Source of the DNA: a virus
Taxonomy: Duplodnaviria > Heunggongvirae > Uroviricota > Caudoviricetes
Virus record (IMG/VR): IMGVR_UViG_2721755651_000013
DNA length: 22,378 bases
Direction: 5' to 3' (one strand)
Shown here: one piece after another, positions 1 through 22,378 of the stretch
Position numbering within the stretch: the stretch's first letter is position 1
How the letters are laid out: the number at the start of each line of letters is the position of its first letter
Made by a program: the position numbers and the translations under genes
The notes under the pieces: generated by a model
Databases searched by the model: none
What the model saw: only the letters and a program-made list of their open reading frames with translations
What the model was told of the DNA's origin: nothing

Positions 1-126
1 ATGTCTGCACCTGCATTGCCTGATGTCAGAACAGTATTTTGATTAATTGCCAGGGTTACAATGGCACAAATGCGGCACAGGAGGAAACGTGGTGTATTTA
101 AATATGGGGTAACTACTTGATTTAAA

Positions 127-142
127 TGGTGCGATAATAGGA
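127..142. repeat. Putative left att direct repeat of the P4-like element (tggtgcgataatagga; imperfect copy of the tRNA-Thr 3'-end core found at 13013..13030)
   Basis: 16-nt stretch matches tggtgccgataatagga at 13013..13029 except for one missing c, in the same orientation; spacing of about 12.9 kb fits a P4-like satellite. Short and imperfect, so tentative. Confidence 0.3.
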
Positions 143-675
143 ACCAATAATCGCCACCAACACAATGATTTTAATACATAAATTAAAATAGAAGATTTAA
201 ACTACACACACCCCTATACACATTGGTGAAGGCGTTCGCTTTCCGCGCATTCTCAAGGCAGAAAAAACTTTTTTTGGGGGAAAACTGTTCATACTACTCA
301 TTGTGTTTTTTTTCATTAATATTCAAAAAGATATGAAATTAACGATTGATAAGAAGTGAACACTTTACTGTTCACCTTGACTGATTAATAAGTGCATAAA
401 AACCTAATTTTTGAGCACGGAAGGTATTTGTTCCTTACCCCATTTTTTCTCTTTAGTCCAGTACAACAAAAAATGCGCCCAACAGAAAACTGTTTTGAAT
501 TTAAATGCAATCGCTTTGTAGTGATTGTAACGTAAGTTGATTTGATGGGTGCGATTTTGTTTAGCGATAATGGTATGTTGTAAAAATCATTTCGTTGCAA
601 TAAAATTGCATCGCTACATTTTATAGACAATATCAATTAAATTTTAATACTCATTATTAATTTTGAGGCTAACAA

Positions 676-1632
676 GTGACTAGTTATTCAAACTTTTCCA
701 ATCAAATAAAAGAAACCATCAATAATAAATTCGATCATGAAATTCATGATTGGGACATTATAAAAAACTCAATCACAACTTTAATAAATAAAAATATCCA
801 TGGTGCAGGTAGAAATATCGTTGATTTTATAGATTTAGGTAACTGGGATTTTATTTCAAACTTTTCCTTTGATGACTCTACAAGAAGACTTGAATTAGAG
901 TGGCACCCCAATGATAAATTCCATATATATATTGAGTCCGTTGTGTTTGTCGAGTTTAATGACACTATATATGCTTTCTTAAAGGGATACTATCACAATC
1001 AGTTATCTCTAAATAGAATATATAATACAAAATGCTCTTCATGTTCATTTGAAAACTCAGGTTCTTATATGGTAGACGTTTATAGAACGGTTAAAAGAGT
1101 AAATGAGACAATCCAGACCCCAAATATAAATTGCTATACTACATGTATTTTAACAAGGCCCGCAAATGGTCATGTTACATCTACAGGCTTCTCACGAAAC
1201 CTCATGGATGCGATAAATATTTCATTAGCAGAGCACAAAATAGCCTCTTTACATAATGAAGTCATGAGTATTGAGGAATATGATCGTGATTCTTTACAAG
1301 AGAAAGGAAATACTGCCAGGAGATATTTAGAATATATTCTCATGCTTGTTAATATTCGTATAATGCATTTAAACAACGTTCAATACCAAGAGCAAATGCT
1401 AGGTAGTTTAGTTTCTGTTATTGAGGCTCTGGACTATGAACCATTAATGAAAAATGATGTTGAAATTACAAAGGACATCCTTAATGCTTGCAGCCACCAC
1501 GGGGGGGTTAGAATTGAAAAGAAAGATGTAATTTTTTCTTTGGAAGTTATTGAAAACTTAATTAAAGCCATAAAGAAAACCGACATAAATAAATTACAAC
1601 TCGATGGGATGTTTAAATCAATTCAAAAATAA
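676..1632 (+). CDS. Hypothetical protein, AT-rich orphan cargo gene at the alpha-distal end of the P4-like element
   Basis: 318-aa ORF with GTG start preceded by GAGG about 6 nt upstream; strongly AT-rich compared with the neighbouring P4 core genes; strong hairpin downstream; no motif I can recognise. Confidence 0.6.
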   Translation: MTSYSNFSNQIKETINNKFDHEIHDWDIIKNSITTLINKNIHGAGRNIVDFIDLGNWDFISNFSFDDSTRRLELEWHPNDKFHIYIESVVFVEFNDTIYAFLKGYYHNQLSLNRIYNTKCSSCSFENSGSYMVDVYRTVKRVNETIQTPNINCYTTCILTRPANGHVTSTGFSRNLMDAINISLAEHKIASLHNEVMSIEEYDRDSLQEKGNTARRYLEYILMLVNIRIMHLNNVQYQEQMLGSLVSVIEALDYEPLMKNDVEITKDILNACSHHGGVRIEKKDVIFSLEVIENLIKAIKKTDINKLQLDGMFKSIQK

Positions 1633-1737
1633 ACATCATCTAACAATGAATTAGATGCATTTTCCGCTGACGCCTTAGCATATAACTTTTAAATTTTATC
1701 GATATATATTTTGAGATAATTTCCTGTAGCGGATTTA

Positions 1738-1758
1738 AGACCGGCACAGCCGGTCTTA
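1738..1758. terminator. Hairpin aagaccggc-aca-gccggtctt between the convergent 318-aa gene and alpha (putative bidirectional terminator)
   Basis: Perfect 9-bp GC-rich stem with 3-nt loop immediately 3' of both convergent genes; no clean U-tract, so termination efficiency is uncertain. Confidence 0.45.
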
Positions 1759-1764
1759 GGTCAG

Positions 1765-4098
1765 TTATTTCGCTGCAAACTCATCGCATTTTGGCAACCA
1801 GTCAGCATTGCTTTCCTCTCTTAGGGCCAGATTAGTCTGCATTCCTTGATTGGTCCGTCGTTTCTCATACTGCAGCCCATATTCCTTGAGCATTAACGGT
1901 AGCCCCTTGCCAAACATGGTCAGACTGAGCGTATTTTTATAGCCGTTAGCCTCCATGTAGACCAGATAGGCATGGTAGAGGTAAGTTCGAGGCTGACGTG
2001 GAACAATATTAGCGTTCCCCATAAACATGCCCGTGGTGTCAGGTAGGACCTCAAGGTAGCCGCAAAAATCAAAAGCTGAATCAGCATCACGTTTGATGGT
2101 GAGCGCTTCATCGGAGTTCTGCTGTGACTGAAGCAATGTCCTGGCACTCATTGGGTCGCTGAAACGCTGCATAAGCTGGCGAACAATCACCGCTAGCTCA
2201 CTGGCAATTTTCTCTTTGAGCTGGGTATCGCGTTCCTCCGGGGCTATCTGGTCGGGGAAATGCAGGATCACCCTTCGGCGTGAAACTCCACCACTACGAT
2301 CAGTGAAGCGCATCGGATTATTGTTCACAGCCAGGATGACCGCCGGGATGTGGGTTGAATAGGCGTTCTGATATTTGGGATCAACGGATACCGCATCGCC
2401 GCCAGTGATGGCTTTTAGTCCGGCCCCGTCACCGCTCCACTTTTCCTGGTCGGGAAGTCGAATCAGTGAAAAACCTATTAACGCAGCTCGTTCTCTTGGC
2501 GACTCAAGCATTTCAATGGTTGCCGAGGTCGCGTTATCTTCACCCGCCAGCATGGTTGCTATTTCAGCAAGAATACTCTTTCCACTTCCGCCAGGGCCAG
2601 TGACCTCCAGAAACAGCTGCCAGTCATAACGGTTAGCCAGCACCATAAACAATGCAGCCAGAATAATGTCCCGTTTTTCAGGATTAAAACCTGCGGCACG
2701 ATCCAGCCAGCGCCAGAATGCCGGGGCATGGGTTTCCAGTGACTCACCGTCAACGGGCTGCGTGTAATCCACCTCGCACAGCGTACGTAACCAGTGCTTC
2801 TTATCGTGCGGGCTGAACAATCCTGTCCGGGTATCGAGCACACCGTTGCGAAATCCGATAAGTTGCCGCGCCGGATTCTGCTGTTGCGGAACGATCAGTT
2901 TGAGGGTTTCCACGAGAGACGCAATTTTCGCGGATGAAAAAGGTGCGTCGAGGCGCTGAAACAGCGCAGCGACATCACGGGCAAAATCGGCGTAATAGAT
3001 AACTTTCCAGGCCCCCGCCTCATAGCGTGAAAGGAGCTGCCCGTTCGGGTCTACTGCCAGTGAATTTTTATAGTGATCCACTACCCTCTGCGCTTTTTCG
3101 CTGACGCTCAGCGCGGTAAATTCAGCTTCGCTCATTGTGTCGAAGGGGCTGGCAACAGCTGGTTTTATTACTTCATGAATTGCATGCCGGGTGGCTTCTT
3201 CGCCGTTTTGCGTGAATGCATCGTTCCAGTCACCAAACACAGGCGGGAGCGCCATTGTGCAATTGCAGGCCCCGGTAACAGCTGCGCCCCTTGTTTGCCC
3301 CGCACCGTTGAGATCGCGGTCAGCAGCAATAATTATCTGGTGCGTTGGGTACTCACTGCAGGCAATGCTCGCCAGGGAAAGGAAATTGACGGACGAAAAG
3401 GCCACCATGACAGCATCGCCAGTCAGATAGTTGATAGTAAGTGCGGTGGCATATCCTTCCGCTATCCAGAGCCGTTTGGCTGCTTTGGCAGTACCTTCAA
3501 CCAGGTAAAAGGCATTCTTAACCTGACCGCCTTTAAGGAAGCATTTGCCCCCATTAGCGTTGATTAACTGCAGATTTACCAGCTCTCCATCTGCATACAA
3601 TGGAACGACAAGATCTCCCGCGCGAAATGCCACACCACCGACTTTATGCATAGCGGTTAATTCCCGGCAAGGCAGTGCAGGAAACCCTTTACTCGTCAGA
3701 TAGGCATTGCCAGTGGTCTGGCGGGACTTATCAAACAAACGGGCAGCCAGCACTGCTGCAGCTTTTCTCCCGTCCTCTTTTTCAGGAGAACCAGATTCAA
3801 GCATTCCCTGAGATACTGGCAGCAGGTTTCCGATAATGCCGTTTATTCTGTCTGCCGCTTCACTAATGCCTACATCCAGTACTTTACTTACAAGCGCCAG
3901 GCCATCACCTGCCCCGCACTGGTTACAGAACCACGTTCCCCGCCCTTCCTGGTCATCAAATCGAAAGCGGTCTTTCCCGGCACAGACCGGGCAGGGCTGG
4001 TGCCGATTTTTCAGTACATTTACGCCCAGCGCAGGTAAAATTCTTGACCAGTGACCCCGAGCTGCTTTCTCAGCCTGGCTAACTTTCATTCCTGACAT
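1765..4098 (-). CDS. P4 alpha-type bifunctional primase/helicase (zinc-binding primase domain + TOPRIM + D5-type NTPase)
   Basis: Protein has CPVCAGKDRFRFDD...FCNQCG zinc motif, Walker A GPGGSGKS, and overall P4 alpha-like layout. Start moved to the ATG at 4096..4098 because AAGGAGG lies 8 nt upstream; this gives 777 aa. The ORF-track start at 4155 is probably an upstream extension. Confidence 0.9.
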   Translation of the reverse strand: MSGMKVSQAEKAARGHWSRILPALGVNVLKNRHQPCPVCAGKDRFRFDDQEGRGTWFCNQCGAGDGLALVSKVLDVGISEAADRINGIIGNLLPVSQGMLESGSPEKEDGRKAAAVLAARLFDKSRQTTGNAYLTSKGFPALPCRELTAMHKVGGVAFRAGDLVVPLYADGELVNLQLINANGGKCFLKGGQVKNAFYLVEGTAKAAKRLWIAEGYATALTINYLTGDAVMVAFSSVNFLSLASIACSEYPTHQIIIAADRDLNGAGQTRGAAVTGACNCTMALPPVFGDWNDAFTQNGEEATRHAIHEVIKPAVASPFDTMSEAEFTALSVSEKAQRVVDHYKNSLAVDPNGQLLSRYEAGAWKVIYYADFARDVAALFQRLDAPFSSAKIASLVETLKLIVPQQQNPARQLIGFRNGVLDTRTGLFSPHDKKHWLRTLCEVDYTQPVDGESLETHAPAFWRWLDRAAGFNPEKRDIILAALFMVLANRYDWQLFLEVTGPGGSGKSILAEIATMLAGEDNATSATIEMLESPRERAALIGFSLIRLPDQEKWSGDGAGLKAITGGDAVSVDPKYQNAYSTHIPAVILAVNNNPMRFTDRSGGVSRRRVILHFPDQIAPEERDTQLKEKIASELAVIVRQLMQRFSDPMSARTLLQSQQNSDEALTIKRDADSAFDFCGYLEVLPDTTGMFMGNANIVPRQPRTYLYHAYLVYMEANGYKNTLSLTMFGKGLPLMLKEYGLQYEKRRTNQGMQTNLALREESNADWLPKCDEFAAK

Positions 4099-4111
4099 TG
4101 TGCGGCCCTCC

Positions 4112-4435
4112 TTAGTGCAGCGCTGGTTTGTTGAGGTGACGGGAACAAAGTTCATCCATGACCGTCATTCCGAGCAGTGAGAGAACCGGACAGGCTTTAA
4201 GCGGCCCCGACTCCATCAGATCCGAAAGCAACGCGCAGGCAATTTCCAGCCCTCTTTGCTGCCCATGCTGGCGCAGATAGAACCCTTCCAGCTCGCGGGC
4301 TATGGCATCTTCAAGTTCAGCGAGCGTCAGGCCGGAATAACGTTCCTGATGATTGCTTAGAGCCAGCCAGGCACAGGCAACGGCACGGCGATACAGAGCG
4401 GCACGAAGTGCCAGAAGAGATTCACAGCATATCAT
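4112..4435 (-). CDS. Small hypothetical protein of the P4-like early (alpha) operon
   Basis: 107-aa ORF, GGAGGTG Shine-Dalgarno about 7 nt upstream, TGATG stop/start overlap with upstream ORF, same strand as and directly upstream of alpha. Function not assignable from sequence. Confidence 0.55.
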
Positions 4436-4656
4436 CAGGCCACCTCCGCATTCATCAGGTCGTCATGGCAGCGTTGCACCACTCCATCCAGTTGCTCTGT
4501 CATCAGATAAATGAGGGAAACCAGTTGTTCGCATTGGGCACCTGCTGGCTTTTCATAACAGTCCTGCAGGGCTGCCATGCCAGTTACATACTCACCCACA
4601 TTGCGTAAATGTTTCAGCCTTACAACATCGTCGTAGGAAATCTCAAACTGGTTCAT
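4435..4656 (-). CDS. Small hypothetical protein of the P4-like early operon
   Basis: 73-aa ORF with strong GGGGAGGTGA Shine-Dalgarno about 7 nt upstream of the ATG; coupled to the downstream ORF by a 1-nt overlap. Confidence 0.55.
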
Positions 4657-5206
4657 AGCGTCACCTCCCCGGCAGGCAGCCGTGCAGAAAGGGAGAGTAC
4701 ATAATCTCGGACTAGCAAACGGCGCGCGGAACGCTCATCGCAGGAGACAGTGCGAAGCATACAGATGCGGGGGTGAGTGTCAGCACGGCGGATTGCGGCA
4801 AACACAAAGACATATTGCGGGTGTGACGGGGTGAGGATTGTAGCCATGATGGCAGCCTCCAATAAGTAGCGGTTATTGCTACCACCGGAAACGCCAATTT
4901 CACTGGTGGCAGCCCGAACGGGGTTGGCGTAACCGGCCTTATTGGAAACCGGCCAGCCCGAAGGCTGCCCCGCCCGGACTACCATTATCTCGATAGAACC
5001 ATGGTGTAAGCATAAACACCACAGCCCTGAAAATGGTTGTGCCTGAGCTACGACGTAAAAAAAGACGCAAGGGGCGTCAATTGTCGCCAATAAGTTATAC
5101 GGAACGCCAATTCCGGCTGCCGATTTTGCGACAGCGGAAAAACTATACCTGGAAATGACGACAGTAAGCAAGCCAGAATAAAGGTATTTAATGTATGCAG
5201 GTATCA

Positions 5207-5467
5207 TCATGCATCACATCCCCGCCCACGGGCGCTGATGCGGTCCGCCATCCATGCGCTGACCTCAGACTGTGCCCAGGCGACATTTTTACCGCCAAGC
5301 GGGATCTGCTTCGGAAACGCATCGCGGCTGATCAGGTCGTAAACGGTCGAACGGGACAACCCGCATAAGTGCATCACCTCAGGCAGGCGTAAAAATCGCT
5401 CATGATGGTTCGATACAGGAAATAATGGCGCAGCAGGAGCTGGCGCAGACACAGAAATATTACGCAT
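5207..5467 (-). CDS. alpA: AlpA-family phage transcriptional regulator (MerR-like HTH)
   Basis: 86 aa; LRLPEV...GLSRSTVY...FP...W signature pattern of AlpA/prophage CP4-57-type regulators; sits divergent from the late operon, as in P4-like elements. Confidence 0.75.
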
Positions 5468-6020
5468 TTATCTACCCTCTTTAATTTCCACAACAGTCCG
5501 GATGAATTTATCCGGGTTCAGGTAGTTCCTTATTATGTGTATATAAACCACCTGCGCACGCATTTTTTATTTAGCGTCACATATTGATTTTATGGAATTT
5601 AAAGCCCGATTAAACCATATAAAATGACATAATAAATACCATGCCTGCGGACTATAAATACAGGAGCATTAATAGGAACTACCATTCACCCAGGGTTTAC
5701 TATCCTATGGGTCATTGCACCTGATAGTGCTAACCCCACCGCCAATACAGCAAGGCAGTACAACTTCTACACGAGGCCTTGCATTGCAGGCCCCAATTTC
5801 CGGGCATATTTTTGAATCGCATCCAACTTATAAACATTGGGCCTGCATAAAAACCTTGATATTAAATAACATCACCTTAAATCGTAAAATATATCCGAAT
5901 GAATCCATAAAGAACCGGACAGATCTAGTTTTATAAAAATCAGTATGAAATGCAACACCATGGCCAGAGGCGAAAATGTTATTCCCCGGCAAAAACATGC
6001 AGTCTATTTATGTGCCTGTT

Positions 6021-6054
6021 GAATACTCCTGAATAAGGGTGAATAGTGGTGAGG
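6021..6054. repeat. Three GAATA motifs at 10-bp phasing ending in GGTGAATAGTGGTGAGG; iteron-like
   Basis: gaatactcct gaataagggt gaatagtggt: GAATA at 6021, 6031, 6041 (helical phasing); GGTGAATA resembles the reverse complement of the P4 ori/crr octamer TGTTCACC (one mismatch, as I recall it). Confidence 0.35.
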
Positions 6055-6215
6055 AGCAAAAAACAAATAGCTACGAGGAATAAAAAAACCACCCATTATG
6101 AAAAAATACCATAAATAATTTTATTCCCATGTGAACAGTTATGAACAGTCGATGAATACTGCCATGCCAACCCTTCACCTTATAACCTTCTGTATTACCT
6201 ATTTTTTTTACCTAA

Positions 6216-6235
6216 GTGAATAGTAGTGAATAGTT
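6216..6235. repeat. Tandem 10-bp direct repeat GTGAATAGTA/GTGAATAGTT (iteron-like, same motif as 6039..6047)
   Basis: Two adjacent copies of GTGAATAGT seen directly; the same 9-mer also occurs at 6039..6047. Location in the alpA-sid intergenic region suits a replication or regulatory protein-binding array. Confidence 0.4.
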
Positions 6236-6312
6236 AAGGTAAGTCTGAAACAGCCTTAGTTAAACGAGGCCTTTTCTGGCTAGCCAAAAGAGGTCCGGGG
6301 CGGTTCAGTCTT

Positions 6313-6380
6313 TGTCTTGTCGCTCGCACAATGGCGTTCAATGGCAGCTTTGTATGCATCACAGCACAATTGACACCACG
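6313..6380 (+). promoter_or_regulatory. Putative Delta/Ogr-activated late promoter (Psid-like) with a TGT-N12-ACA dyad
   Basis: TGTcttgtcgctcgcACA at 6313..6330 and a second TGT-N12-ACA at 6351..6368; the first dyad is centred about 80 nt upstream of the sid ATG, i.e. near -55 if transcription starts about 25 nt upstream; CACAAT as a possible -10 at 6365..6370. The TGT-N12-ACA spacing is the known P2/P4 late-activator site pattern. Confidence 0.45.
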
Positions 6381-6400
6381 ACAAACCACTAGGTGCTGAC

Positions 6401-7153
6401 ATGACAATCCCAGAACAGAACAATAACCCGATCGTTGAAATTTCTATCCCTGTTTCGACGCAACAGGCGCTTGAGAAAGTGAATGCCACCAAATCTGCAT
6501 GGCTTGAAGCACGTCGTCAGCAAAAAGCGGCAGCGGATAATATTGCGACAATCCGCCAGCGCCGCGCTGAAATGGAAGCCACGACGAACGCCCTGAATGA
6601 GGAGTGGCGCACGCTATTTCGTGAAAGTCAGGGCGTAGTCTCAAAGGAAATGAAAAAACTGCGCACGGAAATTGCGCTGGGACGAGAAACGCTTGAGGAT
6701 TTTGATGAGCTGCTGGCGGCTCAGGAAAGCGAAAATGCACTTTTGCCGCAGGAGGCTGCGGAATTAGCCGGAAAGTATATCCACGCGCACGACACCCTTG
6801 TGGGTATTCGCGCAAAACAAATCTGGGAAGATTTTATGCAGTCGCATGGAAAAGCACTAATCCAGACACTAAGCCTGCTCAAATCAACAATGGGCAGGGA
6901 AGCCAGCGCAGTTGTCGGTGTGGTGCATTCAGTTAATGACCCGGACACACTGCTGAAAGATTTTATTCATAAACATATCACCAGACCGGCTCTGACTAAC
7001 GATGCGATGCCCGAACAGGACCCCGTGTTTAAACTGGCGGGAGTTGCCCCGGATTATGCGGCCCGTCTGGATTTCAGTAATAAACTCTCTCCAGCAGCTA
7101 TGCATAAAATGAAGGTTCGTCAGGAACGTGCTGAGAAGGAGAAAGCAGTATGA
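6401..7153 (+). CDS. sid: Sid-like capsid size-determination (external scaffold) protein
   Basis: 250 aa (P4 Sid is about 244 aa); first gene after the late promoter; shares the AWL...DFMQ.HG.AL motif with the next ORF, consistent with Sid and Psu being related; AGGTG Shine-Dalgarno. Confidence 0.65.
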   Translation: MTIPEQNNNPIVEISIPVSTQQALEKVNATKSAWLEARRQQKAAADNIATIRQRRAEMEATTNALNEEWRTLFRESQGVVSKEMKKLRTEIALGRETLEDFDELLAAQESENALLPQEAAELAGKYIHAHDTLVGIRAKQIWEDFMQSHGKALIQTLSLLKSTMGREASAVVGVVHSVNDPDTLLKDFIHKHITRPALTNDAMPEQDPVFKLAGVAPDYAARLDFSNKLSPAAMHKMKVRQERAEKEKAV

Positions 7154-7701
7154 TGGCCCGAGTCACTCCAGACCAAGCGCTTATCAGTTTTAGAAATGCC
7201 CGTATTCTGTGGGCTGGACATAGTGAGAGCCGAAAAGCCGTTGAACAACAGATAGAATCACTCCTCACTGCCATGGAAAAACCAGCAGATTATGCTCGAC
7301 AGCTCGAATTACAGCGGGAACATCTGGATGTGCTGAAATGGCAAATTAACTGTGCTGCGCGCGAATGCATTTACTCGCAGCATCAACTGATGGAGGCCTG
7401 CACAGAAGACGCTCTCAGCAATTTTATGCAGGCGAATGGAGCAGCCCTGACATCTGCACTGGCTCCGTTCCTGAAGGGGCGCGGAGGGGTTGACGTTGCG
7501 TCCCGTATATTACGCAATGCTCTGGTTCGCCAGCTGGCAATAACACCGCCTGAAATTGCCGGGGATTATCGTATGATTCTGGATGAATCCGGTGTGATGC
7601 CTGACCCCATGATGGTTCGTGATTGCCAGAGCTCTTACACCCCTGCACAACAACTGCGCTTTCAGCAACGTCTGGATTACATTAACGGCATGCAGGAGTA
7701 A
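7150..7701 (+). CDS. psu: Psu-like polarity suppression / capsid decoration protein
   Basis: 183 aa (P4 Psu about 190 aa); FMQANGAALTSALAPFL and a C-terminal TPAQQ segment resemble what I recall of P4 Psu; ATGA start/stop overlap with sid. Confidence 0.7.
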   Translation: MMARVTPDQALISFRNARILWAGHSESRKAVEQQIESLLTAMEKPADYARQLELQREHLDVLKWQINCAARECIYSQHQLMEACTEDALSNFMQANGAALTSALAPFLKGRGGVDVASRILRNALVRQLAITPPEIAGDYRMILDESGVMPDPMMVRDCQSSYTPAQQLRFQQRLDYINGMQE

Positions 7702-7706
7702 TATTA

Positions 7707-7979
7707 ATGGCACTTAAATGTCCCGAATGCGGTACGACGGCACACGCCAGAACCTCCGCCTATGAAGCACCATCGGTTAAACGCTCATGGTATCAGTGCC
7801 AGAATCTTGAATGTTCCTACACATTTACCGCACTGGAAAGTGTGGATACGATAATCATGAAGCCCCGGCGCAATGAACAGGAATCAGAGAAAGCACAAAT
7901 GCCGGAAAAACAACAGCAAACTCTCAATCGCTATGGCTCCGCGTCAAAGCTGTCAAGCCGTCAGCAAATTCCTGTCTGA
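7707..7979 (+). CDS. delta: Delta/Ogr-family zinc-finger late transcriptional activator
   Basis: N-terminus CPECGTTAHARTS...YQCQNLECSYTF is the C2-C2 Ogr/Delta zinc-finger signature; GGAG Shine-Dalgarno 7 nt upstream. Confidence 0.85.
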   Translation: MALKCPECGTTAHARTSAYEAPSVKRSWYQCQNLECSYTFTALESVDTIIMKPRRNEQESEKAQMPEKQQQTLNRYGSASKLSSRQQIPV

Positions 7980-8000
7980 TTAGCAAAAAAAGCCCACGTA

Positions 8001-8026
8001 ATCCCGGTCCAGTACTGGGATTTTTT
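8001..8026 (+). terminator. Rho-independent terminator of the sid-psu-delta operon
   Basis: atccc...tccagtactgga palindrome...gggat followed by tttttt, about 20 nt after the delta stop. Confidence 0.55.
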
Positions 8027-8052
8027 ACGCCTTTTCCCTGGCTGGCCTGAGA

Positions 8053-8100
8053 GCGCATGAGTGCATGTCTATAGCGCATGAAAACGCATGATTCTCATGC
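8053..8100. repeat. Cluster of CGCATGA / TGCATG / TCATGC repeats (possible cos/terminase or regulator binding array)
   Basis: gcgcatga gtgcatg ... gcgcatga aaa cgcatga ttc tcatgc: five CATG-containing repeat units in 48 bp, in the position where P4 carries cos (between the late operon and int-side cargo). Confidence 0.3.
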
Positions 8101-8332
8101 ACCATTTTTGACGCGAAAGCCCTTGTGTGGTGGCTTCTGAGACGATTTGCGGAATGCATGAAAACCAGTCTGTTAAGCGAAGCGAGCAGGCGTGGGGGGC
8201 TGCGCGCGCTAAGGGGTTAGATTATAAAATATCAAACGCCGGTGAGATCCATTATTGTGGAACCACCCGAAGGAAGTGTAGAGGCGAAAGTACCCAAAAT
8301 AATTTTGCAAATTATTTAGAAATGAACTGAGC

Positions 8333-8358
8333 GCTCGAAACGAAATATAATTTCGAGC
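8333..8358 (-). terminator. Hairpin gctcgaaa-N10-tttcgagc just 3' of the minus-strand cargo operon
   Basis: Perfect 8-bp inverted repeat with 10-nt loop located about 30 nt after the stop of the last cargo ORF (8389); no strong U-tract. Confidence 0.4.
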
Positions 8359-8388
8359 ACCCCAATTAGCAGTTATATTTTTAATGTA

Positions 8389-8955
8389 TTAAACAGGATA
8401 AAAACCAGAGCTTCCATTCTTATTTAAGTTATGGATTTTATTTGCATCATTAATTTTTATTTGGAACGTCGGACCTTTATTCTCAAGAATTACAATCTGG
8501 AAATTATAGTCCCTTTTGATTAATGCGTGATAAAATGAATCACTGAGACTGACGCTATTAACATCCGATAGAGAACCCCCTCTATCTTTATCAAAGTGCG
8601 TCACTAATGGACTATCAAGCACAACAAATCCAATGAATGGATTCCCTTTTCTTGATAAAAATTCCGCAAAGCAAATGGTAAATATAGCATGCATTACTGC
8701 ACGGGTACCTTTACCAAACATTCCTCGGCGTTTCCCATTGATATTAAAGTCATATGTATCTTCGTCAAATCGCACTTTGTTATCTTTAGAATTTTCAAAA
8801 TTTATATCATTCAAAAAGTCTTGCATCGCTATTTCTATATCATACAAATCAGCTACTGTTAAGGAGTCAAAGTCCTCGGCGGAGTATTTAAGTTCGTCAA
8901 CATCATCTTCTTTATCTTGTAATGAAGATAGAATGCTATGTTTTGTGTGATCCAT
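8389..8955 (-). CDS. C-terminal ABC/SMC-type ATPase head segment (putative Walker B/D-loop region) of the cargo ATPase
   Basis: 188 aa; GMFGKGTRAVMHAIF (signature-like) followed by NPFIGFVVLDSPLVTHFD (hydrophobic strand + Asp, Walker-B-like); TAATG stop/start overlap with the upstream ORF; no Shine-Dalgarno; reading frame is open about 20 codons upstream of the ATG. Confidence 0.5.
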   Translation of the reverse strand: MDHTKHSILSSLQDKEDDVDELKYSAEDFDSLTVADLYDIEIAMQDFLNDINFENSKDNKVRFDEDTYDFNINGKRRGMFGKGTRAVMHAIFTICFAEFLSRKGNPFIGFVVLDSPLVTHFDKDRGGSLSDVNSVSLSDSFYHALIKRDYNFQIVILENKGPTFQIKINDANKIHNLNKNGSSGFYPV

Positions 8956-9545
8956 TAAAAGATTGTCTTTATATTCATAAAGTGATTCAAGAGATGAATG
9001 TATTGTTTTATATTTTTATCTTCTAACGTCTTAAAATCACTTTTTTCTGATTGATAAATTTCATTAACATCATTTTTTCTTAACATAATTAATTCATGTT
9101 CGCGAACATTAGATCCGATTGATTCAATTAATCCTTTCAGCTGGCTTTTGATTTTCAATTTTTCTGCATTACACGACAAAAAACAATCATCATATGATAT
9201 TTCATTTTCTTTTTTTTGCGGTGTATTACAGAACTCACAATAAATATCTGCAAAATTATTTAAATAGAAATTCGCCTGTGATACAACATCTATTCTTTGT
9301 AGATCTATAAAGTATTGGTCTTTAAGAAGACTAAATCTTTCAATGAGTAATGATAAGTATTTTTCCCTGTCACTGATTGAATATAATTCATCACTTAACT
9401 CTTTTAATAATTGCTTCTTATCATCAAGTGCATCAACAATACCTTTCAATATATCTTTCGATGATTCAATATCTTGCTCTACTTTCTCAAGTTCTCTTGA
9501 AACAATGACTTGATCATATTCAGGATAAATTAATTGCGCTTTCAA
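8955..9545 (-). CDS. Coiled-coil segment of the cargo SMC-like ATPase (no canonical start; same frame as the upstream ORF, separated by one TAA)
   Basis: 196 aa, highly charged (E/K/D/L-rich) helical heptad-like sequence; ORF-track start is TTG with no usable Shine-Dalgarno spacing; in frame with 9576..10208. Confidence 0.45.
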   Translation of the reverse strand: MKAQLIYPEYDQVIVSRELEKVEQDIESSKDILKGIVDALDDKKQLLKELSDELYSISDREKYLSLLIERFSLLKDQYFIDLQRIDVVSQANFYLNNFADIYCEFCNTPQKKENEISYDDCFLSCNAEKLKIKSQLKGLIESIGSNVREHELIMLRKNDVNEIYQSEKSDFKTLEDKNIKQYIHLLNHFMNIKTIF

Positions 9546-9575
9546 TTCCTCATAAATATTTGCAATTTGATTTTT

Positions 9576-10208
9576 TTAAAAATATCTTGCTTTTTTATTT
9601 GGTTTTTCTGCTAAGGAGTTAGTATCATCTCTCTGAGTTAAAAGGAATTTAAATTCAGACTTTCTTTTTGTCTCCTCGCTAGGAATATCAGAAAGAATTA
9701 ACGACTTCTCAGTTAACACTCTTAATTCATCAATACAAAAAAATTCAAAAACATTATTAAGATTAAATTTATGAAGAGTATTACTTAAGTTTGTTCTTAC
9801 TTTAGCCTCTTTGAAATTCAACCTACCATAAAAGTATGATGAAAAACTCTTTTTAGACGAAGCACTTTTGGAAAAAACCATCAACAGATTAGCTTCACTA
9901 ACATTTTCAATGCTCGAATCATATAATCTGTAATGGGCGCTATCCTGAAGAGACCTCTCAATTGTCATTACCCTACCTTGAAAATTAAATTCCAGATAGG
10001 CTAAATCATAACCTTGAGCATGATCGATATCTTTATTTTTTAGTTTTTCACTCCCTAATAAATATCGAATCAAATAATATATGTATGTTTTTCCAGAGTC
10101 AGAACCACCATATAAAATAGTCAATTTAGAACCAAATTCAATTATAGCATCTAATTTATTGAATCCGGTTACCTTTATTTTTCTGAACGTAAAAAAATTG
10201 TCATTCAT
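9576..10208 (-). CDS. N-terminal ABC/SMC-type ATPase head with Walker A (GGSDSGKT)
   Basis: MNDNFFTFRKIKVTGFNKLDAIIEFGSKLTILYGGSDSGKTYIYYL is the canonical N-terminal strand plus P-loop layout of RecF/SbcC/SMC-like ABC ATPases; start moved to the ATG at 10206..10208, which overlaps the upstream stop (ATGAATGA). Confidence 0.65.
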   Translation of the reverse strand: MNDNFFTFRKIKVTGFNKLDAIIEFGSKLTILYGGSDSGKTYIYYLIRYLLGSEKLKNKDIDHAQGYDLAYLEFNFQGRVMTIERSLQDSAHYRLYDSSIENVSEANLLMVFSKSASSKKSFSSYFYGRLNFKEAKVRTNLSNTLHKFNLNNVFEFFCIDELRVLTEKSLILSDIPSEETKRKSEFKFLLTQRDDTNSLAEKPNKKARYF

Positions 10209-10659
10209 AATTAAATTCCATATCATATTTGCCAATTTTATTTTTTATAATTGATTGCAACTGCTCATCAGGAATATCACTATATAACTTAACCACCAAA
10301 TTTATATTATGCTCCATCTGCGCAACATATTCATTATGTAGAGAATTTGTAAATGCATATGTTTTTTCAGAAGCTTTATATACAAAACCACGATGTGTAT
10401 AAATTTTTGAGGCTAGTTCATAGCCTTGCAACAAAGCCAATGATTCTAAAACAATCTCTCGTTTTAGGGCTAACTGAGCATCTCTACGGGGTATTGGAGG
10501 ATGAAGACTAATCTCTTCAGGTAAAAAATCCTTAAGATTTACTAAAATAAAATCAAAACAAATAAGCCGTTCAAGGCTTAATGAAGAAGGATAAATAGCG
10601 ACGAGCACTTTCGCCATTCGACATGCCACTTCTAAACTTGAATTATAAATTCTAACCAT
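10201..10659 (-). CDS. Small alpha-helical protein, putative middle component (LmuC-like) of a three-component ATPase system
   Basis: 152 aa when started at the ATG at 10657..10659 (TAATG overlap with upstream stop, GGTGAG upstream); located between the nuclease-like ORFs and the ATPase, as in ABC-3C/Lamassu type II loci. Assigned by position and size only. Confidence 0.5.
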   Translation of the reverse strand: MVRIYNSSLEVACRMAKVLVAIYPSSLSLERLICFDFILVNLKDFLPEEISLHPPIPRRDAQLALKREIVLESLALLQGYELASKIYTHRGFVYKASEKTYAFTNSLHNEYVAQMEHNINLVVKLYSDIPDEQLQSIIKNKIGKYDMEFNYE

Positions 10660-11276
10660 TATCTCACCGTCCAAATTACTTCACCATCATTAACCAAATG
10701 ATGGCATATTCCTTTTTTATCATTTGCTTCACATATTTTTGATAGTACTGAATGTGCAATTGGTGTCAGAACAGCCTGCTTCAAGACTGCATTACACCTA
10801 ATAAATGCATAATTATGGTCTTCATAAAAGACGGGTTCAATTGAAGATGAAATGTAACATTTCAATGCTTTGAATACATCATCTTTAAATACTTCGCGGA
10901 CAAAAACCTCAAGCGAAGATGCAAAATAAAAATCATTTCTACTATTATTAAAGTGTCGTCTGTATGGATCATCAAGCTCTAAGAAAGAACTATAAGTTTT
11001 ATTTCCATGCTCTGAATAGGCTTGAAGCAGTGCATTAACATATACAGACTCTTTTTTTGAATTGTATGTTGGAATTTCATTTGGAGGGATTCTCACGACA
11101 TACAGCTCGTTAAAGTACTTAAAATAAAGGTGTGTATTTGCAATATCATTTAAAATCAATGATAAGGGTAGAGAGTAAAAAATACTAAAATCAAAATCCT
11201 CAATATATTTTTTTATTTCATCATCTAATGGAATATCAATCTTTTTAGTTATTTTTTTGAAATTGCTGAATCCCAT
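10659..11276 (-). CDS. Hypothetical protein; probably the C-terminal part of the effector, reachable by a -1 shift from 11249..11665
   Basis: 205 aa; only one Met (the start) and no Shine-Dalgarno; overlaps the upstream ORF by 28 nt in the -1 frame across an A7 tract. Confidence 0.5.
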   Translation of the reverse strand: MGFSNFKKITKKIDIPLDDEIKKYIEDFDFSIFYSLPLSLILNDIANTHLYFKYFNELYVVRIPPNEIPTYNSKKESVYVNALLQAYSEHGNKTYSSFLELDDPYRRHFNNSRNDFYFASSLEVFVREVFKDDVFKALKCYISSSIEPVFYEDHNYAFIRCNAVLKQAVLTPIAHSVLSKICEANDKKGICHHLVNDGEVIWTVR

Positions 11277-11665
11277 GAATCAAGGACTGCTTTTTTAAGC
11301 TCGTTTTTATTTTTCAATAAATTAGAAAATGTAGTAGATAAATCATAGGGTGCCACAAAAAAGTACTTCTGAGGGATGGGATAATCACCATTCAGAGTAA
11401 AATAGATAAGTTTTCCAAACTCAACTACAACATCAGAGAACCCTAAACTTTTTTTGTACAGTTTGCATTGATAATTATCCCAAGAATAACCTTCTACGTT
11501 AGGATCCGATTTATATCCAACAACGTCTCTACCTTTATCTCCAGCTCCTCCCAAACGTTCGCTCCACGGGTAATCATCTGATTTACAGACAATAAGCCAA
11601 TCATGGACAAATACCTCCCATTGTTCATCATCCCATGTCAATATTTCCGAAAGTGGTTGAGACAC
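11249..11665 (-). CDS. Mrr-like PD-(D/E)xK nuclease domain protein (putative effector N-terminal domain)
   Basis: 138 aa; WEVFVHDWL...GGAGDKGRDVVGY...YQCKLY matches the E ... G-D-x-G-x-D ... Q-x-K pattern of Mrr-type restriction-endonuclease catalytic domains; GTG start with AAGGAG 7 nt upstream, embedded in the 3' end of int. Confidence 0.6.
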   Translation of the reverse strand: MSQPLSEILTWDDEQWEVFVHDWLIVCKSDDYPWSERLGGAGDKGRDVVGYKSDPNVEGYSWDNYQCKLYKKSLGFSDVVVEFGKLIYFTLNGDYPIPQKYFFVAPYDLSTTFSNLLKNKNELKKAVLDSWDSAISKK

Positions 11666-11668
11666 AAA

Positions 11669-12850
11669 TTAACTCCTTTTTAGTCTTTCAAATATCAAAT
11701 TACTGTACCAGTCCATCATAGACTTCCTTCCACTAAAATATTGAGCATGGTTATAAGTCCCCCTAATAGAATTTTTATCTACATGAGCCAACTGGATTTC
11801 AATCCAAGCACTCTCAAAACCTTGCTCATGCAGGATTGTAGAAAGGGTATGACGAAAACCATGTCCAGTGACTTTTCCTCCATACCCAATACGCTTAATG
11901 GCTTGATTTATACTCGCTTCGCTCATTGGCCTATTCGGATCGTTCCGCCCTGGAAAAACATAACGATAGTTCCCTGTCATGATCTTGAGTTCATTGAGTA
12001 AATCTACCGCTTGAGATGATAAGGGCACAAGATGTGGCCTACGCATTTTCATCCTTTCAGCAGGAATTTCCCAAATAGCGTTATCCAGATCAAATTCTTG
12101 CCATAATGCCGCGCGTAATTCGATGGTTCTCACACCCGTAATCATCAGTAATTTCGTGGCTATCTGGACAAGCTTACTCCCGGAGTAACCCTCTAAGGCA
12201 CGTAGAAAATCAGGTATCTCATCAGCTTTTAGGAATGGGAAATGATTGGATTGGTGTACTTCGAGAGCGCTGGAGAGATCAGCCGCAGGATTGTACTCCG
12301 CCCTACCCGTTGCAATTGCGTAGCGAAACACTTCGGAGCAACGCTGCCGCACTTTGCGCATTTTCTCCAACGCACCACGTTTCTCAATTTTACGCAGAAC
12401 GTTCAGCAGCTCTAGCGGTTTAATCTCTCCCACAGGCCTTGTTCCGACATAAGGAAAAATGTCGTTCTTAAACGCTTCCATGATGTCTGATGCATATCCC
12501 GCCGACCATTTAGCAGATTTAAGTTGATGCCACTCTCTGGCTATCTTTTCGAAGGCGTTCTCTGACTCTGTTTGCATAGCTAGCTTTTGCTCTTTTCGAA
12601 CCTCACTAGGGTTCTTTCCTTCTGCCACAAGTTTTCGAGCTTCATCACGACGGGAACGAGCATCGGCAAGGGTGATCGTTGGGTAAACACCAAGCGAGAT
12701 CATTTTGGGTTTGCCGGCATAGCGATAGCGGAACCGCCAACTCTTGCTTCCATTAGGTTCTATAAGTAATGACAACCCTAGCCCATCTCCAAATGTATAG
12801 GCTTTAGCTTCAGGCTTAGCGCGGCGAATCTGCATATCGTTTAAAGGCAT
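11669..12850 (-). CDS. int: P4-type tyrosine integrase
   Basis: N-terminus MPLNDMQIRRAKPEAKAY...DGLGLSLLIEPNGSKSWRFRYR is the P4-integrase N-terminal signature; C-terminal HGFRHT...Y catalytic motifs; start moved to the ATG at 12848..12850 (393 aa); adjacent to a tRNA-derived att. Confidence 0.9.
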   Translation of the reverse strand: MPLNDMQIRRAKPEAKAYTFGDGLGLSLLIEPNGSKSWRFRYRYAGKPKMISLGVYPTITLADARSRRDEARKLVAEGKNPSEVRKEQKLAMQTESENAFEKIAREWHQLKSAKWSAGYASDIMEAFKNDIFPYVGTRPVGEIKPLELLNVLRKIEKRGALEKMRKVRQRCSEVFRYAIATGRAEYNPAADLSSALEVHQSNHFPFLKADEIPDFLRALEGYSGSKLVQIATKLLMITGVRTIELRAALWQEFDLDNAIWEIPAERMKMRRPHLVPLSSQAVDLLNELKIMTGNYRYVFPGRNDPNRPMSEASINQAIKRIGYGGKVTGHGFRHTLSTILHEQGFESAWIEIQLAHVDKNSIRGTYNHAQYFSGRKSMMDWYSNLIFERLKRS

Positions 12851-12897
12851 GTGTATAGGAATCCAGACCGAACAGGAACATATACACAATCCTATAC
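12851..12897. repeat. 10-bp inverted repeat GTGTATAGGA-N27-TCCTATACAC immediately upstream of int
   Basis: Exact inverted repeat seen directly, with a third TATACACA copy between; a likely int promoter/operator or arm-type site. Confidence 0.4.
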
Positions 12898-13012
12898 ACA
12901 TTCAGTACCGGATTCTACTGGATGGTTACGGACTACTATGGACTTAAAAGAATAAAAAATGTTATAAATCAGAGATTTTATGGACTAATACGGACGTTTG
13001 AGGAAGTTGAGA

Positions 13013-13058
13013 TGGTGCCGATAATAGGAGTCGAACCTACGACCTTCGCATTACGAAT
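13013..13058 (-). other. 3' 46 nt of a tRNA-Thr(CGU)-like gene (anticodon loop to CCA): att core of the P4-like element; the tRNA 5' half is absent
   Basis: Reverse complement reads ATTCGTAATGCGAAGGTCGTAGGTTCGACTCCTATTATCGGCACCA: T-arm GTAGG-TTCGACT-CCTAT, acceptor 3' strand, CCA; upstream sequence cannot pair as acceptor, D or anticodon-stem 5' strands. Confidence 0.6.
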
Positions 13059-13405
13059 TATAAGAATCCGCTTCTAATTCAAAGCATTACCCCATCAACA
13101 CTGCGCTCACACGTCCCACCACATCAAAACATGTAAAGCCTTGCAAGCCATTGCGAGGCCTTATGTGTCTCAGTTTTGTCCCACCTTGTATTACGACTTG
13201 CATAGCCAATGAAGATAAACGTGACGACAAACGGCGCAGCAGTCTTCTTTTCTTTCACGACTTCTCCAGCATGCATACCTTTCTGCCATGACTGAAGTGA
13301 ATGCCTGTTATGAGCAAGGATTGGCCCAGATGAATCGCCCTGGACTGTTGCGATCGTGAAGCCATAGACTGGGCCGCAAGCACGGGAGGTTACGATAAAG
13401 CGACA

Positions 13406-13771
13406 GTGCAGGATGTCATGTTAGGAGCGATAGAAAAACGCTTTGGCGATAAAGTACCGGAACAGTCCATCCAGTGGCTGACAGATAACGGTTCAGCGTA
13501 TAGAGCGCATGAAACACGGCAGTTCGCCAGAGAGTTGAATCTGGAGCCCTGCACAACGGCAATCAGCAGTCCTCAGAGTAATGGAATTGCAGAAAGGTTC
13601 GTGAAAACGATGAAGGAAGACTACATCGCGTTCATGCCGAAACCGAATGTAAGAACGGCATTGCATAATCTTGCAGTGGCGATCGAACATTACAATGAAA
13701 ACCATCCGCACAGTGCGTTGGGTTATCGCTCTCCGCGAGAATATCGACGTCAGCGGGTAACGTTAACTTAA
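13406..13771 (+). pseudogene. IS3-family (IS2-like) transposase OrfB C-terminal fragment
   Basis: 121-aa ORF ends ...[23 protein letters not shown]...[19 protein letters not shown], the typical C-terminus of IS3-family integrase-core transposases; the N-terminal part and OrfA are absent, so this is a remnant. Confidence 0.65.
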
Positions 13772-13812
13772 GATACCCCCCCTGTCTGGAAATAAGGGGG
13801 CAAGAACAATGA

Positions 13813-14556
13813 TCAGATTCCCTGGTGAGTAAGAATTTTACTTTCTGAACTCCTCTGAGAGTATTGACTTGGAGAAACACCAAAATAACGTCTAAATACA
13901 TAAGTAAAGTATGAGACACTGGCATAACCACAGACCTTAGCTACTTTACTAATAGGATAACAACGAGTGCTGAGTAAATATTCAGCCATTTGCATCCTCT
14001 CATCAAGTATGATCTTACTGAATGATACCCCCTCTTCTTTCAATTTCCTCTTTAGTAAACTTTCGCTGAGATATAATCTTGATGATATATCCTTAAGACG
14101 CCATGGTGCAGATAAATCCGTATGAATAATCGTTTTAACTTTAGCCCCTGTGCTTTTCAAACATCCAAACAGAAATACTCCAAATTGTTTTTCAGAAGAA
14201 AATGCAGAGAGACATGTAAAAGCAATAGACTCATCAAAAATTTCTATGTATTCAGCACAGTGATTAGCCCAACTAATTAATCCTTTAATTAAACTGAAGT
14301 CAGCAAAGTTTATTTTTAAATAAGATGGATATTCCCTACAATCAGAAATATCCCTTAAGTTATTAGCTTTCAAATAGCGACTAATAAACTCAGCGCCAAA
14401 ATCCGCCACTATCACTCTTTCAGGATATGTCAGGAAAAAATCTCTAGAGCTAGAGTCGACAAGTACAGATGAACCTCTCTCCAGAAACACACTCTCTTTT
14501 CCGAAATAAACATCAAAGGACTCCAAAATCAATATAACTGAACATGTAGTTGCCAT
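13813..14556 (-). CDS. AraC/XylS-family transcriptional regulator (Rns/AggR/GadX-like size and layout)
   Basis: 247 aa, AT-rich; C-terminal ISKVAKVCGYASVSYFTYVFRRYFGVSPSQY is the second helix-turn-helix of the AraC family. Confidence 0.8.
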   Translation of the reverse strand: MATTCSVILILESFDVYFGKESVFLERGSSVLVDSSSRDFFLTYPERVIVADFGAEFISRYLKANNLRDISDCREYPSYLKINFADFSLIKGLISWANHCAEYIEIFDESIAFTCLSAFSSEKQFGVFLFGCLKSTGAKVKTIIHTDLSAPWRLKDISSRLYLSESLLKRKLKEEGVSFSKIILDERMQMAEYLLSTRCYPISKVAKVCGYASVSYFTYVFRRYFGVSPSQYSQRSSESKILTHQGI

Positions 14557-15138
14557 ATCATCCCCCCAATTTAACTGAAACCAGGATGAAGTATATGTAT
14601 ATAAAGTTCACTTTGCCAAACTTCAGTATAAAAAACCACTAAAAATAGGGTGTGATAAAAAATACCGTAACAATAAAGCAAAGGATTATAAATTCCGTTA
14701 CAGTTACAAATGATACTCAAGAAACAATTCCTTAGGAAAAACTTATTTACAGCCAATAAGTAAGACACTTATATGATATCAAGTTTTCATAAAACATAAC
14801 TAGGCTAAATAGCTGCGCCTAATACCGCTACACTTTTGCCAGCCCATGTTTGCCTCCGGGTATTGACCCCTTCTCTACGCAACTTCAGTTCCCACCACCA
14901 ACTTTGCGGCAGCTTTGTAGGATCAATGTCTAAAAGAATAATGGTGACCGATAAGAAAACGACTGAATAACTGCAGATTTTCGCTCAAAACCTTCCTGTC
15001 AGATCCATAGCGAATCAAGTGCTGAATGTCACAGTATCGAACAGAAAACAGTGACGATCTAACCCTTCAAGAATATTCTACGATTGTTCTGTTTAGGAAA
15101 AGCAAGACGGGAAGTCGGGAGATAAGTCATTGATAAAG

Positions 15139-15200
15139 TGGCGGAGAGAGGGGGATTTGAACCCCCGGTAGAGTTGCCCCTACTCCGGTTTTCGAGACCG
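15139..15200 (-). other. 3' 62 nt of a tRNA-Ser(CGA) (serU-like) gene, anticodon loop to CCA; att-type partial tRNA
   Basis: Reverse complement reads CGGTCTCGAAAACCGGAGTAGGGGCAACTCTACCGGGGGTTCAAATCCCCCTCTCTCCGCCA: long variable arm, T-arm GGGGG-TTCAAAT-CCCCC, CCA end; the 5' half is not present. Confidence 0.6.
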
Positions 15201-15432
15201 ACCCGATCATCAAACGAAACATAAAATTAGCTCACATTATGAGGAAAGGTATCTTTTTGCGCTATGTAAATTCAAAGGGTTAGCCTCATTTTCCCGATGG
15301 CTTTCTCAACACTACTAGTTGTGAGCCCTTGCAATGTTCATTAATATACGTCTCACAAATAATTCACAGATATTGCAAAATGGATATTACTGAACCGCCC
15401 CGGGTTTCCTGGAGAGTGTTTTATCTGTGAAC

Positions 15433-16319
15433 TCAGGCTGCCAGATCATCGTTTCCGATGGAAGCATAATAAGCTTTTTCTGCTTCTGCCGGAGGAGTAT
15501 GGCCCAGCCTTCCCAGCAATCGTCGATTGTTATACCAGTCCACCCACGTTAGTGTGGCCAGTTCCACTTCTGCACGGTTTTTCCAGCTCTTACGGTGTAT
15601 TACCTCCGCTTTGTAAAGACCATTGATGCTCTCAGCCATCGCGTTGTCATACGAGTCGCCTGTACTCCCTGTTGATGCCAGTAATCCGGCTTCTTTTAGT
15701 CGCTCCGTATAGGCCAGTGACACATACTGAGAGCCTTTATCGCTGTGATGGATGGTGCCAGACGGACGACGGGCCCACAACGCCTGCTCCAGCGCATCCA
15801 GCACGAATGTCGTTTCCATAGACGATGAGACCCGCCACCCCACGATGTATCCGGCAAACACATCAATGATAAACGCCACATAGACGAAGCCCTGCCATGT
15901 GCTGACGTAAGTAAAATCAGCCACCCACAGCTGGTCAGGTCGTTCTGCCACGAACTGACGGTTTACGCGGTCGCCTGCGGCAACGGCTTTCCGGCTGATG
16001 GTCGTACGGACCTTTTTACCCCGGAGAACACCGGCAAGTCCCATAACCGCCATGAGACGTGCCACTGTACATCTGGCCACCCTGATTCCTTCCCGTAACA
16101 ACTGACGCCAGACTTTACGCACACCGTACACCTGATGATTTTCATCGTATACGCGCTGTATCTCTCTCTTCAGCCAGTCGTCGTGCTGCGCACGGGCACT
16201 GCGTTTATCCGGATGATGTCGCTGTTGCTGACAATGGTAATACGTTGACGGGGCAATATGCAGTTCGCTGCATACCGGTCCGACCCCGTACTGCTCACGC
16301 AGCTTATCCAGCAGTGGCA

Positions 16320-16323
<4 letters not shown>
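15433..16323 (-). CDS. IS3-family transposase OrfB (DDE integrase core)
   Basis: 296 aa with the characteristic IS3 OrfB layout; overlaps orfA in the -1 frame across an A6 tract (TGGAAAAAATGATG), the usual frameshift window. Confidence 0.9.
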
Positions 16324-17466
<1,143 letters not shown>

Positions 17467-17523
17467 ATCTTCAAGTGGTAAGCATAAACCGCAGCACGAT
17501 CTTGCATACGACGTGCTACGGTT

Positions 17524-18078
17524 TCATTTATCTCCGGCCGGAAACTTCTTATACAGTGTCGATACACCAACATCATAGATGATCGCTACCTTCTGGCGAG
17601 GAATTCCTGCTGCAATTAATCGTCCGGCCTGCGCCCATTGTTCTGGTGTAAGTTTGGGACGACGTCCACCAATTCGTCCCTGTGCGCGAGCAGCTTCCAG
17701 TCCAGCTTTTGTTCGTTCAACAATCAGTTCTCGTTCCATTTCAGCCAGGGCCCCCATCACATGAAAGAAAAAGCGCCCCATTGGGGTACTGGTATCAATA
17801 GCATCCGTCAGGCTGCGAAAATTAACGCCACGTTCGCGCAACTCCTCAACCAGAATGACCAGATGCCGCATACTGCGCCCCAGCCGATCCAGTTTCCAGA
17901 CAACCAGAGTGTCACCTGCCGATAATGTCCTGAGCAGTTTTTTCAGTCCCGGCCTTTCGGACTTTGTACCGCTTATCTTGTCTTCAAAAATCAGCTCGCA
18001 TCCTGCACAGTTCAGCGCATTACGTTGTAGATCTGTGTTCTGGTCATTTGTTGACACACGTACATAGCCAATAAGCAT
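17524..18078 (-). CDS. pin: Serine-recombinase DNA invertase of the Pin/Gin/Hin/Cin family
   Basis: MLIGYVRVSTNDQNTDLQRNAL... with catalytic Ser and C-terminal HTH; matches what I recall of e14 Pin; 184 aa when started at the ATG at 18076..18078. Confidence 0.9.
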   Translation of the reverse strand: MLIGYVRVSTNDQNTDLQRNALNCAGCELIFEDKISGTKSERPGLKKLLRTLSAGDTLVVWKLDRLGRSMRHLVILVEELRERGVNFRSLTDAIDTSTPMGRFFFHVMGALAEMERELIVERTKAGLEAARAQGRIGGRRPKLTPEQWAQAGRLIAAGIPRQKVAIIYDVGVSTLYKKFPAGDK

Positions 18079-18104
18079 GGTAGATCTCCCTGACAAAAGC
18101 AGGA

Positions 18105-18602
18105 ATGATGCCATTTGCTCGTTATTTCTGCATTTTCATAAACGTTGGTTTGGGAGAAGGTGCTCCAGCTATTGGCGTTCCGTTCTTCTGGCCGTCCGCT
18201 GCAATGCCAAATACTGTAATCGACAGCTGGTCCTGTATGGTGTTTTTGAAGTTCAACGGCGCGAAATTCTCTGCCACTGATTATCCTGTGCTGGCGAAAG
18301 TGTTTCCTTCGCTGGTATTACCTGAAGCCCGCGGTGATTTCATTCGTATCTGGGATGACGGGCGAGGTGCAGACGGTGGTCGCGAATTATTAAGCTGGCA
18401 GGCAGCTACAAACTTTTCTCAGTTTGCCGGGAATATAGGCGAAGGTGCGGGACACGCAATTAACTTTCATGATGGCATCGCCGGAAATCAGCCAGGATTT
18501 TCACGATTTAATTTCACCAGTAACTCTGTGGGTGATGGTGTGAATTTTGTTGCAGTCAGACCGCGAAATATTGCATTTAACTTTCTGGTGAGGGCTAAAT
18601 AA
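18105..18602 (+). CDS. Tail-fibre C-terminal variable segment (Sv/StfE'-like gene segment inside an invertible region)
   Basis: ...KFSATDYPVLAKVFPSLVLPEARGDFIRIWDDGRGADGGR...NIAFNFLVRAK is the conserved tail-fibre tip motif of Mu S / e14 Stf / T4 gp37-type fibres; no own promoter or start expected for a gene segment. Confidence 0.65.
   Translation: MMPFARYFCIFINVGLGEGAPAIGVPFFWPSAAMPNTVIDSWSCMVFLKFNGAKFSATDYPVLAKVFPSLVLPEARGDFIRIWDDGRGADGGRELLSWQAATNFSQFAGNIGEGAGHAINFHDGIAGNQPGFSRFNFTSNSVGDGVNFVAVRPRNIAFNFLVRAK
18133..18158. other. Putative invertase crossover site (gix/hix/pix-like), TTTTCATAAACGTTGGTTTGGGAGAA
   Basis: 26-bp imperfect dyad with half-sites ending AAAC / GTTT around a central dinucleotide, adjacent to the pin start, resembling hix/gix sites as I recall them. 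Confidence 0.4.
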
Positions 18603-19195
18603 TGAAACCTGTTTTTGATGAAAATGGGCTGGCTACAGTGCCGGGCGATATGCGTTGTTTTTATTATGATGCTGAAACATCTGAGTATACGGGCTGGTCT
18701 GATGAATATATTAATACTGGCGTAAGTATGCCCGCCTGTTCCACTGGTATTGACCCTGGCGAAAACATTCCGGGAAGAGTGGCAGTATTTACAGGTAAGG
18801 GATGGAGCCATGAAGAAGACCATCGCAATGAGACTGTTTACTCAATCGAAAATGGCGCAGCTGTTACAGTGGATTATATCGGTGCCATCAAAGACGGTTA
18901 TGTCACGATTTCACCGTTAACGCCATACGATAAATGGGATGGTGAGAAATGGGTGACAGACACTGAGGCACAACACAGTGCCGCAGTAGACGCGGCAGAA
19001 GCACAGCGCCAATCACTGATTGATGCAGCAATGGCTTCCATTAGTCTGATTCAGCTGAAGTTACAGGCCGGACGGAAACTGACTCAGGCAGAAACAACCC
19101 GACTTAACGCCGTGCTGGATTACATTGACGCGGTGACGGCAACAGATACCAGCACCGCGCCGGATGTCATCTGGCCTGAACTGCCGGAGGCGTAG
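18602..19195 (+). CDS. tfa: Tail fibre assembly protein (Tfa/U-like)
   Basis: 197 aa, TAATG coupling to the fibre segment; C-terminal ...LDYIDAV...DTS.APDVIWPELP motif typical of Tfa chaperones. Confidence 0.75.
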   Translation: MKPVFDENGLATVPGDMRCFYYDAETSEYTGWSDEYINTGVSMPACSTGIDPGENIPGRVAVFTGKGWSHEEDHRNETVYSIENGAAVTVDYIGAIKDGYVTISPLTPYDKWDGEKWVTDTEAQHSAAVDAAEAQRQSLIDAAMASISLIQLKLQAGRKLTQAETTRLNAVLDYIDAVTATDTSTAPDVIWPELPEA

Positions 19196-19619
19196 GCCAT
19201 TCAATATCTGGCGCACCGGAAGTATCGACCAGCTCCAGTGCGTCCAGATAATCCAGCCACAAATTATATTGCGTCAGTTCGTCACCTTTCAGACGACCAA
19301 TAGCCGCTTTACCGGGCCATTGCTTACTGTTCATGTATTCGTTGGCCTGGTTAATTAGTAGCTGTCTTTCTGATTCAGTAATTTCAATAAGCTCTTCATG
19401 CGTGGGTGGAGGAATATCTGCCCACGCAGGCAGCCCATCATCTCCGGCAATACGGATTTTTCCTTGTGGCGGTTCAGCCATAAACTCACTGATAATATTT
19501 TGATTTACTTCCTTAGCGTCTGATAAATCCCATCCCTCTGATTTATATTTATCAATCATATCCACAGGGAAAAAAGCATTATGCCTTGCGCTATAAACAT
19601 ATTCGTCCATATAAATCAC
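19167..19619 (-). CDS. tfa: Alternative tail fibre assembly protein (Tfa'/U'-like) on the opposite strand
   Basis: 150 aa with the same C-terminal Tfa motif (LWLDYLDAL...DTSGAPDIEWPTPP), tail-to-tail with the other tfa as in invertible G/P segments; its partner fibre segment is missing (IS copy 2 starts at 19674). Confidence 0.65.
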   Translation of the reverse strand: MIYMDEYVYSARHNAFFPVDMIDKYKSEGWDLSDAKEVNQNIISEFMAEPPQGKIRIAGDDGLPAWADIPPPTHEELIEITESERQLLINQANEYMNSKQWPGKAAIGRLKGDELTQYNLWLDYLDALELVDTSGAPDIEWPTPPAVQAR

Positions 19620-19727
19620 CCTGAATAAAATTACTCACCAACAGCCCACCAACTGTAATTCATCGATACCGTGTGAACCGCCCCGGGTTTCCTGGAGACT
19701 AAACTCCCTGAGAAAGAGGTAAACAGG

Positions 19728-20054
19728 ATGACTAAAAATACTCGTTTTTCCCCCGAAGTCCGTCAGCGGGCGATTCGTATGGTTCTGGAAAGTCAGGATG
19801 AATATGACTCACAGTGGGCGGCAATTTGTTCCATTGCCCCAAAGATTGGCTGTACGCCGGAGACTCTGCGTGTCTGGGTTCGCCAGCATGAGCGGGATAC
19901 CGGGGGCGGTGATGGTGGGCTCACCAGCGCTGAACGTCAGCGTCTGAAAGAGCTGGAACGTGAAAATCGTGAACTGCGCCGCAGTAACGATATCCTTCGC
20001 CAGGCTTCCGCTTATTTTGCGAAGGCGGAGTTCGACCGCCTCTGGAAAAAATGA
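19728..20054 (+). CDS. IS3-family transposase OrfA
   Basis: Identical 108-aa protein to 16320..16646. Confidence 0.9.
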
Positions 20055-20941
20055 TGCCACTGCTGGATAAGCTGCGTGAGCAGTACGGGGTCGGACCGGT
20101 ATGCAGCGAACTGCATATTGCCCCGTCAACGTATTACCATTGTCAGCAACAGCGACATCATCCGGATAAACGCAGTGCCCGTGCGCAGCACGACGACTGG
20201 CTGAAGAGAGAGATACAGCGCGTATACGATGAAAATCATCAGGTGTACGGTGTGCGTAAAGTCTGGCGTCAGTTGTTACGGGAAGGAATCAGGGTGGCCA
20301 GATGTACAGTGGCACGTCTCATGGCGGTTATGGGACTTGCCGGTGTTCTCCGGGGTAAAAAGGTCCGTACGACCATCAGCCGGAAAGCCGTTGCCGCAGG
20401 CGACCGCGTAAACCGTCAGTTCGTGGCAGAACGACCTGACCAGCTGTGGGTGGCTGATTTTACTTACGTCAGCACATGGCAGGGCTTCGTCTATGTGGCG
20501 TTTATCATTGATGTGTTTGCCGGATACATCGTGGGGTGGCGGGTCTCATCGTCTATGGAAACGACATTCGTGCTGGATGCGCTGGAGCAGGCGTTGTGGG
20601 CCCGTCGTCCGTCTGGCACCATCCATCACAGCGATAAAGGCTCTCAGTATGTGTCACTGGCCTATACGGAGCGACTAAAAGAAGCCGGATTACTGGCATC
20701 AACAGGGAGTACAGGCGACTCGTATGACAACGCGATGGCTGAGAGCATCAATGGTCTTTACAAAGCGGAGGTAATACACCGTAAGAGCTGGAAAAACCGT
20801 GCAGAAGTGGAACTGGCCACACTAACGTGGGTGGACTGGTATAACAATCGACGATTGCTGGGAAGGCTGGGCCATACTCCTCCGGCAGAAGCAGAAAAAG
20901 CTTATTATGCTTCCATCGGAAACGATGATCTGGCAGCCTGA
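20051..20941 (+). CDS. IS3-family transposase OrfB
   Basis: Identical 296-aa protein to 15433..16323. Confidence 0.9.
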
Positions 20942-21109
20942 GTTCACAGATAAAACACTCTCCAGGAAACCCGGGGCGGTTCATAACCAATTGTATTTAT
21001 TTTAAAATTAATAGGTGCAACTCACTAAACAACGCAATTCTGATCTCTCGATCACCTCCCAAGCCACACAACCCTGCAAAAAATAAATCTATATAAAAAA
21101 CATACAGAT

Positions 21110-21180
21110 AACCATCTGCGGTGATAAATTATCTCTGGCGATGTTGACACAAATACCACTAGCGGTGATACCAAGCACAT
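21110..21180 (+). promoter_or_regulatory. Lambda-like OL3-OL2-OL1 operators and PL promoter
   Basis: AACCATCTGCGGTGATA (21110..21126), TATCTCTGGCGATGTTG (21130..21146), TACCACTAGCGGTGATA (21154..21170) match lambda OL 17-mers with 1-2 changes each; -35 TTGACA at 21144..21149, -10 GATACC at 21167..21172. Confidence 0.8.
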
Positions 21181-21211
21181 CAGCAGGACGCACTAACCAC
21201 CATGAAGGTGA

Positions 21212-21242
21212 TGCTCTTAAAAATTAAGCCCTGAAGAAGGGC
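21212..21242 (+). promoter_or_regulatory. nutL-like antitermination site (boxA TGCTCTTA, boxB hairpin GCCCTGAAGAAGGGC)
   Basis: boxB is a perfect 5-bp stem with GAAGA loop, identical to lambda boxB as I recall it; boxA has one mismatch. Confidence 0.75.
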
Positions 21243-21399
21243 AGCATTCAAAGCAGAAGGCTTTGGTGTGTGTGATACGAAACGAAGCATTGGCCGGAAG
21301 TGCGAATCCGGATTAGCAGCCAATGTGCCATTGCGGGGTGTTTTCGTTCAGGACTACGACTCCCACACACAACCAAAGCTAACTAACAGGAGAATCCAG

Positions 21400-21513
21400 A
21401 TGGATGCACAAACACGCCGCCGCGAACGTCGCGCAGAGAAACAGGCTCAATGGAAAGCAGATCGGATTCTGGCTTCAACATTTCGCAGGAATGCAACTAA
21501 GAGACATTACTGA
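21400..21513 (+). pseudogene. N: Truncated lambda N-like antiterminator (first ~21 codons [20 protein letters not shown], then unrelated sequence and stop)
   Basis: AGGAG 8 nt upstream of ATG 21400; arginine-rich boxB-binding motif intact; similarity to N ends near 21462 and the ORF stops at 21511..21513. Confidence 0.7.
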
Positions 21514-22378
21514 ATCAAAAATTTATTCAGCAATGCAGAAAATGACGAACCGGCGTCATGAGGAAAACTGGAAACTCAGGGCAGAAGCATGCAGAAAAAA
21601 AGGGAAACCTGTTCCAGAATACACGCCAAAACCAGCGTCCGTTGCAACGAAGGCTACGCATCTTTCATTTATAAAGGCCCTGCTAAGAGCCGCAGAGCGT
21701 GAATGGAAAATGCTCGATAAGGCACCAATTATTAAAGTGCCTCAACCAAAGAATAAACGGATCCGCTGGCTGGAGCCCCATGAAGCACAAAGGCTGATTG
21801 ATGAATGTCCGGAGCCATTAAAGTCTGTTGTTGAATTTGCACTGGCAACAGGCTTAAGACGCTCGAACATCATCAACCTTGAATGGCAACAAATAGATAT
21901 GCAGCGCCGGGTGGCATGGATAAACCCGGAAGAGAGTAAATCAAACCGCGCAATTGGCGTTGCGCTGAATGATACTGCATGTCGCGTATTGAAAAAACAA
22001 ATCGGTAATCATCACCGTTGGGTATTTGTGTACAAGGAAAGCTGTACCAAACCAGACGGAACGAAAGCGCCAACAGTAAGGAAGATGCGGTATGACGCAA
22101 ACACAGCCTGGAAAGCGGCGCTGAGACGGGCTGGTATTGATGATTTCAGATTTCACGACTTGAGACACACCTGGGCAAGTTGGCTGGTTCAAGCCGGAGT
22201 CCCGTTGTCAGTGTTACAGGAAATGGGAGGCTGGGAGTCTATCGAAATGGTTCGTCGATATGCTCACCTTGCACCTAATCACCTTACCGAACACGCACGG
22301 CAAATAGACTCGATCCTGAACCCATCGGTCCCAAATTTGTCCCAGTCAAAAAATAAGGAAGGTACTAATGATGTGTAA
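21491..22378 (+). CDS. Tyrosine recombinase / phage integrase family protein, apparently 5'-truncated at the junction with the N' remnant
   Basis: C-terminal [14 protein letters not shown]...[15 protein letters not shown] has the R...HxxR...Y catalytic signature; the ORF-track start at 21404 lies in the alternate frame of the N' remnant, so the first plausible ATG is 21491; no N-terminal arm-binding domain. Confidence 0.65.

Follow-up and report, generated by a model that had tools for sequence, protein, structure and literature searches.

Locus, satellite and cargo slots

The window, by which we mean the whole stretch of 22,378 nucleotides that was analysed (IMG/VR record IMGVR_UViG_2721755651_000013), is the thrW island of E. 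coli O157:H7, and the element it carries is a thrW-integrated P4-like satellite of E. coli O157:H7/O55:H7 (Table 1). A P4-like core of DUF5375, an Icd-like gene, AlpA, sid/psu/delta and the integrase is present, and Rfam places the P4 immunity RNA (C4 antisense, CI-type) and isrK at 4902-4989 and 5058-5135 on the minus strand, inside ORFs that a mechanical ORF list labels 'Icd-like'. The longest ORF for alpha is 796 aa versus 777 aa in RefSeq, leaving its start codon uncertain by 19 codons.

Table 1. Features of the thrW satellite discussed in the text (window coordinates)
Feature	Position	Strand	Remarks
att core copy ATGGTGC-GATAATAGGA	124..142	.	distal element end; repeats the thrW 3′ end
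Leader of the cargo module	143..675	+	AT-rich (31.5% GC), non-coding, 533 nt; carries GAGG at 665-668
318-aa gene (ORF)	676..1632	+	GTG start, TAA stop
N-terminal alpha+beta domain	676..1155	+	residues 1-160; beta-rich
C-terminal HEPN-fold domain	1183..1632	+	residues 170-318 + stop; HEPN fold in the predicted structure
Stem-loop, 14-bp, GC-rich	1732..1762	.	between the convergent 318-aa gene and alpha
P4 alpha-type primase-helicase	1765..4155	-	borders the cargo slot on its core side
LmuB	9576-10235, 8955-9545, 8389-8955	-	three ORFs (PADLOC)
LmuC	10201-10674	-	intact (PADLOC)
LmuA	11249-11665, 10659-11276	-	two ORFs (PADLOC)
P4-type tyrosine integrase	11669..12901	-	opposite element end
Truncated thrW	13013..13058	-	3′ 46 nt only; adjoins int; holds the integrase-proximal att core

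An earlier reading, made from the letters of the window alone (the sequence-only reading), had placed the gene at 676-1632 as cargo between the 3′ end of alpha and a putative left att repeat, and both parts of that placement hold. The repeat is real, as the copy at 124-142 repeats the thrW 3′ end and equals 13011-13029 save for a 1-nt deletion. Positions 1-123 are native chromosomal flank, and about 3,670 E. coli genomes have positions 1-142, at 94-98% identity, as their native sequence downstream of thrW. With one att copy here and the other within thrW, the alpha-to-att slot occupied by the 318-aa gene belongs to the element. A 22-nt imperfect direct repeat (86% identical; 203-224, TACACACACCCCTATACACATT, and 12881-12902, TATACACAATCCTATACACATT) has one copy close to each att end, on the inner side, the right-hand copy overlapping the start of int, and these repeats may be integrase arm-type sites. 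As thrW is truncated and ARAGORN finds no intact tRNA within the window, the satellite may no longer excise cleanly. After the truncated thrW comes a partial IS 'integrase core' gene (13338-13771). The window also holds two inverted IS3-family copies, 15433-16646 (-) and 19728-20941 (+), each with an ALIL frameshift pseudoknot, which enclose a Pin-type invertase gene (17524-18114) and what is left of the tail fibres of a decayed prophage. This enclosed segment is oriented unlike that of strain CDC#03-98 (L001), suggesting an inversion between the two copies.

The content of the alpha-to-att slot differs among related P4-like elements, which supports its description as a cargo position. In strain 1368KP the slot holds an HNH endonuclease (L021 2168-2818) together with fragments, in strain LAU-OXA it is empty, and in strain 13P460A, at the same thrW site, it holds a different protein of 365 aa (L023 2789-3886) that has a GAGFS start and a weak SIR2 match (E 0.0044). 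The 365-aa protein and the HNH endonuclease are both putative defence candidates. A 2026 survey describes the slot as a minor P4 defence hotspot that accounts for 7% of systems (PMC13586616), and the 318-aa gene has the attributes of this primase-to-att hotspot, being bounded by att, located between alpha and att, and set in a variable slot. The main P4 hotspot, from delta to int, is occupied in our satellite by a Lamassu system that PADLOC detects at 8389-11665 (-) and whose ORFs are labelled ABC-three-component, AAA or hypothetical in RefSeq. This system appears to be broken and, since it is split into fragments, no candidate defence cargo of the satellite other than the 318-aa gene is intact.

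The 318-aa gene and its product

The gene is real, intact and under strong purifying selection. By our own arithmetic the chance of a 318-codon stop-free run at 31% GC is about 1e-11, dN/dS against an 80%-identical Citrobacter copy is 0.06, and the homologues are full-length and intact, mostly 300-330 aa long with both halves present. Alignment of the homologues begins at residue 1, which supports the GTG start. The ribosome-binding site and strong AT-richness that had been read from the sequence are borne out by a GAGG Shine-Dalgarno sequence 7 nt before the GTG, and by a GC content of 31.3% in the gene versus 52.3% in alpha. The leader is as AT-rich as the gene and always accompanies it (308 records), is not conserved at the Citrobacter copy, and contains promoter-like sites at no more than chance frequency. 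Rfam has no match within or near the gene. In RefSeq the product is WP_000205213.1, a 'hypothetical protein'; the gene is intact and at least 99% identical in 306 complete genomes, and O157:H7 chromosomes match positions 400-1800 at 100% identity. Out of 5,426 complete E. coli genomes, 307 carry this region, those of O55:H7 being among the carriers. A match on a plasmid proved to be a mis-assigned copy of the same O157 element. A near-identical P4-like element (L032 905-1853, IMG/VR UViG_2923272612_000005; alpha 99.7%) carries a copy of the gene that is spread over three reading frames at only about 84-96% identity, and either the allele has become a pseudogene or the assembly is faulty.

The strong downstream hairpin of the sequence-only reading was also recovered, and it serves alpha as well. 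It is the only terminator-like site in 100-1900, and the segment 1625-1775 around it folds at -37.3 kcal/mol (z = -4.3). The stem-loop begins 100 nt past the stop of the 318-aa gene and directly abuts the stop of alpha at 1765, so that it is common to both convergent genes and is likely to be a bidirectional terminator. A second, weaker and AT-rich hairpin lies at 1637-1657.

AlphaFold2, run with a 35-sequence alignment, gives a confident two-domain model of the protein (pLDDT 89, pTM 0.85). The C-terminal domain has the fold of the HEPN superfamily, a four-helix up-down bundle of two alpha-hairpins with an insert between H2 and H3, and its closest HEPN structures are those of the MNT-associated HepT/HEPN-M clade (7ae2, 5yep, 8xdj, 1jog, 1ylm). 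Across 44 family members, down to about 20% identity, R215 (1318-1320), E219 (1330-1332), H274 (1495-1497) and G277 are invariant, and all four fall in the C-terminal domain; N212, R216, N270 (1483-1485) and S273 of the same domain are near-invariant. These residues form a helix-2 motif, N-T-x-R-R-x-x-E-x-x-L-K (M in place of K in the 318-aa protein), and a motif at the end of helix 3, N-x-x-S-H-D-[ST]-G, which is the HEPN 'R-N-x-x-x-H' minus its Arg. The sequence-only reading had recognised no motif here; the C-terminal half nonetheless has the HEPN fold and a conserved R-x3-E / N-x3-H set. The acidic Ex3[KR] feature typical of HEPN domains (PMC3710099) is present, with E219 invariant in the consensus RRxxExxLK. 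The canonical Rx4-6H catalytic motif is absent, as no Arg is conserved at positions -5 to -7 of H274, which are L/I/D in the 318-aa protein and variable across the family. HEPN families with the conserved His and without the Arg are on record, namely c2405 (fused to AbiTii) and Parep1 (PMC3710099).

In the N-terminal domain the family-wide residues are D50 (823-825), F51, D53 (832-834), W57, D58 and W76, and together they form a conserved patch, G-x4-D50-F-x-D53-x-x-N-W57-D58 plus W76, in which the G is G45. The domain shows a weak nucleotidyltransferase (NTase)-like fold resemblance, which we take as a lead only; the canonical hG[GS]-x9-13-DxD signature is absent from it.

Searches with the 318-aa protein against Pfam, NCBIfam, PHROGs and PADLOC gave nothing significant, and no defence HMM of PADLOC-DB v2 matched the protein or its 44 relatives. 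Three profiles, one of the full family, one of the broad family and one of the C-terminal domain alone, were searched against PDB sequences, likewise without a significant match, and Foldseek against the PDB returned none with E < 0.01. When Pfam, NCBIfam, PHROGs and PADLOC were run on the 44 family members, only sub-threshold matches to AAA_13 and DUF4145 were seen. AAA_13 is matched by 3 of the 44 (best E 7.8e-4; best 14.3 bits versus a cut-off of 36), in the case of P0056 over profile positions 567-687 of 713, the C-terminal nuclease region of PrrC, and DUF4145 (PF13643) is matched by 2 of the 44 (best E 0.042, 14.3 bits versus a gathering cut-off of 23.1). These matches, that to AAA_13 through its C-terminal nuclease part, also point to the HEPN reading.

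Family distribution and relation to known systems

The gene is not the orphan that the sequence-only reading took it for, because a family of homologues exists, unannotated throughout and comprising 36 clusters at the 90% identity level and 60 representatives at the 50% level; the same reading's description of the gene as lone stands, with no recurring partner gene among its contexts. In Aeromonas the homologue sits between rep and portal of a P2-like prophage, a classical P2 hotspot, and in Enterobacter it adjoins ogr at the end of a P2-like prophage, while in another E. coli thrW island it lies directly after a P4-type integrase. The Citrobacter homologue is in the cargo region of an ICE, beside an orphan MTase, ArdC and a type I R-M system with an AAA_15 ATPase. 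In Pantoea a lambdoid prophage has the homologue at its end, with Dcm and a Detocs-like kinase as neighbours, and a homologue on a metagenome contig is beside an MmeI-like enzyme. Those of Serratia, Proteus and Paenibacillus are lone insertions in unremarkable chromosomal spots. The genes around ten contexts are unrelated to one another, and nucleotide homology with the Citrobacter copy ends exactly at the limits of the ORF. A conserved partner gene or flanking non-coding element is therefore ruled out, homology being confined to the ORF and the neighbours being unrelated. All copies are AT-rich (29-36% GC) whatever the host. The family thus behaves like a self-sufficient, horizontally mobile single-gene module, found most often at defence-gene sites. 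A scan of species-representative genomes added one locus only, and a profile of the C-terminal domain alone, searched against a set of 5.8 billion proteins, retrieved only fragments of the same family and no labelled HEPN relatives.

One likeness, in residue pattern, is to PrrC, whose essential residues are R320-x3-E324 and N352-x3-H356 (PMC1484252, PMC3025547). R215-x3-E219 and N270-x3-H274 of the 318-aa protein reproduce this arrangement, by pattern and not by residue-level alignment, and the weak family matches to the C-terminal part of Pfam AAA_13 fall on the same side. PrrC and RloC are latent nucleases triggered by infection, and the same is proposed here. Unlike PrrC, however, the 318-aa protein has no ABC-ATPase N-terminal domain and instead carries a beta-rich domain of 160 aa with no P-loop, its window shows no type Ic R-M linkage, and R349 of PrrC has no conserved equivalent in the family. 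Having no ABC-type ATPase and scoring far under the threshold, the protein does not belong to AAA_13.

A second likeness is to c2405, of a DUF4145-like clade, in which an N-terminal alpha+beta region of about 160-180 aa is followed by a HEPN domain that has the His without the Arg (PMC3710099). A protein of strain CFT073 (L033 7572-8744, in the serU island near tcpC) is probably c2405, judging from its position and features and not from a locus tag, and as it fits the published description its RefSeq name is probably misleading. It reads TTCRRLLE...NKGVH, that is T-x-R-R-x-x-E and N-x3-H, much like the N-T-x-R-R-x-x-E and N-x-x-S-H of our family, two members of which have the weak DUF4145 matches. 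An hhalign comparison of the family with this probable c2405 was not significant (E 0.011, probability 4%) and covered the RRxxE motif only. The two differ in that the 318-aa protein has no Pfam AbiTii match and has a beta-rich N-terminal domain with DFxDxxNWD, a motif absent from the CFT073 protein.

Prophage-carried single-protein HEPN anticodon nucleases are established defences, exemplified by HepS (PMC13043305), ApeA and DARNA, all of which are without the beta-rich N-terminal domain of the 318-aa protein. HepS of Gifsy-1 consists of one HEPN domain (about 218 aa) that has the canonical motif, ApeA is an all-helical protein of about 580 aa in three domains, and DARNA has an N-terminal HEPN and a helical C-terminal domain. 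A relationship to ApeA was considered on account of the UniProt label 'ApeA N-terminal domain' on a distant member (P0067), and was rejected when a Pfam scan did not reproduce it; the PADLOC ApeA models match neither the 318-aa protein nor its 44 relatives. RnlA/LsoA (RNase LS) resemble the protein in placing alpha/beta N-terminal domain(s) before a C-terminal HEPN, and they are prophage-borne RNase toxins that act against phage, an action that is putative for the 318-aa protein. They are among its best full-length Foldseek matches, at non-significant values (E 0.07-0.2, TM-scores 0.12-0.19). RnlA, however, has two TBP-like domains, the canonical motif and a cognate antitoxin, RnlB, whereas the 318-aa gene has no partner. 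Finally, the protein cannot be assigned to HepT/MntA or FhepTA, since the NTase motif and RX4HXY with its modifiable Tyr are both absent; what the family conserves is G45-x4-D50-x2-D53 and SH[HD][GS]G, with no Tyr and no Pfam matches. As it has the HEPN fold and falls outside PrrC/RloC, DUF4145, HepT/MntA/FhepTA, ApeA and the PADLOC models, the 318-aa protein is best described as a new family.

A candidate HEPN abortive-infection nuclease

We propose a model in which the 318-aa protein joins a sensor and a HEPN RNase in one self-contained abortive-infection protein and represents a new family of a known kind, and we hold this model with about even confidence. The gene product, carried as cargo by the P4-like satellite, would be a single-polypeptide abortive-infection or toxin-type protein whose effector is the C-terminal HEPN-fold domain acting as a ribonuclease. 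H274, N270, R215/R216 and E219 would make up the active site, which would probably be completed across a HEPN dimer. The N-terminal domain of about 160 residues would keep the nuclease silent until it senses an infection cue, and this cue would be a protein of the phage or else a nucleotide-like ligand that the D50/D53/W57/D58/W76 patch binds. Upon activation the effector would cut RNA, most likely at tRNA anticodon loops as in PrrC, HepS, ApeA and DARNA, translation would stop and phage growth would be aborted. The sequence-only reading had suggested, from the position and composition of the gene, a single-gene defence or abortive-infection factor. This suggestion gains from the HEPN fold and from homologues in P2/P4 hotspots, an ICE and R-M neighbourhoods, but because no defence HMM matches, defence is still something we infer. 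The missing canonical Arg of Rx4-6H counts against the model, as do the failure of Pfam and PDB sequence searches to reach significance and the homologues in unremarkable chromosomal spots.

A bolder form of the model is possible, although we put it forward tentatively and consider it rather doubtful. Here the family would be an unrecognised kind of single-chain defence nuclease in which a PrrC-like R-x3-E / N-x3-H replaces Rx4-6H, gated in cis by an undescribed, distantly NTase-like domain that senses a nucleotide-type signal or modifies its own nuclease, and moving as a bare ORF between P2/P4 hotspots, ICEs and chromosomes. If true, this would be a third solution beside the ABC-ATPase-gated PrrC and the MNT-gated HepT.

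The main rival is that the protein is a two-lobed nucleotidyltransferase, with the architecture of KNTase/LinB/ANT or as a MenT-, AbiEii- or HalB-like enzyme. The N-terminal domain would then be a divergent Pol-beta-type lobe using D50/D53/D58, and the HEPN-like lobe would be non-nucleolytic and bind the substrate or NTP; such an enzyme would nucleotidylate a small molecule, a protein or tRNA, or else synthesise a signalling oligonucleotide, and its role might still lie in defence. The NTase-like fold matches of the N-terminal domain favour it, as does the loss of the motif Arg, given that HEPN domains which follow a nucleotidyltransferase in the same chain and have no catalytic activity are typically without Rx4-6H (PMC3710099). 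It nevertheless lacks the NTase signature, and the invariant residues sit in the HEPN lobe rather than the N-terminal one, so that we regard it as unlikely.

Two further explanations are less likely again, and to about the same degree. The protein could be a fused toxin-antitoxin like FhepTA (MNT-HEPN), with the N-terminal domain neutralising a HEPN toxin in cis, by modification or by blocking its dimerisation, and with stabilisation of the mobile element (addiction) rather than phage defence as the main role. There is a precedent in FhepTA itself, a fused MNT-HEPN of 276 aa on a P4-type prophage that is non-toxic at full length (PMC13000451), the closest HEPN structures belong to the HepT/HEPN-M clade, and the gene occurs on or beside mobile elements. 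The family, however, has no sequence similarity to MntA or HepT, it has SH[HD][GS]G where RX4HXY and its AMPylated Tyr would be needed and no NTase motif, and some copies stand alone in the chromosome, where there is no mobile element for them to stabilise. Alternatively, the HEPN-like domain could be non-catalytic, as in MtlR-type proteins, and the protein an RNA- or nucleic-acid-binding regulator, an anti-defence factor or a factor in the interaction of satellite and helper. Inactive binders do exist in the HEPN superfamily, the Rx4-6H motif is incomplete here, and the host satellite must manipulate its helper phage. Against this, the His, Arg and Glu remain invariant down to about 20% identity, which argues for chemistry rather than mere binding, and the presence of the gene in ICEs, prophages and bare chromosome makes a P4-specific helper function unlikely. 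That the gene is a functionless, decaying remnant in a degenerate satellite, as the split Lamassu of the main hotspot, the truncated thrW, the IS elements flanking the region and the one IMG/VR copy in three frames might suggest, is very improbable given its near-identity in the 306 complete genomes, its low dN/dS, its full-length alignment with homologues and its confident predicted fold.

Candidates for single-gene systems with a HEPN effector are numerous, and what the 318-aa protein adds is its compact architecture, its Arg-less site and its fixation in O157:H7 beside a decayed Lamassu. If it is an active HEPN nuclease, the single-protein tRNase defences would gain a family, the canonical arginine would prove dispensable for a working HEPN domain, and a chain of 318 aa would serve as a compact model of sensor-effector coupling. 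It would also give experimenters a tractable case from the primase-to-att hotspot, which has been little studied in P4-like satellites. Finally, the gene is fixed in the O157:H7/O55:H7 lineage (the 307 complete E. coli genomes out of 5,426), and the range of phages that can grow on O157, Stx and therapeutic phages included, may be affected by it.

Follow-up and report, generated by a model that had tools for sequence, protein, structure and literature searches.

A probable P4-type replication origin with alpha iterons in the alpA–sid spacer of a P4-like satellite prophage of Escherichia coli O157:H7

A long spacer between the alpA and sid genes of a satellite prophage contains several copies of short, regularly phased words, and the question raised by this locus is what those words are. 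In the window (the whole 22,378-bp stretch of viral DNA that was analysed), the initial annotation had singled out a 9-mer, GTGAATAGT, and had suggested that the spacer could hold either the replication origin (ori) or the cis-replication region (crr) of the element. We consider it very probable that the region from approximately 6020 to 6234 is the replication ori of a P4-like satellite, orthologous to P4 ori, and that its repeats are iterons for the alpha protein. This reading is supported by position, by sequence homology and by family-wide conservation; our confidence in the joint claim, ori together with alpha iterons, stops short of certainty because of caveats on function, namely weak iterons, a low origin score and data on the Sakai prophage Sp2. 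The repeats are an element of a kind already known, and they had been correctly read.

The satellite, its ends and the alpA–sid spacer

From its gene neighbourhood and Pfam matches, the window was identified as an E. coli O157:H7 prophage of the P4-like satellite kind. In 296 E. coli records, mostly O157:H7 among the matches listed, the spacer and the sequence flanking it were found at an identity of at least 99%. Judging from its gene set, its ogr-type gene and its size, the element is probably Sakai prophage Sp2 (PMC2669165). The gene order common to the window and P4 is alpha, DUF5375, Ash/Icd with a C4-type RNA, alpA, the spacer, sid, psu and ogr/delta. The minus strand carries the alpha primase-helicase gene (1765–4098; Pfam Zn_Ribbon_Prim, Toprim, D5_N, DUF5906 and Pox_D5), a DUF5375 gene just upstream of alpha (4112–4435; Pfam DUF5375, E = 2e-49) that is a homologue of P4 ORF106, an annotated Ash/Icd-like ORF (4653–5210) and a gene of the AlpA family (5207–5467). 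On the plus strand are a Sid-like gene of the Sid/Psu family (6401–7153), psu (7150–7701) and ogr/delta (7707–7979), followed on the minus strand by Lamassu-type defence cargo (8389–11665) and a tyrosine integrase gene (11669–12901); the alpA, sid, psu, ogr/delta and integrase assignments come from Pfam and annotation. Full-length ORFs are present for alpha, the cnr-like gene, alpA, sid, psu, ogr/delta and int. The gene coordinates place 930 bp between alpA and sid and confirm the location given in the initial annotation. No feature is annotated in the spacer in the RefSeq record inspected for the element, no RNA family was matched in Rfam up to E = 1 between 5400 and 6450, and two small spacer ORFs (5715–5936, plus strand; 5828–5998, minus strand) matched no PHROG family.

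The Ash/Icd-like ORF contains two Rfam matches on the minus strand, one to C4 antisense RNA (4902–4989, 84 bits) and one to isrK (5058–5135, 72 bits). This stretch probably corresponds to the RNA-based immunity region of P4, and the annotation of an Icd-like/Ash protein may therefore be partly spurious.

The ends of the element were sought in direct repeats. An imperfect repeat, TGGTG(C)CGATAATAGGA, occurs at 127–142 and 13013–13029, and these att repeats appear to bound an element of approximately 12.9 kb. The right-hand copy is formed by a tRNA-Thr gene of which only a 3' fragment (13013–13053) is present; no intact tRNA was found in the window. A 12-mer, CCTATACACATT, lies beside both ends (213–224 and 12891–12902), with an inverted GTGTATAGG at 12851–12859, and these repeats are putative integrase arm-type sites. 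Beyond the satellite, two ALIL pseudoknot matches with identical scores are inverted with respect to each other (16249–16365, minus strand; 20009–20125, plus strand). ALIL pseudoknots are frameshift signals of the IS3 family, and the pair indicates two IS3-family copies flanking about 3.6 kb.

Within the defence hotspot (8389–11665, minus strand) the Lamassu-type genes are broken up: LmuA is spread over two ORFs (11249–11665 and 10659–11276) and LmuB over three (9576–10235, 8955–9545 and 8389–8955), while LmuC is intact (10201–10674), all on the minus strand. RefSeq labels parts of this cargo 'ABC-three component system'. The cargo looks like a decayed defence system, a state that is rare in P4-like satellites according to a recent survey.

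Repeat words and their register with the P4 origin

Counts in the window bore out what the initial annotation had reported of the repeat words. GTGAATAGT occurs exactly three times, at 6039–6047, 6216–6224 and 6226–6234 on the plus strand, and nowhere else in the window, compared with 0.19 copies expected per dinucleotide-preserving shuffle; none of 100 shuffles reached three. Its last two copies lie in a perfect tandem pair of AGTGAATAGT (6215–6234; period 10, 100% match, Tandem Repeats Finder). The 10-bp phasing described for GAATA is exact, with TGAATA starting at 6020, 6030 and 6040. A looser motif, TGAAYAST, was matched 11 times against 2.9 expected, a count again reached in none of 100 shuffles, and its placement is uneven, with seven matches in 6020–6234, three in 284–374 (within a crr-like unit described below) and one elsewhere. 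By the simple bound C(11,7) × 7 × (215/22378)^6, the probability of seven out of 11 sites falling within 215 bp is of the order of 1e-9.

The core of the 9-mer had been said to differ by a single base from the complement of the P4 octamer. This is true of GGTGAATA (6038–6045), which is one base away from GGTGAACA, the reverse complement of TGTTCACC, but not of the tandem copies, which read AGTGAATA and have two mismatches to GGTGAACA. The P4 record lists GGTGAATA twice within crr (4366–4373 and 4546–4553), under the label 'ori type 1 repeat'. With T in place of C, GTGAATAGT is a naturally occurring variant of GGTGAACAG(T), the type-1 iteron of P4. A full-text literature search for TGTTCACC returned only unrelated primer sequences among the matches listed.

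The P4 record (GenBank NC_001609) allows the comparison to be made position by position. Its rep_origin feature (9086–9809) is the ORF88(alpA)–sid spacer and includes three 10-bp 'type 2' repeats at 9176–9205 and six 'type 1' octamers at 9310, 9320, 9331, 9353 (opposite strand), 9396 and 9406. Pairwise alignment of window 6130–6234, a core of about 105 bp, with P4 9310–9413 placed all iterons in register, with the CTGTATTAC...TTTTTT block identical. The arrangement of six iterons, three direct, one inverted and two direct, is that of P4 in number, order, spacing and orientation, and the words themselves have one or two mismatches. Each iteron was scored with a position matrix trained on 300 iterons from satellites outside the sub-clade of the window. 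Iteron 1 (TGTGAACAGT, 6130–6139, plus strand; 13.4 bits) corresponds to the P4 type-1 repeat at 9310–9317. Iteron 2 (TATGAACAGT, 6140–6149, plus strand; P4 9320–9327) is weak, at 7.1 bits, with A for a near-invariant G at position 2, and iteron 3 (GATGAATACT, 6151–6160, plus strand; P4 9331–9338) is weak as well, at 6.4 bits; aligned over 6130–6160, the window reads TGTGAACAGT / TATGAACAGT / (c)GATGAATACT and P4 reads GGTGAACAGT / GGTGAACAGA / (c)GGTGAACAGT. Iteron 4 is inverted (6170–6179; GGTGAAGGGT on the minus strand, 10.9 bits), and its plus-strand form CCTTCACC (6172–6179) is aligned with P4 TGTTCACC at 9353–9360. A non-iteron block, TTATAACCTTCTGTATTACCTATTTTTTTTACCTA (6180–6214; G+C 0.25), follows in the P4 alignment and has the family form CTTTAACTTACTGTATTACTTATCTTTTT (57 loci); a further aligned segment reads CTGTATTACCTATTTTTTTT in the window and CTGTATTACTTATCTTTTTT in P4. 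Iterons 5 and 6 are the two AGTGAATAGT units (6215–6234, plus strand; 14.2 bits each), opposite GGTGAACAGA GGTGAACAGT at P4 9396–9403 and 9406–9413. Since the core of the window is in register with the P4 repeats, the tandem pair at 6215/6225 supplies the fifth and sixth iterons of a P4-type ori core.

The list of repeats first drawn up was correct for its three copies and incomplete, in that it missed two copies of TGAACAGT (6132 and 6142), TGAATACT (6153) and the inverted CCTTCACC, all of them closer to the P4 consensus. The three copies also do not form one group: those at 6216 and 6226 belong to core iterons 5 and 6, as grouped, but the copy at 6039 belongs to the third unit of a separate array of three 10-bp units. 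Over the whole window the matrix found six sites of at least 12 bits, at 355 and 367 (in the crr-like unit) and at 6038, 6130, 6215 and 6225 (in the ori region), where shuffles average 1.0.

Two further features of this region are conserved across the family. One is the CTGTATTAC sequence with its T-run at 6190–6209, between iterons 4 and 5; the other is a near-palindrome, CCTTTTCTGGCTAGCCAAAAGAGG, at 6270–6293, between the origin and the sid promoter.

The operons on the two sides of the region are transcribed away from each other, and the repeats might in principle be transcription-factor sites of divergent late promoters, bound by Delta/Ogr or AlpA/Vis at sid or alpA, rather than initiator sites. 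Delta/Ogr sites are dyads, conserved among relatives, of the form TGT-N12-ACA that precede a late transcription start by about 55 bp, and the segment 6130–6147 (TGTGAACAGTTATGAACA) fits the TGT-N12-ACA pattern; the tandem pair at 6215–6234, moreover, precedes the sid promoter boxes by about 100 bp. The fit at 6130–6147 is, however, an accident of iterons 1 and 2 that is not conserved in homologues: of 57 homologues, only 5 have TGT at the start of iteron 1, and 49 of the other 52 have GGT or AGT there. A pattern scan located two proper TGT-N12-ACA boxes on the plus strand, away from the iterons, at 6313–6330 and 6351–6368, the first of which aligns with P4 TGTGTCAGGGCTGGCACA and is conserved in relatives. 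The iteron motif is also found downstream of alpha, in the crr-like unit, a place without a late promoter. An assignment to integrase arm sites or to Vis was rejected as well, the arm repeats at P4 attP (ATGCCCCC type) being unrelated to the iterons and the P4 type-2 unit being absent near attP. We therefore regard a promoter-site explanation of the repeats as highly improbable and retain the ori reading. By analogy with P2 and P4 late promoters, the boxes at 6313 and 6351 are likely to be the sites at which Delta/Ogr activates the sid promoter; they delimit the origin on its right and lie outside it. Immediately before the first box, the O157:H7 sequence has a 15-bp insertion, GTCCGGGGCGGTTCA (6293–6307), that is absent from an otherwise identical O55:H7 element and from all other aligned relatives.

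Conservation of the core, the upstream array and the state of the origin

The initial annotation had suggested looking for the repeats in other P4-like satellites. We sampled 80 loci with relatives of alpha, one genome per species, together with P4 itself and several E. coli matches; the core was located by anchoring on the iteron triplet and then aligning. When words were counted with no prior motif, at least three copies of GTGAACA/CTGTTCA were present in the alpA-upstream spacer of 47 of 60 loci, and at least three copies of GTGAATA in 13 loci of the same set, which includes a duplicate of the window (L001). A six-iteron core of approximately 110 bp is common to 57 of 59 P4-like loci, with all four anchor features in 51; the repeats are therefore conserved in related satellites, and the lack of conservation that had been named as speaking against an origin was not borne out. 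The genera with this core include Escherichia, Enterobacter, Klebsiella, Citrobacter, Kluyvera, Kosakonia, Raoultella, Edwardsiella, Serratia, Erwinia and Yersinia. The variant found in the window is widespread: most loci have (A/G)GTGAATAGT at iteron 6 (34 of 57) and 6 of 57 have it at iteron 5, GTGAACAG and GTGAATAG interchange at orthologous positions among close relatives, and a satellite of Scandinavium manionii (L066) has the same AGTGAATAGT pair. A further 305 E. coli genomes match 6019/6131–6234 at 60–80% identity.

Short words recur easily in an A+T-rich spacer, and many two-copy repeats of 8–13 nt in it look like chance, so that chance or low complexity had to be considered for the iterons too. 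Dinucleotide-preserving shuffles never reached the observed counts, the sites are in register with the annotated iterons of P4, and they are kept in 57 of 59 loci across many genera; together these results refute an origin of the repeats by chance, to which we attach practically no weight.

In its architecture, then, P4 ori is kept across P4-like satellites of many Enterobacterales genera. Ori, crr and iterons go unmentioned in a large comparative study of P4-like satellites (PMC8628076). The six-iteron core could be used as a DNA marker for such satellites and as a guide for P4-based cosmid and phasmid vectors, and the present assignment would locate the ori, together with the crr and both ends, of the P4-like prophage that essentially all E. 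coli O157:H7 genomes carry. What is known of how P4-type origins work is unchanged by it.

Upstream of the core, at 6020–6049 on the plus strand, three tandem 10-bp units (TGAATACTCC TGAATAAGGG TGAATAGTGG) occupy the position of the P4 'type 2' repeats, 112 bp upstream of iteron 1. The third unit holds both GGTGAATA and the first GTGAATAGT copy. The unit, TGAATAnnGG, is unlike the P4 type-2 unit CACTTAAAG and resembles type 1; with the matrix trained on other satellites, GGTGAATAGT in the array scored 15.9 bits. The closest relatives keep the array with a change in copy number, L004 having one unit more than L006. Across the sample, 36 of 57 loci have a three-unit, 10-bp array with a score of 14 or more out of 20, a level reached in 0.4% of shuffles; its median distance upstream of iteron 1 is 135 bp. 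An array some 110–150 bp upstream of iteron 1 is a feature of most P4-like origins (loci L002–L083), and its unit sequence varies widely between satellites: CACTTAAAG in P4, TGGCAAAC-like in many, TGGCCATTAT, GGCACATTC, TGAATAnnGG and others. Between the array and the core, at 6050–6129, G+C falls to 0.20–0.30 (40-bp windows, 6060 to 6120), and this stretch is a candidate unwinding region.

These observations allow a broader and rather doubtful suggestion, that P4-like origins carry two recognition layers, a conserved type-1 core and, about 135 bp upstream, an array of constant place and phase but variable unit, and that the O157 clade has a re-wired origin. In such an origin the array may have been replaced by type-1-like GGTGAATA units while iterons 2–4 weakened. 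If so, the initiator would bind on both sides of the A+T-rich stretch, and the variable array would be an unrecognised determinant of specificity or incompatibility in P4-type replicons.

With approximately 380 bp of extra sequence (5468–5850), the sub-clade also has alpA about 660 bp away from the core; in P4 and most relatives the two are about 280 bp apart. An inverted copy of the 6037–6050 unit at 5678–5691 was judged not significant, being conserved no further than the nearest relatives and missing in L004, L006 and L062.

The weak iterons bear on whether the origin is still in use. By one rival account the locus would be an ori by descent that is now weakened or a dead relic, its iterons having drifted in a cryptic prophage that neither excises nor replicates, with no present function. 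Iterons 2–4 score only 6–11 bits, iterons 2 and 3 having A where 97% of family sites have G, and the summed score of the origin, 66 bits, ranks seventh from the bottom among 57, the median for the family being 97. All six core iterons depart from the P4 octamer by one or two mismatches, and exact TGTTCACC is absent from the ori. Neither with mitomycin C nor without it did Sp2 form circles, replicate or become packaged, and the prophage presumed to be its helper, Sp13, is defective (PMC2669165). The broken Lamassu ORFs and the tRNA-Thr gene reduced to a 3' fragment at the right end also fit a decaying element. The core genes, on the other hand, are all full-length (alpha, cnr-like, alpA, sid, psu, ogr/delta and int). 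The low-score tail is made up of the whole sub-clade (the window, L078, L003, L004, L006 and L062), and the 'weak' iteron forms are found also in relatives from other E. coli lineages and from Scandinavium (L078); forms common to relatives in this way point to a stable, clade-specific form rather than to recent decay. The clade has, besides, the extra type-1-like array upstream. Mitomycin C is not known to be the natural inducer of P4-type satellites, and the negative Sp2 result is therefore not a test of the origin. Overall we think it unlikely, though well worth keeping in mind, that the origin is weakened or dead, and we continue with the reading of the region as a P4-type ori with alpha iterons.

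Initiator, crr-like unit and comparison with known origins

The predicted initiator is encoded in the same element. The alpha ORF is intact (777 aa) and 73% identical to P4 alpha over 771 aa, and its C-terminus matches PDB 1KA8, the solved winged-helix origin-binding domain of P4 (E = 1e-47); by analogy this domain is expected to bind the iterons. A change of initiator specificity, co-evolving with the iterons of the clade, was considered and found no support. No clade-specific substitution was found in the origin-binding domain of alpha, so there is no sign of changed specificity, and the variant of the domain in the window is found also in satellites with canonical GTGAACAGT iterons. P4 ORF106 is a DUF5375 protein gene in the same position as the DUF5375 gene of the window, and we take it to be cnr, the copy-number regulator of P4.

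A site resembling crr is found elsewhere in the element. A single crr-like unit at 243–385 (plus strand) aligns with both 120-bp repeats of P4 crr and was matched by nhmmer, the window being among the sequences in the profile. It consists of an A-run/T-run followed by the iterons ATGAACAGT (minus strand, 284–292), AGTGAACACT (355–364) and an exact TGTTCACC (369–376), with matrix matches of 13.9 and 18.8 bits, and it lies inside the element, the left end of which is marked by the att repeat at 127–142. Of the two possibilities raised for the spacer, ori is the one upheld, the aligned core lying in the same spacer as the P4 rep_origin; crr is not, the crr-like unit being at 243–385. The region 6021–6235 is ori rather than crr: the crr profile matches 243–385 and not 6021–6235, and 2 kb separate the region, which precedes alpA, from the 5' end of alpha, while a P4 crr has its units of about 120 bp past the 3' end of alpha. 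The same profile also matches P4-type ori cores weakly.

A cargo ORF of 318 aa, A+T-rich, lies between the crr-like unit and alpha (676–1632). Neither Pfam nor PADLOC gave a family for it, and the PHROG match obtained was marginal and unannotated (E = 0.004). A minor 'primase to att site' hotspot is known in P4-like satellites (PMC13586616), and the position of this ORF fits it, although the cargo is here between alpha and crr, not between crr and att.

By analogy with P4, alpha would bind the iterons of the ori and the crr-like unit at 243–385 through its C-terminal winged-helix domain, its helicase domain would open the adjacent A+T-rich DNA, and its primase domain would lay primers from which host polymerase could copy the excised circle. 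Ziegelin and co-workers reportedly found in 2002 that ori and crr are both needed in cis in P4 and that Cnr modulates alpha binding; the DUF5375 (cnr-like) protein may do the same here. That alpha of P4 binds its repeats via the winged-helix domain, unwinds and primes is described in PMC4234260. Alpha binding, unwinding and any firing of this copy are what we infer.

Compared with P4 ori, the region has the same place, a spacer between an alpA/vis-type gene (ORF88) and sid, the same iteron spacings (10, 11, about 22, about 43 and 10), the CTGTATTAC/T-run block, a three-unit 10-bp array 110–135 bp upstream, and sid promoter boxes after the core. It differs in the iteron words, which are TGTGAACA, TATGAACA, GATGAATA, CCTTCACC and two copies of AGTGAATA in the window and GGTGAACA/TGTTCACC in P4, in the unit of the upstream array, TGAATAnnGG and type-1-like where P4 has CACTTAAAG, and in the distance from alpA to the iterons, about 660 bp in the window versus about 280 bp in P4. 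With P4 crr (4291–4590) the iteron word is shared, GGTGAATA being an annotated repeat there, and the order of att core, putative integrase arm repeat (CCTATACACATT, 213–224) and crr is the same in both elements. P4 has two 120-bp repeats, whereas the window has one unit, 1.4 kb from alpha with the cargo gene between; single units and displaced units are common in the P4-like family.

More widely, the iteron origins of plasmids and of phage-inducible chromosomal islands have direct repeats that bind the initiator, are helically phased, flank an A+T-rich stretch and lie near their own initiator genes. The present locus is similar in its helically phased short repeats on the flanks of an A+T-rich stretch and in its position beside initiator genes. 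It differs from them in two respects, according to the P4 literature, PMC4234260 included: the P4-type initiator is a fused primase-SF3 helicase with a winged-helix domain, and P4 requires a second, distant site in cis, crr.

What the first reader, a model, noticed from the sequence alone, without database searches (positions are those of the whole stretch)
8389..11665. Candidate three-component SMC/ABC-ATPase antiphage system (Lamassu/ABC-3C-like) in the P4 delta-int cargo hotspot
Between the conserved P4 late gene delta and int lies a 3.3-kb, visibly AT-rich block of six tightly packed minus-strand ORFs, compositionally foreign to the P4 core. Read in transcription order: (i) a 138-aa ORF with an Mrr-type PD-(D/E)xK signature (E ... 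GDKGRD ... QCK); (ii) a 205-aa ORF with no start context of its own; (iii) a 152-aa helical protein; (iv) an ATPase N-terminal head with Walker A GGSDSGKT; (v) a charged coiled-coil segment; (vi) a C-terminal head with a Walker-B-like VVLDSP strand. Collapsed, this gives about 335 aa effector, about 150 aa middle protein and about 610 aa SMC-like ATPase, which is the size and gene order of Lamassu (LmuA-LmuC-LmuB / DdmABC) type II systems. P4-like satellites are known to carry antiphage systems at exactly this position. The Mrr-like effector/ATPase pairing and the apparent splitting are what make it worth a look; I cannot tell from sequence whether it is a described subtype.
Basis: partly seen in the sequence, partly recalled or inferred. 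Interest (0 to 1): 0.85.

Follow-up and report, generated by a model that had tools for sequence, protein, structure and literature searches.

The report
Decayed Lamassu-Mrr defence operon, O157:H7 satellite
The six small genes are the broken remains of an ordinary three-gene Lamassu anti-phage system (Mrr-type nuclease, small middle protein, SMC-like ATPase) carried by the P4-like satellite prophage Sp2 of E. coli O157:H7; the system is of a known type, the locus is already published, and it is almost certainly inactive.

Summary
Six packed minus-strand ORFs (8389-11665, 27-34% GC) lie between the delta and int genes of a P4-like satellite. The window is 100% identical to E. coli O157:H7 Sakai prophage Sp2.

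A+B are LmuA (Mrr-like PD-(D/E)xK nuclease plus ABC-3C CTD6), C is LmuC (MC2), and D+E+F are a short LmuB with Walker A, a CxxC hook and Walker B.

The splitting is gene decay:
- Intact relatives in Proteus and Pantoea (89% and 79% nt identity; Pantoea in the same int-delta slot) encode 335, 152 and 606 aa.
- The window differs by two 1-nt deletions in A-runs (lmuA 11252-11258; lmuB 9013-17) and one TTA>TAA nonsense (9577).
- Both deletions are in all 309 E. coli records that match the probes.
- The nonsense is missing from 10 early-branching records (those inspected are O55:H7 or strain 493/89). The two O55:H7 strains compared base by base carry a further deletion.
- All 8 substitutions since that split change the protein, against a family dN/dS of about 0.1.

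Short Lamassu with an Mrr effector is a described, validated subtype. The O55:H7 allele was published in 2024 as 'Lamassu-var', with a weak phenotype. Sakai RefSeq already marks lmuB as a pseudogene.

The parts
10659..11665 (-). lmuA pseudogene. The N-terminal Mrr-like PD-(D/E)xK nuclease domain is ORF A (11249-11665, GTG start 4 nt after the int stop). The C-terminal ABC-3C CTD6 domain is ORF B (10659-11276), in the -1 frame.
   Evidence: PADLOC LmuA PDLC03852: A covers profile 10-140 (9e-41) and B covers 141-333 (3.9e-44). Pfam CTD6 7.7e-30. Intact relatives are 335 aa. The family alignment has invariant G42 D43 G45 D47, Q66 C67 K68, E82 and K85, and 7 of 47 members hit Mrr_cat. An AF2 model of intact homologue P0029 finds solved LmuA chains as its top PDB matches.
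11252..11258 (-). Lesion 1: a 1-nt deletion that leaves an A7 run followed at once by TAA (11249-11251). It frameshifts lmuA at codon ~137, at the boundary between the nuclease domain and the CTD.
   Evidence: DNA alignment with intact Proteus and Pantoea loci: tcaaa-aaaata against tccaataaaata and tcaaagaaaata. A repaired-allele probe matches all 309 E. coli records at 98.9% and none at 100%.
10201..10659 (-). lmuC (ABC-3C middle component 2), 152 aa, apparently intact.
   Evidence: PADLOC LmuC PDLC03871 2.5e-36. Pfam MC2 PF20288 6e-30. Same length as the intact relatives.
8389..10208 (-). lmuB pseudogene (short SMC/Rad50-like ABC ATPase, 606 aa when repaired), now three ORFs: D (N-terminal head, Walker A GGSDSGKT), E (coiled coil with CEFC zinc hook) and F (C-terminal head, GKGTR and Walker B FVVLDSP).
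   Evidence: PADLOC LmuB PDLC03863: D covers profile 3-199 (8e-50), E covers 231-412 (1.6e-21) and F covers 428-608 (5e-37). Intact 606-aa homologues P0001 (86% identity) and P0002 (73%). Invariant columns in alignment A3. Sakai RefSeq annotates ECs_0293 as a pseudogene.
9576..9578 (-). Lesion 2: in-frame TAA, from TTA (Leu) in relatives. The changed base is 9577.
   Evidence: Alignment with intact loci. The TTA allele is present in 10 of the 309 E. coli records matched by that probe; those inspected are O55:H7 strains and O157 strain 493/89. TAA is in the other 299.
9013..9017 (-). Lesion 3: a 1-nt deletion in an A-run (A6 to A5) that frameshifts lmuB. The last ~20 codons of ORF E are out of frame, and the true frame continues into ORF F.
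   Evidence: Alignment with intact loci. A repaired probe matches all 309 records at 98.9% and none at 100%.
8329..8362 (-). Terminator-like hairpin (13-bp stem) just downstream of the lmuB stop; probable end of the int-lmuACB transcription unit.
   Evidence: Consensus scan. Pattern match only.
11669..12850 (-). Satellite integrase, immediately upstream on the same strand. The lmuA GTG lies 4 nt after its stop, the same spacing as in the Pantoea-type loci.
   Evidence: L006: int 3147-4328, lmuA 4332-5339.
6401..7979 (+). Sid-like, Psu and Ogr/Delta genes of the P4-like satellite; they flank the hotspot on the other side.
   Evidence: Pfam Psu 4.8e-42 and Ogr_Delta 1e-16. Sakai annotation 'prophage Sp2, P4-like phage'.

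Best explanation
This is a pseudogenised short (type II, ABC-3C) Lamassu system with an Mrr-type nuclease effector. It sits as cargo in the int-delta hotspot of the P4-like satellite prophage Sp2 of the E. coli O55:H7/O157:H7 lineage.

Ancestral mechanism (inferred from solved and tested Lamassu systems, not shown here): an LmuB dimer together with LmuC holds one LmuA monomer inactive through its C-terminal domain. When the complex senses DNA ends or phage replication intermediates, LmuA is released and oligomerises. Its nuclease then degrades DNA and aborts the infection.

Present state (shown here): lmuA is cut at the nuclease/CTD boundary by a 1-nt deletion. lmuB is cut by a nonsense codon after about 210 residues and again by a 1-nt deletion. 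No full-length ATPase and no effector tethered to its CTD can be made, and the locus is drifting neutrally. The likely transcription unit is int-lmuA-lmuC-lmuB, ending at the hairpin at 8329-8362 (inferred).
For: - Identity: PADLOC LmuA, LmuC and LmuB hits tile single profiles across the ORF fragments. Pfam gives CTD6, MC2 and AAA_23.
- Intact relatives: 335, 152 and 606 aa, in the same gene order. The Pantoea-type loci sit in the same int-delta position of a P4-like element.
- Lesions: exactly three, and three edits restore all reading frames.
- Not sequencing error: both deletions are in all 309 E. coli records that match the probes.
- Stepwise decay: the TAA is absent from 10 records, including O55:H7 strains and O157 strain 493/89. 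O55:H7 strains RM12579 and TB182A have an extra private 1-nt deletion at ~9041-9046.
- Relaxed selection: 8 of 8 substitutions between O157:H7 and O55:H7 inside the block are non-synonymous, whereas family-wide dN/dS is 0.06-0.12.
- Motifs: Walker A, the CxxC hook, GKGxR and Walker B hhhhDS are invariant in LmuB, and Walker B matches the short-Lamassu definition. LmuA has the D...QxK motif, and 7 of 47 relatives hit Mrr_cat.
- Fold: the top PDB matches are solved LmuA chains.
- Requirement for all parts: ATPase, effector and lmuC are each needed for defence in tested Lamassu systems.
- Mechanism of sequestration and activation.
Against: - A published construct of the O55:H7 allele (both frameshifts, no TAA) reduced plaque size of T-even phages (PMC11754643), which could mean residual activity. 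The effect was seen only at the highest dilutions. By my mapping, the cloned interval ends exactly at the lmuA GTG, so it carries no native upstream sequence.
- The lmuA lesion leaves A_AAA_AAA in the zero frame directly before a stop. That is formally a -1 slippery heptamer, so trace amounts of full-length LmuA cannot be excluded.
- lmuC and every invariant residue of the fragments are still intact, so inactivation is recent and function was not tested here.
Confidence: 0.93

Rival explanations
1. It is a functional split or recoded Lamassu. LmuA would be made full-length by programmed -1 ribosomal frameshifting or transcriptional slippage on the A7 run, and the LmuB pieces would reassemble non-covalently or be read through, giving a working 'variant' system.
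For: A_AAA_AAA lies in the zero frame immediately before TAA, and the downstream ORF is in the -1 frame. The break falls at a domain boundary of the AF2 model. The O55:H7 allele was reported to give a weak plaque-size phenotype.
Against: Intact relatives are single ORFs with non-slippery sequence at that site. No stimulatory RNA structure lies downstream (z = +0.54). The lmuB frameshift site has no canonical slippery heptamer, and the -1 frame has a TAA right at the A-run. The O157:H7 allele also has a TAA stop inside lmuB. Further lineage-specific lesions and 8 of 8 non-synonymous changes indicate no constraint. The split state is confined to one clonal lineage.
Confidence: 0.04
2. The fragments have residual or new function without a complete Lamassu. 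Examples: the stand-alone 138-aa Mrr-like nuclease domain, the intact LmuC, or the 210-aa LmuB head acting on their own or interfering with other SMC-type systems.
For: ORF A keeps all catalytic-motif residues, and lmuC is intact. The satellite has retained the 3.3-kb block through the whole O55:H7 to O157:H7 radiation without deleting it.
Against: Non-synonymous changes hit ORF A, lmuC and the lmuB pieces alike. Known LmuA activation depends on release from the LmuBC complex followed by oligomerisation. Retention is expected for a young clone without any selection.
Confidence: 0.025
3. The breaks are sequencing or assembly errors at homopolymers, and the real genes are intact.
For: Two of the three lesions lie in A-runs, a classic error site.
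Against: The same two deletions are present in all 309 matching records, produced by many laboratories and platforms. The third lesion is a substitution that follows the phylogeny. Sakai RefSeq annotates the pseudogene.
Confidence: 0.005

Closest known systems
Short (type II) Lamassu with Mrr effector ('Lamassu-Mrr', DefenseFinder subtype; ABC-3C system with CTD6 and MC2). An E. coli Lamassu-Mrr system was tested in Millman et al. 2022 (the strain named in that paper's figure legend is O150:H5 SE15).
   Same: Gene order lmuA-lmuC-lmuB. LmuB of about 600 aa with Walker A, Walker B hhhhDS and a CxxC hook. LmuC is the MC2 family. LmuA has an N-terminal Mrr-like D...QxK nuclease and a C-terminal CTD.
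   Different: Here lmuA and lmuB are interrupted by three lesions, so the defining full-length components are not encoded. The window's own N-terminal domain does not reach Pfam Mrr_cat at E <= 0.1; only 7 of 47 relatives do. Sequence relatedness to the tested E. coli system was not measured.
'Lamassu-var' of Johnson et al., Nucleic Acids Res 2024 (PMC11754643), cloned from E. coli O55:H7 TB182A, CP038295:4116517-4120474.
   Same: It is the same locus. The cloned interval corresponds to window 7707-11665 and differs at 9 substitutions and one extra 1-nt deletion. It carries the same lmuA and lmuB frameshifts. That paper's cluster of 259 hotspots with '3 to 9 CDSs' fits the O157:H7/O55:H7 clone.
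   Different: The passages of the paper that I read present it as an abundant, active Lamassu variant and do not mention pseudogenisation. The evidence here shows it is a frameshifted relic of a canonical Lamassu-Mrr, and its abundance reflects clonal over-sampling. The window allele additionally has the TAA in lmuB.
Vibrio cholerae DdmABC / Lamassu Vc-Cap4 (cryo-EM structures 9nxx, 9ny1, 9ny5, 9uxh, 9uxl) and Salmonella LmuACB (9hqx).
   Same: Same three-component architecture. The AF2 model of an intact LmuA homologue retrieves these LmuA chains as its best PDB matches, at probability 0.94-1.0 for all but the apo chain 9ny5_A (0.90). The presumed mechanism is the same: sequestration, sensing of DNA ends, then oligomerisation.
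   Different: The effector domain is Cap4-type there and Mrr-type here. Sequence identity is only 7-11% and TM-scores are 0.25-0.33, and no sequence-level PDB hit was found. Vc LmuB lacks the zinc hook, whereas this family has an invariant CxxC.
Intact orthologous operons in Proteus mirabilis (L003/L004) and in Pantoea alhagi (L005, CP019706) with two near-identical loci from sequencing runs (L006, L007).
   Same: 89% and 79% nucleotide identity over the whole operon. Same gene order and overlaps. The Pantoea-type copies lie between int and delta/psu of a P4-like satellite.
   Different: These are uninterrupted (335, 152 and 606 aa) and evolve under dN/dS of about 0.07-0.12.

Membership tests
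Lamassu (short / type II; ABC-3C) | LmuB: SMC/Rad50-like ABC ATPase with Walker A Gx4GK[ST] | tested here: met
   GGSDSGKT in ORF D. G40, S42, G45 and K46 are invariant in alignment A3. PADLOC LmuB 8.4e-50 and Pfam AAA_23 2.2e-7.
Lamassu (short / type II; ABC-3C) | Short-type Walker B hhhhD[Q/S/T/E] and total LmuB length of about 600 aa (Haudiquet 2025) | tested here: met
   FVVLDS in ORF F, with D538, S539 and P540 invariant. Repaired length is 606 aa, the same as intact homologues.
Lamassu (short / type II; ABC-3C) | Coiled coil between the two head halves, with an optional CxxC zinc hook | tested here: met
   ORF E matches LmuB profile positions 231-412. C330 and C333 (CEFC) are invariant across 18 homologues. 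The coiled-coil fold itself was not modelled.
Lamassu (short / type II; ABC-3C) | LmuC middle component | tested here: met
   Pfam MC2 PF20288 6e-30 and PADLOC LmuC 2.5e-36. 152 aa and intact.
Lamassu (short / type II; ABC-3C) | LmuA: N-terminal effector domain fused to a Lamassu/ABC-3C C-terminal domain | tested here: met
   This holds for the ancestral (repaired) gene. CTD6 PF20282 2.1e-29 in the repaired protein. PADLOC LmuA tiles A+B. The fold search returns solved LmuA chains first. In the window the two domains are in different frames.
Lamassu (short / type II; ABC-3C) | All components encoded full-length (each is required for defence in tested systems) | tested here: not met
   lmuA is frameshifted at 11252-11258. 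lmuB has a TAA at 9576-9578 and a frameshift at 9013-9017. The requirement is from Millman 2022.
Lamassu (short / type II; ABC-3C) | Confers phage defence / abortive infection | not testable with these tools
   The only published data are for the O55:H7 allele: plaque-size reduction of T-even phages at the highest dilutions.
Mrr-type PD-(D/E)xK effector (Lamassu-Mrr subtype) | Mrr_cat-like catalytic motif D...(Q/E)xK on a restriction-endonuclease-like fold | tested here: met
   GAGDKGRD (D43, D47) and Q66-C67-K68 are invariant in 47 sequences. The model shows an alpha/beta core. PD-(D/E)xK nucleases (Cap4, MspJI, FokI, EndoMS) follow the LmuA chains in the fold search.
Mrr-type PD-(D/E)xK effector (Lamassu-Mrr subtype) | Significant match to Pfam Mrr_cat (PF04471) | tested here: inconclusive
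   The window's ORF A and the repaired LmuA give no Mrr_cat hit. 7 of 47 full-length family members do (best 1.6e-6), and three carry a precomputed PF04471 annotation.
P4-like satellite defence hotspot (int to psu/delta) | Variable cargo flanked by a tyrosine integrase and Psu/Delta, in an element with a P4 alpha-type primase and the C4/CI immunity RNA | tested here: met
   int at 11669-12850. Psu 4.8e-42 and Ogr_Delta 1e-16. Primase and 'P4-like phage Sp2' in the Sakai annotation. Rfam C4 RNA at 4902-4989, 84 bits. Psu is only about 31% identical to P4 Psu according to PMC11754643.
Programmed -1 frameshift gene (dnaX / IS3-type) | Slippery heptamer X_XXY_YYZ in the zero frame | tested here: met
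   tc A_AAA_AAA taa at 11252-11258, with the downstream ORF in the -1 frame.
Programmed -1 frameshift gene (dnaX / IS3-type) | Stimulatory downstream structure, and conservation of the two-frame arrangement in relatives | tested here: not met
   The downstream 73 nt folds no better than shuffled sequence (z = +0.54). Relatives are single-frame with tccaataaaata and tcaaagaaaata.

The most novel reading that the evidence does not exclude
The frameshifted locus may not be entirely dead. Low-level -1 slippage on the A7 run could restore some full-length LmuA, or the domain-precise fragments (free Mrr nuclease domain, free CTD6, intact LmuC, partial LmuB) could reassemble into a weak, atypical defence. 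That would explain the reported small-plaque phenotype of the O55:H7 allele against T-even phages. It would be a naturally split Lamassu, and a case where homopolymer slippage acts as an on/off switch for a toxic abortive-infection system.
Probability: 0.05. Interest if true: 0.55.

Novelty: already known. Interest (0 to 1): 0.18.

Why it matters
- **Annotation.** The most frequent 'Lamassu-related' hotspot cargo counted in E. coli genome collections (259 instances in PMC11754643; 309 complete genomes carry the locus here) is one clonal, frameshifted relic of a canonical Lamassu-Mrr. It is not an abundant new variant, and defence-system censuses should not count it as a functional system in O157:H7.
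- **Timeline.** The locus gives a clean, dated example of stepwise decay of a defence operon inside a P4-like satellite: two frameshifts arose before the O55:H7/O157:H7 split, and further lineage-specific lesions followed. This contrasts with a recent claim that defence pseudogenes are rare (<1%) in P4 satellites (bioRxiv 10.64898/2026.02.27.708500).
- **Reagent.** No structure of that subtype was found by sequence search of the PDB.
- **Limit.** No new biology is implied.

Tried and rejected
- **Sequence searches of the PDB.** Repaired LmuA, repaired LmuB and an LmuA family profile gave nothing meaningful. Only the fold search found LmuA structures.
- **NCBIfam.** No useful hits for any of the six ORFs.
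- **First probe for the nonsense allele.** The 76-nt probe returned nothing, probably because of low-complexity masking. An offset 98-nt probe worked.
- **Structure prediction of the repaired LmuA.** I modelled the intact homologue P0029 instead.
- **Recurrent breakage of LmuA in relatives.** L003 and L005 were called at 145 and 201 aa. This was rejected: their DNA is intact, and the short calls are gene-caller artefacts of the GTG start.
- **Earlier test by Rousset et al. 2022.** I asked whether the system they synthesised from O157:H7 FRIK944 was this locus. It was a cytidine deaminase from another P4 element.
- **SNP density.** The density inside the block against flanking satellite DNA (8 in 3.3 kb against 4 in 4.6 kb) is not significant (Fisher p = 0.087), so I did not rely on it.
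- **Promoter scan.** It gave no more matches than shuffled sequence and is uninformative.

Full report
**1. Where the window comes from.** Window 8300-11700 is 100.0% identical to E. coli O157:H7 genomes, including Sakai (NC_002695.2, 311957-315357) and EDL933. In Sakai the region lies inside 'prophage Sp2, P4-like phage'. The flanks are a tyrosine integrase (window 11669-12850, minus strand) on one side. On the other side are sid-like, psu and ogr/delta genes (6401-7979, plus strand; Pfam Psu 4.8e-42 and Ogr_Delta 1e-16). The element also carries a P4 alpha-type primase and a C4/CI immunity RNA (Rfam RF01695, 84 bits, 4902-4989).

**2. The observation.** All six minus-strand ORFs exist exactly as described. 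GC falls to 27-34% between 8500 and 11500, against about 50% in the satellite core.

**3. What the ORFs are.**
- PADLOC profiles tile across the fragments. ORF A covers positions 10-140 and ORF B positions 141-333 of a single LmuA model (9e-41 and 3.9e-44). ORF C is LmuC (2.5e-36). ORFs D, E and F cover positions 3-199, 231-412 and 428-608 of a single LmuB model (8.4e-50, 1.6e-21 and 5.1e-37).
- Pfam agrees. B is ABC-3C CTD6 (7.7e-30), C is ABC-3C middle component 2 (6e-30), D is AAA_23, and F is a weak DUF3732 match.

**4. Intact relatives and the exact lesions.**
- A search with the conceptually fused LmuB found 606-aa proteins at 86% identity (Proteus mirabilis) and 73% identity (Pantoea alhagi).
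- Their contigs carry uninterrupted operons of 335, 152 and 606 aa. In the Pantoea-type loci the operon lies between int and delta/psu of a P4-like satellite.
- Two shorter LmuA calls in those records (145 and 201 aa) are gene-caller artefacts of the GTG start. The DNA is open throughout.
- DNA alignment (89% and 79% identity) shows that the window differs inside coding sequence by exactly three disabling changes:
  - (i) a 1-nt deletion in lmuA that leaves A7 followed by TAA (11252-11258, stop at 11249-11251);
  - (ii) TTA to TAA in lmuB (9576-9578, base 9577);
  - (iii) a 1-nt deletion in an A-run of lmuB (9013-9017).
- Making these three edits restores 335, 152 and 606 aa.

**5. The lesions are real and were acquired stepwise.**
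- Probes carrying the repaired alleles were searched against 5,426 complete E. coli genomes.
- Both deletions are present in all 309 records that match the probes. Every match is 98.9% to the repaired probe and none is 100%.
- The nonsense codon is absent (TTA) from 10 records. The six listed are four O55:H7 strains (RM12579, USDA5905, DEC5A, DEC5B), O157 strain 493/89 and one strain without a listed serotype. O55:H7 TB182A, examined separately, also has TTA.
- I recognise 493/89 as the sorbitol-fermenting O157:H- reference strain, and O55:H7 as the early branch of this clone. Both points come from my own knowledge and not from a tool.
- O55:H7 strains RM12579 and TB182A carry an additional private 1-nt deletion at about 9041-9046.
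- The order of events is therefore: two frameshifts before the O55:H7/O157:H7 split, then independent further lesions on each branch.
- All 8 substitutions that separate the O157:H7 and O55:H7 alleles inside the block change the protein: 7 missense and the TAA, with none synonymous.
- Between the window (repaired), Proteus and Pantoea lineages, dN/dS is 0.06-0.12 for all three genes. This is the signature of a recently released constraint.
- Sakai RefSeq already annotates D+E+F as a pseudogene, 'AAA family ATPase' ECs_0293.

**6. Subtype.**
- LmuB has an invariant Walker A (G40, S42, G45, K46), an invariant CxxC (C330, C333), GKGxR (505-509) and a Walker B FVVLDSP.
- This fits the published definition of short Lamassu: about 600 aa, Walker B hhhhD[Q/S/T/E], and zero to two zinc hooks (PMC12663957).
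- The LmuA family (47 sequences) has invariant G42, D43, G45, D47, then Q66, C67, K68, then E82 and K85. All 47 hit CTD6, and 7 hit Pfam Mrr_cat (best 1.6e-6).
- An AlphaFold2 model of the intact homologue P0029 (67% identical, mean pLDDT 94.5) retrieves solved LmuA chains as its best PDB matches: 9nxx, 9ny1, 9hqx and 9uxh, at probability 0.97-1.0. Cap4, MspJI, FokI and EndoMS nucleases follow.
- TM-scores are low (0.25-0.33), consistent with a different effector domain and a different domain orientation.
- Mrr is a listed LmuA effector class in both short and long Lamassu. An E. coli Lamassu-Mrr system was shown to defend by abortive infection, with ATPase, effector and lmuC each required (Millman et al. 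2022 preprint).

**7. Mechanism.**
- The ancestral mechanism is inferred by homology. An LmuB dimer plus LmuC sequesters monomeric LmuA through its CTD. Sensing of DNA ends or phage replication origins releases LmuA, which oligomerises into an active nuclease.
- In the window, lmuB terminates after about 210 residues and lmuA is severed between the nuclease and the CTD. Neither the sensor nor a tethered effector can be made.
- I infer that the operon is co-transcribed with int, for two reasons. The lmuA GTG lies 4 nt after the int stop, with the same spacing in the Pantoea-type loci. A strong hairpin also follows lmuB at 8329-8362.

**8. Rivals.**
- Programmed recoding was considered because the lmuA lesion leaves A_AAA_AAA in frame before a stop, with the continuation in the -1 frame.
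- Several results argue against it:
  - relatives are single-frame and non-slippery at that site;
  - there is no downstream structure (z = +0.54);
  - the lmuB frameshift site is not slippery;
  - a TAA interrupts lmuB;
  - the lineage keeps accumulating lesions.
- Sequencing error is excluded by the 309 matching records.

**9. Prior literature on this exact locus.**
- Johnson et al. (NAR 2024, PMC11754643) found, as the largest cluster of Psu-to-integrase hotspots in E. coli, 259 loci of '3 to 9 CDSs' related to type II Lamassu. They named it Lamassu-var.
- They cloned CP038295:4116517-4120474 and reported reduced plaque size for T2, T4, T6 and RB69, visible only at the highest dilutions.
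- CP038295 is O55:H7 strain TB182A. The cloned interval equals window 7707-11665.
- The clone carries both frameshifts and the extra O55 deletion, and it ends exactly at the lmuA GTG.
- I take that phenotype as weak evidence for residual activity at best.
- Rousset et al. 2022 did not list this locus. The O157:H7 FRIK944 system they synthesised was a cytidine deaminase from another P4 element.
- A 2026 preprint states that defence pseudogenes are rare (<1%) in P4 satellites. This locus is an exception, fixed in a major pathogen clone.

**10. Verdict.** The object is a known Lamassu subtype, in a known hotspot, already published and partly annotated as a pseudogene, and it is decaying. Interest is low. 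The residual value is in curation and in the dated decay series.

Noticed in passing
window 676-1632 (+): A 318-aa ORF (Sakai ECs_0304, 'hypothetical protein') lies in a 29-39% GC patch at the primase-distal end of the satellite. It has no Pfam or PADLOC hit. It may be a second, uncharacterised cargo gene of the P4-like element.
   Followed up: partly
window 4902-4989 (-) and 5058-5135 (-): Rfam C4 antisense RNA (84 bits) and isrK Hfq-binding sRNA (72 bits) lie next to each other in the satellite's immunity region. This is consistent with P4-type RNA immunity.
   Followed up: no
window 15394-16700 and ~19700-20950: Two IS3-family copies in inverted orientation, each with an ALIL frameshift pseudoknot (16249-16365 minus strand, 20009-20125 plus strand). 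Relative to Sakai, the window has a ~1.3-kb insertion at 15394-16700 and loses collinearity after 18159. The source strain is therefore not Sakai itself.
   Followed up: partly
window 6293-6307: A 15-nt segment (GTCCGGGGCGGTTCA) is present in the window but absent from O55:H7 RM12579 and TB182A and from O157 strain 493/89. It lies just upstream of the sid-like gene.
   Followed up: no
window 11665-11671, and L006 4328-4332: The lmuA GTG start lies 4 nt after the integrase stop codon. The spacing is the same in the Pantoea-type P4-like loci. This implies the defence operon is transcribed and translated as an extension of int. The published 'Lamassu-var' clone begins exactly at this GTG, so it lacks any native upstream signal.
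   Followed up: partly
window 6401-7153 (+): The sid-like ('capsid size determining' / 'septation initiation') protein gives a weak Pfam Psu hit (7e-10) over its C-terminal half. The adjacent gene is the true Psu (4.8e-42). The Pantoea-type loci show the same paired Psu-family arrangement.
   Followed up: no
window 12922-13100: No tRNA gene is detected anywhere in the window. In O157 strain 493/89 the same integrase abuts tRNA-Thr and proA. In the window, as in Sakai, the satellite instead abuts the lambda-like remnant Sp1, with an IS3 fragment and an AraC-type regulator at 13406-14556.
   Followed up: no

Follow-up and report, generated by a model that had tools for sequence, protein, structure and literature searches.

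The LmuB ATPase of short type II Lamassu systems (LmuACB / DdmABC) has a length of about 600 aa and contains the Walker A motif Gx4GK[S/T], the Walker B motif hhhhD[Q/S/T/E] and a central coiled coil that may bear up to two CxxC zinc hooks (PMC12663957). The defining features of these systems are also given in bioRxiv 10.1101/2025.06.23.660979. The mode of action has been described for the V. cholerae system (PMC12663957) and is applied here by homology. In intact systems a LmuA1-LmuB2-LmuC1 complex, with LmuB as the ATPase sensor, would be formed and would detect DNA ends or phage replication intermediates. Hydrolysis of ATP would then free LmuA, which would oligomerise to the active nuclease and thereby lead to abortion of the infection. 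Judged by homology, the ancestral system of the E. coli locus described below would presumably have been active as well. LmuB shares with Rad50/SbcC and the SMC proteins the ABC head split by a coiled-coil insertion as well as the zinc hook, and there are weak profile matches to the N-terminal heads of these proteins. LmuB differs from them, however, in that its coiled coil is much shorter, its partners are LmuC and LmuA and not Mre11/SbcD or kleisins, and the role of Lamassu is defence and not repair (PMC12663957).

The stretch of DNA analysed here (22,378 nucleotides, in the following called the window) is identical to positions 301279-323656 of the E. coli O157:H7 Sakai sequence NC_002695.2 in reverse-complemented orientation. 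It takes in the terminal part of Sp1, a lambda-like prophage, and the greater part of the prophage Sp2, which is annotated as P4-like with intS, ogr/delta, psu, sid and primase. A block with a GC content of 27-32% at about 8.4-11.7 kb holds an operon with an ATPase locus of three open reading frames. The block is bordered upstream by the P4-type integrase gene intS (11669..12850, minus strand) and on the opposite side by the P4 sid-like, psu and ogr/delta genes (6401..7979, plus strand). In P4-like satellites the interval from the integrase to psu/delta is the place where defence cargo is held, and the operon lies as cargo in exactly this interval. A terminator-like hairpin (8329..8362, minus strand) with a 13-pair stem and a T-rich tail follows 27 nt past the last stop codon of the operon and probably marks its end. 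A promoter scan gave results no better than those for shuffled sequence and was left unused.

The three open reading frames of the ATPase locus are read from the minus strand. ORF 1 starts with the ATG at 10208, encodes the Walker A sequence GGSDSGKT and stops at the TAA at 9576..9578 inside TATTTTTAAAAAAAT. Past this stop codon the same frame is open again until the TAA at 8955..8957 (ORF 2), and the first start codon in this part is the TTG at 9545. ORF 3 extends from the ATG at 8955..8953 to 8389 and overlaps the stop codon of ORF 2 as TAATG; its frame is open 20 codons upstream of the ATG (KYKTIHSSLESLYEYKDNLL, from 9015). In a preliminary description of this DNA the three reading frames, the stop codon and the TAATG overlap had been reported, and on re-reading the sequence all these statements proved to be correct. 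An in-frame TAA and a frameshift were seen there as interrupting the gene for an SMC/LmuB-like ATPase. Three explanations were put forward without a choice among them, namely a recently inactivated pseudogene, readthrough or recoding, and separately expressed polypeptides.

The assignment to LmuB is borne out by profile searches and by orthologues. The products of ORFs 1, 2 and 3 match one and the same PADLOC LmuB profile (PDLC03863, 610 positions) at positions 3-199, 210-412 and 428-608, with E values of 1e-49, 5e-22 and 5e-37, respectively. Since the three products fall on consecutive parts of a single profile, they are parts of one gene, far beyond chance. This gene, lmuB (8389..10208, minus strand; ECs_0293), codes for an SMC/Rad50-like ABC ATPase with a conceptual product of 606 aa after repair. 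The first fragment (9576..10208) comprises the N-terminal half of the ATPase head with the Walker A motif (aa 34-41) and matches AAA_23 and SMC_N of Pfam. The second fragment (8955..9575) corresponds to the coiled-coil arm with the CxxC zinc hook CEFC (aa 324-327); its coiled-coil character is assigned by analogy to the family. The third fragment (8389..8955) is the C-terminal half of the head with the conserved GKGxRA motif and the Walker B motif FVVLDS (aa 528-533), and matches DUF3732 just under the gathering threshold. The repaired LmuB thus has all features of a short LmuB, and 10 sequences all retain the two cysteines of the hook, C324 and C327. A search of NCBIfam gave no match for any of the six open reading frames. 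Likewise phmmer and a 10-sequence profile found no significant relative of LmuB among the PDB sequences, with only marginal matches to SMC and Rad50 heads (E ~0.01-0.05).

The end-to-end alignment of the three conceptual products with intact relatives, proposed in the preliminary description, showed that the homology to intact 606-aa orthologues runs straight across both junctions with no gaps. The search with the conceptual LmuB fusion yielded 37 protein clusters. The closest relatives are 606-aa orthologues from Proteus mirabilis (88% identity, 100% coverage) and Pantoea alhagi (75% identity), followed by about 25 further clusters of 594-612 aa with 43-47% identity. The Proteus orthologue itself matches PDLC03863 with an E value of 3.4e-117 over positions 6-605. 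Homologues of about 594-621 aa are all encoded by single open reading frames. Neither among the 37 clusters nor among the plasmid and genome matches was a protein found that is split at these junctions; apart from one deletion fusion, the shorter entries are all sequences that are partial or truncated.

On the DNA level the two junctions could be traced to single nucleotide changes. At the first junction TATTTTTTAAAAAATC in Proteus stands against TATTTTTAAAAAAATC in the window. The codon TTA for Leu211 is changed to TAA (9576..9578) by a T to A exchange at 9577. Codon 211 encodes leucine in all nine aligned homologues (9/9) and reads TTA in every orthologue. At the second junction Proteus has GGTAAAAAATATAAAA and the window GATAAAAATATAAAA, that is, a run of six A is shortened to five (9013..9017), seen as a single gap in the DNA alignment. 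This 1-bp deletion shifts the frame and produces the apparent TAATG overlap 60 nt downstream. The whole operon comprises 3277 nt in the window versus 3279 nt in four intact orthologous operons, i.e. exactly 2 nt less, and the only gaps in the alignment of the operon DNA are located at about 11259 in lmuA and at about 9018 in lmuB. When the two bases are put back, full-length LmuA, LmuC and LmuB are obtained and the TAA is the sole remaining defect.

The two genes preceding lmuB complete the operon. The gene lmuC (10201..10659, minus strand) codes for the ABC-3C middle component MC2 (152 aa; Pfam MC2 E = 5.5e-30, PADLOC LmuC E = 2.8e-36), is intact and has the same length as in the orthologues. 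The gene lmuA (10659..11665, minus strand) codes for an Mrr-like PD-(D/E)xK nuclease domain followed by CTD6, and is a pseudogene as well. It is split into an ORF of 138 aa with the nuclease domain and one of 205 aa with CTD6 (Pfam E = 7.7e-30), which overlap by 28 nt. Both match one PADLOC LmuA profile, at positions 10-140 and 141-333, and correspond to the single 335-aa protein of intact orthologues. The alignment with these orthologues traces the split to a 1-bp deletion at 11249..11258, where a run of seven A is followed by a stop codon (TCA AAA AAA TAA in frame 0). The nuclease domain Mrr_cat was found in 8 of 40 LmuA family members (8/40). A single-sequence AlphaFold model of the 138-aa fragment was unusable (pLDDT 38), and a model of a Xenorhabdus homologue (P0038, 69% identical to Proteus LmuA) based on a 40-sequence alignment was used instead. 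For this model (pLDDT 94) the top fold matches are the solved V. cholerae LmuA chains 9nxx and 9ny1, followed by PD-(D/E)xK nucleases.

From these comparisons we conclude that the operon is a short type II Lamassu system (ABC-3C) with an Mrr-type effector, lmuA(Mrr nuclease-CTD6)-lmuC(MC2)-lmuB, and a pseudogenised member of this group. It shares with the described systems the order lmuA-lmuC-lmuB, an LmuB of about 600 aa with one CxxC hook, and the MC2-type LmuC. With the Mrr subtype it has in common the N-terminal Mrr_cat and the CTD6 of LmuA and the location in a defence hotspot of a mobile element. The difference lies in lmuA, which carries a 1-bp deletion, and in lmuB, which carries a 1-bp deletion and the TAA. 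The solved Cap4-type system of V. cholerae is very distant in sequence; LmuB has no match in the PDB on the sequence level and LmuA matches at the fold level only. Much closer are the operons of Proteus mirabilis (GCA_054147305.1; 89% nucleotide identity over the 3.28-kb operon) and Pantoea alhagi (CP019706.1; 79% over 3.28 kb). Both have genes for 335, 152 and 606 aa, and the latter is situated in a P4-like element with the same int...ogr/delta-psu-sid context as in the window. In contrast to the window, neither operon has the TAA or either of the 1-bp deletions.

We then looked at the distribution of the lesions within E. coli. The operon is present in 309 E. coli records (308 of 5426 complete genomes), in all cases with at least 99% identity and always in the O157:H7/O55:H7 lineage. 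A stretch of 701 bp is 100% identical in most of these independently assembled records. Since the same lesions occur in most of the 309 assemblies, sequencing errors do not account for them. The population-wide allele counts given here are taken from BLAST identity listings and not from full alignments of all 309 records. With a query of 161 nt, 10 records matched the TTA allele with 100% identity: the O55:H7 strains RM12579, USDA5905, DEC5A, DEC5B, DEC5D, DEC5E and TB182A, furthermore FDAARGOS_946, the O157 strain 493/89 and the O157:H7 strain LSU61. Two more TTA records fall in the 95-99% identity band, giving a total of 12, and the allele with one mismatch, TAA, is found in about 297 records. 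In O55:H7 CB9615 the TTA at codon 211 was seen directly. The frameshift in lmuB, on the other hand, is fixed, as an lmuB query repaired to A6 found no 100% match among the 309 records. The lmuA deletion is present in all five E. coli sequences aligned in full (5/5), and over the 161 nt flanking it all full-length rows sampled show 100% identity.

Further lesions are restricted to parts of the lineage. Both O55:H7 strains aligned have a 1-bp deletion at 9046. CB9615 has additional private lesions in lmuB, namely a T insertion at 9744, a nonsense mutation at Q214 (CAA to TAA) and three missense mutations (positions 2032-3217 of the extracted locus), which points to decay running in parallel along the O55:H7 branch. 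In O157 strain 272 one base of the A8 run at 9217 was confirmed to be deleted. About one quarter of the sampled E. coli records likewise match one base short, at 9217 or elsewhere. In three strains IS1203 is inserted in the head fragment of lmuB (e.g. M1300706002, positions 2272-3490 of the extracted locus), and in NCCP 13918 int and the N-terminal part of lmuA are lost next to an IS element (positions 2235-3500 of the extracted locus); 7 other records show the same truncated coverage. The IS events in the operon involve the IS3 family (IS1203/IS629) and are independent. The deletion fusion mentioned above is a 344-aa product from a Logan assembly (P0027) in which the C-terminus of LmuC (..IIKN) is joined to QIANIYEELK of the LmuB coil (~10240..9570). 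The whole head fragment is gone, which points to the loss of about 640 bp between two similar AAAAAAT(A/C)AAATTG..CAAATAT stretches.

All four indels are situated in homopolymer runs of at least 6 bases, of which there are 21 in the 27-32% GC operon. The 10 substitutions among five E. coli alleles comprise 7 missense, 2 nonsense and 1 synonymous change. Among the codons with a single difference between E. coli and Proteus, 81 are non-synonymous and 190 synonymous. The ratio of 9:1 within the lineage differs from 81:190 with p = 2e-4 in Fisher's test.

Taken together, it is very probable that the three open reading frames are the remains of one lmuB gene, that the Lamassu system is dead and undergoes neutral decay, and that an ordinary pseudogene and not a recoded gene is present. 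The first of the three explanations in the preliminary description, inactivation by nonsense mutation plus frameshift, is thereby strongly supported. The homology spans both junctions in intact orthologues, and the comparison of orthologous loci, likewise proposed there, showed that stop codon and frameshift are missing in the orthologues and that the stop codon is missing even in sister E. coli lineages. The head fragment of ORF 1 retains Walker A alone, Walker B and the signature-side half are encoded in another frame, and the coil piece is left without a credible start. We propose that lmuA and lmuB each lost one base of an A run in an ancestor shared by the O55:H7 and O157 strains sampled, and that the change of TTA to TAA at codon 211 came afterwards on the branch to typical O157:H7, followed by the clade-specific indels and IS events.

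We considered two ways in which a working LmuB could be obtained from the locus in spite of the lesions. First, the N-terminal half of the head, the coiled coil and the C-terminal half of the head could be made as separate polypeptides and reassemble into a working sensor. PGAP does call three CDSs in most O157:H7 genomes, and the TAATG overlap could couple the translation of the third fragment by termination-reinitiation. Nevertheless, this possibility appears very improbable. As stated above, no homologue is split at these points, and the split is younger than the divergence of 493/89 from typical O157:H7. The second fragment has no ATG or GTG start and its TTG directly abuts the nearest GAGGA motif, and a single ABC head has its catalytic motifs spread over ORF 1 and ORF 3. 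Moreover, the effector is broken, too. The CTD of LmuA anchors the effector to LmuB and LmuC (PMC12663957), and in the window the LmuA nuclease part is cut off from this tether. In the sublineages the fragments are shortened still further.

Second, full-length LmuB could be produced by programmed recoding, that is, by readthrough of the TAA and a -1 ribosomal frameshift before the TAATG. The frames are indeed placed in such a way that LmuB would be restored by a single readthrough together with a single -1 shift. Yet the presumed signals are not conserved: the orthologues are all single open reading frames and TTA is found in the sister E. coli lineages. The interval from 9047 to 8955 of lmuB holds no X XXY YYZ heptamer in frame 0. 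The probabilities of two rare events would multiply, and TAA is the most efficient terminator in E. coli. The break in lmuA, unlike that in lmuB, is situated on an A AAA AAA heptamer with a stop codon immediately after it. A -1 slip on this heptamer would regain the orthologous sequence AISKKITKK, but the slippery run is the product of the deletion itself. Additional frameshifts and a second stop codon build up in sublineages. We regard recoding as barely credible. In a minor variant of the permissive loss discussed below, which is unlikely, -1 slippage at A AAA AAA-TAA might still give traces of full-length LmuA; as lmuB is dead, the slippery site has no obvious consequence.

A sequencing or assembly artefact in the homopolymer tracts is of negligible probability: the lesions all lie in or beside A/T runs, which are error-prone on some platforms, but the same alleles recur in about 300 complete genomes sequenced independently in many laboratories and on many platforms, and their distribution is phylogenetically coherent, with TTA confined to the O55:H7 strains, FDAARGOS_946, 493/89 and LSU61.

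Within the preferred explanation, a decayed pseudogene, it may be asked whether the loss was neutral. Lamassu is a sensor of lambdoid replication origins and renders plasmids unstable (PMC12663957). If the inactivation in the O55:H7/O157:H7 ancestor was permissive and not neutral, which we consider unlikely, the loss could have helped the lineage to gather pO157 and its lambdoid prophages (including Stx), of which it has unusually many, and the kept lmuC and fragment ORFs would be simple leftovers. The lmuC gene and the nuclease-domain fragment of lmuA are intact open reading frames in more than 300 genomes. This would fit an inactivation that took place not long ago, and it could also reflect some residual use; products of the locus may be made at a low level.

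In RefSeq NC_002695.2 ECs_0293 (313449..315268) is already annotated as a pseudogene of an AAA family ATPase, and Lamassu is well studied; the finding for lmuB is therefore already known and concerns an ordinary pseudogene. PGAP records such as that of EDL933 show three CDSs at the locus, and both the Sakai annotation and PGAP list the lmuA pieces (ECs_0290 and ECs_0291) as two ordinary CDSs. What appears to be added here is the recognition of lmuA (ECs_0290 + ECs_0291) as a pseudogene, the ordered series of lesions and an exception to a generalisation on P4 satellites. Defence pseudogenes have been stated to be rare in P4-like satellites (PMC13586616), and the Sp2 Lamassu locus is a clear counter-example to this statement. 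The three PGAP CDSs named hypothetical protein or AAA family ATPase and the two lmuA CDSs in about 300 O157:H7 genomes are pieces of one Lamassu-Mrr system, which should not be counted as active in inventories of O157:H7 defence systems. The ordered lesions could be used as lineage markers.

Three observations were made in the surroundings of the operon. The replication genes O and P of Sp1 (~19336..20258 and ~19028..19339; positions 2121-3351 of the extracted locus) are annotated as pseudogenes in Sakai, which indicates that the neighbouring lambda-like prophage is degraded too. The record NZ_CP044147.1, named 'plasmid pAR-0428-2', is a linear sequence of 46.9 kb with chromosomal genes of Sp1 and Sp2 including the Lamassu operon. 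The possibility that it represents an episomal P4 was rejected, as the record is linear and carries chromosomal genes; it is probably an unplaced chromosomal contig. Finally, the far end of Sp2 holds a 318-aa orphan ORF (ECs_0304; 676..1632, plus strand) in a patch of 29-39% GC just past the P4 primase gene. Neither Pfam nor PADLOC gave a match for this ORF, which could represent a second cargo gene with an accessory or defence role.

Follow-up and report, generated by a model that had tools for sequence, protein, structure and literature searches.

The split lmuA gene of the Escherichia coli O157:H7 prophage Sp2/CP-933I: a fixed one-base deletion in a probable Lamassu remnant

Gene content of the lmu locus

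The window, a stretch of 22,378 nucleotides held as IMG/VR virus record IMGVR_UViG_2721755651_000013, is identical in sequence to Escherichia coli O157:H7 EDL933 and Sakai. Within it, the 3.3-kb lmu locus (31% G+C) is part of the P4-like satellite prophage Sp2/CP-933I, in which it is flanked by the integrase gene and by ogr/psu/sid. The int-psu interval of P4-like satellites is a defence hotspot (PMC9122126). One border of that hotspot is the P4-type tyrosine integrase of Sp2/CP-933I at 11669..12850, minus strand, assigned from its Pfam Arm-DNA-bind_3, Phage_int_M and Phage_integrase matches and from genome annotations. No tRNA gene was found within the window.

All features described below are on the minus strand. 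Two overlapping ORFs, ORF A of 138 amino acids (11249..11665) and ORF B of 205 amino acids (10659..11276), encode an Mrr-like PD-(D/E)xK nuclease domain and a linker with a CTD6 docking/oligomerisation domain (Pfam CTD6, 7.7e-30), respectively. A single 336-position PADLOC model for LmuA (PDLC03852) covers both, ORF A at positions 10-140 (E 9e-41) and ORF B at positions 141-333. ORF A and ORF B are the 5' and 3' halves of one gene, lmuA, in a Lamassu (ABC-3C) operon with the order lmuA-lmuC-lmuB; Lamassu and ABC-3C form one superfamily (PMC10586767). The gene lmuC (10201..10659) is intact and encodes a 152-aa ABC-3C middle component 2 (Pfam MC2, 6e-30; PADLOC LmuC, 2.5e-36; RefSeq annotation), which supplies the middle component expected of a Lamassu/ABC-3C system. 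The last gene, lmuB (8389..10208), was delimited by tblastn as a pseudogene for an SMC/Rad50-like ABC ATPase of ancestrally 606 aa and now consists of ORFs 9576-10208, 8955-9545 and 8389-8955. Along the operon, Pfam thus reports CTD6 for ORF B, then MC2 and then AAA_23/SMC_N for the two ORFs that follow, and PADLOC names the three genes LmuA, LmuC and LmuB. An LmuA effector complete with its C-terminal domain is obtained only after conceptual repair of lmuA. RefSeq gives each of the two lmuA halves and the three lmuB pieces an entry of its own, as a "hypothetical" or "ABC-three component system" protein, while the Sakai annotation lists lmuB as pseudogene ECs_0293.

A reading made from the sequence alone (hereafter the sequence-only reading) had taken ORF A for an Mrr-like effector domain that could be fused to a second domain, and the PADLOC LmuA halves and the Pfam CTD6 match show that it was right. 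Residues D47, Q66 and K68, which make up the D...Q-x-K nuclease signature, are invariant in 24-30 homologs and are kept in ORF A. Pfam Mrr_cat matches two of 24 homologs and does not match ORF A itself, and a profile search against PDB sequences gave no significant match. The fold was read from an AlphaFold model of a Xenorhabdus orthologue (P0001, 67% identical to the conceptual fusion; pLDDT 92.8) and not from the O157 sequence. With this orthologue model, Foldseek returned solved LmuA chains as the best PDB matches, followed by the nuclease domains of Cap4, MspJI and FokI. The domain therefore carries both the signature and, as judged from the orthologue model, the restriction-endonuclease fold of Mrr-like PD-(D/E)xK nucleases.

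In its gene order the locus resembles a short (type II) Lamassu/ABC-3C system with an Mrr-type LmuA, and the resemblance extends to the individual proteins: LmuA combines an N-terminal PD-(D/E)xK nuclease with a helical C-terminal domain (Pfam CTD6), LmuC is an MC2 protein and LmuB is an SMC/Rad50-like ATPase of roughly 606 aa. The PADLOC models match the intact relative end to end, and the O157 locus sits, as Lamassu systems do, in a mobile-element defence hotspot. DdmABC of Vibrio cholerae is a solved relative of the short Lamassu system. The solved Lamassu complexes contain a Cap4-like nuclease, whereas O157 LmuA is Mrr-like. Unlike a working Lamassu system, moreover, the O157:H7 locus is a remnant: a 1-bp deletion divides lmuA, and lmuB is interrupted both by a 1-bp deletion and by a nonsense codon.

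The lmuA junction and its homologs

ORF A begins at a GTG codon preceded by the Shine-Dalgarno sequence AAGGAG and ends, on the minus strand, with ...GCA ATT TCA AAA AAA TAA. The A7 tract (11252-11258) and the stop codon (11249-11251) together read A AAA AAA TAA (11249..11258) and mark the site of the 1-bp deletion that splits lmuA. ORF B is offset by 389 nt from the ORF A start, which is equivalent to -1, and in that frame the same region reads ATG GGA TTC AGC AAT TTC AAA AAA ATA ACT. It contains a single Met codon, and no Shine-Dalgarno sequence precedes this ATG (AAAGCAGTCCTTGATTC ATG). The sequence-only reading had described the A-AAA-AAA heptamer with its stop, the -1 position of ORF B, the single Met and the missing Shine-Dalgarno sequence, and each of these was confirmed; its estimates of ~16 kDa and ~39 kDa likewise agree with the masses predicted for the ORF A product and the fusion, 15.9 kDa and 39.0 kDa. 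Either the addition of one A to the A7 tract or a -1 slip there yields a 335-aa protein reading ...AISKKITKKIDIPL... across the junction. The B frame is open only from two codons before the ATG, so that the window in which a change of frame can join the ORFs spans ~30 nt. The ATG itself (11276) arises out of frame, as the A+TGG of the invariant Trp131 codon, and xATGG is found in all intact relatives; this ATG is a by-product of that codon and not a demonstrated start. The non-random feature of the junction is that a single conserved protein is divided between the two ORFs.

A search with the conceptual fusion recovered 157 homologous proteins, nearly all of them single proteins of 330-380 aa covering 91-100% of the query. 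The junction motif WDxSISKKIT is conserved among the homologs, which align there without a gap. When one genome per species was scanned, a single ORF without stops was found to run through the junction in all 80 loci from other species. Their junction codons differ (GAG ATC ACG, AAA ATA ACT, etc.), and the 80 loci have no slippery motif in common at that place. In Proteus mirabilis, Pantoea alhagi, Xenorhabdus, Serratia and Aeromonas the junction is in frame within an uninterrupted protein, and the Aeromonas dhakensis gene has TCA AAA AAA ATT in frame, which is the O157 sequence plus one A. Intact operons encode an LmuA of 334-337 aa, an LmuC of 151-159 aa and an LmuB of 604-609 aa; the intact Serratia operon occupies the same P4-satellite position.

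When conceptually repaired LmuB was used as a query, 606-aa proteins were recovered from Proteus mirabilis (87% identity) and Pantoea alhagi (75% identity). The loci of both species encode uninterrupted LmuA, LmuC and LmuB proteins of 335, 152 and 606 aa, and their LmuA proteins are 92% (Proteus mirabilis) and 87% (Pantoea alhagi) identical to the conceptual O157 fusion. Short gene calls in Pantoea/Proteus (201 aa and 145 aa) were considered as independent splits of lmuA and rejected, since translation of the DNA gives intact 335-aa ORFs; the short calls are artefacts of a gene caller that missed the GTG start. A three-way alignment of O157, Proteus and Pantoea over the 3.28-kb operon contains only two indels, both of them 1-nt gaps in O157. 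The first falls in the junction tract (11252-11258), where the relatives read TCC AAT AAA ATA and TCA AAG AAA ATA; these closest relatives, Proteus and Pantoea, have no homopolymer at the junction position. The second falls in an A5 tract of lmuB (9013-9017), which is A6 in Proteus (GGT AAA AAA TAT).

Recoding signals and the length of the A tract

Were the junction a site of programmed -1 frameshifting (or of programmed transcriptional slippage), it would yield the 16-kDa nuclease and the 39-kDa LmuA fusion in a set ratio, as at dnaX and IS3 sites. The heptamer has the canonical form for this, X_XXY_YYZ in the zero frame ([TC]A AAA AAA TAA) with the stop immediately after it and the extension ORF in -1, and with dnaX/IS3 sites the junction shares the lysine-codon heptamer, the -1 downstream frame and the overlapping ORFs. 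A GGGA located 12 nt upstream resembles part of the dnaX AGGGAG element. A-rich heptamers are known to shift in E. coli (PMC4066793; PMC1851650), and -1 deletions are rescued to some degree by slippage at lysine codons (PMC1851650). However, an A_AAA_AAA heptamer by itself is not unusual in the lmu locus: the coding strand of the 3.3 kb has 14 A runs of at least 6 nt, including five A7 and one A8, and the ORFs hold four in-frame A_AAA_AAA heptamers, three of them besides the one at the junction. A stimulatory structure was sought in the 92 nt 3' of the tract and none was found; this segment folds at -5.9 kcal/mol versus -10.1 kcal/mol for shuffles (z = +1.65), more weakly than 195 of 200 shuffles. 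The upstream GGGA, like the ORF B ATG, is dictated by the invariant Trp131-Asp codons (xxA TGG GAy) and is present in every intact, unshifted relative.

The junction accordingly differs from dnaX/IS3 sites in having neither a stimulatory hairpin or pseudoknot nor a dedicated Shine-Dalgarno-like enhancer, and the last base of its heptamer is A, where G would be more efficient. Nor is the shift conserved phylogenetically, the lmuA homologs being in frame: lmuA is one ORF in each of the 80 distant loci and also in Proteus and Pantoea, whose genes are 87-92% identical and have non-slippery codons at the junction (AAT AAA ATA; AAG AAA ATA). In an E. coli reporter study, heptamers without stimulators shifted at only 2-10 times a background of ~0.055% (PMC4066793). 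Finally, the same operon has two breaks in lmuB, a gene that no Lamassu function can do without. With the arrangement absent from all homologs examined, no structure downstream and the partner ATPase gene broken, the programmed recoding that the sequence-only reading had put forward appears very unlikely. Whatever -1 slippage occurs at the A7 tract would be incidental, at a level well below about 1%.

In complete E. coli records the tract is A7 in 309 of 309 (308 genomes), among them O157:H7, O55:H7 and a pig isolate. These records were identified with a 71-nt A7 query at a match threshold of at least 99%, which for 71 nt means an exact match; a 112-nt A8 query had no perfect match among the 308 genomes, the best being 111/112. 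A7 is also found on five IMG/VR contigs and three metagenome contigs. These counts bear on the suggestion that the split is a homopolymer sequencing or assembly error and that the true genome has A8 and an intact lmuA. Homopolymer miscalls do occur, and one IMG/VR contig (L102) shows A8, in an assembly with 26 gap positions over 4.6 kb. The identical A7 in 309 independent records, Sakai and EDL933 among them, which were produced by many laboratories on many platforms, and again on the IMG/VR and metagenome contigs, argues so strongly against such an error that we give it next to no credence. That the tract is really A8, which the sequence-only reading had held open, is refuted by the A7 count.

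Beyond the complete E. coli genomes, the exact 335-aa A8 fusion protein is present on 434 contigs in a collection of 15 billion proteins, and A6 variants at the junction tract are present on 15 contigs. Control look-ups of the products expected from one A more or one A fewer at other A7 tracts of lmuA gave 2-24 contigs (2-5 for the +1 variants). We considered homopolymer miscalls as the origin of the 434 contigs and rejected them on account of this much lower background; the A8 allele is real and not noise. Partial proteins named Salmonella enterica at NCBI, some of serovar Brandenburg, run in the fused frame through the junction (...AISKKITKKIDI...), and at least some of the A8 contigs are likely to be Salmonella. 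The simplest reading of the A8 contigs is that they represent the ancestral intact lmuA allele surviving in another host of the element, from which its absence from the complete E. coli genomes would follow.

The A8 allele can also be viewed as the ON state of a phase-variable switch, in which slipped-strand mispairing between A7 and A8 would turn lmuA, a toxic abortive-infection effector, OFF and ON and allow its modulation by the host or by the satellite. The tract, a homopolymer within a toxic-effector gene, is mutable, and the exact predicted fusion on 434 contigs (versus 2-5 for control +1 variants), the Salmonella-labelled proteins in the fused frame and the A6 variants on 15 contigs are all consistent with such a switch, as is the polymorphism of a neighbouring A8 tract in lmuB, whose A7 form is on at least 1000 contigs. 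With homopolymer pseudogenes and contingency loci the junction shares a single-base poly-A change within a coding region, and other A tracts of the operon have indels in different strains. A phase-variable locus should, however, vary in tract length among close isolates, and within E. coli the tract is invariant: A7 in every record, whether O157:H7, O55:H7 or pig isolate, and A8 in 0 of 308 genomes. There the ON state could not restore function in any case, because lmuB is frameshifted and usually also carries the nonsense codon. Since the closest relatives have no homopolymer here, the tract arose recently through chance codon choice and is no conserved switch. True contingency loci differ from the O157 tract, which is short (7-8), not conserved in relatives and constant among the 308 E. 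coli genomes. As the A8 contigs are most simply explained by an ancestral allele in another host, we regard the phase-variable switch proposed by the sequence-only reading as improbable.

Lesions of lmuB and decay of the operon

The homology of lmuB is clear, both from its AAA_23 match and from tblastn with intact LmuB proteins of 604-609 aa, which also showed lmuB to contain a change of frame and an in-frame stop. The stop is a TAA nonsense codon at 9576..9578; O55:H7 DEC5D, Proteus and Pantoea have TTA (Leu) in its place. The nonsense codon is missing from DEC5D and also from a 417-aa read-through form of lmuB that occurs on 127 contigs and in L096. The frame change is caused by the A5 tract at 9013..9017, a second 1-bp homopolymer deletion (A6 in Proteus) placed by the gap in the three-way alignment. 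An earlier placement of this frameshift at CATTC near 8990, derived from Xenorhabdus homologs (~55% identical), was rejected when the 87%-identical Proteus gene located it in the A5 tract. The nonsense codon and the 1-nt deletion leave the operon without the intact LmuB that a Lamassu/ABC-3C system has. Further lesions are found in individual strains: in DEC5D the tract at 9046 is also shortened, from A6 to A5, the A8 tract at 9217 in lmuB lacks one A in several O157 genomes, and some strains have IS insertions. Because O55:H7 and O157:H7 have both the junction A7 and the deletion at 9017 in common, these two are the older events. None of 11 conceptual intact LmuB sequences of the O157 allele was found in the protein collection by exact matching, which is a weak test.

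Taken together, we consider that the junction represents a fixed one-base deletion and a loss-of-function pseudogene in a decaying Lamassu operon, with a probability of about 90%. Among the three readings offered from the sequence alone, which overall are only partly supported, the one-base indel is the one upheld, by all the evidence, with A8 (S-K-K-I-T) as the ancestral tract. Ancestral lmuA was a single ORF of 335 codons reading ...TCA AAA AAA ATA ACT... (S-K-K-I-T). The E. coli-type allele gained its uninterrupted A8 by synonymous or near-synonymous substitution and then lost one A, the change from A8 to A7 probably arising by replication slippage in the ancestor of the O55:H7/O157:H7 lineage. 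Ribosomes that start at the lmuA GTG would now stop at the TAA right after the tract, producing a 138-aa Mrr-like nuclease domain without the C-terminal domain, and the CTD6 half remains an ORF without a ribosome-binding site. Independently, the sensor gene lmuB is broken by its A6 to A5 deletion and by the nonsense codon. The lesions are observed directly, as are their fixation and the intact architecture of the ancestral operon. Replication slippage as the mechanism of the deletion is what we infer from them.

In the solved Lamassu complexes the LmuA C-terminal domain docks on the LmuB coiled coils and on LmuC and later brings about the tetramerisation by which the nuclease is activated (PMC12663957); where tested, defence needs all Lamassu components (PMC10586767). 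With an lmuA lacking its C-terminal domain, a CTD6 half lacking a ribosome-binding site and an lmuB in fragments, the system is presumably inert and decaying, and we infer loss of function of the O157 lmu operon. Once Lys-Lys-Ile codons in an AT-rich gene lose one A, the X_XXY_YYZ-plus-stop pattern results automatically. The junction pattern is that of an ordinary pseudogene. Inactivation of lmuA is recent, given that its fragments retain every invariant residue.

The free nuclease domain may have some residual, putative activity, and it is possible that traces of full-length LmuA are made by ribosomal or transcriptional slippage at the A7 tract and its stop. An extended version of this would have the A7-plus-stop leaky enough to give a little full-length LmuA, an ON/OFF toggle operating across hosts (A8 in Salmonella, A7 in E. 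coli) and selection for loss of LmuA once the breaking of lmuB had freed the nuclease from sequestration. The one observation that speaks for it is the existence of the A8 allele, and we think it a long shot.

If the junction is the fixed pseudogene that we consider it to be, the value of the split-lmuA finding is minor and lies in a correction of the annotation and in a counter-example. The lmuA halves and the lmuB pieces should be marked as pseudogenes, and Sp2/CP-933I of O157:H7 should not count as a working Lamassu system in censuses of defence systems. The finding also carries a caution about method: a "slippery heptamer plus stop" is the trace that a simple homopolymer deletion will leave in a defence gene rich in AT and Lys. 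A 2026 preprint reported that recognisable defence-gene pseudogenes are rare (<1%) in the hotspots of P4 satellites and argued that systems are swapped before they decay. The O157 locus is a clear counter-example, a Lamassu remnant with multiple lesions that has been kept across the whole O55:H7/O157:H7 radiation.

Lesions in lmuB and the adjoining flank

On the minus strand of the window lmuB, the gene encoding the SMC/Rad50-like ATPase of the Lamassu operon, is a pseudogene (8389-10208). It is broken twice, by the nonsense codon TAA at 9576-9578 and by the loss of one nucleotide from the A tract at 9013-9017. The three lmuB pieces appear as separate proteins in RefSeq PGAP records, and the annotation of the O157:H7 strain Sakai gives a pseudogene, ECs_0293. 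An A8 tract inside the gene (minus strand, 9210-9217) varies in length in the population; its A7 form, which leads to a 129-aa product, was found on at least 1000 contigs, several complete O157 genomes among them, and its A9 form on 24 contigs.

Between the satellite prophage Sp2 and the neighboring prophage Sp1, the interval 13400-14556 of the window holds a truncated IS3-family transposase remnant (annotated as ISEc48, partial) and the gene for an AraC-family regulator of 247 aa. Despite the P4-type integration site, no tRNA gene was detected across the entire window.

State of the locus in other strains

The same satellite immediately adjoins proBA in the locus L096 (GCA_002460865.1, NJVH01000015.1), which is without the Sp1 prophage, the IS remnant and the AraC block that O157:H7 has there. 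Here lmuB does not have the nonsense codon and is read as 417 + 188 aa, and lmuA is still A7; L096 is an intermediate stage in the decay of the Lamassu locus. Decay has gone further at the same locus in some O157:H7 strains, where an IS3-family element (IS1203-like) interrupts the lmuB remnant, as in L098 (CM000662.1, at 5934-7147 of that locus) and in record H71 (NZ_CP089270.1).

In a second Xenorhabdus strain (locus L004, JAKMXG010000055.1, 7459-8103) lmuB departs from its intact counterpart past codon 208 and stops 12 nt short of the contig end; the contig probably breaks off here at an insertion or a repeated element.

Intact lmuA in close relatives and the in-frame allele under Salmonella names

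Intact lmuA genes of 335 aa with a GTG start lie at 3543-4550 of the respective loci in Pantoea alhagi (CP019706.1) and Proteus mirabilis. Their gene tables give only C-terminal products (201 and 145 aa, respectively), which mimic a split gene and because of which both species were missed by the first protein search.

The cluster formed by P0123 (the 335-aa LmuA fusion protein), P0129 and P0134 includes Salmonella enterica names, serovar Brandenburg among them, with the same Lamassu allele and in-frame read-through of lmuA. These copies have an identical LmuA sequence and a LmuC with the M15I difference, as in the O55:H7 strain DEC5D, which suggests a transfer of one and the same P4-like element or cassette between Salmonella and E. 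coli.

What the first reader, a model, noticed from the sequence alone, without database searches (positions are those of the whole stretch)
11640..11700. Cargo operon is translationally hooked onto the 3' end of int
The int stop (TAA at 11669..11671) is followed after 3 nt by the GTG start of the Mrr-like ORF, and the only ribosome-binding site for that ORF (AAGGAG, 7 nt upstream) lies inside the last int codons. There is no room for an independent promoter or terminator, so the cargo genes should be co-transcribed with, or at least read through from, the integrase gene.
Basis: seen in the sequence. Interest (0 to 1): 0.5.

Follow-up and report, generated by a model that had tools for sequence, protein, structure and literature searches.

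The report
Defence cargo flush behind satellite integrase
The first gene of a now-broken Lamassu anti-phage cassette starts 3 bases after the integrase gene of a P4-like satellite prophage of E. coli O157:H7, but published start-site mapping shows a strong promoter inside the integrase gene, so the cargo need not depend on integrase expression.

Summary
The GTG is the true start; 14 full-length homologues begin at the same codon.

The window is E. coli O157:H7 prophage Sp2/CP-933I, a P4-like satellite. The junction is the integrase edge of the known int–psu defence hotspot. The cargo is a Lamassu (ABC-3C) cassette, LmuA(Mrr-type)–LmuC–LmuB. It is decayed: lmuA is split at an A7 run, and lmuB by a stop and a frameshift.

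Flush junctions are the rule in this integrase subfamily. Same-strand cargo starts -8 to +18 nt from the int stop in 13 loci carrying at least 7 cargo types.

"No room for a promoter" is true only of the intergenic space. Published Cappable-seq of EDL933 maps a strong sense start site inside int (window 11994, 329 nt before the GTG) in all 8 conditions. It is mostly 4–10 times stronger than int's own start site (12881). Its hexamers are conserved across the subfamily. The junction RNA is unstructured.

The cargo is therefore physically co-transcribed with int 3' sequence but probably does not depend on Pint. Translational coupling is possible, not required. This is an ordinary compact junction with a modestly interesting general rule.

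The parts
11669..12850 (-). int (intS, ECs_0289 / EDL933_RS01505), a P4-type tyrosine integrase of 393 aa. The mechanical ORF extends to 12901.
   Evidence: Pfam Arm-DNA-bind_3, Phage_int_M and Phage_integrase. RefSeq annotation of Sakai and EDL933. The main TSS at 12881 lies downstream of the ATG at 12901, which favours the 12850 start.
12881..12881 (-). Primary transcription start site of int (Pint)
   Evidence: Cappable-seq TSS 310776 in NZ_CP008957.1, assigned to the integrase in 6 of 8 conditions, RRS 18-99. Coordinate mapping: window = 323657 - record, checked on the int stop and the GTG.
12001..12030 (-). Promoter inside int: -35 TTGTGC (12030..12025), 18-nt spacer, -10 TAGATT (12006..12001)
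   Evidence: Sequence. The paper's bTSSfinder calls box10 'tagatt' for TSS 311663. The hexamers are kept in all 11 members of the >=87%-identity subfamily, and all 4 third-codon positions are invariant against 26% gene-wide. The consensus scan missed it at 7 of 12 matches.
11994..11994 (-). Strong internal sense TSS, 329 nt upstream of the cargo GTG. The RNA begins AUGAACUCAAGAUCAUGACAGGG.
   Evidence: Cappable-seq iTSS 311663, present in all 8 conditions, S/N > 10 in all 8, RRS 122, 210, 183, 38, 691, 705, 360, 264.
11669..11743 (-). Variable C-terminal tail of int (QYFSGRKSMMDWYSNLIFERLKRS*), after the YNHA motif (the Tyr is read as catalytic by analogy with XerD) and beyond the aligned stretch of the Pfam catalytic domain. 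It travels with the cargo.
   Evidence: The Pfam domain ends 23 residues before the C-terminus. Tail sequences and lengths differ among relatives. Integrases whose bodies are 94-96% identical but carry different cargo have tails only 55-57% identical, whereas same-cargo pairs have 84-91%. A remnant of about 90 nt sits in front of the Xenorhabdus cassette.
11673..11678 (-). Shine-Dalgarno AAGGAG of lmuA, inside int codons K-R-S
   Evidence: Homologous to the AAAAGGAG in the Xenorhabdus leader.
11669..11671 (-). int stop codon TAA
11663..11665 (-). GTG start codon of lmuA
   Evidence: The N-termini of homologues are colinear.
11249..11665 (-). lmuA 5' fragment (ECs_0290, 138 aa): Mrr-type nuclease domain of the Lamassu effector
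   Evidence: The fused 335-aa sequence hits PADLOC LmuA at 8e-89. Full-length single-ORF homologues of 334-337 aa exist. Mrr_cat is weak here but passes in homologues.
11252..11258 (-). A7 run where the lmuA reading frame breaks, followed by TAA at 11251..11249
   Evidence: tblastn switches frame at 11252-11255. The Aeromonas orthologue has an in-frame A8 at this site.
10659..11276 (-). lmuA 3' fragment (ECs_0291, 205 aa): CTD6 domain
   Evidence: Pfam CTD6 at 7.7e-30.
10201..10659 (-). lmuC (ECs_0292, 152 aa), ABC-3C middle component 2; apparently intact
   Evidence: Pfam MC2. PADLOC LmuC at 2.9e-36. tblastn covers residues 1-152.
8389..10208 (-). lmuB pseudogene (ECs_0293), an SMC-like ABC ATPase split into ORFs of 210/219, 196 and 188 aa. 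It has an in-frame stop at 9576..9578 and a frameshift between 8961 and 9003.
   Evidence: Intact orthologues are 604-609 aa. tblastn. Sakai annotates it as a pseudogene. O55:H7 has Leu at the stop codon.
8329..8362 (-). Terminator-like hairpin (13 pairs) 27 nt after the lmuB stop; end of the cargo unit, facing the convergent sid-psu-delta genes

Best explanation
The junction at 11663..11678 is the integrase-side edge of the int–psu defence hotspot of a P4-like satellite prophage (Sp2/CP-933I of E. coli O157:H7). A Lamassu cassette (lmuA-lmuC-lmuB) sits flush behind int. The cassette's own leader, including its Shine-Dalgarno sequence, has been absorbed into the dispensable, variable C-terminal tail of the int reading frame, which happens to stop 3 nt before the lmuA GTG.

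Transcription enters the cargo from within int. The main source is a strong constitutive sigma-70-type promoter embedded in the int coding sequence (TTGTGC-18-TAGATT, TSS at 11994). A lesser source is read-through from Pint (TSS at 12881).

Translation of lmuA starts at the GTG, using an exposed AAGGAG. Ribosomes finishing int could re-initiate there, but this is not needed, and most transcripts lack the int start codon. In this lineage the arrangement has little consequence, because lmuA and lmuB are pseudogenes.

What is shown: the geometry, the identity of the start codon, the mapped start sites, cargo decay, and recurrence of flush junctions with other cargos. What is inferred: that transcripts from 11994 run into the cargo, and that translational coupling is dispensable.
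For: Geometry and start codon:
- The geometry is read directly from the sequence.
- Homologue N-termini confirm the start codon.

Identity of the locus and cargo:
- The window is 100% identical to Sakai/EDL933 Sp2, annotated 'P4-like phage', with sid, psu and delta convergent.
- The cargo is Lamassu/ABC-3C: CTD6, MC2 and AAA_23 in Pfam, and LmuA, LmuC and LmuB in PADLOC.

Transcription:
- Cappable-seq gives an internal TSS at 11994 in 8 of 8 conditions with RRS 38-705, against Pint RRS 0-99.
- A -10 TAGATT lies at the canonical distance.
- The promoter hexamers are kept in every member of the subfamily, with all 4 synonymous positions invariant against 26% gene-wide.
- No terminator-like site lies on the minus strand between 12881 and 11665, and a strong one follows lmuB.
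- The junction RNA is less structured than shuffles, z = +1.76.

Recurrence in relatives:
- Same-strand cargo starts -8 to +18 nt from the int stop in 13 loci.
- These carry Lamassu, Gabija, DRT3, DRT8, DUF4297, AAA+HNH or unknown cargos.
- The int stop therefore wanders relative to the cargo start, rather than sitting at the -4/-1 overlaps typical of selected coupling.

Cargo decay.
Against: - No RNA-seq coverage, Northern blot or RT-PCR was available, so it is not shown that 11994 transcripts extend 329 nt into lmuA. Rho-dependent termination in an untranslated leader is possible.
- An in-frame int AUG lies 14 nt after the TSS (11980..11978). If it is translated, ribosomes would still terminate at the TAA, and coupling could matter after all.
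- The AT-rich cargo (26-35% GC against about 47% in int) may be silenced by H-NS.
- Promoter conservation rests on 15 related sequences and may partly reflect shared descent and coding constraint.
- Two weak start sites assigned to the 138-aa ORF (windows 11757 and 11675, RRS <= 2.9) were flagged by the authors as degradation-level.
Confidence: 0.7

Rival explanations
1. The cargo has no promoter of its own, is transcribed only as an int-cargo operon from Pint, and its first gene is translated by ribosomes handed over from int (translational coupling). Cargo expression would then follow int regulation.
For: The stop-start gap is 3 nt and the SD lies inside int. No terminator lies between Pint and the cargo. 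Pint is active, with a TSS at 12881 in most conditions. Flush junctions recur in relatives.
Against: A 4-10 times stronger TSS lies inside int in 7 of 8 conditions. The SD is strong and unstructured. Stop-start distances in relatives scatter from -8 to +18 nt and show no preferred coupling geometry. The same cassette works as a stand-alone unit, with 390-440 nt of non-coding leader and no int, in Xenorhabdus and Aeromonas.
Confidence: 0.15
2. The cargo is transcriptionally silent in O157:H7. The internal start site makes a short RNA, or a truncated Int fragment, unrelated to the cargo. The flush junction is just a scar of cassette insertion with no present function.
For: The cargo is a pseudogene array with lineage-specific extra lesions, which indicates no selection. 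The cargo has 26-35% GC, typical of H-NS-silenced DNA. No strong TSS and no coverage data exist within the cargo. The RNA from 11994 starts with AUG, and an in-frame int AUG follows 14 nt later.
Against: No terminator-like structure lies between 11994 and 11665. The promoter is conserved in relatives whose cargos are intact and start flush with int, which is hard to explain if it serves nothing downstream.
Confidence: 0.12
3. A promoter in the last ~90 nt of int (extended -10 TGGTACAGT, 11710..11702) drives the cargo. This would explain why that stretch travels with the cassette into Xenorhabdus.
For: About 90 nt of int tail is retained upstream of the Xenorhabdus cassette, with local alignment score 27 against 11.8 +/- 1.7 in shuffles. 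There the motif reads TGGTATAGT. Rousset et al. obtained defence from one clone (pFR97) that started at the same point in int.
Against: Cappable-seq shows no TSS near the predicted window position of about 11695. Only degradation-level signals appear at 11757 and 11675. pFR97 also has its own 55-nt intergenic region, and pFR84, cloned from the same point, was inactive without Ptet.
Confidence: 0.03

Closest known systems
int–psu defence hotspot of P4-like satellites (Rousset et al. 2022, PMC9122126; NAR 2026, PMC13586616)
   Same: There is a P4-type integrase and a convergent sid-psu-delta module. A variable anti-phage cargo lies between them. Closely related integrases carry unrelated cargos: Gabija, DRT3, DRT8, Lamassu and others.
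   Different: In the passages I searched, those papers define the hotspot by gene content and do not describe three features found here. These are the flush int-cargo junction, the cargo SD inside the int tail, and an int-embedded promoter. They also report that defence pseudogenes are rare in P4 hotspots (<1%), whereas this cargo is a decayed Lamassu present, with the same split ORFs wherever examined, in all 309 matching E. coli genomes, most of those listed being O157:H7 or O55:H7.
Lamassu type II / ABC-three-component (ABC-3C) system, Mrr-effector subtype
   Same: The gene order is lmuA (N-terminal nuclease + CTD6), lmuC (MC2), lmuB (SMC-like ABC ATPase). HMM hits are strong for all three. 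Intact orthologues at 57-67% identity occur in Xenorhabdus, Aeromonas and Serratia.
   Different: lmuA is split in two and lmuB in three, so the system is almost certainly inactive. In the studied Vibrio system, LmuB point mutants abolish defence (10.1101/2025.04.02.646746).
Canonical P4: int followed by cII on the same strand
   Same: The first hotspot gene downstream of int is co-oriented with it. A terminator is annotated only after that gene.
   Different: The P4 gap is 66 nt rather than 3. P4 int is only 40% identical and lacks the TTGTGC/TAGATT promoter at the aligned position.
Translationally coupled cistrons in compact operons (stop-start overlap or near-abutment)
   Same: The gap is 3 nt, with the SD inside the upstream ORF.
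   Different: No SD-masking structure is present. Most mapped 5' ends lie downstream of the upstream gene's start codon. The stop position is not conserved among relatives.

Membership tests
P4-like satellite int–psu defence hotspot | P4-type tyrosine integrase at one edge | tested here: met
   Pfam Arm-DNA-bind_3 (4e-26), Phage_int_M (3e-35) and Phage_integrase (2e-25). The NCBIfam PRK09692 domain hit scores 319.7 bits, below that model's 434-bit cut-off.
P4-like satellite int–psu defence hotspot | psu/delta/sid helper-subversion genes at the other edge, plus P4-type primase and immunity RNA | tested here: met
   RefSeq annotation of the identical Sakai/EDL933 DNA lists capsid-size determination, polarity suppression, ogr/Delta and primase genes. 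Rfam finds a C4 antisense RNA at 4902-4989.
P4-like satellite int–psu defence hotspot | Cargo differs between elements with near-identical core genes | tested here: met
   Integrases 87-91% identical in protein carry GajA, Drt3a, Drt8, DUF4297 or Lamassu.
Lamassu / ABC-3C | LmuA with effector domain + CTD, LmuC middle component and LmuB SMC-like ATPase in one co-oriented cluster | tested here: met
   PADLOC LmuA 8e-89 on the frame-corrected sequence and LmuC 3e-36. LmuB scores 1e-118 on the Xenorhabdus orthologue, with tblastn colinearity to the window.
Lamassu / ABC-3C | Intact reading frames, i.e. a functional system | tested here: not met
   lmuA shifts frame at the A7 run 11258..11252. lmuB has an in-frame stop at 9576..9578 and a frameshift between 8961 and 9003. 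Sakai annotates a pseudogene.
Mrr-type (PD-(D/E)xK) restriction endonuclease domain | Match to Pfam Mrr_cat above the gathering score | tested here: inconclusive
   The window ORF scores 12.2 bits against a cut-off of 21 (E = 0.2). Homologues P0043 and P0103 score 25.0 and 26.7 bits over the equivalent N-terminal region. No solved structure matches by sequence.
Translationally coupled gene pair | Stop of the upstream ORF within a few nt of the downstream start, with the SD in the upstream ORF | tested here: met
Translationally coupled gene pair | The downstream initiation site is masked by structure unless the upstream ORF is translated | tested here: not met
   A 120-nt junction RNA has MFE -14.7 kcal/mol against -19.6 +/- 2.8 for shuffles, and 196 of 200 shuffles fold at least as well.
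Translationally coupled gene pair | Downstream translation falls when upstream translation is blocked | not testable with these tools
   This needs reporter fusions carrying int nonsense mutations.
int-cargo operon driven only by Pint | No transcription start between the int start codon and the cargo start codon | tested here: not met
   Cappable-seq gives internal TSSs at windows 12380, 12058 and, strongly, 11994.

The most novel reading that the evidence does not exclude
In this integrase subfamily, the 3' third of int would act as a built-in 'expression socket' for interchangeable defence cassettes. It has two parts. A conserved promoter embedded in the coding sequence (TSS about 330 nt before the int stop) supplies transcription. 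The last 60-80 nt of int, after the YNHA motif that by analogy with XerD holds the catalytic Tyr, is a dispensable tail that is swapped together with each cassette and carries that cassette's ribosome-binding site. Recombination breakpoints would cluster at the conserved Tyr motif. A corollary is that hotspot clones starting at that motif (as in published screens) may lack the real promoter, which could produce false-negative defence assays.
Probability: 0.4. Interest if true: 0.55.

Novelty: new member of a known kind. Interest (0 to 1): 0.3.

Why it matters
For this locus it matters little. The cargo is a dead Lamassu system in a well-annotated O157:H7 prophage, and a ribosome-binding site inside the preceding gene is commonplace.

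The wider point is practical. P4-like satellites are a major reservoir of anti-phage systems, and cargos are usually cloned 'with their native promoter'. In this int subfamily the promoter may lie about 330 nt inside int, while the cargo's leader forms the int tail. If so, the functional unit to clone, and the unit that recombines, is larger than the cargo genes.

It also shows why 'no intergenic space' should not be read as 'no independent promoter'.

Finally, it gives a lineage-wide example of defence-system decay in a hotspot where pseudogenes are reported to be rare.

Tried and rejected
1. The consensus promoter scan found nothing convincing on the minus strand in the int 3' half. It missed the experimentally mapped promoter (7 of 12 matches), so I did not rely on it.

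2. I proposed an extended -10 (TGGTACAGT, 11710..11702) in the int tail, prompted by the Xenorhabdus remnant. Cappable-seq shows no start near the expected position, so I rejected it as the main promoter.

3. I tried to use PARIS-1 of E. coli 042, which was inactive from its 'native promoter' clone in Rousset et al., as a natural test of the int-internal promoter. Its int is only 62% identical and lacks the motif, so it is uninformative.

4. A global correlation of tail identity with cargo identity over 105 locus pairs gave rho = 0.02. Most cargos are unrelated and alignment background dominates. Only the discrete same-cargo and same-int pairs are informative.

5. No tRNA lies in the window. 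In relatives the attachment site is tRNA-Thr next to proA. Here it is separated from int by the tandem prophage Sp1 and an IS fragment.

6. Literature searches for ECs0289-0293 found nothing. Ghisotti et al. 1990 on transcription of the P4 non-essential region is not held.

7. Rfam found nothing at the junction at E <= 1. PDB sequence search found no LmuA relative.

8. The O157:H7 FRIK944 system tested by Rousset et al. is a cytidine deaminase from another P4-like element, not this cassette.
Full report
OBSERVATION

The genes lie on the minus strand. Read 5'->3' on that strand, the junction is ...GAA AGA CTA AAA AGG AGT TAA TTT GTG TCT CAA CCA....
- AAGGAG occupies 11678..11673.
- The int stop TAA occupies 11671..11669.
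- Three T's follow.
- GTG at 11665..11663 opens a 138-aa ORF (11249..11665).

The motif AAGGAG-N7-DTG occurs once in the window against 0.61 expected, so the motif alone proves nothing. Homology shows that the start is real:
- A frame-corrected 335-aa product has single-ORF homologues of 330-337 aa at 56-67% identity and 99-100% coverage.
- Their N-termini are colinear with the GTG codon: M-x-[K/Q]-P-L-[A/S]-x-I-[M/L]-T-W-D-D.

WHAT THE LOCUS IS

The region is 100% identical to E. coli O157:H7 Sakai and EDL933. There it is annotated as prophage Sp2, 'P4-like phage'.
- int is intS (ECs_0289), a P4-type tyrosine integrase.
- Genes for capsid-size determination, polarity suppression and ogr/Delta converge on the cargo from the other side.
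- Rfam finds the P4-type C4 immunity RNA at 4902-4989.

The finding therefore sits at the integrase edge of the int–psu hotspot of P4-like satellites described by Rousset et al. 2022 (PMC9122126).

The cargo is a Lamassu / ABC-three-component system:
- CTD6 in the 205-aa ORF, MC2 in the next ORF, and AAA_23/SMC_N in the next.
- PADLOC gives LmuA (8e-89) for the fused first two ORFs and LmuC (3e-36) for the third. It gives LmuB (1e-118) for the intact Xenorhabdus orthologue of the last three.

'Mrr-like' is defensible but weak here. Mrr_cat scores 12.2 bits against a cut-off of 21 on the window ORF. It scores 25-27 bits on two homologues over the same N-terminal region.

THE CARGO IS DECAYED

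Intact orthologous cassettes in Xenorhabdus, Aeromonas and Serratia encode proteins of 334-337, 151-159 and 604-609 aa. In the window:
- lmuA changes frame at an A7 run (11258..11252). Aeromonas has an in-frame A8 there.
- lmuB carries an in-frame stop at 9576..9578 and a frameshift between 8961 and 9003.

All 309 E. coli genomes that hold the cassette have it at >=99% identity, and most of those listed are O157:H7 or O55:H7. Every record listed in the spread sample is annotated with split ORFs. O55:H7 RM12579 still has Leu at the O157 stop codon but has its own 1-nt deletion at 9041. Strain CEC01302 has another at 9210. Independent lesions in different lineages indicate neutral decay. A 2026 survey reports that defence pseudogenes are rare (<1%) in P4 hotspots (PMC13586616), so this is one of the exceptions.

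THE FLUSH JUNCTION IS A RULE, NOT A PECULIARITY

I collected relatives of int from one genome per species and from E. coli. The int subfamily is defined as those >=87% identical in protein among the 11 aligned, plus E. coli relatives found by 80-92% nucleotide identity. Within it, a co-oriented cargo gene starts at the following distances from the int stop:

| Distance (nt) | Locus and cargo |
|---|---|
| +3 | O157, Lamassu |
| +18 | Serratia L009, Lamassu |
| +7 | L012, GajA |
| +1 | L013, Drt3a |
| -8 | L014 and L038, Drt8 |
| +9 | L015, DUF4297 |
| -8 and +4 | L016 and L017, unknown cargo |
| +3 | L020, Drt3a |
| +11 | L099, AAA ATPase + HNH |
| +1 | L102, 'ATP-dependent nuclease' |
| 0 | L104, 'ATP-dependent nuclease' + UvrD |

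Three loci instead have convergent cargo with gaps of about 55-90 nt (L019, L100, L103). Canonical P4 has int followed by co-oriented cII after 66 nt.

The distances are all short but scattered, and none sits at the classic -4 or -1 overlap. The int stop even moves between two loci with the same cargo (L016 at -8, L017 at +4). That argues for compaction without selection for a particular coupling geometry.

THE INT TAIL BELONGS TO THE CARGO MODULE

The int tail is the 60-81 nt that follow the YNHA motif. I take the Tyr in that motif to be the catalytic one by analogy with XerD; this is my reading and was not tested. The tail varies in sequence and length:
- SNLIFERLKRS (O157)
- SNYIFD
- SDFIFKG
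- SDYIFIKENVNE
- ADQLSIC

These are shown. The tail lies beyond the stretch aligned to the Pfam catalytic domain.

The tail follows the cargo rather than the integrase. Integrases whose bodies are 94-96% identical but which carry different cargos have tails only 55-57% identical. The two same-cargo pairs have tails 84-91% identical. Megablast homology of other E. coli integrases to the O157 gene stops at about window 11690-11735.

The Xenorhabdus bovienii copy of the same cassette sits in an unrelated prophage with no integrase nearby. It still carries about 90 nt homologous to the O157 int tail, running from the TYNHAQY codons through AAAAGGAG. The local alignment score is 27 against 11.8 +/- 1.7 in 1000 dinucleotide shuffles, and none reached it. 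The Aeromonas leader shows no such similarity.

In Serratia the int+Lamassu block is colinear with O157 through the junction at 76% identity. There int stops five codons earlier (TAATAA), which leaves 18 nt.

The O157 geometry therefore arises because the int frame happens to read on through the cassette's leader and SD.

TRANSCRIPTION: THE DECISIVE EVIDENCE

A published Cappable-seq study of EDL933 used eight conditions with three replicates each (PMC10469882). Its supplementary tables list start sites in NZ_CP008957.1. Window coordinate = 323657 - record coordinate, which I verified on the int stop and the GTG. On the int strand the tables give:

| Record coordinate | Window coordinate | Description |
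|---|---|---|
| 310776 | 12881 | int primary TSS; RRS 18, 28, 18, 47, 0, 99, 39, 74 |
| 311277 and 311599 | 12380 and 12058 | weak internal TSSs |
| 311663 | 11994 | strong internal TSS; all eight conditions; S/N > 10 in all eight; RRS 122, 210, 183, 38, 691, 705, 360, 264 |
| 311900 and 311982 | 11757 and 11675 | signals <= 2.9, assigned to the 138-aa ORF in one or two conditions, flagged as degradation-level |

Upstream of 11994 lie TAGATT (12006..12001, six bases before +1) and TTGTGC (12030..12025, 18-nt spacer). The authors' promoter predictor also reports box10 'tagatt'. The generic consensus scan missed this promoter.

The two hexamers are kept in all 11 subfamily members from seven genera, with only the third base of the -10 varying. 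They are identical in four of the six further E. coli relatives with a complete int; L102 has TTGTTC at -35, and L103 has TTGTCC with a -10 of TAGGCT. All four third-codon positions inside the hexamers are invariant, against 26% of third positions gene-wide. Only 4.5% of equally spaced position sets in the gene are as conserved. The motif is absent from integrases at <=64% identity, including P4 and E. coli 042.

No terminator-like hairpin lies on the minus strand between 12881 and 11665. A 13-pair hairpin follows lmuB at 8362..8329.

TRANSLATION

A 120-nt RNA spanning the junction folds less well than its shuffles: -14.7 against -19.6 +/- 2.8 kcal/mol, z = +1.76. The SD and GTG are therefore not masked, and de novo initiation should be possible.

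Re-initiation by ribosomes terminating at the TAA remains possible on Pint transcripts. It is also possible on 11994 transcripts if the in-frame AUG at 11980..11978 is used. Neither was measurable here.

VERDICT ON THE INTERPRETATION

The cargo has no intergenic promoter or terminator, and its RBS lies inside int. The cargo is necessarily co-transcribed with int 3' sequence.

The inference that it must depend on int transcription is undermined by a mapped, strong, constitutive start site inside int. What remains unshown is that those transcripts reach lmuA.

COMPARISON AND NOVELTY

The hotspot, the integrase family and Lamassu are all known, and the locus is annotated in RefSeq. Three things are not described in the parts of the papers I searched:
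- the near-universal flush junction;
- the cargo-linked int tail;
- a conserved int-embedded promoter.

Rousset et al. cloned int-side cargos starting at the GTYNHAQY codons, which excludes the promoter mapped here. One such clone was active (pFR97, which has its own 55-nt spacer). One was inactive until driven by Ptet (PARIS-1), but its integrase belongs to another subfamily, so it is not a test.

The 'expression socket' reading is plausible (about 0.4) and testable. The finding itself is an ordinary compact junction in front of a dead cargo.

Noticed in passing
window 11249..11258 (-): The lmuA frame breaks at A_AAA_AAA_TAA, a textbook -1 slippery heptamer followed by a stop. The -1 frame continues into the CTD6 half. 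The Aeromonas orthologue has an in-frame A8 here. The likeliest cause is a 1-nt deletion, but transcriptional slippage or -1 frameshifting could restore some full-length LmuA.
   Followed up: partly
window 9576..9578, 9041, 9210: Lesions in lmuB are lineage-specific. The nonsense codon (T at 9577) is in O157:H7, while O55:H7 RM12579 has Leu there but carries a 1-nt deletion at 9041. Strain CEC01302 has a deletion at 9210. This is a time-ordered decay series in a hotspot where defence pseudogenes are reported to be rare.
   Followed up: partly
L003 4600..4689; L004 and L005 equivalent: A Xenorhabdus bovienii prophage (terminase/portal/HNH type, not P4-like) carries the same Lamassu cassette. 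In front of it lies a decayed remnant of about 90 nt of a P4-type integrase tail, which suggests the cassette came from a satellite hotspot.
   Followed up: yes
window 11978..11994 (-): The strong internal transcript begins with AUG (AUGAACUCAAGAUCAUGA, a 5-codon ORF in another frame). It has an in-frame int AUG 14 nt downstream, so a 108-aa C-terminal Int fragment (MTGNYRY...KRS) could be made.
   Followed up: no
window 12850..12901 (-): The longest int ORF starts at 12901, but the main mapped TSS is at 12881. The annotated 393-aa start at 12850 is therefore the one carried on the main transcript.
   Followed up: partly
window 15391..16703 and 19671..20983: Two 1313-bp IS3-family copies (orfA/orfB with ALIL frameshift pseudoknots) are 100% identical and in inverted orientation. 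They are probably the IS1203/IS629 element annotated in related O157 genomes. They flank 2967 nt of prophage Sp1 (invertase and tail-fibre region). Sakai has no IS annotated at these positions, and the pair could mediate inversion.
   Followed up: partly
window 4902..4989 (-) and 5058..5135 (-): Rfam finds a C4 antisense RNA (P4 CI-type immunity RNA, 84 bits) and an isrK Hfq-binding RNA (72 bits) in the satellite's immunity region.
   Followed up: no
L106 2790..2880: In E. coli strain 5735 an IS5-like element (ISKpn26) is inserted a few bases after the TAGATT -10 hexamer of the int-internal promoter, truncating int.
   Followed up: no
loci L063, L065, L068, L074, L078, L082, L092: Distant P4-type integrases (45-48% identity, mostly metagenome-assembled genomes assigned to Pseudomonadota, plus one Gemmataceae and one Pseudobdellovibrionaceae) also have a co-oriented ORF whose candidate start lies within about 10 nt of the int stop. 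Flush int-cargo junctions may extend well beyond enterobacterial satellites.
   Followed up: no

Follow-up and report, generated by a model that had tools for sequence, protein, structure and literature searches.

The thrW locus of Escherichia coli O157:H7 is known to carry the compound prophage Sp1/Sp2 (PMC8190617), named in strain Sakai and corresponding to CP-933H/CP-933I in the O-island 8 region of EDL933, and Sp2 has been classed as P4-like (PMC2669165). Sp1 resembles the serotype-converting Shigella phages SfIV and SfV, which likewise integrate at thrW and share with it a 46-nt core, the attP arms, a 99%-identical integrase and the placement of cargo between the tail genes and attP; the SfIV cargo consists of gtr O-antigen modification genes, whereas that of the heavily degraded Sp1 consists of a serU relic, PatE and IS remnants. 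The closest counterpart of the serU-containing block is found in the lambda-bio transducing phages, in which a phage arm and an att core are directly followed by host DNA of the attR side, at the same map place, bordered by the tail/b region and the early-left region. Z0321 was described as a putative regulator of CP-933H/O-island 8 (PMC2907692) and has been named PatE, with an AraC-type helix-turn-helix (PMC10877973). Like PatE, the regulators YdeO and GadX and the prophage-encoded PsrA and PsrB combine an AraC-type C-terminal DNA-binding domain with activation of the acid-fitness island, and PatE is reported to activate gadE and hdeA, targets that it has in common with PsrB (PMC10877973); whereas YdeO and GadX belong to the core genome, PatE is encoded on phage cargo.

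The stretch of DNA analysed here (22,378 nucleotides, henceforth the window; Table 1) represents the same locus as Sp1/Sp2. It is the native thrW locus of E. coli O157:H7, a hot spot of integration that two known elements have enlarged. The first of these, Sp1/CP-933H, is an SfIV/SfV-like, contractile-tailed prophage that has become degraded, and the second, Sp2/CP-933I, is a P4-like satellite; they lie in tandem downstream of an intact thrW gene that is located just beyond the right end of the window. In the Sp1-bearing locus L001, intact thrW is found 15 nt past the stop codon of the Sp1 integrase, which is the final codon of the window, so that the original prediction, according to which this is not a native tRNA locus, was mistaken. 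The RefSeq annotation of a comparison locus gives the order proA, thrW, Sp1, thrW fragment and P4-like element. Only O157 strain 319 matched the window in one piece at 100% identity, and segment 12900-15300 was 100% identical across many O157 genomes. Compared to the published Sp1/Sp2, the strain represented by the window has two IS629 copies and is devoid of the Sp1 immunity and replication genes. Taken together, the identities, junctions, distribution and domain content that we observed make it very probable that the locus is explained by a tandem of Sp1 and Sp2 at thrW, a hybrid thrW junction between them, a relic serU attR carried as phage cargo, and an AraC-family gene that is PatE. The final structure is compatible with either order of arrival of Sp1 and Sp2.

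Table 1. Features of the window, with coordinates, strand and the basis of each assignment.
Feature	Positions	Strand	Basis
Distal att site of Sp2, decayed thrW copy	109..142	-	Local blastn, alignments
P4 alpha-like primase-helicase	1765..4098	-	RefSeq annotation of identical locus, ORF list
P4-type immunity RNA region	4902..5148	-	Rfam
Sid-like, Psu, Ogr/Delta genes	6401..7979	+	RefSeq annotation of identical locus
Variable cargo: hypothetical proteins, AAA ATPase, ABC-three-component-system genes	8389..11665	-	RefSeq annotation
P4-type tyrosine integrase	11669..12901	-	Pfam Arm-DNA-bind_3, Phage_int_M, Phage_integrase
Integrase-proximal arm (P') of P4-like element	12902..13012		Unrelated to SfIV P' arm
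thrW 3' fragment, 46-nt att core, hybrid attR(Sp1)/attL(Sp2)	13013..13058	-	Identity to thrW
Phage-side (P) arm of Sp1	13059..13334		SfIV attP similarity
IS3-family (IS2-related) transposase remnant, left end of cargo block	13335..13812	+	Pfam rve_3, rve
patE (z0321), AraC/XylS-family regulator, 247 aa	13813..14556	-	Pfam
AT-rich patE upstream region, one promoter-like site (14619 to 14590)	14557..14805	-	Consensus scan only
55-bp end fragment of IS630-family element	14806..14860		92.9% match to annotated IS630-family transposase region
Captured host DNA, 278 bp after serU toward yodB (B' arm)	14861..15138	-	Native spacer identity
serU 3' fragment, 62-nt att core of serU-integrating phages	15139..15200	-	Identity to serU
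Phage-side arm of serU-type attR, into GIY-YIG gene of SfV/e14-like phage	15201..15390		MB15 and others
IS629/IS1203 copy 1	15391..16703	-	Repeat search; Rfam ALIL frameshift element
Sp1 right-arm remnant: GIY-YIG gene, Pin invertase, tail-fibre/assembly genes	16753..19619		Pfam LEM-3_GIY-YIG, RefSeq annotation
IS629 copy 2	19671..20983	+	Repeat search, WS4202 comparison
Sp1 integrase, SfIV type, without N-terminal ~81 residues	21404..22378	+	SfIV Int alignment

The window had been predicted to contain two partial tRNA 3' ends (Thr and Ser) on the minus strand, both incomplete and both representing att cores, and this description proved accurate. The first fragment is identical to thrW at 46 of 46 positions, from A31 (the last base of the 5' strand of the anticodon stem) through CCA and one base beyond; the second matches serU (anticodon CGA) at 62 of 62 positions, from C29 to CCA. 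Both lack the D arm, the 5' strand of the acceptor stem and a portion of the anticodon stem, and are thus not functional tRNA genes. ARAGORN identified 0 tRNA genes in the window, and the Rfam scan of the window detected no tRNA family at E ≤ 1; the serU fragment produced weak, sub-threshold Rfam matches to tmRNA (15139-15204, minus strand) and to a plastid 3'UTR family (15142-15193, plus strand). The 2,080-bp gap between the fragments contains, as predicted, an IS remnant (here, of an IS3-family transposase) and an AT-rich AraC-family gene. The absence of complete genes is the sole observation in favour of regarding the fragments as decayed native tRNA genes or chance similarities instead of recombination products. 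This reading is virtually impossible and already refuted: neither fragment (46 and 62 nt) contains a single mismatch, the similarity stops sharply at the 5' borders, these borders match known attP and attR sites, and a 25-nt probe from the thrW fragment, which occurs once in the window, was found in 0 of 100 shuffled sequences. Both fragments are att cores left by tyrosine integrases, that is, recombination scars.

The thrW fragment is an att core that was duplicated via integrase-mediated recombination and is now the hybrid junction between Sp1 and Sp2. The attP core of SfIV consists of the very same 46 nt. To the right of the fragment lies an SfIV-type attP arm (97.6-98.3% identity in this flank; 97.6% for 13059-13183), and to the left lies the arm of a P4-type integrase, the gene for which begins 111 nt away and reads away from the fragment. 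At the far end of Sp1, the SfIV-type integrase is located beside intact thrW, where the adjoining P' arm is nearly identical to SfIV attP. At the far end of Sp2, we identified a decayed third copy of thrW, composed of the last ~17 nt of the gene with one base deleted and ~18 nt similar to what follows thrW on its downstream side; blastn aligned this copy at 91% over 35 nt with the intact thrW 3' end and downstream bases in L001 and L013. The decayed copy is visible solely by gapped alignment and blastn, and an ungapped 25-mer search allowing up to 3 mismatches returned the known copy alone. A repeat search located a second copy of the 22-nt motif at 12881-12902 close to the opposite end of the satellite, at 203-224. 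Within the Sp1 P arm, positions 13124-13315 show 87.5% identity both to many lambda-like genomes, in a region at ~26.7-27.2 kb, and to records of phage 21, among them the 2.9-kb M61865.

The gene content of Sp2 is that of a P4-like satellite, with a P4-type integrase, a primase-helicase, Icd-like, Psu and Ogr/Delta proteins and a C4 RNA. In the Rfam comparison, the C4/CI antisense RNA (4902-4989, 84 bits) and an isrK-like RNA (5058-5135, 71.9 bits) scored above the gathering score, and the a1/b1 target sites (5096-5148; c4-a1b1, 44.6 bits) slightly under it. The integrase scored 320 bits against NCBIfam PRK09692, under the cut-off of 434, and in strain 2009C-3554 the same integrase is adjoined by the variable cargo block of Sp2. 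In Sp1, the right-arm remnant is colinear with intact SfV-like prophages, and the integrase is identical to SfIV Int at 305 of 306 residues (99%; SfIV residues 82-387). The first IS629 copy, which is not present in strain WS4202, is a simple insertion with TAC on either side, which breaks the phage-side arm of the serU-type attR. The second copy is inverted relative to the first, has no target duplication and adjoins a deletion, apparent from comparison with WS4202, in which Sp1 lost its immunity and replication genes.

[quoted passage not shown] YdeO is the nearest curated model, aligned over its full length, GadX is the nearest solved structure (PDB), and Rns is also among the best matches. 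The protein scored 148 bits against the NCBIfam YdeO equivalog model (cut-off 348) and 110 bits against the GadX model (cut-off 500); because the YdeO cut-off is missed, the gene is a distinct paralogue. These matches and the location of the gene on phage cargo bear out the proposed horizontally acquired regulator of the Rns/AggR/GadX class. A protein-cluster look-up returned the generic name 'AraC family'. The GC content is 31-38% in the gene and 27% upstream (27-32% across 14557-14805), and promoter-like sites in the upstream region are no more common than in shuffled sequences; a consensus scan of 14861-15138 revealed no terminator that would insulate patE. Judged by locus position, by the 100% identity of the gene and its upstream DNA in EDL933 and by published reviews, the gene is patE, which in the RefSeq annotation is the sole AraC-family gene of the Sp1/CP-933H locus. 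PatE has been reported to activate gadE, gadBC and hdeAB and to lower the expression of LEE genes, all located elsewhere in the chromosome (PMC10877973), in agreement with the suggestion that the targets of the regulator lie outside the window. The literature describes patE as RpoS-dependent, and PatE is, with its regulatory function taken from the literature, a moron-type regulator.

The serU fragment has a different status. It is a transplanted relic attR, carried as cargo inside Sp1, in which a phage arm is followed by the 62-nt core and then by 278 bp of native spacer between serU and yodB, and it marks no element integrated or nested at its present spot. A core of this length, 62 nt, is annotated as a tRNA-Ser pseudogene at the attR of prophage SerU-LTIIb. 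Of 5,426 genomes, 5,405 had any match to the query, and in most of these the native serU-yodB spacer shares 96-99% identity with the 278-bp flank; this host homology begins at a TA dinucleotide (14861-14862) that the IS630-family fragment abuts. Four genomes (MB15 and three others) have the exact junction, in the order yodB, flank, core and GIY-YIG arm, at their native serU locus. In MB15, the junction terminates an intact ~39-kb SfV-like prophage with a complete serU gene and an integrase at the opposite end, and the window is 95.8% identical to this junction over 1,431 bp. The window and the 42-kb locus contain neither a serU gene nor a third integrase, which argues against an att junction formed at the present position of the fragment. 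Hence, the predicted stacking or nesting of integrative elements holds for the thrW fragment, with Sp1 and Sp2 in tandem, but not for the serU fragment, which is relic attR cargo with no serU-type integrase. Loci near 2.0 Mb with a GIY-YIG arm in strains TUM14664 and 2009C-3554, suspected to be serU loci, turned out to be thrW loci.

The relic travels as part of a larger block that comprises the core, the host flank, the AraC-family gene and the IS remnant. Homology to lambdoid phages begins at 13335, and 13335-15201 is present at 98.8-99.3% identity in phages PhiR70_1, ev099 and mEp332, as well as in prophages of unrelated strains integrated at the bio/ybhB site (lambda attB). The IS remnant is annotated in RefSeq as a pseudogene without the N-terminus; phage records designate it InsD, an IS2 assignment that we rejected in favour of the IS3 family because the remnant is merely 70% identical to IS2. 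In PhiR70_1, ev099 and mEp332, the core joins the arm seen at the attR of SerU-LTIIb, so that the same cargo occurs with two distinct arms, each genuinely that of a serU phage, and in both cases the joint coincides with the core boundary; two arms imply that one donor chromosome was the source of two captures or that an exchange took place at the core afterwards, and the data are compatible with both. Furthermore, in other strains, thrW-integrated SfV-like prophages have a serU-type arm with just the first ~20 nt of the core. In no case was patE found next to the native serU gene: outside O157, the contexts that we inspected were prophage cargo at the bio/ybhB site and another prophage remnant.

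Some of these observations could suggest that the serU fragment is an att site still in use, either a second attP that would give Sp1-like or lambda-like phages a choice of two tRNA targets or a secondary attB at which serU phages swap cargo. Such use would be in line with the complete core identical to serU, the identical cargo on two serU-phage arms, the truncated cores in the thrW-type prophages, which look as if breaks clustered at the crossover region, and the presence of the serU-specific prophage Sp14 in O157 (PMC8190617). However, the window is free of a serU-type integrase, the carriers checked were thrW-type or located at lambda attB, and the 278-bp host flank would be useless to an attP and is best explained by passive capture. 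Homologous recombination across the 340-bp core-plus-flank would yield the same junction pattern, and no integration or excision products were observed, so that continued use of the site is improbable. Because no circularisation of Sp1 or Sp2 was found in strain Sakai (PMC2669165), there is likewise no observed att-site activity at this locus.

A relic attR could also be displaced without phage carriage of host DNA. Prophages are well known to mediate large rearrangements in O157, and an inversion or translocation within this lineage between Sp14 at serU and Sp1 at thrW could have moved the fragment. Prophages are indeed present at both loci, with native serU in O157 occupied by Sp14, between yodB and tRNA-Ser (PMC8190617). 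Nevertheless, the host flank spans just 278 bp and terminates at the IS630-family fragment, and a query with the patE flank detected a second location in O157 records, consistent with retention of the native flank. Moreover, the 99%-identical block in phage genomes and in lambda-attB prophages of unrelated strains largely refutes such a rearrangement, which we consider very unlikely.

The preferred explanation, carriage of the relic attR as phage cargo, entails a capture mechanism and an order of events that we infer as follows. An SfV-like or lambda-like phage formerly integrated at serU would have acquired host DNA past attR, either by imprecise excision of the lambda-bio kind or by recombination within core-plus-flank homology, and the captured stretch would have become bounded by an IS630-family insertion. 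Afterwards, the captured DNA, the AraC-family gene and the IS3-family remnant may have moved as one cargo block, which in differing phages has the tail-fibre genes on one side and the present att-int module on the other. In contrast to lambda-bio, the serU capture is natural and old and not a laboratory isolate, 278 bp of host DNA survive with no host gene, a lambda-type or thrW-type module now stands in place of the serU-specific att-int module that was originally there, and the mechanism is a reconstruction. Such a genome can still be plaque-forming, as is the case for mEp332 (PMC3442831). We tentatively raise the further possibility, itself rather unlikely, that the captured attR (62-nt core plus 278-bp flank) is a portable site of recombination by which PatE cargo passes from one temperate phage to an unrelated one, namely between lambda-like siphoviruses and SfV-like myoviruses. 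Either serU-specific integrases or homology to prophages located at serU could mediate such transfer, which would explain both the identical cargo on two serU-phage arms at the core boundary and the serU-type arm with ~20 nt of core in thrW-type SfV-like phages.

The architecture of the locus is ordinary and has been described before: the prophages, the tandem integration at thrW and PatE are all published, and the present analysis carries little weight for new biology. The serU relic is not mentioned in the two papers on Sp1/Sp2 (PMC8190617, PMC2669165), and an incomplete literature search identified no paper describing it, so that the host-flank capture at serU is apparently an unreported detail. 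The junction anatomy of Sp1/Sp2 is now cleanly resolved, and the serU fragment illustrates, as a caution for annotation, that a partial tRNA in a prophage need not signal integration at that position. Rearrangement with Sp14 could make use of the 340-bp stretch of the serU region that is thereby repeated in O157. The capture at serU is a natural counterpart of the lambda-bio transducing phages, and a regulator of acid resistance in EHEC is carried by lambdoid phages, including the plaque-forming mEp332, beside a piece of host DNA captured at serU.

The coordinates and description of the two partial tRNAs in the original prediction were correct, with 46/46 identity to thrW (anticodon CGU, A31 to the terminal CCA) and 62/62 identity to serU (anticodon CGA, C29 to CCA). 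Neither fragment is complete, as ARAGORN identified 0 tRNA genes and an Rfam scan (E ≤ 1) yielded no match to a tRNA family in the window. Both start in the anticodon stem, tRNA similarity ends sharply at the 5' border, and a 25-nt probe from the thrW fragment occurred once in the window and in 0 of 100 shuffles.

Many E. coli O157:H7 genomes contain the segment 12900-15300 at 100% identity; of 5426 complete genomes, 333 have 80% of it or more in one place, and the whole window was matched in one piece in strain 319 only. The annotated locus runs through proA, intact thrW, the degraded prophage, the thrW fragment, the P4-like element and ykg-region genes, and the two elements are known in strain Sakai as Sp1 and Sp2 and in EDL933 as CP-933H and CP-933I. 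They are located together at thrW (PMC8190617) and have been classed as a degraded lambdoid remnant and as P4-like, respectively (PMC2669165); Rfam also recognized a P4-type C4/CI immunity RNA. At an Sp1-bearing comparison locus (L001), intact thrW starts 15 nt past the Sp1 integrase stop codon, the same stop codon that ends the window, so the claim that this is not a native tRNA locus is wrong for thrW. The gene order and the identity of Sp1 and Sp2 at thrW therefore show that the window is the native thrW locus, enlarged by two insertions; the locus is ordinary and already published.

Features of the window and the annotated locus
Feature	Position (strand)	Content or remark
Sp1, degraded prophage		integrase, cI/cro/cII, replication genes, tail fibres, pin, GIY-YIG gene
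Sp2, P4-like element		integrase, cargo block, ogr/delta, psu, sid-like, icd-like, primase genes
att site 1		intact thrW, Sp1 P' arm
att site 2 (thrW fragment)	13013-13058 (-)	Sp1 P arm, 46-nt core, Sp2 P' arm
att site 3	109-142	Sp2 P arm, ~17-nt core, chromosomal flank
22-nt repeat copies	203-224; 12881-12902	
C4/CI RNA	4902-4989	
isrK-like RNA	5058-5148 (-), together with the a1/b1 target-site model	
Satellite variable block	8389-11665 (-)	two hypothetical genes, AAA ATPase, two ABC-three-component-system genes
SfIV-like attP sequence	13059-13183	
Cargo block	13335-15201	IS3-family remnant, AraC gene, IS630 fragment, host flank, core
IS3-family transposase remnant	between fragments	rve_3/rve domains; only 70% identical to IS2
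patE (AraC family)	13813-14556 (-)	247 aa; 31-38% GC in gene, 27% upstream
serU host flank	14861-15138	
serU fragment	15139-15200 (-)	
Phage arm	15201-15390	
IS629 copy 1	15391-16703	TAC target duplication
IS629-bracketed segment		2967 bp: GIY-YIG gene, pin, invertible tail-fibre segment
pin-adjacent tail-fibre segment	17524-19619	
IS629 copy 2	19671-20983	no target duplication
Truncated Sp1 integrase	21404-22378	

The thrW fragment and the 125 bp to its right match the SfIV (Shigella phage) attP region at 97.6-98.3% identity. Downstream of intact thrW lies the second SfIV attP arm, nearly base for base, and the truncated integrase is identical to SfIV Int residues 82-387 at 305 of 306 positions. 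To the left of the fragment there is no relation to SfIV, and a P4-type tyrosine integrase begins after 111 nt; the far end of the P4-like element carries the decayed last ~17 nt of thrW and ~18 nt similar to what follows thrW. The SfIV-type arms, the P4-type integrase and the decayed copy therefore indicate three att sites, a structure that is compatible with either arrival order of Sp1 and Sp2. Unrelated strains, too, have an SfV-like prophage in tandem with a second integrase-bearing element at thrW, and thus this type of arrangement is recurrent. Close to both ends of the P4-like element, just within it, are the copies of a 22-nt direct repeat (TAYACACAMYCCTATACACATT, 86% identity), which may be arm-type integrase binding sites.

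The variable block of the satellite, between ogr/delta and the integrase, looks like anti-phage defence cargo; in strain 54, a different ABC-three-component set adjoins the thrW fragment (507-1707 of comparison locus L011). The isrK-like RNA (71.9 bits, above the gathering score) adjoins the C4/CI RNA within the Icd-like gene region of the satellite and overlaps an a1/b1 target-site model.

The two IS629/IS1203 copies are near-identical and inverted, and next to the second the Sp1 cI/cro/replication genes and the integrase N-terminus are deleted; among 5426 genomes, this exact configuration was found in strain 319 only. In the pin-adjacent segment, the ORFs after pin differ from those of strain WS4202, which is consistent with Pin-mediated inversion or with inversion between the two IS629 copies.

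PatE (z0321) contains an AraC-type double helix-turn-helix domain. Its alignment to the YdeO model is full-length, with a score below the model cut-off; among solved structures, the GadX DNA-binding domain is the best relative, and CsvR, Rns and ToxT come next. The gene, present in 658 of 5426 complete genomes, is the sole AraC-family gene in the Sp1/CP-933H locus and, together with its upstream DNA, is 100% identical in EDL933. Z0321 has been described as a putative, RpoS-dependent regulator of CP-933H, O-island 8 (PMC2907692), and a review names it PatE, an AraC/XylS activator of gadB, gadC, gadE and hdeAB that acts negatively on LEE genes (PMC10877973). The targets of PatE are thus located beyond the window, in line with the guess in the original prediction.

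The host flank of the serU fragment is 96-99% identical, in most matching genomes, to the 278 bp that follow serU toward yodB (any match in 5405 of 5426 genomes), and host similarity ends at a TA dinucleotide, the usual target of the IS630 family, adjoining a 55-bp fragment that matches this family. On the other side of the core, the phage arm runs into the GIY-YIG gene. A composite query, in which K-12 yodB, flank and core were joined to this arm, gave full-length matches at native serU in four genomes. In strain MB15, an intact ~39-kb SfV-like prophage has the composite junction as its right end and complete serU and an integrase at its opposite end, and the window without IS629 is 95.8% identical to MB15 across 1431 bp that start in the host flank and reach into pin. 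Taken together, the native flank, the four-genome junction and the MB15 match show that the serU fragment is an entire attR (phage arm, core and host flank), now 2 kb from thrW. The flank query found a second place in O157 records, and Sp14 is reported to occupy native serU, between yodB and tRNA-Ser (PMC8190617); the flank was thus duplicated rather than moved. The proposal of stacked or nested elements was largely right overall, except that the serU fragment is a transplanted attR within phage cargo, with no integration here.

In other strains, thrW-integrated SfV-like prophages carry the serU-type arm with only ~19-22 nt of the serU anticodon stem-loop, and unrelated cargo past this remnant (6981-7000 in both L009, another comparison locus, and L011, equivalent to window 15183-15202). 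The shortened core suggests a past switch of the integration module from serU to thrW, with the break at the likely crossover region.

Three complete phage genomes, those of PhiR70_1, ev099 and mEp332, contain the cargo block at 98.8-99.3% identity. In ev099, it is placed with the side tail-fibre genes on one side and the integrase-excisionase pair on the other; in mEp332, which forms plaques and belongs to the lambda immunity group (PMC3442831), it comes after the tail-fibre genes, near the record end. Prophages at the bio/ybhB (lambda attB) site of several strains likewise carry the block at their right end. In these phage and lambda-attB carriers, the serU core is joined to an arm other than that of the window, 92-94% identical to the arm at the genuine attR of prophage SerU-LTIIb, in whose record a 62-nt tRNA-Ser pseudogene is annotated beside yodB. 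The carriers share the layout of a lambda-bio transducing phage (tail region, phage arm, core, host DNA, att-int module); the host DNA would have been picked up on the attR side of a serU prophage, and the integration module would have been replaced afterwards. Identical cargo on two different serU-phage arms requires that the same donor chromosome was captured from twice or that an exchange took place within the 340-bp core-plus-flank. In none of the genomes inspected did patE lie beside native serU. The literature searched contained no mention of the host-flank capture or of its occurrence in lambdoid phages, and this capture is a modest new detail of a known type of event.

Follow-up and report, generated by a model that had tools for sequence, protein, structure and literature searches.

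A probably frozen remnant of an e14-type Pin tail-fibre inversion switch in the cryptic prophage Sp1 of E. coli O157:H7

The window analysed here (the whole stretch of 22,378 nt) corresponds to the Sp1/Sp2 prophage region linked to thrW in E. coli O157:H7, with 100% identity to strain 319. On its minus strand, at 17524-18078, lies pin, an intact gene for a serine DNA invertase of 184 aa, which was identified by its Pfam domains (Resolvase, E 8e-52; HTH_7, E 1e-15), by comparison with PinE and by its RefSeq entry (pinE, WP_000904979.1). The ORF extends to 18114, and the K-12-type start MLIGYVRVS is found at 18078. The product is 96.7% identical to K-12 PinE over 184 aa and retains the catalytic Ser9 (in MLIGYVRVSTNDQ); a resolvase domain with its active-site serine and a C-terminal HTH are thus encoded directly beside the segment described below, and the conservation suggests that Pin may still be active. 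In the Gin/Hin/Cin/Pin systems a Fis-dependent recombinational enhancer is located in the 5' part of the invertase gene. The corresponding part of pin (17840-18078, minus strand; the first ~240 nt) aligns near-identically with K-12 pinE, shows conservation with Mu gin as well, and would contain the putative enhancer, which may be intact; a loose Fis-motif scan of this region gave no clean pair of sites.

Upstream of pin, a pin-proximal 26-bp crossover site (pix) was identified at 18133-18158 (TTTTCATAAACG TT GGTTTGGGAGAA, with the central dinucleotide TT at 18145-18146). It is identical to the e14 pin-proximal site at 26/26 positions, is unique in the window and had 0 matches in 100 shuffles, and the same scan recovers both annotated boundaries of the Mu G segment, at 17/26. 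The core pattern AAACSNNSGTTT has a single occurrence in the 22-kb window. A second crossover site, which the preliminary description had proposed to look for, was absent from the whole 22,378-nt window, including the sequence past 19673, with up to 8 mismatches allowed. One match with 9 mismatches (of 26) at 6122, at a distance of 12 kb, was rejected as a chance hit; the AAACC..GGTTT core is missing from it.

On the plus strand, a StfE-type leader (MMPFARYFCIFINV, 18105-18146, from the ORF list) reads into the crossover site; it has homologues in the K-12 StfE and Sakai YfdL leaders, and its ATG codons (18105 and 18108) have poor Shine-Dalgarno spacing. It is followed at 18147-18602 by the variable C-terminal segment of a tail fibre (StfE-type, collar-like, plus strand), which lacks the constant N-terminal part. 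This tip corresponds to residues 114-264 (the C-terminal 151 aa) of the Sakai fibre ECs_0280 with 100% identity, and is 41% identical to K-12 StfE; its PHROG matches are confined to the C-terminal ends of tail-fibre families. A Pfam search of the tip returned nothing at E 0.001, its identity coming from the PHROG, StfE and ECs_0280 comparisons; RefSeq labels it "phage tail protein, missing N-terminus" and handles it as a pseudogene. The classical model would make the tip promoterless and probably silent; a promoter and terminator scan of 17400-19750 gave counts at shuffle expectation, a chance-level result that carries no weight either way on this point.

Two tail-fibre assembly genes follow, overlapping by 29 nt at their 3' ends. 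The first (18602-19195, plus strand; 197 aa, Caudo_TAP E 2e-27) is of the TfaE type, 65.5% identical to K-12 TfaE, and pairs with the tip at 18147-18602; the second (19167-19610, minus strand; 147 aa, Caudo_TAP E 3e-30) is of the TfaP/YfdK type, 53.6% identical to K-12 TfaP, and is the partner of a deleted tip. All that remains of that second, gp53-like tip is a 43-nt stub (19631-19673, minus strand) comprising the last 13 codons (TVSMNYSWWAVGE) and the stop codon, identical to the 3' end of a 236-aa fibre gene in strain 86-24. Both tfa genes and one tip are complete. The pin gene, the gix/hix-like site at 18133..18158, the variable C-terminal fibre segment, its pin-adjacent orientation and the two tail-to-tail tfa genes had all been recognized in the preliminary description, and each of these assignments agrees with the comparisons given here.

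Two IS629 copies flank this region. Copy 1 (15391-16700, minus strand) is a simple insertion with a TAC/TAC target-site duplication (TSD), which splits a LEM-3-like GIY-YIG gene (Pfam PF22945) after codon 3; the gene minus its first 3 codons continues at 16701-17466 (plus strand), in the position that mcrA occupies next to pinE in e14. Copy 2 (19674-20983, plus strand; 1310 bp, starting TGAACCGCCCC...) has the size and terminal inverted repeats of IS629 (IS1203-type, IS3 family; RefSeq, IS3-like IS1203 family) and contains ORFs of 108 aa and 296 aa, for which RefSeq annotates a programmed frameshift. The copies are 99.8% identical over 1310 bp, inverted, and bracket 2973 bp, and one might see in them the ends of a new module (GIY-YIG', pin and the switch remnant) that could invert or transpose by homologous recombination or composite transposition, not by Pin. 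We give this structural possibility almost no credence: both copies are present in only one of 5,426 genomes, so there is no population evidence for it, such an inversion would have no evident effect on regulation, and the switch features would be left unexplained.

The sequence around copy 2 shows a deletion that took part of the Sp1 switch. Comparison with strain 86-24, which is without this IS, showed that window positions 16701-19674 correspond to 9001-11974 of its sequence L001 and window positions 20986-22378 to 15805-17197, copy 2 standing in place of L001 11975-15804 (3.83 kb, from the fibre gene through cI to an int fragment). The losses comprise the distal crossover site, what remained of the second tip, the constant fibre part, the genes P', O', cII, cro and cI, and one more gene. 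The flanks of copy 2 (left GTG, right TAA) form no 3-bp TSD. Because 3.83 kb are missing and no target duplication is present, a simple IS insertion is ruled out as the cause of the loss, and copy 2 marks an IS-associated deletion. In DEC4E, a simple IS629 insertion is found at the position of copy 2, in the same orientation relative to the 147-aa tfa gene, with a GTG/GTG duplication and with the rest of the tip still there, which suggests that the insertion came first and the deletion afterwards. The DEC4E insertion could also be an independent event at an IS629 hot spot, and the deletion might be the product of recombination between two IS629 copies in direct orientation. The right inverted repeat of the DEC4E element differs by 1 nt from that of the window copy.

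The intact allele is found in other O157 genomes. In 86-24, the sequence beyond window position 19674 runs into the complete 236-aa fibre gene, which contains a second, inverted site in frame (at ...ALQNLGLGE|). An inverted repeat of 20 nt (95%; L001 10440-10459 and 12290-12309) brackets 1830 nt there, and the partner of the window site is the inverted site at L001 12291-12316, within the 3.83 kb that the window lacks. Both 86-24 and Sakai have the constant N-terminal part of the fibre with its promoter, which the window has lost through the deletion. In Sakai and EDL933 the same segment is inverted exactly at both sites (in the alignment of 86-24 with Sakai, the strand changes precisely at the two sites), and therefore both orientations occur in nature. 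Sakai, EDL933, EC4115, TW14359 and many other genomes match an in silico junction of the constant part with the window's tip at 100% over 693 nt, and 156 genomes covered at least 80% of it (orientation B). The opposite junction (orientation A, that of 86-24 and others) was found on the fibre side in 87 genomes; its pin-side junction was found in 124, which leaves about 27 genomes without an explanation. Both orientations were found for the intact allele only, and the nine genomes bearing the deletion all have the same orientation and are collinear at the locus. These are independent complete genomes that share the structure, which rules out an assembly artefact as the source of the window's orientation. 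Across O157:H7, the intact Sp1 allele, found both ways, behaves as a live phase-variable locus. Its host, Sp1, is a lambda-like prophage remnant in which no other tail genes accompany even the ancestral fibre gene.

In the intact form, Pin together with Fis and the cis enhancer would exchange strands at two inverted 26-bp sites, one adjoining pin and the other inside the small fibre gene after its constant N-terminal part (~114 codons). A flip of the ~1.87-kb segment would then join the constant part to one or the other C-terminal tip, and behind each tip lies a tfa chaperone gene of its own. In the window, IS629 lies 43 nt before the distal tip's stop codon, and what lay beyond it is missing as far as the int fragment; the single site left would leave Pin without a recombination partner, and the segment would be locked with the StfE-type tip beside pin. 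The expressed fibre gene is gone. Since there is no second site in 22 kb, the switch is probably frozen. The preliminary description had reached the same view and had attributed the loss of the second tip and site to the IS copy starting at 19674; the loss of the site and of the far end stands in the light of 86-24, but the tip was not removed entirely (the 43-nt stub), and the frozen state is consistent with the single orientation of the nine deletion genomes. That the locus is the Sp1 Pin segment, its distal site lost with an IS629-associated deletion and the segment now locked, is the best explanation of all features taken together, and very probably correct.

It might be argued that the switch is still active, the intact Pin joining the site at 18133-18158 to a cryptic or distant site outside and producing a different, possibly large inversion. 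Wild-type invertases of the Gin/Hin/Cin/Pin family act only when both sites and the enhancer share one supercoiled domain in a defined topology, no other match in 22 kb is better than the coreless one with 9/26 mismatches 12 kb off, and the deletion-bearing genomes are collinear at the locus; although invertases of the Gin family tolerate degenerate sites and can act on the segments of other prophages (PMC12529663), we consider continued switching extremely unlikely.

The remnant might also have a function of its own, if the leader and StfE-type tip (18105-18602) and Tfa were expressed alone and acted on the host surface, e.g., as a receptor-masking anti-phage factor like StfE2/StfP2 of e14, in which case the IS629 event would have locked one phenotype. 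The ORF has ATG codons and its leader is conserved with K-12 StfE and Sakai YfdL; furthermore, Kirigo et al. 2025 (PMC12529663) reported that adsorption of T2 is blocked by e14 segment products, an effect abolished by deletion of either stf gene, and the analogous e14 ORF has been reported to yield an active protein (PMC12529663). However, the active e14 protein came from the inverted state (PMC12529663), the homologous tip of which (gp53-like/StfP-type) is deleted here, and the chance-level promoter scan, the poor Shine-Dalgarno spacing and the RefSeq pseudogene call also speak against expression. In other strains IS629 is found in pin, in the 197-aa tfa gene and in the fibre gene, and these multiple insertions point to relaxed selection. 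Both a functional remnant as such and its role in receptor masking are very unlikely in our view.

Across strains, IS629 has disabled the Sp1 switch by at least three routes (site deletion, pin disruption and tfa disruption). In a broader reading, IS629 would repeatedly target the switch (the 3' end of the fibre gene, pin, the 197-aa tfa gene and the position beside the GIY-YIG gene), and the locking or destruction of a surface-modulating switch could be selectable; on the analogy of e14 StfE2/StfP2 and T2 adsorption, the truncated allele would be a fixed phage-susceptibility phenotype and not neutral decay, and the intact pin could serve other segments in trans. We regard this combination as very improbable. 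If the reported T-even adsorption block of e14 extended to Sp1, its alleles could differ in phage sensitivity.

Returning to the locked Sp1 segment, one of the closest counterparts is the locus in Sakai Sp1, ECs_0280-ECs_0284 (fibre, tfaE, yfdK, yfdL and pinE), which is the same locus in its intact form. The pin gene, the site, the tip and both tfa genes are identical, and the position next to thrW/proA is the same. In contrast to the window, Sakai retains the two sites as well as the constant part, and its segment lies in the opposite orientation, so that the window's tip is fused to the constant part; relative to Sakai, the window is short of 3.83 kb and contains two IS629 copies. The sequence is identical to a locus already public and annotated in O157:H7 genomes.

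The invertible P segment of e14, with the order stfP-tfaP-tfaE-stfE-pinE, is said to have been described by Plasterk and van de Putte in 1985 and by Mehta et al. in 2004. It is inverted by PinE, and both orientations coexist in cultures (PMC4272514; PMC12529663). The window shares with it the gene order and orientations, a nuclease gene beyond pin and the leader (MPFA.YF.IFINVGLGE), in addition to the Pin (96.7%), site (26/26), TfaE (65%), TfaP (54%) and StfE tip (41%) identities. Unlike in e14, IS629 has taken the place of the distal site, the constant part and most of the second tip, all of them deleted. The tips have diverged as alleles, pin has a GIY-YIG gene beside it instead of mcrA, and the host element is the thrW-integrated Sp1 instead of the icd-integrated e14.

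The layout of the Mu G or e14 P segment, which had been suggested for this region at the outset, matches in the invertase, the pin-proximal site, the tip, its tfa gene and the opposed tfa gene. With the Mu G segment and Gin (S-U/S'-U') and the P1 C segment and Cin, the window shares a serine invertase adjoining the segment, 26-bp sites with an AAACC-NN-GGTTT core and alternative C-terminal fibre ends that each have an assembly gene behind them (the sequence comparison was made with Mu only). The window site matches gix at 17/26, and the invertase gene is conserved in its 5' part. Mu differs in that it is a functional phage, its fibre (S, 504 aa) is full-length and its segment measures 3 kb; its tip and tfa sequences are unrelated or distant.

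As to the deletion, the general IS629 and prophage papers found in a search of the O157 literature name Sp1 but not the inversion of its segment or the IS629 deletion in the switch. Ooka et al. in 2009 reportedly described small deletions associated with IS629/IS1203 in O157:H7 prophages, and IEE, on which Kusumoto et al. are said to have reported in 2011, has been linked to such deletions. The window shares with them the 1310-bp IS3-family element, a flank without TSD and adjacent missing prophage DNA; several independent insertions fall in one small region here, and nothing distinctive differs. An IS629 site in Sp1, IS.29, was listed by Rump et al. 2011 (PMC3271280). The consequence beyond annotation is small, the locus being homologous to a site-specific inversion system that is among the oldest known: the region 17524-19673 is the probably frozen remnant of the e14-type Pin tail-fibre inversion switch of Sp1, a system already known, and its loss to IS629 is an ordinary, catalogued type of prophage decay.

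The pin gene (17524-18078, minus strand) encodes a 184-aa protein in which Pfam recognises Resolvase and HTH_7 domains; it shares 96.7% identity with K-12 PinE and has the active-site serine (MLIGYVRVS). The crossover site (18133-18158), a 26-mer TTTTCATAAACG-TT-GGTTTGGGAGAA that is unique in the window and had 0 matches in 100 shuffles, equals the e14 pin-proximal site at 26/26 positions in a mismatch-tolerant scan, and scanning phage Mu with it recovered exactly the two annotated G-segment boundaries (17/26). The frame crossing the site encodes the C-terminal tail-fibre segment, or tip (...NVGLGE|GAPAIGVPFFWPS...), which from the site onward matches the last 151 residues of the Sakai fibre ECs_0280 at 100% identity and K-12 StfE at 41%; Pfam gave no match for the tip, and in several PHROG tail-fibre families it aligns with the C-terminal end. 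Two tfa genes, tfa197 (18602-19195, plus strand, 65.5% identical to TfaE) and tfa147 (19167-19610, minus strand, 53.6% identical to TfaP), both Caudo_TAP, overlap by 29 nt at their 3' ends, and IS629 copy 2 (1310 bp) starts at 19674. All these elements are real and lie where the preliminary description placed them, and the e14/Mu-type layout that it proposed agrees with the PinE identity, the site matches in e14 and Mu and the TfaE and TfaP homologues.

When 16700-19700 was compared with complete E. coli genomes by megablast, O157:H7-type strains matched over the full length at 100% identity, strain 319 being the only one that also has the upstream IS junction. Deposited sequence identical to the locus already carries annotation, as pinE, tail fibre assembly proteins and a transposase of the IS1203 family. 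The Sakai annotation places the region in prophage Sp1, a remnant of lambda-like type that lies at thrW beside proA and is followed by the P4-like Sp2, and the finding therefore sits inside a well-known cryptic prophage.

Most O157:H7 genomes match the window just to 19674 and then run into a gene for a "gp53-like domain-containing protein", which in strain 86-24 (locus L001) is a complete fibre gene of 236 aa, its first ~114 codons (ending ...TALQNLGLGE) being the constant part that lies outside the invertible segment. At the end of the constant part is the second crossover site (L001 12291-12316, CTCTTCAAAACC-TT-GGTTTGGGAGAA), inverted relative to the pin-proximal one (20 nt 95% complementary, with 1830 nt separating the arms). 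Window 16701-19674 aligns with L001 9001-11974 and window 20986-22378 with L001 15805-17197, and the IS lies between these two blocks; therefore IS629 has taken the place of 3.83 kb, which comprised the remainder of the tip, the distal crossover site, the constant part, fragments of P and O, cII, cro, cI and one more gene. The flanks of IS629 copy 2 are GTG (left) and TAA (right), and this missing target duplication fits an IS-associated deletion, as expected. The far end had been described as cut by IS629: the distal site and second tip are indeed missing at the IS, but the event was a 3.83-kb deletion plus IS, not a simple cut, and the second tip, said to be missing, is nearly all gone but survives as a 43-nt stub (19631-19673, TVSMNYSWWAVGE-stop).

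An inversion junction was built in silico by fusing the 86-24 constant part at the central TT to the window tip, and its full 693 nt were found without a difference in Sakai, EDL933, EC4115, TW14359, Xuzhou21 and many other genomes; those covering at least 80% of it number 156. The other junction, in which the gp53-like tip follows the constant part, was present in 87 genomes and the pin-side junction as in the window in 124. Aligned with Sakai (locus L003), 86-24 has collinear flanks, and exactly the stretch from one site to the other lies on the opposite strand (L001 10435-12313 versus L003 7329-9207). Both orientations, bounded by the crossover sites, are therefore present in the O157:H7 population, which is the signature of Pin-mediated inversion (through one flip or several), and the population data demonstrate that the intact Sp1 allele is bistable. 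The two counts for the 86-24 orientation (124 and 87) disagree; the IS deletion accounts for 9-10 of the gap, and other fibre-side truncations may make up the remainder. In intact Sp1 the fibre gene immediately adjoins a truncated replication gene P (L001 12641-12960; L003 6690-7001), and the switch and this small fibre gene are the sole morphogenesis genes remaining, yet both orientations persist.

With up to 8 mismatches allowed, no other crossover site was found in the 22,378 nt, and the core pattern AAACSNNSGTTT occurs nowhere in the window except at 18140-18151. A lone match with 9 mismatches at 6122 was dismissed, as it is without the conserved AAACC/GGTTT core. With a single site Pin inversion is impossible and the segment is locked, as had been proposed (a probably frozen switch without a second site). 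The arrangement is the same in 9/9 deletion-bearing genomes, consistent with a frozen state.

The tfa147/IS629 junction occurs in 10 genomes, 9 of which have the deletion. In the tenth, DEC4E (locus L005), IS629 occupies exactly the same nucleotide position and points the same way relative to tfa147. It is a simple insertion there, with GTG duplication; beyond it the remainder of the tip, the crossover site and the start of pin are retained, and the segment is turned the other way, as in Sakai. The economical reading is probably one of three steps: IS629 would have entered the 3' end of the tip, the segment carrying it would still have been able to flip, and a deletion would have run outward from the IS right end while the segment lay as it does in 86-24. 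Conceivably the DEC4E insertion is instead independent, at an IS629 hot spot, and its right inverted repeat does differ by one base. Further, independent insertions are known from other O157 strains: DEC4E has a second IS629 inside pin (L005 7976-9285), and strain 110 has one inside tfa197 (L007 4783-6090). Thus at least four IS629 positions fall within a stretch of about 4 kb at the Sp1 switch, and such repeated hits in a small region argue for relaxed selection on the switch. IS629 copy 1 (15391-16700, minus strand), inserted simply with TSD TAC, interrupts a LEM-3-like GIY-YIG gene (16701-17466) after codon 3 (ATGGATATTAC|IS|TACTGAG), a junction seen in strain 319 alone among 5,426 complete E. 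coli genomes. Copies 1 and 2 (19674-20983) are mutually inverted and enclose 2973 bp that contain GIY-YIG', pin and what is left of the switch; their sequences differ by 3 nt, every one of them within the left inverted repeat (GGAAATCC versus GGGTTTCC); from their arrangement, homologous inversion or composite-transposon behaviour would be possible.

In the Gin/Hin/Cin/Pin paradigm, Pin dimers bind both sites, the invertasome is assembled by a Fis-bound enhancer within the 5' portion of the gene for the invertase, and strands are exchanged at the central dinucleotide; the Sp1 switch, modelled on this paradigm and on e14, would act likewise. The enhancer is probably intact because pin hardly differs from K-12 pinE over its first ~240 nt, a stretch that is also conserved in Mu gin; a loose scan of this 5' region for Fis motifs gave no clean pair of sites. 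The tip, described as promoterless, is putatively so; a consensus promoter scan stayed at chance level. The pin-proximal ORF contains ATG codons of its own and shares a conserved leader with StfE and YfdL, but its Shine-Dalgarno spacing is poor. According to a 2025 paper (PMC12529663), PinQ, PinR and PinE all act on the e14 P segment, and its inversion joins the leader to the StfP tip in a protein (StfE2) that keeps T2 from adsorbing. If this result extends to Sp1, the window would be locked in a non-inverted-type state and the tip for a StfE2-like protein lost; a retained function of the remnant seems unlikely.

Beyond pin, the window encodes the GIY-YIG nuclease-domain protein (16701-17466), and the e14 counterpart position (L004 6347-7180) is occupied by the McrA type IV restriction nuclease; a "nuclease next to pin" slot is possibly conserved. 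Sp2 (window 6388-13000) carries psu, ogr/delta-like and sid-like genes, and beside its integrase is a cluster of RefSeq-named "ABC-three component system" proteins, together with two hypothetical genes and an AAA ATPase; it has the look of a defence hotspot carried by a satellite.

The reading as a decayed Pin invertible tail-fibre switch is supported, with four refinements (deletion plus IS, the 43-nt stub, a bistable intact allele and a tip that is only putatively promoterless). In its working the Sp1 locus resembles the e14 P segment, and its ancestor was a member of the same kind; in the window two defining features are absent, the second site and the constant part, and it is therefore a remnant and not a functional member.

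Follow-up and report, generated by a model that had tools for sequence, protein, structure and literature searches.

In lambda, in the phages ev099 and phi458 and in the prophage of strain 214-4, the genes around the left immunity region follow the native order cI-OL/PL-N-…-xis-int. The integrase gene natively ends the PL operon, and a promoter aimed at int therefore needs a deletion only. The prophage of strain 214-4 encodes the same cI protein together with a full-length N, and cattle strain 120 carries a near-full-length integrase gene of SfV type (annotated as 372 aa) at thrW; phi458 has this same type of integrase, which is also the type found at the locus described here. The closest described system is Sp1 of Escherichia coli O157:H7 Sakai, known as CP-933H in EDL933 (S-loop 16 / O-island 8), which with Sp2 forms a pair of tandem prophages at the thrW site. 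Its annotation reads ‘prophage Sp1, lambda-like phage’ and includes an integrase pseudogene (intD, ECs_0271), an N fragment (ECs_0272) and cI (ECs_0274). In Sakai, the Sp1 integrase has been scored as defective, and circularisation, replication and packaging of Sp1 were not detected (Asadulghani et al. 2009, PMC2669165).

Our window is the whole 22,378-nucleotide stretch of viral DNA under analysis, and its right-hand end is very probably attL, the thrW-proximal end of the cryptic lambdoid prophage Sp1 (CP-933H) of E. coli O157:H7. That degree of confidence applies to our reading as a whole, namely that the joining of a lambda-type PL region to an integrase fragment is the scar of an old internal deletion that has since decayed further, and is not a rewired switch. 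E. coli O157:H7 strain 319 is 100% identical to the entire window, and thrW-proA-proB lies directly 3′ of the window end. In all fetched O157 loci, the tRNA-Thr gene (thrW) starts 14 nt past the stop codon of the integrase remnant (int′), which coincides with the window end; the tRNA gene expected as the attachment site of a thrW-specific integrase thus directly adjoins it. RefSeq likewise annotates the integrase remnant as a pseudogene within prophage Sp1. A 100-mer spanning the junction between the N fragment (N′) and int′ is carried by 215 complete E. coli genomes, and every one of the examples listed is O157:H7 or has a genome of O157 size. Sakai Sp1 and EDL933 CP-933H share the locus, the junction and the 14-nt distance to thrW with the window, and Sakai differs from it by only three bases across 20986–22378. 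Unlike Sakai, however, the window strain has an IS629 element 126 bp upstream of OL3 and an additional IS629 copy at 15391–16700, has lost ECs_0273 through ECs_0280, and carries a T-to-C change in the PL −10 element and a G-to-A change in OL2. The locus itself is already known, as annotated pseudogenes of the well-studied Sp1/CP-933H; a literature search with the locus tags ECs_0271 and ECs_0272 returned comparative-hybridisation and transcriptome mentions only, and no functional study was found. The features of the region, all on the plus strand, are as follows.

19674–20983, + strand: IS629/IS1203 copy 2, 1,310 bp, annotated as IS3-like element IS1203; left bound of the remnant
20984–21109, + strand: lambda-type spacer from the end of the rex/cI operon to OL3, from alignment to lambda, Sp1 of Sakai, Z563 and strain 272
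21110–21126, + strand: OL3 operator, AACCATCTGCGGTGATA, identical to lambda
21130–21146, + strand: OL2 operator, TATCTCTGGCGATGTTG, with a derived G-to-A at 21141; one mismatch, strain-specific
21144–21172, + strand: PL promoter; −35 TTGACA at 21144–21149, 17-bp spacer containing most of OL1, −10 GATACC at 21167–21172
21154–21170, + strand: OL1 operator; one mismatch, G8A, common to all Sp1 copies
21179, + strand: predicted PL +1, placed from lambda coordinates
21212–21242, + strand: nutL; boxA at 21212–21220 and boxB at 21228–21242
21388–21392, + strand: Shine-Dalgarno sequence upstream of the N ATG
21400–21513, + strand: N′ open reading frame, 37 aa by translation, with the N ATG at 21400
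21460, + strand: deletion junction, located with the parent sequences side by side
21461–22378, + strand: 5′-truncated SfV-type (thrW-specific) integrase gene (int′), residues 83–387, by sequence comparison

Aligned over 20982–21460, the window is 91.9% identical to lambda (35300–35775) and 96.5% identical to phage ev099. It shares with the lambda immunity-left region three 17-bp cI operators in the order OL3-OL2-OL1 and with lambda spacing, as well as OL3 itself, the −35 hexamer, boxB, the N ribosome-binding site and the first 20 codons of N. By contrast, rexAB, tL1, the downstream early genes and cI are missing, and identity to N ends after codon 20. The initial annotation had described a lambda-like block directly after IS copy 2, running from the end of rexB through OL3-OL2-OL1, PL and nutL into N′. 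This description holds for 20984–21460 except at its rexB end: the block contains no rexB coding sequence, as homology begins at lambda 35775, 50 bp downstream of the stop codon of rexB, which ends at 35825. The same annotation saw a strong repressible promoter combined with an antitermination site; of these, the promoter is no longer intact in the window strain. nutL is present in the leader, with a boxA that reads TGCTCTTAA (in lambda, CGCTCTTAA) and a boxB hairpin, GCCCTGAAGAAGGGC, identical to that of lambda nutL. PL, on the other hand, retains its −35 hexamer and spacer but has a T-to-C change at 21172 that leaves GATACC in place of GATACT, and the window holds no sigma-70 PL of the form TTGACA, 17 bp and GATACT overlapping OL2 and OL1. 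A consensus promoter scan that detected PL in Sakai (10 of 12 matches) did not find PL in the window. Both the −10 and the OL2 changes are derived relative to lambda and Sakai, and the mutant OL2 base (21141A) occurs in only 11 genomes. Judged by its sequence, GATACC would be expected to have a promoter-down effect. An Rfam search of the whole window gave no match in the region from OL/PL to int′; its matches elsewhere in the window were the ALIL pseudoknots of both IS copies and C4/isrK in a P4-like element.

The first 20 codons of N′ (21400–21459) correspond to the arginine-rich, boxB-binding peptide of lambda N and are the only ones from N; the frame then reads through 17 int codons, out of phase with int, before it stops. 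Pfam N36 (PF11438) matches N′ residues 2–21 (E = 3.8e-10), and Sakai ECs_0272 is a longer, GTG-started version of the same frame. No complete N, which comprises 107 aa in strain 214-4, is encoded in the window. N′ retains the boxB-binding peptide only, without the parts for antitermination, and is presumably inactive. The junction is a single G common to the N parent (…AAAGCAG|CAAAT) and the int parent (…AAAGCCG|GATCGG), and the half-matches of the junction-spanning 100-mer meet at 21454–21460. The end of N similarity had been placed at about 21462, after some 21 codons; the exact values are 21460 and codon 20. We considered a microhomology-mediated deletion, because the BLAST matches overlap by 7 nt, and rejected it: the parents share one in-register base beside an out-of-register AAAGC.

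Beyond the junction, 21460/21461–22378 is 98.5–99.4% identical at the DNA level to the int genes of SfV, SfII, SfIV, SfI and phi458, whose orientation and distance to thrW match those of int′. Homology begins at int residue 83 of 387 (protein alignment start 82/83), and the int′ protein is 98% identical to SfV Int 82–387. As the initial annotation had it, the sequence runs out of frame from N into a tyrosine recombinase that lacks its N-terminus: int′ is in the +1 frame relative to N from 21460 on, whereas the catalytic domain is present, with Pfam Phage_integrase (PF00589) matching int′ residues 121–292 over the full model length (E = 2.3e-47). The catalytic motifs, including VRRYAHL, are kept and identical to those of SfV Int, from which int′ differs by six substitutions across the catalytic domain, all other residues being retained. 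In contrast to the full-length integrases of the SfV group, int′ has no xis upstream, lacks residues 1–82 and has no translation start of its own, its sole start being a fortuitous +1-frame ATG contributed by N. This ATG, at 21404, lies 4 nt past the N ATG, which it overlaps as ATGGATG, sits behind the same Shine-Dalgarno sequence and opens a 324-aa reading frame. By analogy, residues 1–82 of SfV-type Int are presumed to serve arm-type DNA binding; in the domain search, DUF6538 gave a sub-threshold match only. PGAP labels int′ a pseudogene missing its N-terminus, and a PDB sequence search with int′ returned HP1 integrase and Xer proteins but not lambda Int, to which its homology is distant.

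The C65 fragment of lambda Int, residues 65–356, comprises the core-binding and catalytic domains. Fragments of this type cleave and religate core sites but are not known to support arm-dependent integration or excision. The int′ product, if translated, would presumably resemble C65 in lacking the arm-binding N-domain while keeping the core-binding and catalytic domains. The position of the ATG at 21404 makes low-level production of an arm-less recombinase possible; we infer that int′ is inactive.

The window contains no cI gene, and so no repressor cognate to its operators. Sakai, Z563, 272 and AR-0427 have cI together with the genes around it; the window strain lacks them. The cI of other O157 strains is identical to lambda cI at 233 of 237 residues (98%), and that of Sakai lies ~0.6 kb upstream of the OL/PL block; in some O157 strains, the best cI match is partial and C-terminal. 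Because an OL/PL 80-mer occurs in one copy per genome in the 11 genomes with the window allele, a second lambda-immunity region in these genomes is unlikely. IS copy 2 lacks a target duplication (its flanks are GTG and TAA) and its left inverted repeat is a hybrid, GGGTTTCC in place of GGAAATCC. Strain 272, which retains cI, has this IS at an identical right-hand site, where the TAA duplication is intact. IS copy 2 marks an IS629-linked deletion of cI-cro-cII-O′-P′ and part of the tail-fibre segment; the Sakai genes that the window strain has lost include cI, cro, cII, O′, P′ and the tail fibre gene. The idea that PL mutated in response to the loss of cI fails, as AR-0427 and strain 272 have the −10 T-to-C change yet keep cI; the promoter mutation is therefore earlier or independent. 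F6667, 272 and 2010C-3142 carry IS629, Z563 has it in the opposite orientation, and AR-0427 and Sakai lack it. The history of the element is not tree-like, and excision followed by re-insertion is plausible.

We propose that the ancestor was a phage of lambda immunity with an SfV-type integrase and the order cI-OL/PL-N-(early-left genes)-xis-int-attL(thrW). A single illegitimate deletion with 1 nt in common at the junction would have fused codon 20 of N to codon 83 of int, removing the rest of N, all delayed-early genes of the left operon, xis and the 5′ end of int, and leaving N′ and int′ both as dead fragments. In the lineage of the window, decay then continued through loss of the final T of the PL −10 element, insertion of IS629 126 bp upstream of OL3, an IS629-linked deletion that took cI, cro, cII, O′ and P′, and the G-to-A change in OL2. 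Given this decay, the element in the window is most likely weak in transcription. The junction presumably arose within a single phage, as phi458 already joins this integrase type to a lambda-like early-left operon and one phage is enough. A deletion across two tandem prophages, an SfV-like one adjoining thrW and one of lambda immunity beyond it, would leave the same product, so that the window sequence cannot separate the two histories. We regard this tandem origin as unlikely, even though thrW in strain 120 holds an SfV-like prophage with this integrase and an XRE-type, non-lambda immunity, the closest relatives of the Sp1 immunity region, ev099 and 214-4, use a lambda-type integrase at the lambda attachment site, and Sp1 and Sp2 themselves stand in tandem; between N′ and int′ there is no second att site and no remnant of a second phage.

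The initial annotation had left open either a deletion scar or a rewired, repressor-controlled recombinase, and the evidence favors the scar: the native order of the PL operon, the lost 5′ end of int, the pseudogene annotation and the published defects of Sp1 all point to it. Under the other reading, PL, OL and nutL would have been co-opted to produce an arm-less recombinase and/or the N′ peptide under repressor-controlled, SOS-inducible expression and to the benefit of the host. The 324-codon int′ frame, still open and with a nearly unchanged catalytic domain, argues against an inert scar, as does the clear mitomycin C induction of residual Sp1 early genes in Sakai (PMC2669165), from which it follows that the PL/PR-cI switch is alive in strains that keep it. 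We nevertheless consider a co-opted module very improbable. A simple deletion of the native PL operon yields the identical layout, int′ is truncated and does not share the frame of the one start codon that is well placed, and the failure to detect Sp1 circularisation, replication or packaging (PMC2669165) also counts against it. Retention of the junction in 215 genomes might seem to favor maintenance but is uninformative, because O157:H7 is a young clone. Moreover, the PL −35 and −10 hexamers have been hit independently in different lineages and the window strain has no cI; both observations suggest that the module is being lost rather than maintained. The probability of a laboratory artefact, in which a PL-nutL-N′ cassette of the kind common in expression vectors entered the sequence by contamination or engineering, is negligible. 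Only 91.9% identity to lambda, a chromosomal position beside thrW and an identical arrangement in many independent O157:H7 assemblies, hundreds in all and from several countries, rule out a vector and uphold the earlier view of a natural lambda relative. With the deletion scar as the preferred reading, the apparent pairing of a promoter with a truncated recombinase comes down to a lambda PL operon that has collapsed, a textbook case of prophage decay. Anyone reusing the sequence of this strain should note the −10 mutation in its PL and the loss of its repressor gene.

Across O157:H7 genomes, we also observed at least nine independent substitutions in the OL/PL and OR operator cores. In a comparison of fourteen strains over 4.7 kb, 9 of 10 substitution sites fall within about 170 bp of operator/promoter DNA, and none was found in cI, cro, cII, the leader, N′, thrW or the compared part of proA. 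The OL/PL sites are 21132, 21141, 21146 (−35 TTGACA to TTAACA), 21160 and 21172 (−10 GATACT to GATACC); those in OR comprise two in OR2 and two in the OR2-OR1 spacer. Counts of OL and OR alleles sample the ~215 genomes by way of identity bands, spread samples and allele-specific 40-mers. The surroundings are clonal: 16.8 kb of Sp1/Sp2 contain no SNPs and 20 kb of flank contain three. We rejected gene conversion by another lambdoid prophage as the source of the OL/PL changes, as the 80-mer is single-copy in each genome and a donor allele was not found.

This excess could be due to selection or to a mutational hot spot. It could mean that expression of the remnant affects fitness, which would fit poorly with an inert scar, and we tentatively raise the possibility, which we think the less probable one, that the Sp1 immunity switch is under recurrent selection in O157:H7 and is not simply decaying. 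One reading under selection is that leaky or SOS-induced transcription from PL and PR is costly and is therefore silenced or retuned again and again in different lineages; possible sources of this cost are the N′ peptide, the arm-less integrase and antisense transcription into thrW-proBA. Such silencing would have allowed the later loss of cI in the lineage of the window. Alternatively, the host could be adjusting cI levels so as to stay immune to lambda-type phages. More broadly, the point of possible weight is that the operator cores of a dead prophage gain mutations far faster than neighbouring DNA in a clonal pathogen. If selection is responsible, the locus would show in nature how a host silences or retunes a leftover phage switch over and over; if a mutational hot spot is the cause, it would be a naturally occurring case of elevated mutation in bacterial DNA bound by a repressor.

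The window is 100% identical over all 22,378 bp to E. coli O157:H7 strain 319 (NZ_CP018241.1), and coverage is 94–100% in 212 complete genomes, those among the matches listed being O157:H7 or O157-sized. Because the Sakai annotation of the interval reads ‘prophage Sp1, lambda-like phage’ (300042–310627) and then ‘prophage Sp2, P4-like phage’, and because tRNA-Thr thrW, proA and proB lie directly 3′ of the window end, the feature is the end of Sp1 nearest to thrW; Sp1 is also named CP-933H (in EDL933) and S-loop 16/O-island 8. It belongs to a fully described object and is already known. O157 lineages vary here, with ECs0272–0280 absent from lineage II in comparative hybridisation (PMC1890555).

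The feature is a collapsed lambda PL operon. Window 20982–21460 aligns with lambda 35300–35775 at 91.9% identity and with phage ev099, to whose immunity region that of Sp1 is closer than to any other intact relative's, at 96.5%, with every landmark in register with lambda.

Landmarks of the OL/PL–nutL–N′ block (lambda register; PL +1 inferred)
21110–21126, OL3
21130–21146, OL2
21144–21149, PL −35 (TTGACA)
21154–21170, OL1
21167–21172, PL −10
21179, PL +1
21212–21220, nutL boxA
21228–21242, nutL boxB
21388–21402, N ribosome-binding site and ATG

Alignment, landmarks, frames and domains confirm the initial annotation in its central proposal, a lambda-like OL/PL–nutL–N′ block joined to a truncated recombinase. 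The rexB end that it also placed here is not present: the lambda match starts 50 bp past the rexB stop codon, and rexB coding sequence is therefore absent from the block. Homology to N ends at 21460, after codon 20, and is followed by 17 codons to a stop (37 aa in all); the abrupt, out-of-frame end had been seen correctly, and had been put at about 21462, with about 21 codons of N. The only Pfam match in this ORF is the N36 boxB-binding peptide. The C-terminal regions of lambda N are needed to engage NusA and RNA polymerase, and N′ is best read as an arginine-rich boxB-binding peptide that would lack them.

From the junction (21460/21461) to 22378, DNA identity is 98.5–99.4% to the int genes of Shigella phages SfV, SfII, SfIV and SfI and Escherichia phage phi458. 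The int′ protein aligns with residues 82–387 of the 387-residue SfV Int (98%) and has a complete PF00589 catalytic domain but not the first 82 residues, so that the SfV comparison and domain search bear out the reading of a 5′-truncated recombinase without its N-terminal domain. PGAP labels int′ ‘site-specific integrase, incomplete, missing N-terminus’, and in Sakai int′ and the N fragment are the intD pseudogene ECs_0271 and ECs_0272, respectively. The int′ reading frame is shifted by +1 from that of N, and an ATG at 21404 opens a 324-aa ORF. This second ATG is supplied by the N start context ATGGATG (21400–21406) and is in frame with int′ after the deletion by chance; the ORF stands behind the Shine–Dalgarno sequence of N, and the ECs_0271 pseudogene uses the same coordinates. 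At best, int′ may yield a recombinase without the arm-binding part, comparable to the C65 fragment of lambda Int, from this poorly placed +1 ATG, with low-level expression possible. Judged from sequence, int′ is probably not a functional integrase, having neither an N-terminal domain nor a start codon of its own.

At the junction, the parents share one in-register base (N …AAAGCAG/CAAAT versus int …AAAGCCG/GATCGG, slash at the breakpoint). A 100-mer spanning it is whole in 215 genomes, and other E. coli genomes among the matches listed carry only its N half or only its int half. The intact lambdoid order, cI–OL/PL–N–early-left genes–xis–int–att, is found in lambda, ev099, phi458 (whose int is of the int′ type) and the strain 214-4 prophage (identical cI protein, full 107-aa N), and in the O157-sized cattle strain 120 an int of this type that is nearly full length (annotated 372 aa) is spaced from thrW just as int′ is. 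The aiming of the promoter at int is therefore native, and a single internal deletion joining N codon 20 to int codon 83 would yield exactly the observed structure. Such a deletion may have occurred within a single phage genome or between two prophages in tandem; both histories would leave the same sequence.

The initial annotation had left two readings, a deletion scar and a rewired, repressor-controlled recombinase. The former is favored by the native operon order and by published tests of Sp1, in which int was scored defective and circularisation, replication and packaging were not found (Asadulghani et al. 2009, PMC2669165). Residual Sp1 early genes were clearly induced by mitomycin C in the same study. 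The window does not contain a functional PL–N module, as there is no intact −10, no N and no cI. A non-functional scar is the best-supported reading of the remnant, and the rewired switch is not supported.

A cognate cI, for which the initial annotation had proposed to look, is present in most O157:H7 strains, about 0.6 kb upstream, but is missing from the window. Upstream of OL, Sakai has cI (ECs_0274; 233/237 identity with lambda cI), cro and cII, together with an O that is frameshifted and a P that is truncated, and all five are absent here. Instead, IS629/IS1203 copy 2 (19674–20983) ends 126 bp upstream of OL3. This copy has no target-site duplication (GTG versus TAA), and its left end is a hybrid: bases 14–16 of the left inverted repeat correspond to the right-end repeat (GGGTTTCC in place of GGAAATCC). 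In strain 272, which retains cI, this IS occupies an identical right-hand site and is still flanked by the TAA duplication. An IS629-linked deletion therefore took away about 3.8 kb, either as an adjacent deletion or through recombination with a second IS copy, and copy 2 marks the event in which cI–cro–cII–O′–P′ were lost. IS629/IS1203 copy 1 (15391–16700), found in this strain alone, is a simple insertion flanked by a TAC target duplication. An IS629 hot spot lies in the few bp upstream of ‘ACCAATTG’ (window 20980–20990; about 24000, 5555–5560 and about 2360 in comparison O157 loci L004, L006 and L011). The element is in + orientation in strains 272, F6667, 2010C-3142 and the window, and in − orientation 2–3 bp away in Z563; in AR-0427 the site is empty. 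Sakai lacks 7 bp (AGCCATA) at exactly this point, which may be the footprint of an excision. No simple tree accommodates both IS629 presence and the 21172C mutation.

In 16.85 kb of Sp2/Sp1 the window shows no substitutions relative to Sakai; the Pin-invertible tail-fibre segment has one substitution and one indel, and 20986–22378 has three substitutions (21141, 21172 and 21761). At 21761 Sakai is derived, because SfV has the window's Ile. The others are G-to-A in OL2 (21141) and T-to-C at 21172, which changes the PL −10 from GATACT to GATACC. In sigma-70 promoters, the final T of the −10 is among the most conserved positions. PL is detected by a consensus promoter scan in Sakai (10/12), and the same scan of the window finds no promoter. 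With this T lost, the scan negative and cI gone, PL, initially described as a strong repressible promoter, is probably neither in this strain. A second lambda-immunity region elsewhere in the genome is unlikely, because each of the 11 genomes with the window allele has a single copy of the OL/PL 80-mer.

Neighboring elements are as follows.

Other features of the window
1765–12901, Sp2, P4-like satellite prophage, 100% identical to Sakai
4902–5135, C4 antisense RNA and isrK matches in Sp2
8389–10235, broken AAA ATPase gene beside the Sp2 defence cargo
10201–11276, Sp2 cargo annotated as an ABC-three-component defence system
11669–12901, − strand, intact integrase of Sp2
17524–18114, − strand, pinE, just upstream of the invertible segment

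Sp2 also carries primase-helicase, Psu and Ogr/Delta homologues. The Pin-invertible segment (18135–19674) is in the orientation opposite to Sakai, and a 25-nt stretch (18135–18159) matches both its ends. The far end of Sp1 (13406–14556) has an AraC-family gene (13813–14556) and a partial IS3-family transposase; because ev099 has the same kind of cargo, an AraC-family regulator and transposase fragments, just past its int/att end (17393–18480 in its locus), descent of Sp1 from an ev099-like phage with a different integrase module is suggested. In strain 120 (NZ_CP028659.1 4352722–4380779), thrW has, instead of Sp1, a different and much more complete SfV/CPS-53-like prophage, whose integrase (annotated 372 aa) appears intact and whose immunity is of XRE type. 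This prophage may represent the ‘lineage II’ state of Zhang et al. 2007, in which ECs0272–0280 were missing by hybridisation and PCR amplification failed.

More broadly, at least nine independent point substitutions occur in Sp1 OL/PL (21132–21172) and OR among O157:H7 genomes. The OL/PL 80-mer (21117–21196) is identical to the Sakai allele in only 173 records, versus 215 genomes with the junction, whereas control 80-mers from the leader (21260–21339) and upstream (21020–21099) are identical in 220 and 281 records. Alleles were sampled, so there are at least those listed here: 21141A with 21172C (11 genomes) and 21172C alone (18), giving GATACC at the −10 in 29 genomes; 21132C (seven records: the 86-24 group, CDC#03-98, ECP19-798, ATCC 43888 and 2010C-3347); 21146A in one genome (F6667), changing the −35 from TTGACA to TTAACA; and 21160C in one genome (2010C-3142). 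Only 146 records match the Sakai OR 80-mer exactly; of seven records sampled among those with one mismatch, six are from O157-sized genomes (three labelled O157:H7), and at least four OR sites vary, two in OR2 and two in the OR2–OR1 spacer (5627–5646 of the Sakai Sp1 locus). Of 14 rows sampled from the 274 records that match the 714-bp cI gene at ≥99%, 13 show 100.0% identity. Across 4.7 kb in 14 strains, 9 of 10 substitution sites fall within about 170 bp of operator/promoter DNA, and O′, cII, cro, cI, ECs_0273, the PL leader, N′, thrW and 5′ proA have none; these strains were chosen for operator 80-mer mismatch and the table is therefore ascertained, the unbiased support being the identical-record counts for operator versus control segments.

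Chromosomal flank divergence is low (3 SNPs in 20 kb). The operator variability could arise from selection or from a mutational hot spot. Two of the OL/PL changes fall on those bases of the −35 and −10 hexamers that are conserved most strongly, a pattern that suggests PL has been silenced repeatedly. The −10 mutation arose with cI present and is not a response to repressor loss, because AR-0427 and 272 carry both the mutation and cI. Operator hypervariability in Sp1 deserves a proper population-genomic test.
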